From: Halomicrobium mukohataei DSM 12286 | GTDB taxonomy: Archaea > Halobacteriota > Halobacteria > Halobacteriales > Haloarculaceae | Direction: 5' to 3' | Assembly: GCF_000023965.1 (NCBI RefSeq) | Contig: NC_013202.1 | Coordinates: 1,770,001-1,802,000, forward strand | DNA length: 32,000 nt | Part shown: piece by piece, positions 1-32,000 of the stretch | Layout of the letters: each line of letters opens with the position of its first letter | How positions within the stretch are numbered: the stretch's first letter is position 1 | Program-made: the position numbers and the translations under genes | Notes under the pieces: generated by a model | Databases searched by the model: none | Seen by the model: the letters and a program-made list of their open reading frames with translations, nothing else | What the model was told of the DNA's origin: nothing

Positions 1-2273
1 TAGTCGACGCCCAGCACGCCAGCGACGCTCTCACGGAGGCTCGGGCCGCCGGGGTTCTCCAGCCGAGTGAGCGCGACGAGGTACTCGACGAGGCGGTCGT
101 CGGTCGGCGGCTCGCCCATCGTGTGCAGGCCCATCCGGATCTGGGTCGTCTTCACGTCCGTGAGGTACTCGTGGACGCGCTCGACCAGCTCGTCGATGTC
201 GACGGCGTCCCCGTCGACCGCTCCTTCGGCGAGCGAGGTCCCTGCTTCGTCGGGACCCCGCACGTCGGCTTTCTCGTCAACTGTCCCCGTAATACCGAGT
301 TCCACCGCGAGGTCCAGTTCGTCGACCTTCTCGCGCAACAGTGTTTCGAGGTGCTCGCCGTCGTCGGCGCGGGCGTCTTCCATGCCTGCCTCGCGGTACT
401 GGTCGGCCAGTTCCTCCAGTTCCGCCAGTTCGTCGTAGGTGCCGGCGTTGCTCATGACCGGCGTGAGGTAGTCTACGACGGCGGCGTAGGAGCGGCGCTT
501 TGCCTGTGTTCCCTCGCCGGGGTTGTTGACGATGTAGGGGTAGACGTTCGGGATGTCGTCGATCAGCTGGTCTGGGGCGCTCGCGCCGTTCAGGCCGACG
601 GTCTTGCCCGGCAGCCACTCCAGGCTGCCGTGGGTGCCGAGGTGGACGACGGCGTCGGCCTCGAACGCCTCGCGCAGCCAGCTGTAGAAGGCCACGTAGT
701 CGTGGGGCGGCTGGAGATCCGAGTCGTGGTACACCTTCGCGGGATCCATGCCGAAGCCACGCGGCGGCTGGACCGTCACGAGGACGTTTCCGAACTCGAC
801 GCCGGGGATGGCGAAGGGTCGGTCCGGTGGGTCGCCCCACTCCTCGCGAACGGCGTCCCGAAACCGCTCGTCGGTCTCGGCGAAGTAGTCGTCGTACTCG
901 TCGGTCGACACCACGTCGACGCTCAGCTCTCGCACGTCTTCGGGCGCGACCCAGCGGTCGTCGAGCGTGAGTTGCTGTGTGAGCCGCTCGACGAGCGCCT
1001 GACCGCTGTCGGGCATCGTCGTCCCCGTGTCGTACCCGCGCTCGTCGAGTTCGTCGAGCAGATTGACCGTGCTCTCGGGGCTGTCGAGGCCGAACGCGGT
1101 GCCGATGCCGTCGTCGCTGGGCGGGTAGTTGTGGAGGACGACGGCGACTCGCTTGTCCTCGTTTGGCGTGTGTCGCAGGCGCGCCCAGTTGACCGCCAGC
1201 CGCGCGACGTGGTCGACCCGGTCGTCGATCGGGAAGTGTTGCTTGGGCGCGGTGCCGATGCCGGCCTCGTCGTCGGTGCGTTCCTTGCCGCTGATCGGGT
1301 GCGTGACGACGTTGCCGTCGAACTCCGGCAGCGCGACCGAGAGGGCGAGTTCGAAGCCCATCACGCCGGTGTCGCTGCTCTCGTACCGGGACCGGGAGCG
1401 CATCGTCGTCACGGTCTGGAGCACCGGAACGCCCAGCCTGTCGAGGAACACGGCCTGGGCGTCGTCGCCCTCGTCGTCGGCGTCCCGGCCCCGCTCGTCC
1501 ATCGACAGCGAGAACATGAACGACGAGCAGACGGCGTCGACGACCGGATCGCCTGCGGGCCGGGCGCTGGGACCGTCCTCGCTGGCGAGGAGCCACTCCT
1601 CGGTCACGCGCTCTGCGTCCCACTGTTCGTCGGTGTCGGTCGCCGGGTTGCAGAAGATCGGCAGGGCGTCGGCCCCCTGTGCCTCGATCGCCCTGACCTG
1701 TGCGTCGACGTAGCGGGTGTTCTCGTGTGTCCAGTGGGACTCGTAGAACCACACGGCGACGGTCGGGCGGTCGGCGTCGAACGTCGCGACGAGTTCGGCG
1801 TACGACGCGCCCGGATGGTCCGGGTGGTAGACGCCCTCCGTCGGGAGGTCCACCGGATCGTCGTACGGGCGATCGACGCCGCCGTACTCGTCGACGAGAA
1901 AGCGGATGCAGTTGGCGACGTTGCTGGTGCCGCCCCGTTCGAGGTAGTCGTACACTCGGTCGCGGTCCGTCGCTGGGACGGACGTGTCCTCGATCGCGTA
2001 GGCGTCGCCGGTCGACTTGACGACCAGGGGCACGCCAGCGTCTTCCAGTTGGCCGACCGCGTGGTCGTAGCCCGGCATGCTGTCTTCGGCACCGTGGAGC
2101 CAGAAGACGGCCGCGGTCGCGTCCGATATCTCGTCGAGGAACTCGTCGACGTCGCTCTGGTCGTCCAGGTCGCTCTCCGAGCGGACCACGAGCTCCGCGT
2201 CGACTCGCGACGCGGCTCGCTGGACTGCCCCGAGCTCGTTCTCCGTCGCCGTGTACAGGGCGATCGTTGGCAT
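1..2273 (-). CDS. cobN: Cobaltochelatase large subunit CobN, N-terminal ~757 codons (3' end lies beyond the window start)
   Basis: Missing from the ORF track because it has no stop in the window. Manual minus-strand translation from the ATG at 2273..2271 gives MPTIALYTATENELGAVQRAASRVDAELVVRSESDLDD..., and further on ...VVHLGTHGSLEWLPGK..., which is CobN/BchH-like. No minus-strand sub-ORF is listed in this frame, consistent with an open frame running to position 1. The listed 123..2300(+) ORF is its antisense shadow. Confidence 0.92.
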   Translation of the reverse strand, partial: MPTIALYTATENELGAVQRAASRVDAELVVRSESDLDDQSDVDEFLDEISDATAAVFWLHGAEDSMPGYDHAVGQLEDAGVPLVVKSTGDAYAIEDTSVPATDRDRVYDYLERGGTSNVANCIRFLVDEYGGVDRPYDDPVDLPTEGVYHPDHPGASYAELVATFDADRPTVAVWFYESHWTHENTRYVDAQVRAIEAQGADALPIFCNPATDTDEQWDAERVTEEWLLASEDGPSARPAGDPVVDAVCSSFMFSLSMDERGRDADDEGDDAQAVFLDRLGVPVLQTVTTMRSRSRYESSDTGVMGFELALSVALPEFDGNVVTHPISGKERTDDEAGIGTAPKQHFPIDDRVDHVARLAVNWARLRHTPNEDKRVAVVLHNYPPSDDGIGTAFGLDSPESTVNLLDELDERGYDTGTTMPDSGQALVERLTQQLTLDDRWVAPEDVRELSVDVVSTDEYDDYFAETDERFRDAVREEWGDPPDRPFAIPGVEFGNVLVTVQPPRGFGMDPAKVYHDSDLQPPHDYVAFYSWLREAFEADAVVHLGTHGSLEWLPGKTVGLNGASAPDQLIDDIPNVYPYIVNNPGEGTQAKRRSYAAVVDYLTPVMSNAGTYDELAELEELADQYREAGMEDARADDGEHLETLLREKVDELDLAVELGITGTVDEKADVRGPDEAGTSLAEGAVDGDAVDIDELVERVHEYLTDVKTTQIRMGLHTMGEPPTDDRLVEYLVALTRLENPGGPSLRESVAGVLGVD

Positions 2274-2307
2274 AATATTGTTAAACCTCCATTGTCCTAA
2301 TACAAGC
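2274..2307. promoter_or_regulatory. 34-bp AT-rich bidirectional promoter spacer between cobN and chlID
   Basis: The spacer aatattgttaaacctccattgtcctaatacaagc is the only AT-rich stretch here. TTAAA at 2281-2285 lies ~27 nt upstream of the chlID ATG (2308). TATTAG on the minus strand, around 2296-2304, lies ~27 nt upstream of the cobN ATG (2273). This spacing fits archaeal TATA boxes driving leaderless mRNAs. Confidence 0.4.
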
Positions 2308-4467
2308 ATGATTGATTTCGGTGGCGGCAAAAAAGCTTCGCCCGGGCGGGCGGGCGAACTCGGGTTCGCCGACATCGTGGGTCAGGCGGAACTCAAAGAG
2401 GCGCTGTTGACCGTCGCGGCCAACGACGACCTCGACGGACTGCTGATTCAGGGCGAGAAGGGCACGGCCAAGTCGACGGCGGTGCGGGCGCTCGCGGCGT
2501 TGCTCCCCGACCAGACCGCCGTCGCCGACTGCCCGTACGGCTGTCCGCCGGACGAGCCCGACCGCCAGTGTGAGGACTGTCGCGAGCGGACCGACCCGCC
2601 GACCGAGCAGCGCCCGGTCCCGCTCGTGACCCTCCCGCTCGGTGCGACCCGCGAGCGCGTCGTCGGGACGCTCTCGGTCGCCGACGCGCTCGCTGGCGAC
2701 TACGAGTTCGACCCCGGACTGCTGGCGCGAGCGAACCGGGGCATCCTCTACGTCGACGAGGTGAATCTGCTGGACGACCACCTCGTCGACGTGTTGCTCG
2801 ACGCCGCAGCCAGCGGTACCAACCGCGTCGAGCGCGACGGCGTGAGCGTCGCCCACCCCGCCGACTTCACGCTCGTCGGGACGATGAACCCCGAAGAGGG
2901 CGAACTACGCCCGCAGCTACGGGACCGCTTCGCGCTCCAGGCGACCGTCACGGGTGCCGACGACCTCGACGACCGGGTCGCGATCATCGAGCAGGCGCTT
3001 GCAGACGGCGACGACGGCGACCGGCGGGCCGACGTTCCAGACGACGAGCGCCGGGCACAGCTCTGCGAGGCCCGAGCGGGGCTGTCGGCGGTGACCCTGT
3101 CTCCCGAGTTCACCACCGAGATCGCCGAGCTGTGCCGCGACGCGGGCGTCGACGGCCACCGCGCGGACATCGCGACGGCCCGCGCGGCCCGCACGCTCGC
3201 GGCACTCGACGGCCGCGTGAAGGTCCTCGAATCCGACGTACGGCGGGCGGCCGCCATGGCCCTGCCCCACCGACTCCGCTCGCGTCCCTTCGAAGACGAG
3301 CCAGACGCCTCGGAGCTACTGGACGACCACTTCGACGACGAGAGCGGCGGCGACGGCGAGTCCGAGCGAGACGAGACCGAAGCCGACGCGGACGGCGACG
3401 GAGACCAGAGTGAGGCCGACGGGGAGGGCGGTGACGACGCCGACGGCGACACCGCGGACGAAGAGAGCGGGGGCGACACGCCGGACGGCGACGACGGGGG
3501 ACAGACACGGCAGCCGGCGGCCGACGACGGCGGAGACGACGCCCCGTCACCGCCGCCCGGCTCCGAAGCCGGCGACGCCGGGGAGGACTCCGGCGAGGCC
3601 GAGCGCGGCGAGGACGAGTCCGGCGGCGGCGAGAGCGACGAACGGACCGGGGGGACGCCGCTGGTGCCCGGCCAGTCCCCCACACCCGTCGGCGAGAGCG
3701 ACGCGCCCGACCTCAGTGCGCCCGAGGCCGTCGCCGAGGGTCGGGCCGCCAGCGGACGCGGGTCGGTCGCTCCCGCCGTCGACGGGGAGGGTGCGCGGGT
3801 CAGAACCCAGCGCGCGAACTCGGACCGCCAGATCGACGCCGCGGCCTCGGTCCGGGCCGCGACCGCACGAGGCGGCTCCGGCGTCGAGTCTCGCGACCTC
3901 CGCCAGTCGGTCCGGGAACGGGACAGCGCCGTGCTCGTGGTCTTCGCCGTCGACGCGAGCGCGTCGATGCGGCCGGCGATGCGGGCCGCGAAGGGGACGG
4001 TGCTGGAACTCCTGAAAGACGCCTACCAGGAACGCGACGAGGTCGCGTTCGTGACCTTCGCCGGTGAGGGGGCCGACGTGCTCTTGCCGCCGACCGACAG
4101 CGTCACGCTCGCGGCCAGACACCTCAAAGACCTCCCGACGGGCGATCGAACGCCGCTGCCGGCGGGACTATGCGCTGCCGGCGACGTGATCCGGCGAGCC
4201 GATCCGGCCGCCAGCGTCGTCGTCCTCGTGACCGACGGGCGCGCCAACGTCGCCGACGGGAGTCCGACCGAGGAGACGCGCGACGCGGCCCGCGAGATCG
4301 CCGCGCGCGGAAGTTCCGTCGTCGTCGTCGACGCCGGAGACGACGGCGACACGGGTCTCACGGGGCTGATCGCCGACGAGACCGACGGCCGGCGTGTGCC
4401 CCTGGACGCGCTCTCGGCCGAACGGATCGACGCCGCCGCCGGAGCCGCCAGAACAAACGAGATTTAA
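2308..4467 (+). CDS. chlID: ChlI/ChlD-type AAA+ chelatase subunit: ChlI-like ATPase module, acidic linker and C-terminal VWA domain. It is the partner of CobN.
   Basis: Taken from the ATG at 2308 (MIDFGGGKKASPGRAGELGFADIVGQAELKEALL...). The upstream part of the listed 2077..4467 ORF overlaps cobN and looks non-coding. Walker A reads GEKGTAKST and Walker B reads ILYVDEVNLL. A long D/E/G-rich linker follows, then a VWA/MIDAS-like region (VVFAVDASASM ... VVLVTDGRAN). Confidence 0.9.
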   Translation: MIDFGGGKKASPGRAGELGFADIVGQAELKEALLTVAANDDLDGLLIQGEKGTAKSTAVRALAALLPDQTAVADCPYGCPPDEPDRQCEDCRERTDPPTEQRPVPLVTLPLGATRERVVGTLSVADALAGDYEFDPGLLARANRGILYVDEVNLLDDHLVDVLLDAAASGTNRVERDGVSVAHPADFTLVGTMNPEEGELRPQLRDRFALQATVTGADDLDDRVAIIEQALADGDDGDRRADVPDDERRAQLCEARAGLSAVTLSPEFTTEIAELCRDAGVDGHRADIATARAARTLAALDGRVKVLESDVRRAAAMALPHRLRSRPFEDEPDASELLDDHFDDESGGDGESERDETEADADGDGDQSEADGEGGDDADGDTADEESGGDTPDGDDGGQTRQPAADDGGDDAPSPPPGSEAGDAGEDSGEAERGEDESGGGESDERTGGTPLVPGQSPTPVGESDAPDLSAPEAVAEGRAASGRGSVAPAVDGEGARVRTQRANSDRQIDAAASVRAATARGGSGVESRDLRQSVRERDSAVLVVFAVDASASMRPAMRAAKGTVLELLKDAYQERDEVAFVTFAGEGADVLLPPTDSVTLAARHLKDLPTGDRTPLPAGLCAAGDVIRRADPAASVVVLVTDGRANVADGSPTEETRDAAREIAARGSSVVVVDAGDDGDTGLTGLIADETDGRRVPLDALSAERIDAAAGAARTNEI

Positions 4468-4480
4468 CAGAGACGAAAGC

Positions 4481-4488
4481 TTTACAAT
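4481..4488 (+). promoter_or_regulatory. TATA-like element upstream of cbtB
   Basis: tttacaat sits in the AT-rich 42-bp gap after chlID, centred ~26 nt upstream of the GTG at 4510. This fits a leaderless cbtB transcript. Confidence 0.3.
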
Positions 4489-4509
4489 CTAGTTTGTACT
4501 TAGTCACTC

Positions 4510-4707
4510 GTGGTTTCAATGACGACTGCTACCGACACCGTCTCGGGTCGCGTCGCACAGGCACAGACGGAACTGACTCCGACACAGTTACTCGCCGGCA
4601 TCGCGCTCGTGGCCGCGCTGGGCTTCGCGCTGGTCTTCCTCCAGGCACCGATGGCCCACGACTCGATGCACAACTTCCGACACGCCGCCGGGGTCGTCTG
4701 TCACTGA
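4510..4707 (+). CDS. cbtB: Putative cobalt transporter small subunit CbtB
   Basis: 65 aa with one TM helix (LLAGIALVAALGFALVFL) and the C-terminal His/Cys signature HDSMHNFRHAAGVVCH typical of CbtB. It lies next to cbtA and cobN. The start may be the GTG at 4510 or the ATG at 4519. Confidence 0.8.
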   Translation: MVSMTTATDTVSGRVAQAQTELTPTQLLAGIALVAALGFALVFLQAPMAHDSMHNFRHAAGVVCH

Positions 4708-4709
4708 TC

Positions 4710-5501
4710 ATGCTCGCCGACTACATTCTTCGCGGCGCGAAAGCGGGACTGGTCGCCGGCCTGCTGTTCGGGCTACTCGTGGCTCTGGTCGCCAATCCGC
4801 TCGTCGCTGCGGCCGACACGCACGGCCACGCCGAGGAGGGCCACGCTGAGGAAGGCCACGCCGAGGAGGGCCACGCTGACGAAGACCACGCCGAGGCCGG
4901 TGGTCACCACGAGAGCGCCGTCTCGGCGACGGTGACGAACGTCGTGAGCGTCGGTGCCAGCGTGCTGTGGGGCCTGCTGCTCGGGACGGTCGTCTTCGGC
5001 GTCGCCGGCTACGTCCTCGAACCGATCGTCCCCGGCGAGGGTGCCGTCCAGAGCGCGCTGCTCGCGGTCGGTGGCTTCGTCACCGTCTCCGGCGCGCCGT
5101 GGCTCCTCCTCCCGCCGTCGCTTCCGGGCGTCGAACGCGCCATCCCGACGGACACCGGCATGGTGCTCTACGCCGGCATGATGGTCGCTGGCGCGGTCGT
5201 CTGCCTGCTGTCTGCGGTGTGCTACGATCGACTCCGCGACCGGTACGGTCGCCCCGCGGCGGCGGTCGCCGCGCTGGTTCCCTTCGGGCTGCTCGTGGCC
5301 CCGGCCACGCTTACCCCTCTCGGACCGGCGACCGGCTCCCTGTCGCCAGCGCTGGCCGACGGGCTGCTCGGAACGGTCGTCTTCGGCCAGCTCCTCCTGT
5401 GGACGGCTCTCGCAGCGACACACGCGCGACTGGGCCGTGACGATGGGTCTCGACCGGCGACGCCGTCCGCACGGACAGACGCCGCCCTCAGTGCGGACTG
5501 A
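4710..5501 (+). CDS. cbtA: Putative cobalt transporter subunit CbtA with a His-rich loop
   Basis: Taken from the ATG at 4710 (MLADYILRGAKAGLVAGLLFGLLVALV...), 2 nt after the cbtB stop. It is a multi-TM protein with the loop HGHAEEGHAEEGHAEEGHADEDHAEAGGHH. The upstream part of the listed 4170..5501 ORF is an Arg-rich out-of-context read-through of chlID. Confidence 0.85.
   Translation: MLADYILRGAKAGLVAGLLFGLLVALVANPLVAAADTHGHAEEGHAEEGHAEEGHADEDHAEAGGHHESAVSATVTNVVSVGASVLWGLLLGTVVFGVAGYVLEPIVPGEGAVQSALLAVGGFVTVSGAPWLLLPPSLPGVERAIPTDTGMVLYAGMMVAGAVVCLLSAVCYDRLRDRYGRPAAAVAALVPFGLLVAPATLTPLGPATGSLSPALADGLLGTVVFGQLLLWTALAATHARLGRDDGSRPATPSARTDAALSAD
4824..4898 (+). repeat. Five tandem 15-bp units encoding (G/D)HA(E/D)(E/A) in the CbtA loop
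   Basis: The units are GGCCACGCCGAGGAG / GGCCACGCTGAGGAA / GGCCACGCCGAGGAG / GGCCACGCTGACGAA / GACCACGCCGAGGCC. Units 1 and 3 are identical and units 2 and 4 differ by one base, which implies duplication of a 30-bp block. Confidence 0.95.
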
Positions 5502-5839
5502 TGGAGGAACGCACGGTCGAGGTCCACGAGCGGGGCTTCTCCGATCACGTCCTCGTCTGTACGAACGGCCGAGAGAGCGAGCACGCCTGCTGTAGCGAGG
5601 CCGGCGGCGAGGCGGTCTTCGACGCCGTCGTCGAGTGGCTCCGCGAGCGCGACCTGCTGTGGTCGCGCGTCTACGTCGCCGAGACGGGCTGTCTCGGACT
5701 CTGTAGCGCCGACGGCGCGGCGATCGCGGTCCACCCCCGGAGCAGCTGGTACTCGGACGTGCGACCCGACGACGTGGCCCCGCTGCTGGCCGAGGAGTTC
5801 GGTCCCGACGGGTCCCGACTCGGTGTCACTGCCGACTGA
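5501..5839 (+). CDS. Thioredoxin-like [2Fe-2S] ferredoxin (CbiW-like)
   Basis: 112 aa. The start overlaps the cbtA stop (TGATG). VLVCTNGRESEHACCSEAGG ... ETGCLGLCSADGAAIAV gives the C-x(9-10)-C ... C-x3-C pattern of thioredoxin-fold 2Fe-2S ferredoxins. Confidence 0.78.
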   Translation: MEERTVEVHERGFSDHVLVCTNGRESEHACCSEAGGEAVFDAVVEWLRERDLLWSRVYVAETGCLGLCSADGAAIAVHPRSSWYSDVRPDDVAPLLAEEFGPDGSRLGVTAD

Positions 5840-5906
5840 CAGTCCGTGACGATTTTGCCATCGCGAATAGCTTCACCCGACCGGTGTGACGAGACTTCTC
5901 ATACTA

Positions 5907-5974
5907 CCGGCTGTAAATCTGTACATCATTTCGCGACCCCAGGCTGGCGAATATCTGCACGAAGTTACAGCCGG
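5907..5974. repeat. Perfect 10-bp inverted repeat (CCGGCTGTAA / TTACAGCCGG) with a 48-nt spacer
   Basis: Read directly. The left arm is 5907-5916 and the right arm 5965-5974. It lies in the lower-GC 177-bp gap between the convergent ferredoxin and beta-propeller genes. Confidence 0.85.
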
Positions 5975-6016
5975 CAGTATCACCGACCGCGTGTCGCGGA
6001 GACACTGCCGAGCGGG

Positions 6017-7279
6017 CTACCGGCCCTGTGAACTTCTCGCCGACTGGCTTCTCGGCGCACGATCGACGAGAAGACGATACGCACCGCGCTCGGTGCCGTC
6101 GTCGTGGTAGACGACCGGCTCCTCGACGGCGACGACGCGGTCTCCGTCGACCGCGACTGCCGTGACGATGCCGTCGGTCTCGCGGCTCGCTACCGGGCCG
6201 TCCCGGGCCGACAGCACCCGCAGGCCGTGACAGTCGGCATCGCGCGTCCGGAAGTGCTGTGCGCCCGGCACGACTACGTGGTGGTCCGCGACGGCGATCT
6301 CGCCGGCAAACCCGCCCACGTCGGCCGACCACCGACGTTGGCCGTCCGGTCCGTAGCCGAAGGCGGTGTGTTCCGCGGGGTGGAGGGCGTCGGTCTCGCG
6401 ACGGTCGACGGCGTAGGTGTTGCCGGTGACGAAGACGGACGCTCCGTTGCCGGCGGCGACGTGGTTCGGGTACGCGTACAGCGTCTCGTCGCCGACCGTC
6501 GTCCGTGTCGCCAGCTCGGCGCGCCACCGGACGGTGCCGCCGTCGTCGAGGCGGTAGCCACAGTAGTCGCCGTGACTCGCGACGAGGGCACCGTCCTCGA
6601 CGAGCGCGACGTCACCGACCCGGCGCTGTCCGTCGCTGTCGGGATCCCACTGCCAGTGGCTCGTCCCATGTTCGGCGTCGAGCACGACGAGGCCCCGCTG
6701 GTGGCTGCCGGGACAGCGGTTGTACGCGACCGCGAGGCGGTCGTCTCGCCGATCGAGGCTGATCGGCGACGCGTCGGCCTCGAACTGCCAGCGTCGCGTC
6801 CCGTCGTCGGCGAACGCGGAGACGACGCTTCGAAACGAGCGGCGGTCGCCGTCGCGCTCGTAGCGGCGGGCGGCGACGTACGCGCGGTCCTCGTCGGTCA
6901 CGATGTCTGCGACGAACGGCAGGAAGAACCGCGTCTCTCTCTGTGGCTCGCCGATCTCTGCCGCCGTCGCGTGCTGCCAGCGCCGTCGACCCGTCGCCGC
7001 CTCGTAGCACCGCACCCGCCCGTCCGGGCCTCGCTCACCGGCGAGGACCGCGTCGCCGAACGCCGCGAGCGCGACCACGGCGGCGTCCGCTCCCTCGCGG
7101 TCCGCGCGCCACTGCTCTGTCAGGGTGGCGTGATCGAACGCGATCACGTCGCCCGTCGCCGTCCCGACGACGACCAGTTCACCCGTCAGCGCGACTGCCG
7201 AGCGCCGGCCCGCGTGGCGCGACCGCGCCGGAGACGGTTCGCCGAGGCCGACCGACCGTGGCTTCGGCCGCTCACTCAT
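6017..7279 (-). CDS. PQQ-like (BamB/YxaL-type) beta-propeller repeat protein, last gene of the cbi operon
   Basis: 420 aa with recurring propeller-blade motifs (...VVVGTATGDVIAFDHATLTEQWR..., ...VRCYEAATGRRRWQH..., ...DDGTRRWQFEA..., ...DAEHGTSHWQW..., ...DDGGTVRWRA..., ...GPDGQRRWSADV...). The start overlaps the upstream stop by 8 nt (ATGAGTGA). No convincing signal peptide is present. Confidence 0.75.
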   Translation of the reverse strand: MSERPKPRSVGLGEPSPARSRHAGRRSAVALTGELVVVGTATGDVIAFDHATLTEQWRADREGADAAVVALAAFGDAVLAGERGPDGRVRCYEAATGRRRWQHATAAEIGEPQRETRFFLPFVADIVTDEDRAYVAARRYERDGDRRSFRSVVSAFADDGTRRWQFEADASPISLDRRDDRLAVAYNRCPGSHQRGLVVLDAEHGTSHWQWDPDSDGQRRVGDVALVEDGALVASHGDYCGYRLDDGGTVRWRAELATRTTVGDETLYAYPNHVAAGNGASVFVTGNTYAVDRRETDALHPAEHTAFGYGPDGQRRWSADVGGFAGEIAVADHHVVVPGAQHFRTRDADCHGLRVLSARDGPVASRETDGIVTAVAVDGDRVVAVEEPVVYHDDGTERGAYRLLVDRAPRSQSARSSQGR

Positions 7280-7643
7280 CGACCGGGAAGGCTTCGTGGA
7301 GCACGTCGTGGGCCTCGCCCAGCCCGTCGAGGACGCTCTCGCCCTGGCTCGTCAGCCGGTGGACCGCTCGCTCGGCGTCCCGGACCGCGACGAGTCGCCC
7401 CCGCATGTAGTCGTACTCCTGACTGTCCGAATCGGCCTCGGCGATCTCGGCTTCGAGATCCACCAGCGCCGCGTCGAGGTGGCGTTCGATGGCCGAGAGG
7501 GACTCGGCCTCTGCCAGGGCCTCGATCGGGCCGTCGAGTTCGCCTTCGAGTTCTTTTTCCGCGTGCTCGCGCGCGTGTTCGTCTTCGCTTCCCAGTACGT
7601 TCATCAGTCCGAGTCGGAGTGCTTCGATTTCGTAGCAGCTCAT
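7272..7643 (-). CDS. Acidic, predicted all-helical 123-aa protein of unknown function. It may belong to the DUF3209 family, but that is from memory only.
   Basis: MSCYEIEALRLGLMNVLGSEDEHAREHAEKELEGELDG... The start overlaps the cbiX stop (ATGA) and the stop overlaps the next start (ATGAGTGA). The composition is typical of haloarchaeal coding sequence. Confidence 0.7.
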   Translation of the reverse strand: MSCYEIEALRLGLMNVLGSEDEHAREHAEKELEGELDGPIEALAEAESLSAIERHLDAALVDLEAEIAEADSDSQEYDYMRGRLVAVRDAERAVHRLTSQGESVLDGLGEAHDVLHEAFPVDE

Positions 7644-8872
7644 TGTGAGAGTGTTTGATCGACGAGTTCTGAGACGATGCGGTCACGGTCGAGGTGCGAG
7701 GAGACGATCCGCTCGGCGTCGTCCTCGCCGACGCCGCCGTACCAGACGCCGTCGGGGTAGACGGCGACCATCGGCCCCTCGCCACAGCGACCGAGACACG
7801 AGGAGCGGGTCACGCGGGCGTCACAGGCCTCCGAGTCGCGTTCGGCCTGCCGGAGCCGCTCCAGGACGGCGGCCGAGCCGTCGGCCGCGCAGGTCTGGTT
7901 CGTACAGACGGCGACGTGTTTCTCCGGGGCGTCGTGTGCGTGGGGTTCGTCGTCGACGTTCTCGCGGTCGGCGTGGGTCTCCTGGTGGGTCAGCGCCCGG
8001 AGCATCGCCCGCGCGCCGCCCACGTCTTCCTCGTAGCCGTCCAGTTCGACCTTGTACTTGCAGGTGTCACAGGACATCTCGACGCTGTCGGTGCGGGCCT
8101 CCTGCCAGCGGTCGCCCAGCACGTCCAGCAGCCGCGAGTCCGTCCCGAGGGGGTCGCCGGCCGCGGCGTCGACGTAGGGGTACTCCTCGTCGAACGCGTC
8201 GGCGCGGTCTCGAATCCGCTGGGTGAGGACCCCGTCGCCGAGCATGTACGGGAGGACGACGACGCCGTCCGGTCGCCGCTTGGCGACCGTGTGCAGCGTG
8301 TCCTCCAGGAGCGGTTCGGTCACGCCGATGAAGCTCGTCTCGACGTGGTCGAACGCGCGCCCCTCGTACAGCAGGCGCGCCAGTTTGTGCGCGTCGCTGT
8401 TGGCGTCGGGGTCGCTAGAGCCCCGGGCACAGAGGACGACCGTCAGATCGTCCGCCGTGCGGTCGAGTCCGAGTTCCGCCTCGACCGCCGCCGCGCGGTC
8501 GTCCAGCAGATCCACGATCGCCGGGTGGACGCCGAGGTGTGCCCCGTTGTGGATCGTCAGATCGGGGTGAGCCGAGCGGGCCTGCTCGACCGCCAGCGGC
8601 ACGTCGTTCTTGACGTGGCTCGCGGCAAAGAGCGAGAGCTGGACGACGGTGACCCGCGAGACCGACGCCGCCAGTCCCGCGATGGCCGCCTCGATCGAGG
8701 GCTCGGCGAGTTCGAGAAAGCCCGCGTCGGTCGGCACGCCGAGGCGCTCCTCGACGGCCGCGGCCAGCTCCCGGACCTGTTCGTTCGACTTCTCGCGTCG
8801 AGAGCCGTGTCCGACTAGCAGGACGGCCTCGTCGTCGAGCGAGACCGGCGTCGCGGCGGCGTCGGCGGTCAT
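7640..8872 (-). CDS. cbiX: Sirohydrochlorin cobaltochelatase, long form (CbiX-L), fused to a C-terminal thioredoxin-like [2Fe-2S] ferredoxin domain
   Basis: Taken from the ATG at 8872 (MTADAAATPVSLDDEAVLLVGHGSRR...), which overlaps the upstream stop (ATGA). There are two CbiX half-domains (LLVGHGSR..., VVLCARGSSD...). An MSCDTCKY (MxCxxC) motif and a His-rich stretch (HQETHADRENVDDEPHAHDAPEKH) follow. The protein ends with VAVCTNQTCAADGS...SSCLGRCGEGPMVAVYPDGVWYG, which is ferredoxin-like. The 36 codons upstream in the listed ORF are Arg-rich and overlap the previous gene. Confidence 0.88.
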   Translation of the reverse strand: MTADAAATPVSLDDEAVLLVGHGSRREKSNEQVRELAAAVEERLGVPTDAGFLELAEPSIEAAIAGLAASVSRVTVVQLSLFAASHVKNDVPLAVEQARSAHPDLTIHNGAHLGVHPAIVDLLDDRAAAVEAELGLDRTADDLTVVLCARGSSDPDANSDAHKLARLLYEGRAFDHVETSFIGVTEPLLEDTLHTVAKRRPDGVVVLPYMLGDGVLTQRIRDRADAFDEEYPYVDAAAGDPLGTDSRLLDVLGDRWQEARTDSVEMSCDTCKYKVELDGYEEDVGGARAMLRALTHQETHADRENVDDEPHAHDAPEKHVAVCTNQTCAADGSAAVLERLRQAERDSEACDARVTRSSCLGRCGEGPMVAVYPDGVWYGGVGEDDAERIVSSHLDRDRIVSELVDQTLSQ

Positions 8873-9582
8873 TCTAACGCCCCCACGTCGTTCCCGGTCG
8901 CGCGTTCGACGCTGCGCCGGAGCTTCTGGCGGCGCTGGGCCGAGTAGAGCCCCGTCTCGTCGCTGCCGGCGTACACCCACTCGGCGAACGCCGCCACGTC
9001 GGCGTCGTCGGCGAGTCCGAACCAGTAGCCCCCCGAGGACGTCTCCGAGCGGTCGTCCGTCGGCAGCGTCGGCGCTGCCTCGGCGAGCAGCGACCGGATC
9101 GTCGCCAGCAGCCGCTCGTCGTCGTGGACGAACGAGACCCCGACCGACCCGGAGGACTCGCGGAAACAGACCGTCCCGCAGGCCTCCAGCAGGCCACGCA
9201 CCAGCGCCGCTCGCTCCTCGCTGAAGGCGTCGAAGCGGTAGCCACCGGGCTGGCCGTCCAGCGGGAGACCGAGGGCCGCGCTCGCTCGGTCCGCGGGCGG
9301 GCCGAACACCTGTAGCTCGTAGGCGTCCTCGTACCGGACGATCGAGGCGTCGTGGGCCGACTCGCGCTCGGCGACGCGGTGGTCGCGGTCGGTGCGGTCG
9401 GCACCCGCGACTGCCGCCAGCGCGTTCGCGGCCGTCTCGTCGCCCGCCCGGACGGTCACGCAGTCCGCGGTGAGATCGCCGTCTCCGGCGACCCGGCCCC
9501 AGAAGTACGCCGTTCCGGGCGTGACCGCCAGCAGGTCCTCGGCGGCTCTCGGCGTCGCCCTCGCGCTGTCGGCGTCACTCAT
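8869..9582 (-). CDS. Hypothetical 237-aa cobalamin-operon protein with two degenerate LAGLIDADG-like motifs
   Basis: Taken from the ATG at 9582 (MSDADSARATPRAAEDLLAV...), which overlaps the fdx stop by 8 nt. Motif 1 is AYFWGRVAGDGD (res 25-36). Motif 2 is AALVRGLLEACGTV (res ~125-138). They lie ~100 residues apart, as in double-motif LAGLIDADG folds. No enzyme family was recognised. Confidence 0.75.
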   Translation of the reverse strand: MSDADSARATPRAAEDLLAVTPGTAYFWGRVAGDGDLTADCVTVRAGDETAANALAAVAGADRTDRDHRVAERESAHDASIVRYEDAYELQVFGPPADRASAALGLPLDGQPGGYRFDAFSEERAALVRGLLEACGTVCFRESSGSVGVSFVHDDERLLATIRSLLAEAAPTLPTDDRSETSSGGYWFGLADDADVAAFAEWVYAGSDETGLYSAQRRQKLRRSVERATGNDVGALE

Positions 9583-9817
9583 CGCTCCCCTCCGACACCG
9601 AGATCGCGTCGACCGGACAGGCGGCCGCGGCCTGTCGAGCCGCCTCGATCCGGTCGTCGTCGAACGTCGCGACGACGGTCTCCTCGCCGTCCGTGTCGGT
9701 CGCGCCGATCGTCGCCAGCCCGTCGCTGGCCTCCACGAACCGATCGTCACGGACGAGACAGGCGAAGACCCCGTCGCAGGCCGCCCGGTCGAGTGCCACG
9801 CGGTACTCAGTAGTCAT
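9575..9817 (-). CDS. fdx: Small ferredoxin, single-cluster type (C-x5-C ... CP, three Cys)
   Basis: 80 aa: MTTEYRVALDRAACDGVFACLVRDDRFV...AAAACPVDAISV. The pattern resembles mono-cluster [3Fe-4S]/[4Fe-4S] ferredoxins. The start overlaps the cbiH stop by 11 nt. Confidence 0.72.
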   Translation of the reverse strand: MTTEYRVALDRAACDGVFACLVRDDRFVEASDGLATIGATDTDGEETVVATFDDDRIEAARQAAAACPVDAISVSEGSDE

Positions 9818-10769
9818 ACTTGGACTCGTACCCCCGCGGCGTCACCATCCGGTCGTCCCAGACGTAGGTGTCCTCGTTGCCCACGAGGATGGTCGTCGTC
9901 ATGTCGATCAGATCGGTCTCGCCGAGGTCTTCGAGCTCGCCCAGCGTGACGATCTCGACGCTTTCGTCCTCGCGGCCCGCGCCGTGGACGATCCCCACGG
10001 GCGTGTCCGGGTCGCGGTGGTCCAGCAGGATCTCACAGCACCGCTGGAAGTTCTCCCGTCGCTTGCGGCTCCAGGGGTTGTAGATGGCGATGGTGAAGCC
10101 CTCGTCGGCGACGGCGTGCAGGCGCGACTCGATGGTCTCCATGGGCGTCAGGTGGTCGGACAGCGAGACGCTGACGGTGTCGTTGACCAGCGGCGCGCCC
10201 AGCCGCGCGCCACAGGACTGGGCCGCGGGCACGCCGGGGACGACCTCGAAGTCGACGGCACTGGCCGTCCCGCCCTTCGATTCGAGGATCTCCAGTGCGA
10301 GTCCGGCGAGCGCGTAGACGTTGGGGTCGCCGCTGCCGATGATCGCCACGTCGTTGCCCGCCAGCGCGCGGTCGATAGCCTCCTCCGTCCGAGAGACCTC
10401 GCCACACATCGGCGTGTCGTACAGTTCCTCGGCCGACTCGGTGATCTCCGCTGGCAGCAGGTCGACGTAGGTCGTGTAGCCGACGATGTGCTCCGCGTCG
10501 AGCAGCGCGCCCCGCGCTCGCTGGGTCATCCCCTCGGGCTGGCCGGGACCGAGACCGACCGCTACGAGGCGGCCGGGGTCGGCGTCGAAGTCGTCGACGG
10601 TCGCGCCGACCTTCTCGTCGGTCGTCGAATCCGAGCCACCACAGCCGGAACCGGACGACGAACTGTCGCTGCCGGCTCCGCACGTGGCGGCGCTGTCGTC
10701 GTCGGTACTGCTCGCGCCACAGTTCGATTCGGTGTCGGTACTCGCGTCGGTGGTGTCGTCAGTGCTCAT
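9807..10769 (-). CDS. cbiH: Cobalt-factor III / precorrin-3B C17-methyltransferase (CbiH/CobJ family) with a ~65-aa D/S/T/G-rich, Cys-containing N-terminal extension
   Basis: The tetrapyrrole methylase core reads LVAVGLGPGQPEGMTQRA...IIGSGDPNVYALAG...VVPGVPAAQSCGARLGAPL...ILVGNEDTYVWDDRMVTPRGYESKY. There is no alternative ATG or GTG before the methylase core. The start lies 2 nt after the upstream stop. Confidence 0.87.
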   Translation of the reverse strand: MSTDDTTDASTDTESNCGASSTDDDSAATCGAGSDSSSSGSGCGGSDSTTDEKVGATVDDFDADPGRLVAVGLGPGQPEGMTQRARGALLDAEHIVGYTTYVDLLPAEITESAEELYDTPMCGEVSRTEEAIDRALAGNDVAIIGSGDPNVYALAGLALEILESKGGTASAVDFEVVPGVPAAQSCGARLGAPLVNDTVSVSLSDHLTPMETIESRLHAVADEGFTIAIYNPWSRKRRENFQRCCEILLDHRDPDTPVGIVHGAGREDESVEIVTLGELEDLGETDLIDMTTTILVGNEDTYVWDDRMVTPRGYESKYDY

Positions 10770-10771
10770 TG

Positions 10772-11704
10772 TTAGAAGTCGTCGACGTCACGCCCGCCGC
10801 GCGGGGTGACGAGGTGTTTGCCGTAGTCGTTCTCCCAGACCTCCGTCTCGTGGTTGCCCACGAGGATCGAGGTGCCCATGCCGCCGACCTCGTCGTCGTG
10901 GTCGGTCGCCGCGCCCAGCGTCGTGATCGTGTGGGTCTCGTCCTCCAGATTGCGACCGGCCTCGCCCCGGCCGGCGTCGTTGAAGATGCCCACCGGCACG
11001 TCGTCGGCCCGCTCCTCGCGGAGCACGTCGATGGCGCGCTCGTAGTCGCGCCAGCAGTTGTAGAGGACGACGACGAAGCCGCTGATCGCCGCGGCCCGGA
11101 GCTTCTCCTCGATCTCGTCCCAGCCGCGCCACTTGTCGGACAGCGAGATCGTACAGAAGTCGTTCGACAGCGGCGCGCCGAGGTTGGCCGCGCCGCCAAG
11201 CGCCGCCGTCACGCCGGGGACGACCTCGATGGGCACGTCGGTCGCTCCCTCGGCCTCGGCCATCGTGTACAGCAGGTCGCTCTTGCCGTAGACGTTCGGG
11301 TCGCCGCCCGAGACGTGGGCCACATCCTCTCCCGCTCGAACCCGCTCGAAGGCCTCTCTGGCGAGTTCGATCTGGCGGCCCATCGAGGAGCGCACCAGCT
11401 CCTGGCGGGTCCCGTTTGGCCGTTCGAGGACGGTCCCCGACTCGCTGTCGGCCCCTCCGTCCGCGGCCGCCTCGATCGCCGCGCTCTCGGGTGGCAGCGT
11501 GCCGTCCTTGCGGAGGAACTCCTGGTAGAGGTTGGAGGCGATGACGCAGTCCGCGGTGCGGATCACGTCTTTCGCCTCCTGTGTCATCGCGTGGGGGAGG
11601 CCGGGACCGATCCCGACGACGGAGAGCGTGCCGTGGTCTCGGGATTCGCTCGCGGGTCGTTTCTCGCCGCTCGCGTCCGAGTCGTCGGGCGACTCCGCTG
11701 CCAT
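10772..11704 (-). CDS. cbiH: Second CbiH/CobJ-family C17-methyltransferase paralogue
   Basis: LSVVGIGPGLPHAMTQEAKDV...HVSGGDPNVYGKSD...VVPGVTAALGGAANLGAPLSNDFCTISLSD...ILVGNHETEVWENDYGKHLVTPRGG. It has the same architecture as the downstream gene but is clearly divergent. Confidence 0.85.
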   Translation of the reverse strand: MAAESPDDSDASGEKRPASESRDHGTLSVVGIGPGLPHAMTQEAKDVIRTADCVIASNLYQEFLRKDGTLPPESAAIEAAADGGADSESGTVLERPNGTRQELVRSSMGRQIELAREAFERVRAGEDVAHVSGGDPNVYGKSDLLYTMAEAEGATDVPIEVVPGVTAALGGAANLGAPLSNDFCTISLSDKWRGWDEIEEKLRAAAISGFVVVLYNCWRDYERAIDVLREERADDVPVGIFNDAGRGEAGRNLEDETHTITTLGAATDHDDEVGGMGTSILVGNHETEVWENDYGKHLVTPRGGRDVDDF

Positions 11705-11705
11705 C

Positions 11706-12692
11706 CTACCGCCCCACCGCCACGGTGACGGCGTCGTCGAAGCGCTCCTTCTCGCGGGCGAGGTCGTGCTCGCGGCCGCCAGCGATGGCCGAGGCCTCCG
11801 CGATGCCCGGCCAGCCGATCAGCTCCTTCGACCGGGAGGGCGAGGGGCCCTCGAACGTTTCCAGGGTCTCTTTCTCGAAGAGGACGACGCCGGCCCCGAT
11901 CTCCTGGGCGGCCTCGTAGAGCCCGTCTTCGCCCTCCTTTCGGGTCCCCGTGGCGACGAAGTCCACGTCCGAGCGGTCGAGGTCCAGGTCGTCGAGCGCG
12001 GCGTCCCAGGCGTCGAGCACCTGCTGGGTGTCGACGCCGGAGACCGTCCCCGTCCCCAGCACCACGCCGTCGTCTTCGTTGCGCTTGAGCACGGTCACGT
12101 CGTCGCCCACGAGGACGGCCTTCGGGCCGTCGAGTCGCGCCACGGGAGCCAGTTCCTCGTTCAGCACCGCGAGGTTCGTCGCCACCGTCGAGTCGCCGTT
12201 GACGACGTGGGTGTCCAGCGCTTTCGCCTTGCTCTCGACGCCCTGCTTGCCCGCGGCCTCGCTCGCGGTCGTCATCGCCGGCACCGCGCCGAGGCGGGCG
12301 AGGTCGTTGGCGACCTGATTGGCACCGTGGTGGCCCCCGGTGATCGGGATGGCCCAGGTCAGGGCCTCGTCGATCACGACGATCGCGGGGTCGTCCCACT
12401 TGTCGTCGAGCAGCGGCGCGGTCTTTCGCATCGCGATGCCCGAGGCCATCAGGCCGACGAAGCAGTCGTACTCCCCCCAGTACTCCTCGAACACGTCGCC
12501 GTGGTACTCGACGATGTCGACGCTCTCGTAGTCGTCTCCGATCTCGGCCTCGATCTCGCGCGCCGTGTCGAGCTTGCGCTCGAAACTGATGATCGCGATC
12601 TCTTCGGCCACTTCCCCGTCCGAGTCGGGCGTCGAACAGTGGCCGCTCGATTCCTCGTTGCCTGTGTCGTTGTCGTCTGTTTCGGTACTCAT
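11706..12692 (-). CDS. cbiG: Cobalt-precorrin-5A hydrolase CbiG
   Basis: 328 aa: ...CFVGLMASGIAMRKTAPLLDDKWDDPAIVVIDE...IPITGGHHGAN...; C-terminal ...VATGTRKEGEDGLYEAAQEIG...GWPGIAEASAIAGG. This is typical of the CbiG N, middle and C domains. Confidence 0.87.
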   Translation of the reverse strand: MSTETDDNDTGNEESSGHCSTPDSDGEVAEEIAIISFERKLDTAREIEAEIGDDYESVDIVEYHGDVFEEYWGEYDCFVGLMASGIAMRKTAPLLDDKWDDPAIVVIDEALTWAIPITGGHHGANQVANDLARLGAVPAMTTASEAAGKQGVESKAKALDTHVVNGDSTVATNLAVLNEELAPVARLDGPKAVLVGDDVTVLKRNEDDGVVLGTGTVSGVDTQQVLDAWDAALDDLDLDRSDVDFVATGTRKEGEDGLYEAAQEIGAGVVLFEKETLETFEGPSPSRSKELIGWPGIAEASAIAGGREHDLAREKERFDDAVTVAVGR

Positions 12693-12695
12693 GTA

Positions 12696-13559
12696 TCAGT
12701 CGTCCGCCTCGCTCTCGCTTCCGTCACGATTCGCCCAGCCGTCGTACAGATACGAGCGTTCGTAGCCCGCCTTCCGGGCCGCGTCGCCGATCACCACCAG
12801 CGCCGAGGCGCGGTAGCCGGCGGCCTCGACGCGGTCGCCGATCGTCTCGATCGTTCCCTCGATCACGTCCTCGTCCGGCCAGGAGGCGTGATAGACGACG
12901 GCGACCGGCGTGTCCGGGTCGTGACCGTCGTCGAGCAGGCGGTCCATCGTCTCGGCGACGGCGTGGGTGCCGAGGTAGAGACAGGTCGTCACGTCGCCCA
13001 TCTCGACGAACTCGGAGATGTGGTCGTCCTCGGCGTCGAGGGTCTTGCCCTGCGGGCGGGTGAAGGCGACGTGGTTCGCCACGCCGTTCAGGGTCAGCTG
13101 GGTCCGCAGCGTCGCACTCGCCGCGAACGCCGAGGTCACGCCGGGGACGATGTAGGTCGGAACGCCCTCGTGTTCCAGCGCGTCCATCTGTTCCAGCGCC
13201 GCGCCGTAGATCGCCGGATCGCCGCTGTGGAGTCGCACCACGTCACGTCCGTCCTCGTAGGCGTCTCGCATCAGCGGCACCAGCTCTTCGAGGTCCTTGC
13301 CGATGCTCGAAACCTGTTCGGCGTCCGCACAGTAGGCGTCGAGCAGCTCGCTGTTGACCAGCGAGCCGGCGTGGACGACCAGATCCGCGTCCTCGACCAG
13401 TTCCCTGCCGGTGACCGTCAGCAGTCCCGGATCGCCGGGGCCGGCACCGACGAAGGGGATCCCGTCCTGTACGTCGCCAGCGGCGTGGGCCTGTATCCGT
13501 TCGTCGCGGTCCGCGCGGTCGTCTGTGGCCGCGTCGATCGCGTCCTGTGGGTCCGTCAT
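12696..13559 (-). CDS. cbiF: Cobalt-precorrin-4 C11-methyltransferase CbiF
   Basis: Taken from the ATG at 13559 (MTDPQDAIDA...). IPFVGAGPGDPGLLTVTGRELVEDADLVVHAGSLV...VVRLHSGDPAIYGA...IVPGVTSAFAASA...ALVVIG. The start overlaps the cbiL stop (ATGA). The first 264 codons of the listed 551-aa ORF are an Arg-rich read-through across cbiL in another frame. Confidence 0.92.
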   Translation of the reverse strand: MTDPQDAIDAATDDRADRDERIQAHAAGDVQDGIPFVGAGPGDPGLLTVTGRELVEDADLVVHAGSLVNSELLDAYCADAEQVSSIGKDLEELVPLMRDAYEDGRDVVRLHSGDPAIYGAALEQMDALEHEGVPTYIVPGVTSAFAASATLRTQLTLNGVANHVAFTRPQGKTLDAEDDHISEFVEMGDVTTCLYLGTHAVAETMDRLLDDGHDPDTPVAVVYHASWPDEDVIEGTIETIGDRVEAAGYRASALVVIGDAARKAGYERSYLYDGWANRDGSESEADD

Positions 13560-14326
13560 CGCTGTCCCCCCGCGGACGCGTCGGCGCTGGCATCGCCGTC
13601 GGTCGCCTCGACGGCCGTCCCGGCCTCTCCTCGCTCGTCTGCCGTCTCGAAGGTCGCCGTCGCCGGCTCGGCTTCGAGCCCTCGCTTCTCGGCGTAGGCC
13701 AGCGTGTAGTAGTCCCGTTCCGTGAGTTCCTCTGGGTCGTCGGTGACGACCGTCTCTCCCTGTTCCATGTAGAGCCGGCGGCCGTAGACGACCTCGTAGC
13801 CGGCGTCGACGAGCCGTTCGTGGGTCGCCGGCACGTCCGTCACCTTGAACAGCACCATTCGGTCTGGCCCGGTCGGGGCCGCCCCGCGGGCCGCCTCGTG
13901 GAGCGTGAGGCTCGCGCCGGCCGCCACTTCGACGCCAAGCGCCGTCGTGAACGCGCTGACGGCGCTGACGCCGGGGACCGTCTCGACGGTCACGCCGGGG
14001 TGAAACGCGTCCAGCGTCCGGCGCAGGTGGCCGAACGTCGAGTAGACGTTCGGGTCCCCGAGCGTCACGAACGCCGCCGTTCCGTCGCGGGCTCGCGGTG
14101 CGATCTCGGCGGCGGCCGCCTTCCAGGCCCGGCGGAGTTCGTCCTCGTCGCGGGTCATCGGGAAGTCGAGGTCTCCGATCCGTTCCTCGTCGACGTACGC
14201 CGTCGCGACCGACCGCGAGAGCCTGCCGGGCGTGTACACCACGTCGGCGGTTTCGAGGACCTCGCGCCCGCGCACGGTCACGAGGTCGGCGTCCCCGGGG
14301 CCGAGCCCGACGCCGTAGAGGGTCAC
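13556..14326 (-). CDS. cbiL: Cobalt-factor II (precorrin-2) C20-methyltransferase CbiL
   Basis: MTLYGVGLGPGDADLVTVRGREVLETADVVY...FVTLGDPNVYSTFGHL...VPGVSAVSAFTTALG. It has a GTG start that overlaps the cbiT stop (GTGA). Confidence 0.9.
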   Translation of the reverse strand: MTLYGVGLGPGDADLVTVRGREVLETADVVYTPGRLSRSVATAYVDEERIGDLDFPMTRDEDELRRAWKAAAAEIAPRARDGTAAFVTLGDPNVYSTFGHLRRTLDAFHPGVTVETVPGVSAVSAFTTALGVEVAAGASLTLHEAARGAAPTGPDRMVLFKVTDVPATHERLVDAGYEVVYGRRLYMEQGETVVTDDPEELTERDYYTLAYAEKRGLEAEPATATFETADERGEAGTAVEATDGDASADASAGGQR

Positions 14327-14883
14327 TGCTCTCCCTCCCGGTTCCCCGCACCGCCGACGAGCATGTACACCGGGTTCTCGGCGTCGAAGCTCGTCGCCCC
14401 GGCGAGTTCGTAGCCGTGGCTCACCTGGAACTGGACGACCTCGTCGAGGATCTCTCGCTCGCGGAACGCCTCGGTCGCGCTACCCGCCACTTCGAGCCGC
14501 GAGACGTTCATTACGATCCGATCGACCTCGGTCTCGACGGCGTGGTCGAGGATCGCCTCGTAGTTCCGACTCCCGCCCAGAAAGAGCGCGTCGGCGTCGT
14601 CGGGGAGTCCGTCGGGGGCCTCGGCCTCGCGGACGGTCACGTCGGCGGCCGCGTCGTTGGCCGCGAGGTTCTTGCGCGTCGTTGCAACCTTACTTGCCTT
14701 GCGCTCCAGTGCGGTGACCCGTCCGGCGCGGCGACTCGCCTGGATCGTCACGGCACCGGTACAGGAGCCGACTTCCGCGAAGTGGTCGTCCGGGCCGAGA
14801 GCGAGCTTGTCGAGCAGGACGGCCCTGACTTCCGGCTTCGTCGGGCCTGCCTTGGCGTCGTGAGGAAGCGATACGTGCGCCAT
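14323..14883 (-). CDS. cbiT: Cobalt-precorrin-6B C15-methyltransferase (decarboxylating) CbiT
   Basis: Taken from the ATG at 14883 (MAHVSLPHDAKAGPTKPEVRAVLLDKLALGPDDHFAEVGSCTGAVTIQ...). This is a class I SAM-MTase with the CbiT-type N-terminus. An alternative start at 14916 would remove the TATA spacing. Confidence 0.85.
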   Translation of the reverse strand: MAHVSLPHDAKAGPTKPEVRAVLLDKLALGPDDHFAEVGSCTGAVTIQASRRAGRVTALERKASKVATTRKNLAANDAAADVTVREAEAPDGLPDDADALFLGGSRNYEAILDHAVETEVDRIVMNVSRLEVAGSATEAFREREILDEVVQFQVSHGYELAGATSFDAENPVYMLVGGAGNREGEQ

Positions 14884-14907
14884 CGGCAAACACAAGGCTC
14901 GTTGCGC

Positions 14908-14916
14908 GTAAAACAA
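14908..14916 (-). promoter_or_regulatory. TATA-like element for the cbi operon
   Basis: The minus strand reads TTGTTTTAC, 25-33 nt upstream of the cbiT ATG. It lies in the only AT-rich segment between the response-regulator stop (14971) and cbiT. Confidence 0.4.
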
Positions 14917-14932
14917 TTTTGGTTGTTTTACT

Positions 14933-14951
14933 CCAAGGAGTTTTTCCTTGG
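14933..14951 (-). terminator. Short hairpin (CCAAGG-7 nt-CCTTGG) downstream of the response regulator gene
   Basis: ccaaggagtttttccttgg was read directly. It lies 20 nt after the stop at 14971, and T-rich sequence follows on the minus strand. It could act as a terminator or as a regulatory site. Confidence 0.3.
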
Positions 14952-14970
14952 TTCGCTTCCCGCGGCGGCC

Positions 14971-15540
14971 CTAGCTTCCCCGCTCGATCTGTTCGTGGGT
15001 CTCGACGACGCTCTCGAAGTCGTCGATCTCGGCTTCGAGTTGCCCGCGGAGCTCGCTCGCCCGCCGCTTTAGCTCCTGGTACTCCTCGCTGTCGGCCAGC
15101 TCGTACTGTGGCTGCTCGGATTCGAGCACGTCGAGTTTCGACCGGAGCTCGAAGAACTCGTCGAGCCGCTCGTCGGGCTCTCGGTCGACGTGCTGGGCGA
15201 CCGTCTCGCGCAGCGTCTCTCCGTCGATCGGTTTCGTCAGGTAGTCGTCGAAGTCCATCTCCAGAATGTTGAGGTCCGGACCGACGGCGGTCGCCATGAT
15301 CACGGGACAGTCGTACCCTCGCTCGCGCAACTCGGCGAGCACGTCGTCCCCGTGCATCTCCGGCATTCGCCGGTCGAGCAACACGGCGTCGACGTCGTCG
15401 TCGATGGCGTCGAGACCGGCGGCTCCACCGATCGCGACGCGTGTCTCGAACCCCTCCTCGAGGGCGAGCGCGTATGTCTCGGCCACGCTCTCCTCGTCTT
15501 CGACGACGAGGACGAGCGGCCGGTGATCCGTTCGTGCCAC
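14971..15540 (-). CDS. Response regulator, REC domain plus C-terminal HalX helical domain
   Basis: LVLVVEDEESVAETYALAL...VDAVLLDRRMPEMHGDDVLAELRERGYDCPVIMATAV...DDYLTKP is a receiver domain. It is followed by ...DEFFELRSKLDVLESE...EYQELKRRASELRGQLEAEIDDF, which is typical of haloarchaeal HalX. Confidence 0.9.
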   Translation of the reverse strand: MARTDHRPLVLVVEDEESVAETYALALEEGFETRVAIGGAAGLDAIDDDVDAVLLDRRMPEMHGDDVLAELRERGYDCPVIMATAVGPDLNILEMDFDDYLTKPIDGETLRETVAQHVDREPDERLDEFFELRSKLDVLESEQPQYELADSEEYQELKRRASELRGQLEAEIDDFESVVETHEQIERGS

Positions 15541-15723
15541 GTCTGTGGTCGTAGGGTCCCTGACGCAAAGAAGCTGACTGCAGTCGGGACAGCCCCTCGG
15601 GACGGCCTCGGTTGCCGTCGATTCGTATCTCCTCTCTCGTCACGAAACCACCACGAGCGTTCCGGTGATTTGATAGTGTCCGACAGTCGGATACCCTATA
15701 GTGATGCACGGGCGTGGTCGGCC

Positions 15724-17286
15724 GTGAGCTGGGGCGTCGACTGGCGGGCCAGCACGAGCCTCGTCGGTACCGTCGTGAAGTACCTCTCTCTGACGATGCT
15801 GGTGCCCCTCGTCGTCGCGGTCGTCTACGGCGAGGATATCGCCGTCTTCGTCGTGTCGATCGCCGCCACCGCCGTGCTCGGGCTGGCACTCGAACAGCTC
15901 GATCCGGAGCCAGATGTCGGCCCCCGCGAGGCGCTCGTGCTGGTCTCGTTCGCGTGGCTGGCCGCGGCCGCCGTCGGGACGATCCCCTATCTGATCGCCG
16001 GGAACGGCATCCCGTTCGTGATGGCTCCGAGCGCGCCCGCGTCGACGCTCGCCAATCCGGTCAACGCACTCTTCGAGTCGACGAGCGGCTTTACGACGAC
16101 GGGAGCCACGGTGCTGGGCGAGATCAGCACGGATCGTCACTCCCACGCAGTGATGATGTGGCGACAGCTCACCCAGTGGCTGGGTGGCATGGGGATCATC
16201 GTCCTGATGATCGCGATTCTGCCGGAGCTGGCGGTCAACGGCGCACAGCTGATGCAGTCCGAGGCCCCCGGTCCGGAACTCCAGAAGCTCACCCCCAAGA
16301 TCGTCGAGACGGCCCGCGCGCTGTGGCTGATCTACTTCGGCTTCACCGTGCTGTACGTCGCCGTGATGTACGGCCTCCAGTTCGTCGGGCTGGCCGAGAA
16401 CATGACGCTGTACAACGCGGTCGCCCACGGTTTCTCGACGATGCCGACTGGCGGCTTCTCGCCCGAGGCCGCCAGTATCGCCGCGTTCAAGCCGATCGTC
16501 CAGTGGGTCGCGATCCCGTTCATGGTCGCGGCTGGTATCAACTTCGCCCTGTTCTGGCACGTCGTCCGCGGCGAGTTCCGATCGCTTCTCGAAGACACGG
16601 AGTTCCGGGCCTACGCCGGTGCGACGGCAGTACTGATCGCCGTGCTGTCGGCGCTACTGTTCCGCGGGGCTGCACCGCCGCTCGAACTCGGCGGGACGAC
16701 GGCCGGCGCGACCGAGAACGCGCTGCGTCAGGCGGCCTTCCAGATCGCTTCCCTGCTGAACTCGACGGGATTCGCGACCAGTGACTTCGCCCAGTGGGAC
16801 GACCACACGAAGATCTTCCTGCTGTTTACGATGTTTATCGGCGGCTCTGCCGGATCGACCGGCGGGGGTGTGAAGGTCGTCCGGTGGCTCGTCGTGTTCA
16901 AAGCGGTCCGTCGGGAACTGTTCACGACGGCGAATCCAAACACGGTTCGTCCGGTCCGGCTCGCCGGACAGGTCGTCGACGAGGACGCGATCCGCGGAAT
17001 CATGGGCTTTACGCTGCTGTACCTGGTGCTGTTCGGCATTAGCGCGGTCTTTCTCGGTCTCGATTCTGCGCGAGTGGGCTACGACCTGACCGTCCTTGAG
17101 TCGGTCAGTGCCTCACTGGCAGCACTGGGGAACATCGGCCCGGGATTCGGCCGCCTGGGGCCGTTCGGGAGCTACCTCGATCTCCCGGACACCTCGAAGC
17201 TGTTGATGGTGTTCCTGATGTGGATCGGTCGCCTCGAGATCGTCCCCGTACTCGCGCTGTTCGTCGACCGACTGGACCGATCGTAG
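15724..17286 (+). CDS. trkH: Trk-type K+ uptake membrane subunit TrkH
   Basis: Multi-TM protein with ...FESTSGFTTTGATVL..., ...WRQLTQWLGGMGIIVLMIAILP..., ...LNSTGFATSDFAQW..., ...FIGGSAGSTGGGVKV... The true N-terminus has no in-frame ATG. I place the start at the GTG at 15724 (MSWGVDWRASTSLVGTVVKYL). The part of the listed ORF upstream of that is antisense to the response regulator. Confidence 0.88.
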   Translation: MSWGVDWRASTSLVGTVVKYLSLTMLVPLVVAVVYGEDIAVFVVSIAATAVLGLALEQLDPEPDVGPREALVLVSFAWLAAAAVGTIPYLIAGNGIPFVMAPSAPASTLANPVNALFESTSGFTTTGATVLGEISTDRHSHAVMMWRQLTQWLGGMGIIVLMIAILPELAVNGAQLMQSEAPGPELQKLTPKIVETARALWLIYFGFTVLYVAVMYGLQFVGLAENMTLYNAVAHGFSTMPTGGFSPEAASIAAFKPIVQWVAIPFMVAAGINFALFWHVVRGEFRSLLEDTEFRAYAGATAVLIAVLSALLFRGAAPPLELGGTTAGATENALRQAAFQIASLLNSTGFATSDFAQWDDHTKIFLLFTMFIGGSAGSTGGGVKVVRWLVVFKAVRRELFTTANPNTVRPVRLAGQVVDEDAIRGIMGFTLLYLVLFGISAVFLGLDSARVGYDLTVLESVSASLAALGNIGPGFGRLGPFGSYLDLPDTSKLLMVFLMWIGRLEIVPVLALFVDRLDRS

Positions 17287-17350
17287 CGGGTCCGTAACGT
17301 ACTTGCCGACACCTCCGGAAGGGTGTGGAAATGACACGGGAGTGGACCGT

Positions 17351-18688
17351 ATGCGCGTGATCATCGTCGGGGCCGGTGAGGTCGGCCGCTCGATCGCCGC
17401 GAACCTCGCCGACGGACACGACGTCGTGGTCGTCGAACGCGACGCCGAACTCGTCGAAGAACTCACCTACTCGCTGGACGTGCTCGCGATCGAGGGCGAC
17501 GGTACCAAACTCGACGTTCTCCGAGAGGCCGGCGTCGAGGAGGCCGACATGCTGATCGCCAGTACCGACATCGACGAGATCAACATCGTCGCTTGCGGTG
17601 CGGCAAAGGCGATCTCTGACGCGTTCACCATCGCGCGGGTGAAGCGCCGGGACCTCCTGGAGACGTGGCAGAACACGAACCGGGCGTTCGATGTCGACTT
17701 CATGGTCAGTTCCGACCTGTTGACCGCAGAAGCCATTTTCCGTATCTCCGGCGTGCCCGGTGCCCAGGACGTCGATACGTTCGCGGGCGGAATCGTCCGG
17801 ATGGCGGAGTTCGAGATCGACGAGGACAGTCCGGTCACTGGCCAGTCAGTCAGAGAAGCGGACCGCTACGCGTCGCTGACGTTCGCTGCCCTGTTCCGAG
17901 ACGAGGAAGTCATCATTCCGACCGGCGACACCGTCATCGAGATCGGCGACCGGGTGGTCGTCATCGGGAGCCCGGATTCGATCGGCGACTTCGCGACCGA
18001 TACGGTGTGTGCGGGCGACGAGAGCGGGGCCGACTCGGTCGTCATCGTCGGCGGCAGCAAGATCGGGTTCGAGGTCGCGCGCCTGTTCGAAGAACACGGG
18101 TACTATCCACAACTGATCGAGCGCGACGAGGACCGGGCCCGCGAACTGGCCGAACAGCTCCCGAACACGACCGTCCTCCAGAGCGACGCGACCGATTCGG
18201 AGTTTCTCCTCGAAGAGCGCGTCGACGAGGCTGACGTCGTCGTCGCCGCTCTGGAAAGCGACGAGAAGAACCTGCTCGTCTCGCTGCTGGCAGAGCGCAT
18301 CGGCGTCGACCGGACGATCGCCGTCGTCAACCAGGTCGAGTACGCCGATCTGTTCGAGACCGTCGGCGTCGACATCGCGGTCAACCCCCGCGAGGAGACG
18401 GCCGAGGAGATCGTTCGCTTCACGCGGGACAACCGAACCGAGAAGATCGCCATGCTCGAACACGATCTGGCGGAAGTCATCGAGATCGAGATCGAATCCG
18501 ACAGCGTGTTGGCGGGTCGCCCGATCGCCGACGCCGTTCAGGACCTCCCGCCGGGCGTCGTCGTCGGGGCGGTCTCCCGTAGCGGCACACTCGTGACGCC
18601 ACGCGGCGATACGACGATCGAGGTCGGTGACCACGCCATCGTGTTCGTCGAATCAGCAATCGTCGACGAGGTCAGCGCGATTATCTGA
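17351..18688 (+). CDS. trkA: Trk system NAD-binding subunit TrkA (two RCK-N/RCK-C pairs)
   Basis: Taken from the ATG at 17351: MRVIIVGAGEVGRSIAANL..., with a second Rossmann motif VVIVGGSKIGFEVARLF. Confidence 0.93.
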   Translation: MRVIIVGAGEVGRSIAANLADGHDVVVVERDAELVEELTYSLDVLAIEGDGTKLDVLREAGVEEADMLIASTDIDEINIVACGAAKAISDAFTIARVKRRDLLETWQNTNRAFDVDFMVSSDLLTAEAIFRISGVPGAQDVDTFAGGIVRMAEFEIDEDSPVTGQSVREADRYASLTFAALFRDEEVIIPTGDTVIEIGDRVVVIGSPDSIGDFATDTVCAGDESGADSVVIVGGSKIGFEVARLFEEHGYYPQLIERDEDRARELAEQLPNTTVLQSDATDSEFLLEERVDEADVVVAALESDEKNLLVSLLAERIGVDRTIAVVNQVEYADLFETVGVDIAVNPREETAEEIVRFTRDNRTEKIAMLEHDLAEVIEIEIESDSVLAGRPIADAVQDLPPGVVVGAVSRSGTLVTPRGDTTIEVGDHAIVFVESAIVDEVSAII

Positions 18689-18768
18689 GCCGCCGCCCCG
18701 GTGGGTCACGGTCGGCGTCTCCCAGTCTCGCCGTCCTCACCAGCCCTGCGGGACCTCGACGGCGTCGC

Positions 18769-19614
18769 TCACCCGTCCAGCGTCGCTTCGGTGTCGATGC
18801 CGTACACGCGGGCGGGCGTCTCGACGTGGGCCCGGTGGACGGCCTCGTCGTGACCCTCCTCCAGGAGCCACCGGACCCGCCGCGGGACTGTCTTCGGTCC
18901 GAGCACCGCGCCGGGTCGGTCGGGGTCGTCGATGTAGTCGGTCTCCATCAGGAACGGCTCGTCGGTCTCGATAGCGTCCTCGATGTCGTCTTTGTTGGCG
19001 ATGACGCTCTTGACCGGGCCGCGGACGCGGCCGTTCGAGTAGTGTTTGACGACCTGCTCGCGGGGCAGCCCCTCGCTCTCGGCCCACTCGGCGATCTCGG
19101 TGAACTCCTCGCCGCCCTCCGTGTGGAGCTGGACGACACAGCCCACCTCGCCGGCCAGATCGAAGGCGTGGCGCATCACCGCGTTCGACGCCTCCCAGAC
19201 GGCGTCGTCGACCTCGTAGTGGGGCCGCCCGGACTTGATCGCCAGCGCCGGACCGTCGGCGACGTACTCGGCGGCCACGTCCAGCCCGGCCTGCATGATG
19301 TCCCGGGCTTGCGCGGGCGTGTAGCCGTCGTCGACGAGCTGGCTGATCAGCGCCGGGTGGACGCCAAGCACCGGCCAGGCCCTCCCGGGCAGGACCTCGT
19401 CGGCCGCCGCCGTGATCTCGACCGTCAGATCGAAACACTCCCGGAAGATCGACTCGTCGGTGGCCGCCTCGACGAGGTTCCAGGAGGGCTTGTTCAGCAC
19501 GTTCAGGTGGGTGCCGCCGTGGTCGGCGAACTCCGCGACGGCTTCGACCCCGCGACCGTTGACCGGATCGAGGTGGAGGTGGTTGTCCAGCACCGGCGTG
19601 TCGAGTTCGTCCAT
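18769..19614 (-). CDS. TatD-family metal-dependent hydrolase
   Basis: Taken from the ATG at 19614: MDELDTPVLDNHLHLDP..., VLGVHP, VVQLHTEGG, LMETDY. These fit the amidohydrolase-fold metal ligands of TatD-like proteins. Confidence 0.82.
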   Translation of the reverse strand: MDELDTPVLDNHLHLDPVNGRGVEAVAEFADHGGTHLNVLNKPSWNLVEAATDESIFRECFDLTVEITAAADEVLPGRAWPVLGVHPALISQLVDDGYTPAQARDIMQAGLDVAAEYVADGPALAIKSGRPHYEVDDAVWEASNAVMRHAFDLAGEVGCVVQLHTEGGEEFTEIAEWAESEGLPREQVVKHYSNGRVRGPVKSVIANKDDIEDAIETDEPFLMETDYIDDPDRPGAVLGPKTVPRRVRWLLEEGHDEAVHRAHVETPARVYGIDTEATLDG

Positions 19615-19648
19615 ACGCGGTCGTGGGGCGGCCGAGACAAAAGGAGTG

Positions 19649-20107
19649 CTACTCTTCGAGCGTCGTCGCGTTCTGAGCGGCGTTGCGAAGTGCATCCGAG
19701 CGGCCGTGTTCGCCCGGCGCGATCGCCAGCGTCTCGATGCCCCGCTCGCCGACACTCTCCAGGACGGGCTTGAAGTCGGTGTCTCGCGAGACGATCGCCA
19801 GCAGATCGATCGCGTCGTCGGCTCCGGCGGCGGTGGCGTCGACGGCCAGCTTCACGTCCACGTCGCCGCTGGTGACGACGACCTCGAAGCCACGCGCCTC
19901 CGCGGCCTGAATCAGGCCCGGCGTGGCGTGTTCGTCCACGTAGAGCCGCGTTATCGCCAGCCGCCCCCAGTTTTCGGCTTCCTCGCGCACGTCGTCGAGG
20001 TCCACGTCGAACTCGCTGCGCAGCACGTTCGGCCCGTCGACGAACACTCCCACCCGCGGCTCGCTCGCGTCGTCGCCGCCCCCGAGGAGCCGGCTCACCA
20101 GTTTCAT
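19649..20107 (-). CDS. NYN (LabA-like) domain protein
   Basis: 152 aa: VGVFVDGPNVLRSEF...VVVTSGDVDVKLAVDA...LAIVSRDTDFKPVLE. The acidic residue pattern is that of NYN/PIN-like ribonuclease domains. Confidence 0.78.
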   Translation of the reverse strand: MKLVSRLLGGGDDASEPRVGVFVDGPNVLRSEFDVDLDDVREEAENWGRLAITRLYVDEHATPGLIQAAEARGFEVVVTSGDVDVKLAVDATAAGADDAIDLLAIVSRDTDFKPVLESVGERGIETLAIAPGEHGRSDALRNAAQNATTLEE

Positions 20108-20191
20108 ACCTGCCGGTCCGACCGGACGAGTAAAGGGGTTACTGCTCGCGGATCCACTACAGTTAACCGGCCGATCTCACAACGACCTCGC

Positions 20192-20479
20192 ATGGAGCGA
20201 CTGCGAAACTGGCTCACCGACATCTTCTACACCTACCTGTACGGCGACTGGGAGTCGGCCACGCACGGCGTCTGGCTCTACGGACACACTGCGATCCTGC
20301 TCGCGACGGCGCTGGTCGGCTACACGTTCGCACGCGGACGGTACCTCCTCACAGCTCTCCTCCTCCCCTTCCCGATCGTCTACTTCTACAAGCGTCACGA
20401 GAAAGCCCAGACGTACACGGTCCACTCGGACACGCCGATCGAGCCCGGCGAGGAGTACGACCCGGACGAACATCGATAG
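20192..20479 (+). CDS. Small membrane protein (95 aa, two predicted TM helices), unknown function
   Basis: MERLRNWLTDIFYTYLYGDWESATHGVWLYGHTAILLATALVGYTF...LLTALLLPFPIVYFY... The start is the first ATG after the intergenic gap. The longer listed ORF is antisense to the NYN/TatD genes. Confidence 0.55.
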   Translation: MERLRNWLTDIFYTYLYGDWESATHGVWLYGHTAILLATALVGYTFARGRYLLTALLLPFPIVYFYKRHEKAQTYTVHSDTPIEPGEEYDPDEHR

Positions 20480-20500
20480 ACGGTCGCACTCGCTGGGGTG

Positions 20501-20785
20501 TCACTCGATCTCCAGGGAGCTACCGCTGGCACCGCCGTCGGCGTTCTCCGGCCACTCCAGTTCGAACTCGACGCTGAGTTCGCCGTCGCCGTCGGTCGGT
20601 CCTTCGCGTTCGGCTTTCACCTCGAACTCGACGGTCTCCGGGAGCTCCATCGTCACGGACTGGTCGCCCGCACGCAGCGTGAGCGGTCCGTCCGCGTCGA
20701 GGCTGTCGGCGACCTGCCGGAGGTACGCGGCGACATCGGTACGGCGCTGGTCGGATTCGGACTCGAAGAGGACTTCTTCGGGCAT
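20501..20785 (-). CDS. Small acidic protein, amphi-Trp-domain-like
   Basis: 94 aa: ...RTDVAAYLRQVADSLDADGPLTLRAGDQSVTMELPETVEFEVKAEREG...ELSVEFELEW... The layout is typical of the small haloarchaeal amphi-Trp proteins. Confidence 0.62.
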   Translation of the reverse strand: MPEEVLFESESDQRRTDVAAYLRQVADSLDADGPLTLRAGDQSVTMELPETVEFEVKAEREGPTDGDGELSVEFELEWPENADGGASGSSLEIE

Positions 20786-20908
20786 ACTTCCCCGTTGGAG
20801 CCCCGTACTGATATACTGTCCCGACAGTCGAATCAGTTGACACGGTGACCGAACCGCCCTCGGTGTGAATCGAGCGCGTCGATCCTCGGCGGCGACGAGA
20901 GCGGCCGG

Positions 20909-22090
20909 CTACGCGCTCGGGGCCGCGCCGCGGCGACGCCAGTGGAGGAACACGGGCAGGGTCAGGGCCGCGATCCCGATCTCGATCCCGCCGGTGACGA
21001 GGAAGGCGGTGACGTAGCCGGCCCGCTCTGCGACGGTGCCGCCGATCAACACCCCCGCGAGGAAGCCGACGCTCCCGAAGACGTTGAACCCCGCCATGGC
21101 CGCCCCGCGTTCTTCGGGGGCCGCCAGGTCCGTCACGAGTGCCATCGTCGCCGGAGCCATCAGCGCGCCGATGATCCCCACTACGACCATCCCGAGCCCG
21201 ACCAGCTCGATTCGGGGCGCGAGCCCCACGCCGACGACCGCGACGCCGTAGCACGCAGAGCCGGCGACGATCGGACCCGTTCGCCCGATCCGGTCCGAGA
21301 GGACGCCGAAGGGGTACTGCAGGAGCGCGAAGGGCGCGAAAAAGAGCGCGAGCACGATCCCGGTCGCGCCCGGCGAGAGGTCGAAGGCCGTCCGGAAGTA
21401 AAGCGTCCCGACCAGCGCGAAGAAACCGGCGGTAAAGCGGTCGATGAAGCCGTAGGCGTAGGGGACGACCAGCCGCGGACGTGCGGTGACGCTCTCGACG
21501 GCCGCACCGAGGCCGCGCCGGTCCGTCGGTGCCCGGTCGGTCACCGTCACGGCCAGTACCGCGCTACAGGTCAGGAGGACGCTCGCGCCCGCGACCGGGA
21601 CCAGCGGCCCGATCTCGTACAGCTGCCCGCCGAGTGGCGCACCCAGTGCCGTCCCCGAGCCGATGGCGATCCCAGCCGCTCCCATGTTGCGGCCGTGGCC
21701 CCCGTCCAGGTCCATCAGCATCGTCATCGCCAGCGAGAAGGCACCGATCGTCATCGCTCCCTGAGCGATCCGCAGTCCGAGGACGGTCGGGAAGGCGGGT
21801 CCGAGCCGGGGCGCGACCAGCAACGCGGCGTAGCCCGCCGCGCCCCCGAGCGCACCGGCGACGATGTAGGGCGTGCGGCGTCCGGTCGCGTCGCTGACGA
21901 TTCCCCAGACGCCGGCACAGAGCACGAACGCTCCGAACTCGGCAGCGAGAAACCACATGCTGGCCTGGAGGTCAGTCGTCGCCCCCAGCGCAGCCACGAG
22001 CGTGTCGATGCCGGGGTAGAGCAACACCTGTGCCAGCAGGACCAGGAACACGACGCCGGCCAGCGCTCCCCGCGCTCGTCGCTCGCTCAC
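20909..22090 (-). CDS. MFS transporter
   Basis: 393 aa with ~12 hydrophobic segments. It carries an MFS loop motif (...SDATGRRTPY... and ...LSDRIGRTGP...). Confidence 0.85.
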   Translation of the reverse strand: MSERRARGALAGVVFLVLLAQVLLYPGIDTLVAALGATTDLQASMWFLAAEFGAFVLCAGVWGIVSDATGRRTPYIVAGALGGAAGYAALLVAPRLGPAFPTVLGLRIAQGAMTIGAFSLAMTMLMDLDGGHGRNMGAAGIAIGSGTALGAPLGGQLYEIGPLVPVAGASVLLTCSAVLAVTVTDRAPTDRRGLGAAVESVTARPRLVVPYAYGFIDRFTAGFFALVGTLYFRTAFDLSPGATGIVLALFFAPFALLQYPFGVLSDRIGRTGPIVAGSACYGVAVVGVGLAPRIELVGLGMVVVGIIGALMAPATMALVTDLAAPEERGAAMAGFNVFGSVGFLAGVLIGGTVAERAGYVTAFLVTGGIEIGIAALTLPVFLHWRRRGAAPSA

Positions 22091-22210
22091 GGTCGCCGCT
22101 TGGGTCGCGAGGATAATACGAATGTCGGGTTCGGACCGCCCGCGGGCGAACTACCGGCCGGGACGGGCGCGAGCCAAACCGTTATCCGTGGCACTCTCCG
22201 GGCTGTGGCT

Positions 22211-23239
22211 ATGGACCTCTCGATCGTCGACCTCTCCCCGGTACCGGCTGGTGGCACCGCGACCGACGCCTACGAAAACACCGTCGCGGCCGCACAGCAG
22301 GCAGAACGCCTCGGCTACGAGCGGTTCTGGGTGGCCGAACACCACGGGATGGCCGACAAGCTCGCGGGAACGACGCCGGAAGTGTTGCTCGGCCACCTGG
22401 CCGCCGAGACGACGGCGATCCGCCTCGGGTCGGGCGCGGTGTTGCTCAACCACTACAGCCCGTTCAAGGTCGCCGAGCAGTTCGGCGCGCTGGACGGGCT
22501 CGCGCCCGGCCGGATCGACGCCGGGCTGGGCCGAGCCAACGGCTCGCCGGCCGTCGACCGCGCGCTGGGGACCGACCGCCGCGTCCAGAACCCGGACGAG
22601 GACCACGCCGAGAAGATCGAGGCGGTCGTCAGCCACCTCTACGACGACTATCCGCCGGAACACGCCTACAGCGACGTGGAGATTCCGCGATCCGACGCGG
22701 CCCCGCCCGCCCCGTGGGTGCTCGGATCGAGTCCGTCGAGTGCGACGATCGCCGGCGAGCTCGGTCTGCCGTTTTGCTTCGCGGCGTTCATCCGGCCGCA
22801 GTTCGCTACCCACGCCTTCGAGGCGTACCGCGAGGCCTTCCAGCCCAGCCAGCTCGCTGGTGGTCTCGACGAACCCGACGGCATGGTCGCGGTCAACGCG
22901 GTCGCCGCCGAAAGCGACGCCGAAGCGGCGCGGCTCCGCGCGGTGGCCGAGGCGTCGTACAAACGGATGGAGCGTGGCGTCGTCGGCACGACCCCGTCCG
23001 TCGAGGAGGCCATCGACGAACTCGGGGGCGTTCCCGAACCGACACCGGCCACGCTCGACGACGACGAGTGGCCCCGCGCCATCTCGGGTAGTCCAGAGAC
23101 GCTGGCCGGCCTGCTCGAACAGCTCTCGGACCGCGTCGGCGTCGACGAGGTGATGATCCAGCACGTCGTCGCGGACCACGACGACGCGATGCGCTCCCAC
23201 GAGCTGCTGGCCGAGGGCGTCGGGCTCACACCCCGGTAG
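22211..23239 (+). CDS. LLM-class (luciferase-like) flavin-dependent oxidoreductase
   Basis: Taken from the ATG at 22211: MDLSIVDLSPVP...AERLGYERFWVAEHHGM...IRLGSGAVLLNHYSPFKVAEQFGALDGLAPGRIDAGLGRA... Confidence 0.87.
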   Translation: MDLSIVDLSPVPAGGTATDAYENTVAAAQQAERLGYERFWVAEHHGMADKLAGTTPEVLLGHLAAETTAIRLGSGAVLLNHYSPFKVAEQFGALDGLAPGRIDAGLGRANGSPAVDRALGTDRRVQNPDEDHAEKIEAVVSHLYDDYPPEHAYSDVEIPRSDAAPPAPWVLGSSPSSATIAGELGLPFCFAAFIRPQFATHAFEAYREAFQPSQLAGGLDEPDGMVAVNAVAAESDAEAARLRAVAEASYKRMERGVVGTTPSVEEAIDELGGVPEPTPATLDDDEWPRAISGSPETLAGLLEQLSDRVGVDEVMIQHVVADHDDAMRSHELLAEGVGLTPR

Positions 23240-23244
23240 CGGCC

Positions 23245-24630
23245 CTACGCGTACGCCTCGAACTCGCGGCCGAACGCGAGAAAGGCGGCGACGCCGACGA
23301 TCCCGATCGCGGAGGCGACGGCGAACGCCAGCTCCGGGCCGGCCGTGATCGCTCCGAGGCCGGTCGACGCCGTCCAGTCGCTGCCGTAGAGCCACCCGCC
23401 CAGCGCGGCGCTCGGGATCACGAGCGTGTTTCGCAGGAGGTAGTAGGTCCCGGTGACGCGTCCGCCGGTGTCCTGTTCGGCCGGACCGACGATCAGCGCC
23501 TTGTGTGCCGGCAGGCCCGCGAACCGCAGCCCGGAGAAGGCAAACAGCAGGACCAGCACCCACTGATCGGCCGGCGCGAAGATCAACAGGAGCGGGAAGA
23601 CGGCGTAGACGGCGAAGCCGATGGCGACGACCGGCTTCAGCCCGACCCGCTCGGCGAGCTTCGAGACGGGGATCATCGACAGCAACGCGACGACCATCTC
23701 GACACCGAGCAGGACGCCGAAGAACGCGTCGGGACGCAGCGAGACGCCGGCGACGTCGAAGCCGACGGCGAGGAAGTCCGTGACGACGATGACGAAGAAG
23801 ACGTACACCATTCCGTTGGCGAAGCGCACGAGCGTGTCGGCGACGAGCAGCGGTCGCAACGTCGCGGGCATCGCTCTGAGGTCGTCGAGGACGCCGGAAA
23901 CGCCCTCGAAGGACTTGCCGACCGTATCGTCGCTGGCGTCGTAGAGGACGTGCTGTGCGACGGTCGCGACCGCGCCGAAGGCGACGGCGACGAGCAGGAT
24001 CCACTGGAAGCCGGTGACGAAGCCGGCCGCGACGGCGAGCAGACCGGCCGCGAGCAACGGTCCCAGCAGGAAGCCGATCCGGCGGAACACCTCGGTGCTG
24101 GCGAATCCCACCGCCAGATGTTCCCGGGCGACGCTCTGCTTGACGACCGCAAACGTCGCCCCCAGCCCGAACGACTTCCAGGCCTGCGTGAGAAAGAGGC
24201 CGACGAACAGCCAGAGCCACGGTTCGAGACGGCCGCCCAGCGTCACCGTGCCCGCGACCGGCAGGGCGAACTCGACGACCGGCACCGAGACCGTCGGGAC
24301 GAACGGCGCGACGTACCACAGCAGGAAGCCGACGGTCGCGATCGTCCCGAACAGCGTCAGCGCGAGCCGCGAGCCGATCCGGTCGGAGACGGCTCCGCCG
24401 GGATAGGGGTAGACCGCGCTGATGAGGTTGCCGACGCTCCCGTAGAGGCCGATCACGCCGGCACTCGCGCCCAGGACGTTCAGGTACTCGGGGACGTACC
24501 GACTCGTCATCTGGAAGGCGAGGCTGAAGGCGAGCATCGCGAGCGAGAGCACGAGCACGTCCCGTTCGAGCGCGAAGAACCGCCGGAACGGTGCCAGTAC
24601 GCTCGCGTCGTCGCCGGTTTCCGCCGTCAT
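23245..24630 (-). CDS. MFS transporter
   Basis: 461 aa with 12-14 hydrophobic segments. The motif ...GGAVSDRIGSRLALT... is present. Confidence 0.85.
   Translation of the reverse strand: MTAETGDDASVLAPFRRFFALERDVLVLSLAMLAFSLAFQMTSRYVPEYLNVLGASAGVIGLYGSVGNLISAVYPYPGGAVSDRIGSRLALTLFGTIATVGFLLWYVAPFVPTVSVPVVEFALPVAGTVTLGGRLEPWLWLFVGLFLTQAWKSFGLGATFAVVKQSVAREHLAVGFASTEVFRRIGFLLGPLLAAGLLAVAAGFVTGFQWILLVAVAFGAVATVAQHVLYDASDDTVGKSFEGVSGVLDDLRAMPATLRPLLVADTLVRFANGMVYVFFVIVVTDFLAVGFDVAGVSLRPDAFFGVLLGVEMVVALLSMIPVSKLAERVGLKPVVAIGFAVYAVFPLLLIFAPADQWVLVLLFAFSGLRFAGLPAHKALIVGPAEQDTGGRVTGTYYLLRNTLVIPSAALGGWLYGSDWTASTGLGAITAGPELAFAVASAIGIVGVAAFLAFGREFEAYA

Positions 24631-32000: not shown

What the first reader, a model, noticed from the sequence alone, without database searches (positions are those of the whole stretch)
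6017..14883. 11-gene translationally coupled cbi operon carrying three unassigned ORFs while lacking several canonical steps
The junctions on the minus strand, in order, are:
- cbiT/cbiL: GTGA overlap
- cbiL/cbiF: ATGA overlap
- cbiF/cbiG: 3-nt gap
- cbiG/cbiH: 1-nt gap
- cbiH/cbiH: 2-nt gap
- cbiH/fdx: 11-nt overlap
- fdx/ORF237: 8-nt overlap (ATGAGTGA)
- ORF237/cbiX: ATGA overlap
- cbiX/ORF123: ATGA overlap
- ORF123/propeller: 8-nt overlap (the same ATGAGTGA)

No gap exceeds 3 nt over 8.9 kb, so all eleven genes are almost certainly co-transcribed and co-translated. The recognisable enzymes cover cobalt chelation (CbiX), C20 (CbiL), C17/ring contraction (CbiH x2), C11 (CbiF), CbiG and C15/decarboxylation (CbiT). 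The window contains nothing resembling CbiD (C1), CbiJ (reductase), CbiE (C5), CbiC (mutase) or CbiA.

The inference is that the three unassigned ORFs (8869-9582, 7272-7643, 6017-7279) are candidates for missing or accessory corrin-pathway functions. From memory, haloarchaeal annotations label such ORFs only as conserved cobalamin operon/cluster proteins, and pathway gaps are regarded as open. I cannot verify this here.
Basis: partly seen in the sequence, partly recalled or inferred. Interest (0 to 1): 0.7.

Follow-up and report, generated by a model that had tools for sequence, protein, structure and literature searches.

The report
Haloarchaeal B12 operon with orphan genes
This is the well-conserved vitamin B12 ring-building operon of salt-loving archaea; its three unnamed genes and its two missing enzyme steps are already a published open problem, and comparison with bacteria now narrows down which orphan gene may fill which gap.

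Summary
Eleven minus-strand genes (6017-14883) are joined by overlaps or gaps of 3 nt or less. The window is 100% identical to a Halomicrobium chromosome.

"Lacking several steps" is overstated. cbiC and cbiE lie just beyond the left window edge, after cobN. Only CbiD and CbiJ are truly missing. That gap, and these orphan genes as candidates, were published in 2021 for the identical Haloferax volcanii cluster.

New here:
- ORF123 (DUF3209) always directly follows a CbiX fused to a [2Fe-2S] ferredoxin domain. This holds in 48 loci, including Thermus and Leptospiraceae B12 clusters. Those clusters have CbiD but never CbiJ. Deinococcus has CbiJ and lacks the pair. The pair is therefore a redox module and the best CbiJ-substitute candidate, not a CbiD substitute.
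- ORF237 has a degenerate double-LAGLIDADG (homing-endonuclease/WhiA-like) fold. A cysteine replaces a catalytic acid. It is haloarchaea-specific within cbi operons.
- The propeller is dispensable in some genera.
- A nearly invariant 24-bp palindromic element precedes cbiT, and precedes cbiH1 where the operon is split.

All functions remain inferred.

The parts
14908..14931 (-). Conserved promoter/operator element GTAAAACAACCAAAATTGTTTTAC. It is an inverted repeat, AAAACAA-N6-TTGTTTT, ending 24 nt before the cbiT ATG. A third TTGT half-site lies closer to the ATG.
   Evidence: The 18-nt core occurs once in the window, against 0 expected. It is nearly invariant, at a fixed distance from the cbiT start, in about 35 haloarchaeal loci. 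Exact copies in 22 high-GC metagenome contigs all precede cbiT, cbiH1 or a propeller paralogue. No Rfam family matches.
14323..14883 (-). [quoted passage not shown]
   Evidence: TIGR02469, 95 bits (cut-off 78.3). Same gene call in L003.
13556..14326 (-). cbiL, cobalt-factor II C20-methyltransferase
   Evidence: NF004063, 459 bits. GTGA overlap with cbiT.
12696..13559 (-). cbiF, cobalt-precorrin-4 C11-methyltransferase
   Evidence: TIGR01465, 251 bits, just below the cut-off of 259.65; TP_methylase, 161 bits.
11706..12692 (-). cbiG, cobalt-precorrin-5A hydrolase, the signature enzyme of the cobalt-early route
   Evidence: NF004465, 481 bits; CbiG_N and CbiG_C.
10772..11704 (-). cbiH1, a divergent CbiH-type class III methyltransferase paralogue with an insertion. 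SAM motifs GIGPG and SGGDP are intact. Published candidate for the missing C1 methylation.
   Evidence: TIGR01466, 184 bits, below the cut-off of 246, matched in two stretches. Sequence. Orthologue of HVO_B0058. Gets its own copy of the operator where the operon is split.
9807..10769 (-). cbiH2, canonical cobalt-factor III C17-methyltransferase (ring contraction). Carries a Cys/Ser/Gly/Asp-rich N-terminal extension.
   Evidence: TIGR01466, 312 bits. Sequence.
9575..9817 (-). Small single-cluster ferredoxin (80 aa, 3 Cys), overlapping the cbiH2 stop by 11 nt
   Evidence: PF13459 Fer4_15, E 1e-17. Present in all haloarchaeal loci and in no bacterial DUF3209 locus.
8869..9582 (-). ORF237, a degenerate double-LAGLIDADG-fold protein (precomputed label PF26411). 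Motif 1 is FWGRVAGDG (residues 27-35). Motif 2 is VRGLLEACG (residues 128-136), followed by C139.
   Evidence: AF2 model pLDDT 87, pTM 0.87. Foldseek top hits are I-Tsp061I, intein endonucleases, WhiA, bI3 maturase and I-DmoI. Invariant H77, R129, G130, G136, C139, W187, F188, Y204, R217. Only 21 clusters at 50% identity among 1.84 billion proteins.
7640..8872 (-). cbiX fusion: two CbiX chelatase domains, a CDTC linker motif, and a C-terminal thioredoxin-like [2Fe-2S] ferredoxin domain (Cx4C...Cx3C)
   Evidence: PF01903, 168 bits in two stretches; PF01257, 31.6 bits (cut-off 24.8). Aligns end to end with Thermus CbiX (32% identity). The Leptospira CbiX has the same architecture.
7272..7643 (-). 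ORF123, DUF3209: a small all-helical protein with invariant Cys3, Glu5, His27, Glu31, His112 and His116
   Evidence: PF11483, 173 bits. PDB 2EHW (TTHB059), E 1.6e-8. AF2 pLDDT 93; the only structural match is 2EHW, TM 0.77-0.81. Invariant residues across three phyla. Always directly downstream of the CbiX-ferredoxin fusion.
6017..7279 (-). PQQ_2-type beta-propeller (420 aa) with no obvious signal peptide; last gene of the operon
   Evidence: PF13360, 71 bits; the PQQ dehydrogenase model is below threshold. Absent from the operon in Halosimplex and one Haloarcula. A 35%-identical paralogue lies about 290 nt downstream of the same operator in an unlinked contig.
1..2273 (-). cobN, 5' part (runs off the window). 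It heads a cobN-cbiC-cbiE unit that continues left of the window.
   Evidence: L003 gene calls with PF02514, then PF02570 (CbiC), then TP_methylase. Window position 1 = L003 position 4501.
2308..4467 (+). chlID-type AAA+/VWA chelatase subunit, divergent from cobN. The 34-nt intergenic region carries related TTGTWWWA/TAATACAA half-sites.
   Evidence: Mg_chelatase, AAA_lid_2 and VWA. L003 call. Sequence. A related motif sits at the same place in Haloarcula loci.
4519..5839 (+). cbtB (4519-4707), cbtA (4710-5501) and a [2Fe-2S] ferredoxin (5501-5839): a cobalt uptake unit convergent with the operon
   Evidence: PF09489 and PF09490. The stand-alone ferredoxin is about 30-34% identical to the C-terminal domain of the CbiX fusion. 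Annotated as a (2Fe-2S) ferredoxin in Haloferax and Halorubrum.

Best explanation
The feature is the chromosomal copy, in Halomicrobium mukohataei or a near-identical strain, of the core haloarchaeal cobalt-early corrin operon: cbiT-cbiL-cbiF-cbiG-cbiH1-cbiH2-fdx-ORF237-cbiX(Fdx)-DUF3209-propeller.

Shown:
- The eleven genes are packed for translational coupling.
- The order is fixed across Halobacteria.
- A nearly invariant palindromic promoter/operator lies 24 nt before the cbiT start.
- cbiC and cbiE lie just outside the window.
- CbiD and CbiJ are absent from all such clusters.

Inferred mechanism:
1. The operon is transcribed as one, probably leaderless, mRNA under a dedicated B12-regulon operator.
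2. The CbiX-[2Fe-2S] fusion plus DUF3209 is one functional module, shared with Thermus and Leptospiraceae. It carries out an electron-transfer step. Electrons would come from ferredoxins in haloarchaea and from an adjacent FNR-like flavoprotein in Leptospira.
3. The most likely step is the otherwise unassigned C18=C19 reduction of cobalt-precorrin-6A, the CbiJ step.
4. The haloarchaea-only set (cbiH1, the small ferredoxin, ORF237, the propeller) goes with the haloarchaea-only gap, CbiD. The methyltransferase paralogue CbiH1 is the likely C1 methylase. The ferredoxin is a likely electron donor for reductive ring contraction by CbiH2.
5. ORF237 is a domesticated LAGLIDADG-fold protein with a Cys/His site where the nuclease site used to be. 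It is either the regulator that reads the operator or a metal- or corrin-binding accessory.
6. The propeller is a dispensable accessory or scaffold.
For: - Identity and annotation.
- Conserved order.
- Published gaps and candidates: PMC8305020 and PMC6719526.
- Module evidence: in 48 of 48 DUF3209 loci a full-length CbiX-ferredoxin fusion lies directly upstream on the same strand, and no CbiJ/CobK lies within 10 kb. CbiD is present in every bacterial locus long enough to show it and in no haloarchaeal locus.
- The Thermus brockianus cluster holds every ring step except CbiJ. Its only unassigned elements are DUF3209 and the ferredoxin domain.
- Leptospira has CbiX-Fdx, DUF3209, then an FNR-like FAD protein, then CbiD and the rest. 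All three genes are co-inherited with the cob cluster across 20 Leptospira species (PMC4758666).
- Deinococcus, the sister lineage of Thermus, has a CbiH-CbiJ fusion and neither the ferredoxin domain nor DUF3209. Ralstonia follows the same pattern.
- DUF3209 has invariant Cys/His/Glu in i,i+4 pairs across three phyla.
- ORF237 fold.
- Operator.
Against: - No experiment links any orphan gene to a reaction.
- Genome-wide absence of CbiJ in Thermus and Leptospira could not be tested. Only clusters and replicons were searched.
- The co-occurrence rests on three lineages against two or three, so it is a small independent sample.
- DUF3209 is a 123-aa helical protein with no known cofactor site and no structural relative besides 2EHW.
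- The Fe-S components could equally serve other redox steps: precorrin-2 oxidation, or cobalt-factor III reduction.
- Distant ORF237 relatives in bacteria are not in B12 contexts.
- ORF237 is as acidic as its neighbours, pI 4.5, which neither favours nor excludes DNA binding.
Confidence: 0.55

Rival explanations
1. The CbiX-ferredoxin/DUF3209 module serves the chelatase end of the pathway, not the CbiJ step. It might oxidise precorrin-2 to sirohydrochlorin (a SirC substitute), supply electrons for the cobalt-factor III to cobalt-precorrin-4 conversion, or deliver or gate cobalt for CbiX. CbiJ would then be replaced by something else, or the pathway would bypass precorrin-6A.
For: - DUF3209 is glued to cbiX in every locus.
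- In Thermus it sits between cbiX and cobA, the enzyme that makes precorrin-2.
- No precorrin-2 dehydrogenase is annotated in the Thermus or Leptospira clusters.
- Invariant Cys/His residues fit a metal site.
- Own knowledge, not tested here: Bacillus megaterium CbiX-long carries an Fe-S centre although that organism has CbiJ, and its CbiH60 needs an Fe-S domain or reducing conditions.
Against: - Haloarchaea already have SirC (HVO_2312) yet keep the module.
- The only enzymatic step missing from all three lineages' clusters is CbiJ.
- Lineages with CbiJ lack the module.
Confidence: 0.3
2. ORF237 is a transcription factor: a homing endonuclease fold turned regulator, as in WhiA. It would bind the 22-24 bp palindromic operator of the cbi promoters and respond to cobalt or a corrinoid through its Cys/His site. 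It would not be an enzyme of the pathway.
For: - It has a double-LAGLIDADG fold. All top structural matches are nucleic-acid-binding proteins, including the regulator WhiA.
- The catalytic acid is replaced by Cys, so it is not a nuclease.
- It has a conserved basic C-terminal helix, RRxKLRRS.
- The operator is about 22-24 bp and palindromic, the size class of LAGLIDADG target sites. It is specific to cbi promoters.
- No other conserved DNA-binding candidate is in the cluster.
- A 35%-identical relative sits between two cation-efflux (CDF) transporter genes, a typical place for a metal-sensing regulator.
- Own knowledge: Rodionov et al. 2003 (PMID 12869542) predicted an unidentified archaeal B12 regulator with a 'CBL-box'. 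The paper could not be read here.
Against: - The gene sits mid-operon and is translationally coupled to enzymes.
- Its Haloferax orthologue is seen in proteomics and varies with the biosynthetic enzymes.
- Bacterial relatives lie next to NMO and GST enzymes rather than obvious targets.
- Its two halves differ, whereas the operator is symmetric.
- Nothing ties the protein to the DNA element except co-occurrence.
Confidence: 0.3
3. One reading: ORF237, DUF3209 and the propeller are themselves the missing enzymes, a novel C1 methyltransferase and a novel reductase. The order of the two steps might be swapped, giving a new intermediate.
For: - There are two consecutive gaps and a small set of orphans with conserved synteny.
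- The orphans are co-regulated with the pathway.
- ORF237 has an invariant Cys/His/Glu cluster, which is compatible with catalysis.
Against: - None of the three has a SAM-binding or nucleotide-binding fold.
- DUF3209 coexists with CbiD in bacteria.
- The propeller is missing from the operon in Halosimplex.
- A bona fide methyltransferase paralogue, CbiH1, is available for the methylation.
Confidence: 0.2
4. ORF237 is only a decayed remnant of a mobile LAGLIDADG homing endonuclease that happened to land in the operon, with no present function.
For: It has a LAGLIDADG fold with a degenerate active site.
Against: - It is full length and in the same position in all haloarchaeal loci, with 45-79% identity across genera and a set of invariant residues.
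- There is no intein or intron context.
- Its start and stop overlap its neighbours.
- The Haloferax orthologue is detected as protein.
Confidence: 0.03

Closest known systems
Haloferax volcanii pHV3 cobalamin cluster HVO_B0048-B0062 (Pfeiffer & Dyall-Smith 2021, PMC8305020)
   Same: It has the same eleven genes in the same order. HVO_B0062 to B0052 correspond to cbiT through the propeller. cobN/chlID, cbiC/cbiE and cbtAB lie nearby. It has the same two gaps (EC 2.1.1.195 and EC 1.3.1.106) and the same orphan genes.
   Different: It is on a megaplasmid in Haloferax and on the chromosome here. The flanking units are arranged differently: cbtAB lies upstream of cbiT in Haloferax and downstream of the propeller here. 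Junction spacings differ slightly.
Thermus megaplasmid cbi cluster with TTHB059 (PDB 2EHW), and the Leptospira interrogans cob I/III cluster (LB_163-LB_165)
   Same: The CbiX-[2Fe-2S] fusion is directly followed by DUF3209 inside a cobalt-early cluster. No CbiJ is in the cluster.
   Different: The bacterial clusters have CbiD, a single CbiH, a fused CbiET, and no ORF237, small ferredoxin or propeller. Leptospira adds an FNR-like flavoprotein.
Canonical cobalt-early (anaerobic) pathway operons of Salmonella enterica and Bacillus megaterium
   Same: CbiL, CbiH, CbiF, CbiG, CbiT, CbiE and CbiC act with early cobalt insertion.
   Different: The canonical operons contain CbiD and CbiJ. They use CbiK, or a CbiX without a thioredoxin-like ferredoxin domain. 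They have no DUF3209, ORF237 or propeller. Own knowledge: B. megaterium puts its Fe-S centres on CbiH60 and on a short C-terminal motif of CbiX-long.
LAGLIDADG homing endonucleases and their domesticated relatives (I-DmoI, I-Tsp061I, PI-SceI endonuclease domain, bI3 maturase, WhiA)
   Same: ORF237 shares the monomeric two-domain alpha-beta-beta-alpha-beta-beta-alpha fold and two recognisable LAGLIDADG-like helices.
   Different: Cys135 replaces the catalytic acid of motif 2. The motif 1 acid is not conserved in distant members. ORF237 has no intron or intein context. It has a conserved Cys/His cluster and is embedded in a biosynthetic operon.
CbiJ/CobK precorrin-6A reductase, and ferredoxin-dependent bilin reductases as a mechanistic analogy
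   Same: The step that needs filling is a two-electron reduction of a tetrapyrrole double bond. Fe-S electron carriers are built into the cluster.
   Different: There is no sequence or fold relation between DUF3209 and either family. The analogy is inference only.

Membership tests
Cobalt-early (cbi) corrin-ring operon | Early cobaltochelatase (CbiX/CbiK) and CbiG present | tested here: met
   CbiX, 168 bits; CbiG NF004465, 481 bits.
Cobalt-early (cbi) corrin-ring operon | Ring methyltransferases CbiL, CbiH, CbiF and CbiT present | tested here: met
   NCBIfam equivalog or Pfam hits. CbiF is 251 bits, against a cut-off of 259.65.
Cobalt-early (cbi) corrin-ring operon | CbiD (C1 methyltransferase, PF01888) present | tested here: not met
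   No tblastn hit in the window or in any haloarchaeal locus, although the same queries find CbiD in the Thermus and Leptospira loci. Reported absent from haloarchaea.
Cobalt-early (cbi) corrin-ring operon | CbiJ (cobalt-precorrin-6A reductase, PF02571) present | tested here: not met
   No CbiJ or CobK hit in the window or in 48 DUF3209 loci. Positive controls were found in Salmonella, Rhizobium, Ralstonia and Deinococcus. The whole Halomicrobium genome was not searchable.
Cobalt-early (cbi) corrin-ring operon | CbiE and CbiC present | tested here: met
   They are not in the window. They are on the same contig directly left of it: L003 1275-2033 and 2030-2875.
Translationally coupled polycistronic operon | Stop/start overlaps or gaps of a few nt at every junction | tested here: met
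   All ten junctions lie between -11 and +3 nt.
Translationally coupled polycistronic operon | A single transcript spans all genes | not testable with these tools
   No RNA data. Indirect evidence: one conserved promoter element lies before cbiT, and a second copy appears only where the operon is physically split before cbiH1.
DUF3209 (PF11483) | Full-length match above the gathering score | tested here: met
   172.9 bits against 25, covering residues 1-122 of the 124-position model.
DUF3209 (PF11483) | Same fold as the solved member TTHB059 (2EHW) | tested here: met
   phmmer E 1.6e-8. AF2 model against 2EHW: TM 0.77-0.81, rmsd 2.5 A.
LAGLIDADG homing endonuclease | Two-domain alpha-beta-beta-alpha-beta-beta-alpha fold | tested here: met
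   Model pLDDT 87. Foldseek probability 1.00 to I-Tsp061I, I-DmoI, PI-SceI and WhiA, with TM 0.43-0.62.
LAGLIDADG homing endonuclease | An acidic catalytic residue at the end of each LAGLIDADG motif | tested here: not met
   Motif 2 has Cys135, nearly invariant. Motif 1 Asp34 is replaced by Arg or Lys in distant members.
LAGLIDADG homing endonuclease | Residence in an intron, an intein or a free-standing mobile context | tested here: not met
   It occupies a fixed position between fdx and cbiX in all haloarchaeal loci.
Pfam PF26411 (labelled LAGLIDADG_4 in the precomputed tables) | HMM match | tested here: inconclusive
   The precomputed hit is listed for ORF237 and all its homologues. The model is not in the local Pfam copy, so hmmscan returns nothing even at E = 10.
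PQQ-dependent dehydrogenase | Match to the PQQ dehydrogenase propeller model, plus export signal and cofactor site | tested here: not met
   Only the generic PQQ_2 (BamB-like) repeat passes, at 71 bits. PF01011 scores 21.3, below its cut-off of 26.7. The N-terminus shows no hydrophobic signal segment. The cofactor site was not testable.
CbiX-long with an Fe-S centre | Two CbiX domains plus a cysteine-ligated Fe-S module | tested here: met
   PF01903 x2 and PF01257, 31.6 bits above the cut-off of 24.8, with Cx4C...Cx3C. The module type differs from the short MxCxxC motif that I recall for B. megaterium.

The most novel reading that the evidence does not exclude
Two untested readings survive.

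(a) The CbiX-[2Fe-2S] fusion together with DUF3209 is a previously unrecognised, ferredoxin-type cobalt-precorrin-6A reductase. It would be a non-orthologous replacement of CbiJ, shared by Halobacteria, Thermus and Leptospiraceae, and fed by ferredoxins or by an FNR-like flavoprotein. I put this at about 0.3.

(b) ORF237 founds a class of homing-endonuclease-derived, metal- or corrinoid-sensing regulators. It would read the 24-bp palindromic operator of the haloarchaeal B12 regulon, and so would be the long-sought archaeal B12 regulator. I put this at about 0.2-0.3.

The probability given is for at least one of the two being right.
Probability: 0.4. Interest if true: 0.8.

Novelty: already known. 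Interest (0 to 1): 0.45.

Why it matters
Archaea and several aerobic bacteria make vitamin B12 without two enzymes, CbiD and CbiJ, that the textbook cobalt-early pathway requires. How they do it has been open for about two decades. It limits pathway prediction from genomes and metagenomes, where producers are scored by marker genes. It also limits pathway engineering.

The finding as written restates a published open issue. The comparison made here turns it into sharper, cheap experiments. It names one two-gene module (CbiX-ferredoxin plus DUF3209) for the reductase gap, testable with existing Thermus proteins and a solved structure. It names one methyltransferase paralogue for the methylation gap. 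It also identifies an unusual LAGLIDADG-fold protein and a defined DNA element as a candidate regulator and operator pair for archaeal B12 control.

Tried and rejected
- Local Pfam and NCBIfam scans of ORF237 gave nothing, even at E = 10. The PF26411 label comes only from the precomputed tables.
- Rfam found no riboswitch or other RNA family in the window.
- The DUF3209 fold search found only its own family. An idea that it is hemerythrin-like or ferritin-like, based on its HxxxE and HxxxH spacing, has no structural support and was dropped.
- The 120-aa gene next to a bacterial ORF237 relative is not a DUF3209. The nearby bacterial propeller is an unrelated, larger PQQ protein.
- Distant ORF237 relatives are not B12-linked. 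Family-wide context therefore gives only a loose metal or redox theme.
- The isoelectric point and charge of ORF237 are uninformative.
- Rodionov 2003 (CBL-box) is not in the library. Whether the element seen here equals that box is unverified.
- The genome-contig scan for DUF3209 was limited by two peptide patterns. It returned only Halobacteria, Thermus and Leptospiraceae/Spirochaetia. Other phyla cannot be excluded.
- About 99 of 121 metagenome matches to the 18-mer were in low-GC contigs and were treated as chance.
- A Tat signal in the propeller N-terminus (GRRSAV) was considered and rejected, because no hydrophobic stretch follows it.

Full report
**Observation.** Both 8-nt overlaps read ATGAGTGA. 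All eleven show GC3 of 0.80-0.93, typical of genuine haloarchaeal coding frames.

Profile searches give these assignments:
- CbiT, CbiL, CbiF and CbiG.
- A divergent CbiH paralogue, below the equivalog cut-off and matched in two pieces.
- A canonical CbiH.
- A Fer4_15 ferredoxin.
- A CbiX with two chelatase domains and a C-terminal thioredoxin-like [2Fe-2S] domain.
- DUF3209 for ORF123.
- A PQQ_2 propeller.

ORF237 matches nothing in the local libraries.

**Where it comes from.** The first 15.8 kb of the window are 100% identical to the part of GCA_009217585.1 contig CP045142.1 (a 3.09-Mb chromosome) that was fetched. The proteins are those of Halomicrobium mukohataei. Independent gene calls on that contig give the same eleven genes.

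**What is and is not missing.** The window indeed has no CbiA, CbiC, CbiD, CbiJ/CobK or CobG homologue. However, cobN runs off the left edge. It is followed on the same strand by cbiC and a cbiE-type methylase, 1.6-3.2 kb beyond window position 1. In Haloferax, cbiA lies at another locus. The genuine gaps are CbiD and CbiJ. Two papers report this for haloarchaea.

**Prior knowledge.** Pfeiffer and Dyall-Smith (2021, PMC8305020) describe the identical cluster on Haloferax volcanii pHV3.
- They list the two consecutive gaps, EC 2.1.1.195 and EC 1.3.1.106.
- They name HVO_B0052 (PQQ repeat), B0053 (DUF3209), B0055 (conserved hypothetical) and B0056 (ferredoxin) as the obvious candidates.
- They suggest the second CbiH paralogue for the methylation.
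- They raise a possible swapped order of the two steps.
- They report conserved synteny and proteomic co-variation.

The annotated pHV3 region shows the same order, gene for gene. So do Halorubrum, Halorussus, Natronococcus and Halobaculum replicons. The finding as written is therefore correct but already published.

**ORF123 (DUF3209).** It matches PF11483 at 173 bits and the solved but uncharacterised Thermus protein TTHB059, PDB 2EHW. An AlphaFold model (pLDDT 93) is all-helical and matches only 2EHW among PDB folds. The fold itself therefore gives no functional hint.

Context is more informative.
- In Thermus brockianus the gene sits directly after a 367-aa CbiX inside a complete B12 cluster.
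- That CbiX aligns end to end with the window's CbiX, including the CDTC motif and the ferredoxin domain.
- In Leptospira interrogans chromosome II the order is CbiX-ferredoxin, DUF3209, an FNR-like FAD protein, CbiD, and then the rest of the pathway.
- Fouts et al. show these three genes share the phyletic pattern of the cob cluster across 20 Leptospira species.

I tabulated all fetched loci. There are 48 with DUF3209: about 38 haloarchaeal, 6 Thermus and 4 Leptospiraceae/Spirochaetia.
- In all 48 a full-length CbiX-ferredoxin fusion lies immediately upstream on the same strand.
- None has a CbiJ or CobK homologue within 10 kb.
- CbiD is present in every bacterial locus long enough to show it, and in none of the haloarchaeal ones.

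In the plasmid collection, DUF3209 occurs in 52 records (34 Thermus, 16 haloarchaeal, 2 Leptospira). This is essentially the same set as the full-length CbiX-ferredoxin fusions. CbiJ hits fall on other taxa. Ralstonia and Deinococcus have a CbiX without the ferredoxin domain. Deinococcus, the sister lineage of Thermus, carries a CbiH-CbiJ fusion and no DUF3209.

Two conclusions follow.
- DUF3209 is not a CbiD substitute, because it coexists with CbiD.
- In Thermus the cluster holds every ring step except CbiJ, and its only unassigned elements are DUF3209 and the ferredoxin domain. This is a one-gap, one-orphan match.

Across three phyla the invariant residues are Cys3, Glu5, His27, Glu31, Tyr79, Arg81, His112 and His116. 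The i,i+4 spacing of His27/Glu31 and His112/His116 would suit a metal or proton-relay site. That last point is inference.

**ORF237.** The precomputed tables label it PF26411, 'LAGLIDADG_4'. The family is tiny: 21 clusters at 50% identity among 1.84 billion proteins. An AlphaFold model built on 21 diverse sequences is confident (pLDDT 87, pTM 0.87). It shows two alpha-beta-beta-alpha-beta-beta-alpha units. Foldseek returns only LAGLIDADG proteins at the top: I-Tsp061I, intein endonucleases, WhiA, bI3 maturase and I-DmoI.

The two motifs can be read in the sequence: FWGRVAGDG and VRGLLEACG. The catalytic position of motif 2 is a nearly invariant Cys135, followed by invariant Cys139. The acid of motif 1 is lost in distant members. 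His77 is invariant, and Glu133 and His153 nearly so. It is therefore not a nuclease. It is a domesticated LAGLIDADG scaffold with a Cys/His site where the active site was.

Distant bacterial members lie next to an NMO-type flavoenzyme or a GST, not B12 genes. A 35%-identical archaeal member lies between two cation-efflux (CDF) transporter genes and a rhodanese. Within cbi operons it is haloarchaea-specific.

**The propeller.** It matches only the generic PQQ_2 repeat, not the PQQ dehydrogenase model, and it has no signal peptide. It is absent from the operon in two Halosimplex loci and one Haloarcula locus. It is therefore the least constrained member. A 35%-identical paralogue in an unlinked metagenome contig lies about 290 nt downstream of the same promoter element.

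**A promoter/operator.** The 87-nt gap upstream of cbiT contains GTAAAACAACCAAAATTGTTTTAC, an inverted repeat ending 24 nt before the ATG.
- The 18-nt core is unique in the window, with none expected by chance.
- It is nearly invariant, at a fixed distance from the cbiT start, in about 35 loci from at least 10 genera. A further GTTGTA lies closer to the ATG.
- Where the operon is split after cbiG (Haloarcula and two metagenome contigs), a second copy sits in front of cbiH1.
- A related copy lies in the cobN/chlID divergent region.
- All 22 exact matches in high-GC metagenome contigs precede cbiT, cbiH1 or the propeller paralogue.
- No Rfam family matches.

The spacing fits a TATA-like element driving a leaderless mRNA, overlapped by an operator. 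From memory, Rodionov et al. 2003 predicted a 'CBL-box' for an unidentified archaeal B12 regulator. I could not retrieve that paper to compare.

**Most likely mechanism.**

Shown:
- one tightly coupled eleven-gene unit behind a dedicated, conserved control element;
- a CbiX-ferredoxin/DUF3209 pair shared with two bacterial lineages whose clusters lack only CbiJ;
- a haloarchaea-only set (CbiH1, small ferredoxin, ORF237, propeller) that parallels the haloarchaea-only loss of CbiD.

Inferred:
- The pair performs an electron-transfer step, most economically the cobalt-precorrin-6A reduction. Electrons would arrive through the fused [2Fe-2S] domain, from ferredoxins here and from NAD(P)H via the FNR-like protein in Leptospira.
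- CbiH1 performs the C1 methylation, as the homologous class III enzyme CobF does in the cobalt-late route.
- The small ferredoxin, which overlaps cbiH2, supplies electrons for reductive ring contraction. It would stand in for the Fe-S domain of B. megaterium CbiH60.
- ORF237 is either the operator-binding regulator or a metal- or corrin-binding accessory.
- The propeller is a dispensable accessory.

**Limits.**
- Nothing here is experimental.
- Genome-wide absence of CbiJ in Thermus and Leptospira was not testable.
- The co-occurrence rests on few independent lineages.
- The Fe-S module could serve precorrin-2 oxidation or cobalt-factor III reduction instead.

**Verdict.** This is a correct observation of a known, conserved operon, and an interpretation that was already in print. 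Its list of missing steps is overstated. The value added here is a sharper assignment of candidates and two testable new leads.

Noticed in passing
window 14908-14931 (minus strand), 24 nt upstream of the cbiT ATG: A nearly invariant palindromic element, GTAAAACAACCAAAATTGTTTTAC. It is conserved upstream of cbiT in about 35 haloarchaeal loci. It is duplicated before cbiH1 where the operon is split. It is a likely B12-regulon promoter/operator and possibly the 'CBL-box' predicted in 2003.
   Followed up: yes
window 2274-2307 (cobN/chlID divergent intergenic) and 4468-4518 (upstream of cbtB): Both short AT-rich intergenic regions carry ACAA/TTGT-type inverted half-sites that resemble the cbiT element (TTGTTAAA...TAATACAA; TACAATCTAGTTTGTA). 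Haloarcula loci have a clearer copy at the cobN/chlID site.
   Followed up: partly
window 1-4467, and L003 1275-6773: A cobalt-late type chelatase (CobN plus a ChlID-type AAA+/VWA subunit) sits next to a cobalt-early operon, with cbiC and cbiE co-oriented behind cobN. Its role in a cobalt-early organism is unexplained. The 2021 paper speculates salvage.
   Followed up: partly
window 5501-5839 (+): The stand-alone [2Fe-2S] ferredoxin after cbtB-cbtA is about 30-34% identical to the C-terminal ferredoxin domain of the CbiX fusion. The cluster therefore carries two copies of this module, plus a 4Fe-4S-type ferredoxin.
   Followed up: partly
window 10635-10769 (N-terminus of cbiH2, residues 1-65): CbiH2 has a low-complexity Asp/Ser/Thr/Gly-rich N-terminal extension with four cysteines in CG or CGG contexts (NCGAS, TCGAG, GCGGS). 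This may be a metal- or cluster-binding tail. Conservation was not examined.
   Followed up: no
L027 4663-5770 (also L028, L031, L034, L038, L041, L046, L151): In Haloarcula and some metagenome contigs the operon is interrupted by about 0.3-3.3 kb between cbiG and cbiH1 (about 1.1 kb in Haloarcula L027). The second half (cbiH1 to the propeller) has its own copy of the operator. Haloarcula rara carries two such loci on one plasmid (L048, L049); in L048 no cbiT-cbiG genes were detected upstream.
   Followed up: partly
L060 7059-9978 (archaeal MAG GCA_034190545.1): A 35%-identical relative of ORF237 lies in a tight row: CDF cation-efflux gene, LAGLIDADG_4, rhodanese, CDF cation-efflux gene. A 10-bp palindrome, AAAACGTTTT, lies about 30 nt before the first gene. 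This hints at a metal-related role for the family.
   Followed up: partly
L078 10788-12101 (metagenome contig): A propeller paralogue, 35% identical, is unlinked to cbi genes. An exact copy of the 18-nt operator core lies about 290 nt upstream of it.
   Followed up: partly
window 14933-14951 (minus strand): A hairpin, CCAAGG-N7-CCTTGG, lies 20 nt after the stop of the HalX-type response regulator gene (14971-15540) and just upstream of the cbiT operator. It may be that gene's terminator. The regulator is not conserved next to the operon in other genera.
   Followed up: no
L003 325-1113 (+), left of the window: A second, short CbiX (262 aa) is encoded beside cbiE. It is probably the siroheme-branch ferrochelatase paralogue discussed for Haloferax, but that was not tested.
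   Followed up: no
window about 28000-31300: A low-GC island (0.49-0.55, against about 0.69 elsewhere). Two of its three ORFs (28287-28964 and 29196-30362) were scanned and have no Pfam hit; the third (30597-31301) was not scanned. It is probably foreign or mobile DNA.
   Followed up: no
window 15190-18688, 18769-19755, 20909-24630, 25423-27901: Ordinary neighbours on the far side of the operon: trkH/trkA potassium uptake genes, a TatD-type hydrolase, two MFS transporters, and cytochrome bd oxidase (only subunit II, 26912-27901, was confirmed by Pfam). None is related to B12.
   Followed up: partly

What the first reader, a model, noticed from the sequence alone, without database searches (positions are those of the whole stretch)
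8869..9582. Degenerate double LAGLIDADG-like protein embedded between fdx and cbiX
The 237-aa product has AYFWGRVAGDGD (res 25-36; nt 9475-9510) and AALVRGLLEACGTV (res ~125-138; nt ~9169-9210). Each motif is followed by short beta-like segments (CVTVRAG..., VCFRESSGSVGVSFVHDD...). The motifs lie ~100 residues apart, which is the layout of a single-chain LAGLIDADG homing-endonuclease fold. Motif 1 keeps acidic GDGD. Motif 2 has EACG where an acidic catalytic residue is expected, suggesting a non-nuclease, domesticated fold acting as a DNA/RNA-binding regulator, scaffold or chaperone. It is not flanked by an intein or intron, and both ends overlap biosynthetic genes (8-nt and 4-nt). This argues for a fixed operon component rather than a selfish element. 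A LAGLIDADG-type fold dedicated to a cofactor pathway would be unusual.
Basis: inference. Interest (0 to 1): 0.65.

Follow-up and report, generated by a model that had tools for sequence, protein, structure and literature searches.

The report
Nuclease-dead LAGLIDADG protein in B12 operon
A gene fixed in the vitamin B12 operon of salt-loving archaea encodes a protein with the fold of a selfish DNA-cutting enzyme that has lost its cutting residues; its job (regulator or pathway helper) is still unknown, and this work makes it directly testable.

Summary
Window 8869-9582 (-) encodes a 237-aa protein with both motifs at the stated coordinates and the stated 8-nt and 4-nt overlaps with fdx and cbiX.

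The LAGLIDADG reading also holds. An AlphaFold2 model (pLDDT 88.8) has a doubled alpha-beta-beta-alpha-beta-beta-alpha topology, and its top 43 Foldseek PDB hits are all LAGLIDADG proteins. Homologues carry Pfam PF26411 "LAGLIDADG_4".

It is not a mobile nuclease:
- Catalytic position 8 of motif 2 is Cys135.
- Asp34 of motif 1 is not conserved outside haloarchaea.
- The gene sits in the same cbiT-L-F-G-H-H-fdx-X-cbiX-DUF3209-PQQ order in 80 of 80 haloarchaeal loci.

It is the orthologue of Haloferax volcanii HVO_B0055, published in 2021 as one of four unassigned cobalamin-cluster genes.

New here:
- His77/Cys135/Cys139 are conserved family-wide around the former metal site.
- Distant homologues lie next to cob operons in Myxococcota and inside a cation-efflux operon in Halorutilales.
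- A near-invariant 24-bp operator-like element overlaps the promoters of the cobalt/cobalamin genes.

Function is unresolved. My best guess is an operon-encoded cobalt- or corrinoid-responsive nucleic-acid-binding regulator (about 0.35). The main rival is a ferredoxin-linked pathway component, possibly replacing the missing CbiJ.

The parts
8869..9582 (-). Gene for the 237-aa LAGLIDADG_4 protein, orthologue of Hfx. volcanii HVO_B0055
9253..9534 (-). N-terminal LAGLIDADG domain (residues ~17-110). Helix 22-34 carries motif 1, FWGRVAGDG. Invariant His77 (nt 9352-9354) lies in the beta3-beta4 hairpin.
   Evidence: AF2 secondary structure; conservation
9475..9510 (-). Motif 1, AYFWGRVAGDGD. Asp34 is at the catalytic position 8.
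   Evidence: D34 is present in 74/80 haloarchaea and not conserved elsewhere.
8968..9252 (-). C-terminal LAGLIDADG domain (residues ~111-205). Helix 117-135 carries motif 2, VRGLLEACG.
   Evidence: sub-threshold LAGLIDADG_3 hits of relatives at this motif
9166..9210 (-). Motif 2 plus the Cys135-x3-Cys139 pair (C135 nt 9178-9180, C139 nt 9166-9168) in the former active site
   Evidence: C139 is present in 80/80 and invariant family-wide. C135 is present in 79/80 and nearly invariant.
8896..8940 (-). C-terminal basic helix (residues 215-229, RRQKLRRSVERA), an addition to the LAGLIDADG core
   Evidence: R217 and K220 are invariant in the 80 species, R217 family-wide
9575..9817 (-). Upstream ferredoxin (Fer4_15, 3 Cys), overlapping the target by 8 nt
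7640..8872 (-). Downstream cbiX (two CbiX domains plus a thioredoxin-like 2Fe-2S domain), overlapping the target by 4 nt
6017..7643 (-). DUF3209 gene (7272-7643) and PQQ-like beta-propeller gene (6017-7279), the other unassigned cluster genes
   Evidence: PMC8305020
9807..14883 (-). Upstream enzymes of the operon: cbiT (ATG 14883), cbiL (~13556-14326), cbiF (~12696-13559), cbiG (11706-12692) and two cbiH paralogues (10772-11704, 9807-10769)
14908..14931 (-). 24-bp operator/promoter element GTAAAACAACCAAAATTGTTTTAC, ending 24 nt before the cbiT ATG. It is a candidate (unproven) target of the protein.
2297..2320 (+). Weaker related element CTAATACAAGCATGATTGATTTCG, spanning the chlID ATG (2309) and 13 nt from the divergent cobN ATG (2284)

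Best explanation
Shown: the gene encodes a single-chain, two-domain LAGLIDADG-fold protein (Pfam LAGLIDADG_4, orthologue of HVO_B0055). It has lost the paired acidic catalytic residues of homing endonucleases. It is a vertically inherited, translationally coupled member of the haloarchaeal cobalamin operon.

Inferred: like every characterised LAGLIDADG-fold protein, it binds nucleic acid. It would act as the operon-encoded regulator of the cobalt/cobalamin regulon. It would recognise the near-invariant 22-24-bp element TAAWACAA-CCAAAA-TTGTTTTA. That element overlaps the BRE/TATA region of cbiT, of split-off cbiH sub-operons, of cobN/chlID, and of cobalt-transporter genes, so binding would block or modulate TBP/TFB recruitment. 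His77, Cys135 and Cys139, with Glu133, sit where the nuclease once bound Mg2+. They would form a soft-metal (Co2+) or corrinoid sensing site that sets DNA affinity. This would be a protein substitute for the B12 riboswitch, which archaea lack (the latter from my own knowledge).
For: - Fold. All 43 top structural neighbours are nucleic-acid-binding LAGLIDADG proteins, including the domesticated transcription factor WhiA and the bI3 maturase.
- Loss of nuclease residues.
- Fixed operon membership: 80/80 loci.
- An orphan cis element is present in 66/66 cbiT upstream regions and ends 21-25 nt (52/66 exactly 24 nt) before the ATG. Its asymmetric 6-nt spacer is as conserved as its arms. That pattern fits a 22-bp asymmetric reader better than a symmetric dimer that ignores the spacer.
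- Extra copies of the element appear wherever the operon is split (L027, L059, L074, L078, L080-82). Copies also lie at cobN/chlID, before cbiMQO in L142, and a weaker related sequence near cbtB in Hfx. volcanii.
- No other conserved gene of the cluster has a nucleic-acid-binding fold.
- Myxococcota homologues are stand-alone genes transcribed divergently from cob operons in 3 of 4 contexts. They are basic (pI 8.9-9.6 for the LAGLIDADG part) and carry an extra N-terminal domain that could be a sensor.
- The Halorutilales homologue sits inside a CDF cation-efflux operon. From my own knowledge, that is the position metal-sensing repressors such as CzrA occupy.
Against: - No binding experiment or model links the protein to the element. 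The link is co-location only.
- The element has perfect 8-bp inverted arms, which suit a symmetric homodimer. The two domains of this protein share no detectable sequence similarity.
- The right arm sits at the TATA position, so part of the element's conservation may be promoter function.
- A mid-operon position with 8-nt and 4-nt overlaps to a ferredoxin and an Fe-S-bearing CbiX is more typical of an enzyme subunit.
- The Myxococcota cob operon in L088 already has a cobalamin riboswitch.
- The conserved outward-facing residues of the domain-2 hairpin are small (T137, C139, G148, S150) rather than typical base readers. The facing is inferred from strand alternation, not from coordinates.
- No lineage-specific co-variation between protein and operator variants was seen.
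Confidence: 0.35

Rival explanations
1. Pathway component. The LAGLIDADG scaffold has been re-used as a substrate- or metal-binding partner of the adjacent ferredoxin and the 2Fe-2S-bearing CbiX. The most interesting version is the catalytic or proton-donating subunit of a ferredoxin-dependent cobalt-precorrin-6A reductase. That would replace CbiJ, which haloarchaea lack, by analogy to cofactor-free ferredoxin-dependent bilin reductases. The many invariant arginines would bind corrin carboxylates, and Cys135/Cys139/His77 would do the redox or proton chemistry.
For: - Two consecutive pathway gaps (CbiD, EC 2.1.1.195; CbiJ, EC 1.3.1.106) and four unassigned cluster genes are documented in PMC8305020.
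- The gene is translationally coupled to fdx and cbiX in 80/80 loci.
- The protein level changes with temperature like the cobalamin enzymes (PMC8305020 supplement).
- H77, C135, C139, E133 and R83/R116/R129/R217 are invariant.
- In both Myxococcota genomes with long contigs, the adjacent cob genes include CbiD followed directly by CbiC, with no CbiJ in the visible 9-gene stretch.
Against: - No LAGLIDADG-fold protein is known to act on anything but nucleic acid.
- There is no nucleotide-, flavin- or Fe-S-binding motif.
- Family members in Manganitrophaceae, in an unassigned bacterium and in Halorutilales lie far from any cob gene.
- In the Haloquadratum-like locus L142, the ferredoxin is followed by cbiA, not by this gene.
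- In Myxococcota the gene lies outside the riboswitch-controlled operon.
- Absence of CbiJ elsewhere in those genomes was not checked.
Confidence: 0.27
2. Cobalt (or other soft-metal) chaperone or buffer. The former Mg2+ site, now His/Cys/Cys, binds Co2+ and hands it to the CbiX chelatase. In Halorutilales it would hand the metal to CDF exporters. Nothing in this role needs nucleic acid.
For: - A conserved Cys-x3-Cys plus His sits at the vestigial metal site.
- The gene overlaps cbiX by 4 nt.
- Halorutilales have a CDF-LAGLIDADG_4-rhodanese-CDF operon in two genomes.
- The surrounding regulon includes the cobalt transporters CbtA and CbiMQO.
Against: - That His77 lies near the two cysteines is inferred from LAGLIDADG geometry. 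No model coordinates were available to confirm it.
- A metal site alone would not explain the 71 positions that are at least 93% conserved across the 80 haloarchaeal species.
- The contexts in Manganitrophaceae and in the beta-oxidation locus show no metal link.
Confidence: 0.15
3. An active or recently active homing endonuclease: a selfish element that happens to lie in the operon.
For: Double LAGLIDADG fold. Asp34 is retained in most haloarchaeal orthologues.
Against: - Cys replaces the second catalytic acid (79/80) and Asp34 is dispensable.
- There is no intein or intron host.
- Position is identical in 80/80 loci from many genera, at 57-97% identity. That means vertical inheritance under purifying selection.
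- Only 22 clusters at 50% identity exist among 1.84 billion representatives.
Confidence: 0.01

Closest known systems
HVO_B0055 (HVO_RS00265) of Haloferax volcanii pHV3, 'conserved hypothetical' or 'cobalamin operon protein'
   Same: Orthologue. It is 53% identical over 96% of the length. It sits in the same place between ferredoxin HVO_B0056 and cbiX1 HVO_B0054, followed by DUF3209 and the PQQ protein. It is listed as a candidate for the cobalamin pathway gaps (PMC8305020).
   Different: The 2021 paper describes it as 'devoid of any domain assignment'. The LAGLIDADG fold, the Cys/His site, the out-of-phylum relatives and the operator are not discussed there.
Monomeric archaeal LAGLIDADG homing endonucleases (I-Tsp061I 2dch, I-DmoI 2vs7/2vs8)
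   Same: Same two-domain fold and size (TM up to 0.62 on the target). The two LAGLIDADG helices lie ~100 residues apart. These are the best structural matches. They recognise asymmetric DNA sites of about 20-22 bp (my knowledge).
   Different: Only 12-16% identity, and no sequence-level hit in PDB. The catalytic acid pair D21/E117 of I-DmoI corresponds here to D34/C135. The gene is not intron-encoded and not mobile. It has an extra C-terminal basic helix.
WhiA (3hyi, 8dy7), a domesticated LAGLIDADG transcription factor of Gram-positive bacteria
   Same: A nuclease-dead double-LAGLIDADG scaffold retained as a fixed chromosomal gene with a cellular role. Foldseek E 1e-4, TM 0.41-0.56.
   Different: WhiA binds DNA through an appended C-terminal helix-turn-helix domain, which this protein lacks (no HTH Pfam hit). 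There is no sequence similarity, and the phylum and pathway context differ.
bI3 and related LAGLIDADG maturases (2ab5)
   Same: Catalytically inactive LAGLIDADG proteins that bind structured RNA. This keeps an RNA-binding reading open.
   Different: Maturases are intron-encoded and act on their own intron. No intron or Rfam family is present here.
CbiJ/CobK precorrin-6A reductase
   Same: Only the pathway context. The step is unassigned in haloarchaea, and this gene is one of four candidates.
   Different: No homology at all. CbiJ is an NAD(P)H enzyme, and this protein has no dinucleotide-binding motif.

Membership tests
LAGLIDADG fold (homing-endonuclease-like) | Two alpha-beta-beta-alpha-beta-beta-alpha units, each led by a LAGLIDADG helix, with the two helices packed at the domain interface | tested here: met
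   AF2 pLDDT 88.8, pTM 0.88, with the expected element order. Foldseek ranks 1-43 are all LAGLIDADG proteins, best E 3.4e-6. Even the low-confidence first model gave the same hits.
Pfam PF26411 LAGLIDADG_4 | Match to the family HMM | tested here: met
   Every listed homologue carries precomputed PF26411, including P0001 at 95% identity (E 1e-138). The family name appears. The local Pfam copy lacks this model, so the window protein itself scored nothing. Membership is therefore by close homology.
Active LAGLIDADG homing endonuclease | A conserved acidic residue at position 8 of each LAGLIDADG motif (metal-binding catalytic pair) | tested here: not met
   Motif 2 has Cys135 (79/80 species). Asp34 of motif 1 is present in 74/80 and replaced by S, R, K or A in other lineages.
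Active LAGLIDADG homing endonuclease | Mobile-element context (intron, intein or free-standing with patchy distribution) | tested here: not met
   Same gene order in 80/80 haloarchaeal loci. Start and stop overlap biosynthetic genes. No intein or intron signatures.
Active LAGLIDADG homing endonuclease | Site-specific DNA cleavage | not testable with these tools
   Needs purified protein.
WhiA-type domesticated LAGLIDADG regulator | Nuclease-dead double LAGLIDADG domain | tested here: met
WhiA-type domesticated LAGLIDADG regulator | C-terminal helix-turn-helix DNA-binding domain, and sequence match to the WhiA families | tested here: not met
   No Pfam or NCBIfam hit. After the core there is only a short helix and one basic helix, 215-229.
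LAGLIDADG maturase | Encoded in, and acting on, a group I intron | tested here: not met
   No intron. The Rfam scan of the window found nothing.
CbiJ/CobK or CbiD (the missing pathway enzymes) | Homology to PF02571 or PF01888 | tested here: not met
   No Pfam or NCBIfam hits at E<=10. CbiD co-occurs with the Myxococcota homologue, so the protein is not a CbiD substitute there.
CbiJ/CobK functional analogue | Reduces cobalt-precorrin-6A; phyletic complementarity with CbiJ | not tested
   Whole-genome CbiJ presence or absence could not be scanned. Only the local absence in the visible cob clusters was seen.
Sequence-specific DNA-binding regulator of the cobalamin regulon | Binds the conserved 24-bp element | not testable with these tools
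   Only co-location is shown.

The most novel reading that the evidence does not exclude
The LAGLIDADG fold has been recruited for chemistry that has nothing to do with nucleic acids. Together with the upstream ferredoxin, the protein would be the long-missing cobalt-precorrin-6A reductase (CbiJ substitute) of the haloarchaeal B12 pathway, and perhaps of some Myxococcota. It would use the converted metal site (His77/Cys135/Cys139) and an arginine-rich saddle to bind and reduce the corrin.
Probability: 0.2. Interest if true: 0.85.

Novelty: new variant of a known kind. Interest (0 to 1): 0.6.

Why it matters
Haloarchaea make B12 de novo, yet two consecutive steps (CbiD and CbiJ) have no assigned enzyme. 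No mechanism is known that regulates their cobalamin genes; archaea lack B12 riboswitches (my knowledge).

This gene is one of only four unassigned members of the cluster, and it is conserved across the loci examined. Three results turn "conserved hypothetical" into two sharp, cheap experiments (a deletion phenotype and EMSA/ChIP on a defined 24-bp site):
- It is a nuclease-dead LAGLIDADG protein with a Cys/His-converted metal site.
- Relatives also sit beside cob operons in Myxococcota and in a metal-efflux operon in Halorutilales.
- The regulon carries an orphan, near-invariant 24-bp operator.

Either outcome would be new. One would be a LAGLIDADG-fold metabolite- or metal-responsive regulator in archaea. 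The other would be the first non-nucleic-acid function for this fold. The fold assignment itself is already in Pfam and the gene is already flagged in the literature, which limits the surprise.

Tried and rejected
- Direct sequence searches of the protein gave nothing useful: Pfam-A, NCBIfam and PDB sequences. A profile search of PDB also found nothing relevant.
- AF2 on a shallow alignment (30 sequences, 71-95% identical to the query) gave pLDDT 55. I set it aside in favour of the diversified alignment.
- hhalign of the family profile against a real intein LAGLIDADG endonuclease from L086 lined motif 1 up with that protein's LAGLIDADG block, but with probability 2%. That is not evidence.
- BLAST of the N-terminal half against the C-terminal half found no internal repeat signal.
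- The 120-aa gene after the bacterial homologue in L001 is a membrane protein, not DUF3209, so there is no conserved LAGLIDADG_4-DUF3209 module.
- The N-terminal 143-aa domain of the Myxococcota proteins has no Pfam or PDB match.
- I looked for positions where lineages with a degenerate operator (L041, L044, L048) differ in the protein. There was no convincing co-variation.
- Haloferax TSS data for HVO_B0062 are not in the held supplements.
- The TrmB motif (TACT-N7-8-GAGTA), known to affect Halobacterium cobalamin genes, differs from the element found here.
- The operator PWM has no match in the Myxococcota, Halorutilales or Manganitrophaceae loci.
- In the Halorutilales loci a short AAAACGTTTT palindrome upstream of the CDF operon is a lead only.
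Full report
OBSERVATION. The minus-strand ORF ending at 8869 begins mechanically at a GTG at 9750, but all homologues start at MSDA..., which is the ATG at 9582. The product is therefore 237 aa. The ferredoxin ORF (9575-9817) overlaps the start by 8 nt. The cbiX ATG (8870-8872) overlaps the TGA by 4 nt. The neighbours, all on the minus strand, are cbiT, cbiL, cbiF, cbiG, two cbiH paralogues, a Fer4_15 ferredoxin, the target, a double-CbiX protein with a thioredoxin-like 2Fe-2S domain, DUF3209, and a PQQ-like beta-propeller.

IS IT A LAGLIDADG PROTEIN? Sequence methods alone say nothing. There were no hits in the local Pfam-A, NCBIfam or PDB sequences, even with a profile.

The large protein search found 583 homologues. 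The 120 listed are 72-95% identical to the query, the organisms named for them are all haloarchaea, and the best is Halomicrobium mukohataei at 95%. Where named, they are called "cobalamin biosynthesis protein", "cobalamin operon protein" or "hypothetical protein". All carry a precomputed Pfam domain, PF26411, whose name is LAGLIDADG_4. This model is newer than the local Pfam copy.

An exhaustive HMM search of 1.84 billion representatives found only 22 clusters, so the family is very narrow. Adding these divergent members to the alignment raised the AlphaFold2 model from pLDDT 55 to 88.8, with pTM 0.88. The model has the elements H22-34, E36-38, E41-46, H49-59, E68-74, E82-93, H96-104, then H117-135, E136-141, E146-153, H156-167, E186-190, H196-204. 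Two extra helices follow, the last being a basic helix at 215-229.

Foldseek against the PDB returned only LAGLIDADG proteins in ranks 1-43: I-Tsp061I (E 3.4e-6, TM 0.54/0.62), the TliVMA and PI-SceI intein endonucleases, WhiA, I-DmoI, I-AniI, bI3 maturase and I-SceI. Three divergent members also hit Pfam LAGLIDADG_3 just under threshold, exactly at motif 2. P0126, for example, scores 22.3 bits against a cutoff of 22.5.

IS IT A NUCLEASE OR A SELFISH ELEMENT? Mapping onto the nine-residue motif gives FWGRVAGDG and VRGLLEACG. The catalytic position 8 is Asp34 in motif 1 and Cys135 in motif 2. Across 80 haloarchaeal species, Cys135 is present in 79 and Asp34 in only 74. In Halorutilales, Manganitrophaceae and Myxococcota, Asp34 is replaced by S, A, R or K. 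The paired acids that define active enzymes are therefore absent.

The genome scan found relatives in 229 species-level genomes. The 80 best were kept, and all have the order cbiH-cbiH-fdx-X-cbiX-DUF3209(-PQQ), with cbiT-L-F-G upstream wherever the contig reaches that far. Against the window proteins, identity is 57-97% for the target. It is roughly 70-90% for the Cbi enzymes, 46-72% for the ferredoxin and 47-65% for the PQQ protein, leaving aside the near-identical Halomicrobium katesii locus L004. This is vertical inheritance under purifying selection, not mobility.

WHAT IS ALREADY KNOWN. The Haloferax volcanii orthologue lies on pHV3 between the ferredoxin and CbiX and is annotated "hypothetical protein". 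It is HVO_B0055. [quoted passage not shown] They note two consecutive unfilled steps, CbiD (EC 2.1.1.195) and CbiJ (EC 1.3.1.106). They describe HVO_B0055 as "devoid of any domain assignment", and they report that its protein level falls at high temperature like the cobalamin enzymes. A full-text search found no paper that connects LAGLIDADG proteins with this cobalamin-cluster protein. The one paper holding both terms concerns Poseidoniales viruses, and I did not open it.

NEW EVIDENCE ON FUNCTION.

(1) Conserved residues. Family-wide invariant positions are H77, R129, G130, G136, C139, G148, W187, F188, D192, Y204 and R217, with C135 nearly invariant. Within the 80 haloarchaea, R83, R116, E133, S150 and K220 are also invariant. 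Cys135 occupies the catalytic-acid position. Cys139 lies four residues on, close to where I-DmoI has its active-site Lys120 (my knowledge of I-DmoI). The old Mg2+ site has thus become a Cys-x3-Cys site.

(2) Relatives elsewhere.
- Myxococcota proteins of about 342 aa have the LAGLIDADG_4 domain preceded by a 143-aa His-rich domain with no detectable family.
- In three of four Myxococcota contexts, the gene is transcribed divergently from a cob operon (L085/L213, L088/L212, L090; not L091).
- In L088 a cobalamin riboswitch lies between the gene and the operon.
- Both long contigs show CbiD directly followed by CbiC, with no CbiJ in the visible stretch.
- Two Halorutilales genomes have the operon CDF-LAGLIDADG_4-rhodanese-CDF.
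- Manganitrophaceae copies, and a copy from an unassigned bacterium, have no cobalamin or metal context.
- Non-halophilic members are neutral to basic, pI 6.9-9.8.

(3) A cis element. When I lined up the DNA upstream of cbiT in the 66 loci that include it, I found a near-invariant AT-rich element, CTAAWACAACCAAAATTGTTTTAC, in otherwise unalignable GC-rich DNA. It has 8-bp inverted arms, TAAWACAA and TTGTTTTA. The 6-nt asymmetric spacer CCAAAA is as conserved as the arms.
- In the window it lies at 14908-14931 (-). None of 100 shuffles of the window gave a match with up to 3 mismatches.
- It ends 24 nt before the true cbiT ATG (14883) in 52 of 66 loci, with a range of 21-25 nt. This places the right arm at the TATA position of a leaderless transcript.
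- The ORF lister's TTG "start" at 14916 lies inside the element.
- Strong extra copies appear upstream of cbiH wherever the operon is split (L027, L059, L074, L078, L080-82).
- Weaker copies span the divergent cobN/chlID starts (window 2297-2320).
- A canonical copy precedes cbiM-cbiQ-cbiO in a Haloquadratum-like contig (L142).
- A weaker related sequence lies near cbtB in Hfx. volcanii.
In it, every GC-rich match that scored on the full 24-bp matrix lay before cbiT or cbiH, apart from one (L169) before a PQQ-like gene.
- The element is unlike the TrmB motif reported for Halobacterium.

INTERPRETATION. Three things are shown: the fold, the loss of the nuclease pair, and fixation in the operon. 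The rest is inference.

I rank first (about 0.35) a nucleic-acid-binding regulator that reads the 22-24-bp element and senses cobalt or a corrinoid at the converted metal site. The reasons are:
- Every known protein with this fold binds nucleic acid.
- The regulon has an orphan operator of LAGLIDADG-target length with a conserved asymmetric spacer.
- No other conserved cluster gene could bind DNA.
- The Myxococcota (divergent, stand-alone) and Halorutilales (inside an efflux operon) arrangements are those typical of regulators.

Against it:
- The perfect inverted arms suit a symmetric dimer better.
- Part of the element is probably the basal promoter.
- The mid-operon position, translationally coupled between two Fe-S proteins, looks like that of an enzyme subunit.

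The main rival (about 0.27) is a ferredoxin-linked pathway component, most interestingly a CbiJ substitute. It is supported by the pathway gap, the coupling to fdx and cbiX, and the local absence of CbiJ in the Myxococcota clusters. A cobalt chaperone role (about 0.15) fits the Cys/His site and the CDF and CbiX neighbours. An active homing endonuclease is effectively excluded.

NOVELTY AND SCORE. The fold class is already recorded by Pfam (LAGLIDADG_4), and the gene is a published "open issue". This is therefore not a categorically new object. It is a new variant of the known kind "domesticated, nuclease-dead LAGLIDADG protein" (WhiA, maturases). It differs in having a thiolate-converted metal site, no HTH, and a fixed place in a cofactor operon. 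It makes the haloarchaeal B12 gap-and-regulation question directly testable. Interest 0.6.

Noticed in passing
window 14908-14931 (-); also L004-L082 upstream of cbiT, and L214 1713-1736: A near-invariant 24-bp AT-rich element, CTAAWACAACCAAAATTGTTTTAC (8-bp inverted arms, conserved 6-nt spacer), lies in 66/66 haloarchaeal cbiT upstream regions. It ends 24 nt before the ATG in 52/66. Extra copies lie before split cbiH sub-operons and before cbiMQO, and a weaker related sequence lies near cbtB in Hfx. volcanii. It looks like the operator/promoter of a cobalt/cobalamin regulon. I found no description of it in the literature I could search.
   Followed up: partly
window 2297-2320 (+): A weaker copy of the same element (CTAATACAAGCATGATTGATTTCG) spans the chlID ATG (2309). 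It lies 13 nt from the divergent cobN ATG (2284), and the two start codons are only 24 nt apart. Similar copies occur at this junction in about 30 other loci.
   Followed up: partly
window 14883-14916 (-): The mechanical cbiT ORF starts at a TTG (14916) that lies inside the conserved DNA element. The real start is the ATG at 14883 (MAHVSLPHDAKA..., conserved in all loci). tblastn 'aligns' the extra 11 codons only because the DNA element is conserved.
   Followed up: yes
window 14971-15540 (-): A response-regulator receiver + HalX domain gene sits 55 nt upstream of cbiT. Among the 80 loci it is found at this position only in the Halomicrobium katesii locus L004, so it is not a conserved part of the cluster.
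   Followed up: partly
window 9575-9817 (-): The operon ferredoxin (Fer4_15) has only three cysteines. That suggests a 3Fe-4S-type single-cluster ferredoxin, like those that partner P450s (my knowledge). In the Haloquadratum-like contig L142 it is followed by cbiA rather than by the LAGLIDADG_4 gene.
   Followed up: no
L085/L213, L088/L212, L090 (Myxococcota): LAGLIDADG_4 proteins of about 342 aa carry an N-terminal 143-aa His-rich domain with no Pfam or PDB match. They sit divergently next to cob operons. L088 has a cobalamin riboswitch (7598-7761) between the gene and the operon. The visible clusters contain CbiD-CbiC but no CbiJ.
   Followed up: partly
L086 7059-9960, L087 7059-9978 (Halorutilales): The operon is CDF transporter - LAGLIDADG_4 - rhodanese - CDF transporter. 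A conserved block, GGGGAYTCGAAAACGTTTTGGGTT, lies about 20-45 nt upstream of the first gene, judged by eye from the printed sequence.
   Followed up: no
window 4170-5839 (+): The CbtA match covers only residues 184-421 of the 443-aa ORF, so the true start is probably later. By analogy with pHV3 (cbtB-cbtA-2Fe-2S protein), a small cbtB may lie upstream of it. The 112-aa ORF at 5501-5839 is probably the 2Fe-2S-domain protein.
   Followed up: no
window 15190-18688 (+), 25423-27901 (+): Unrelated neighbours: TrkH/TrkA potassium-uptake genes and cytochrome bd oxidase subunits I and II. The 15190 start of trkH overlaps the response-regulator gene and is probably too far upstream.
   Followed up: no
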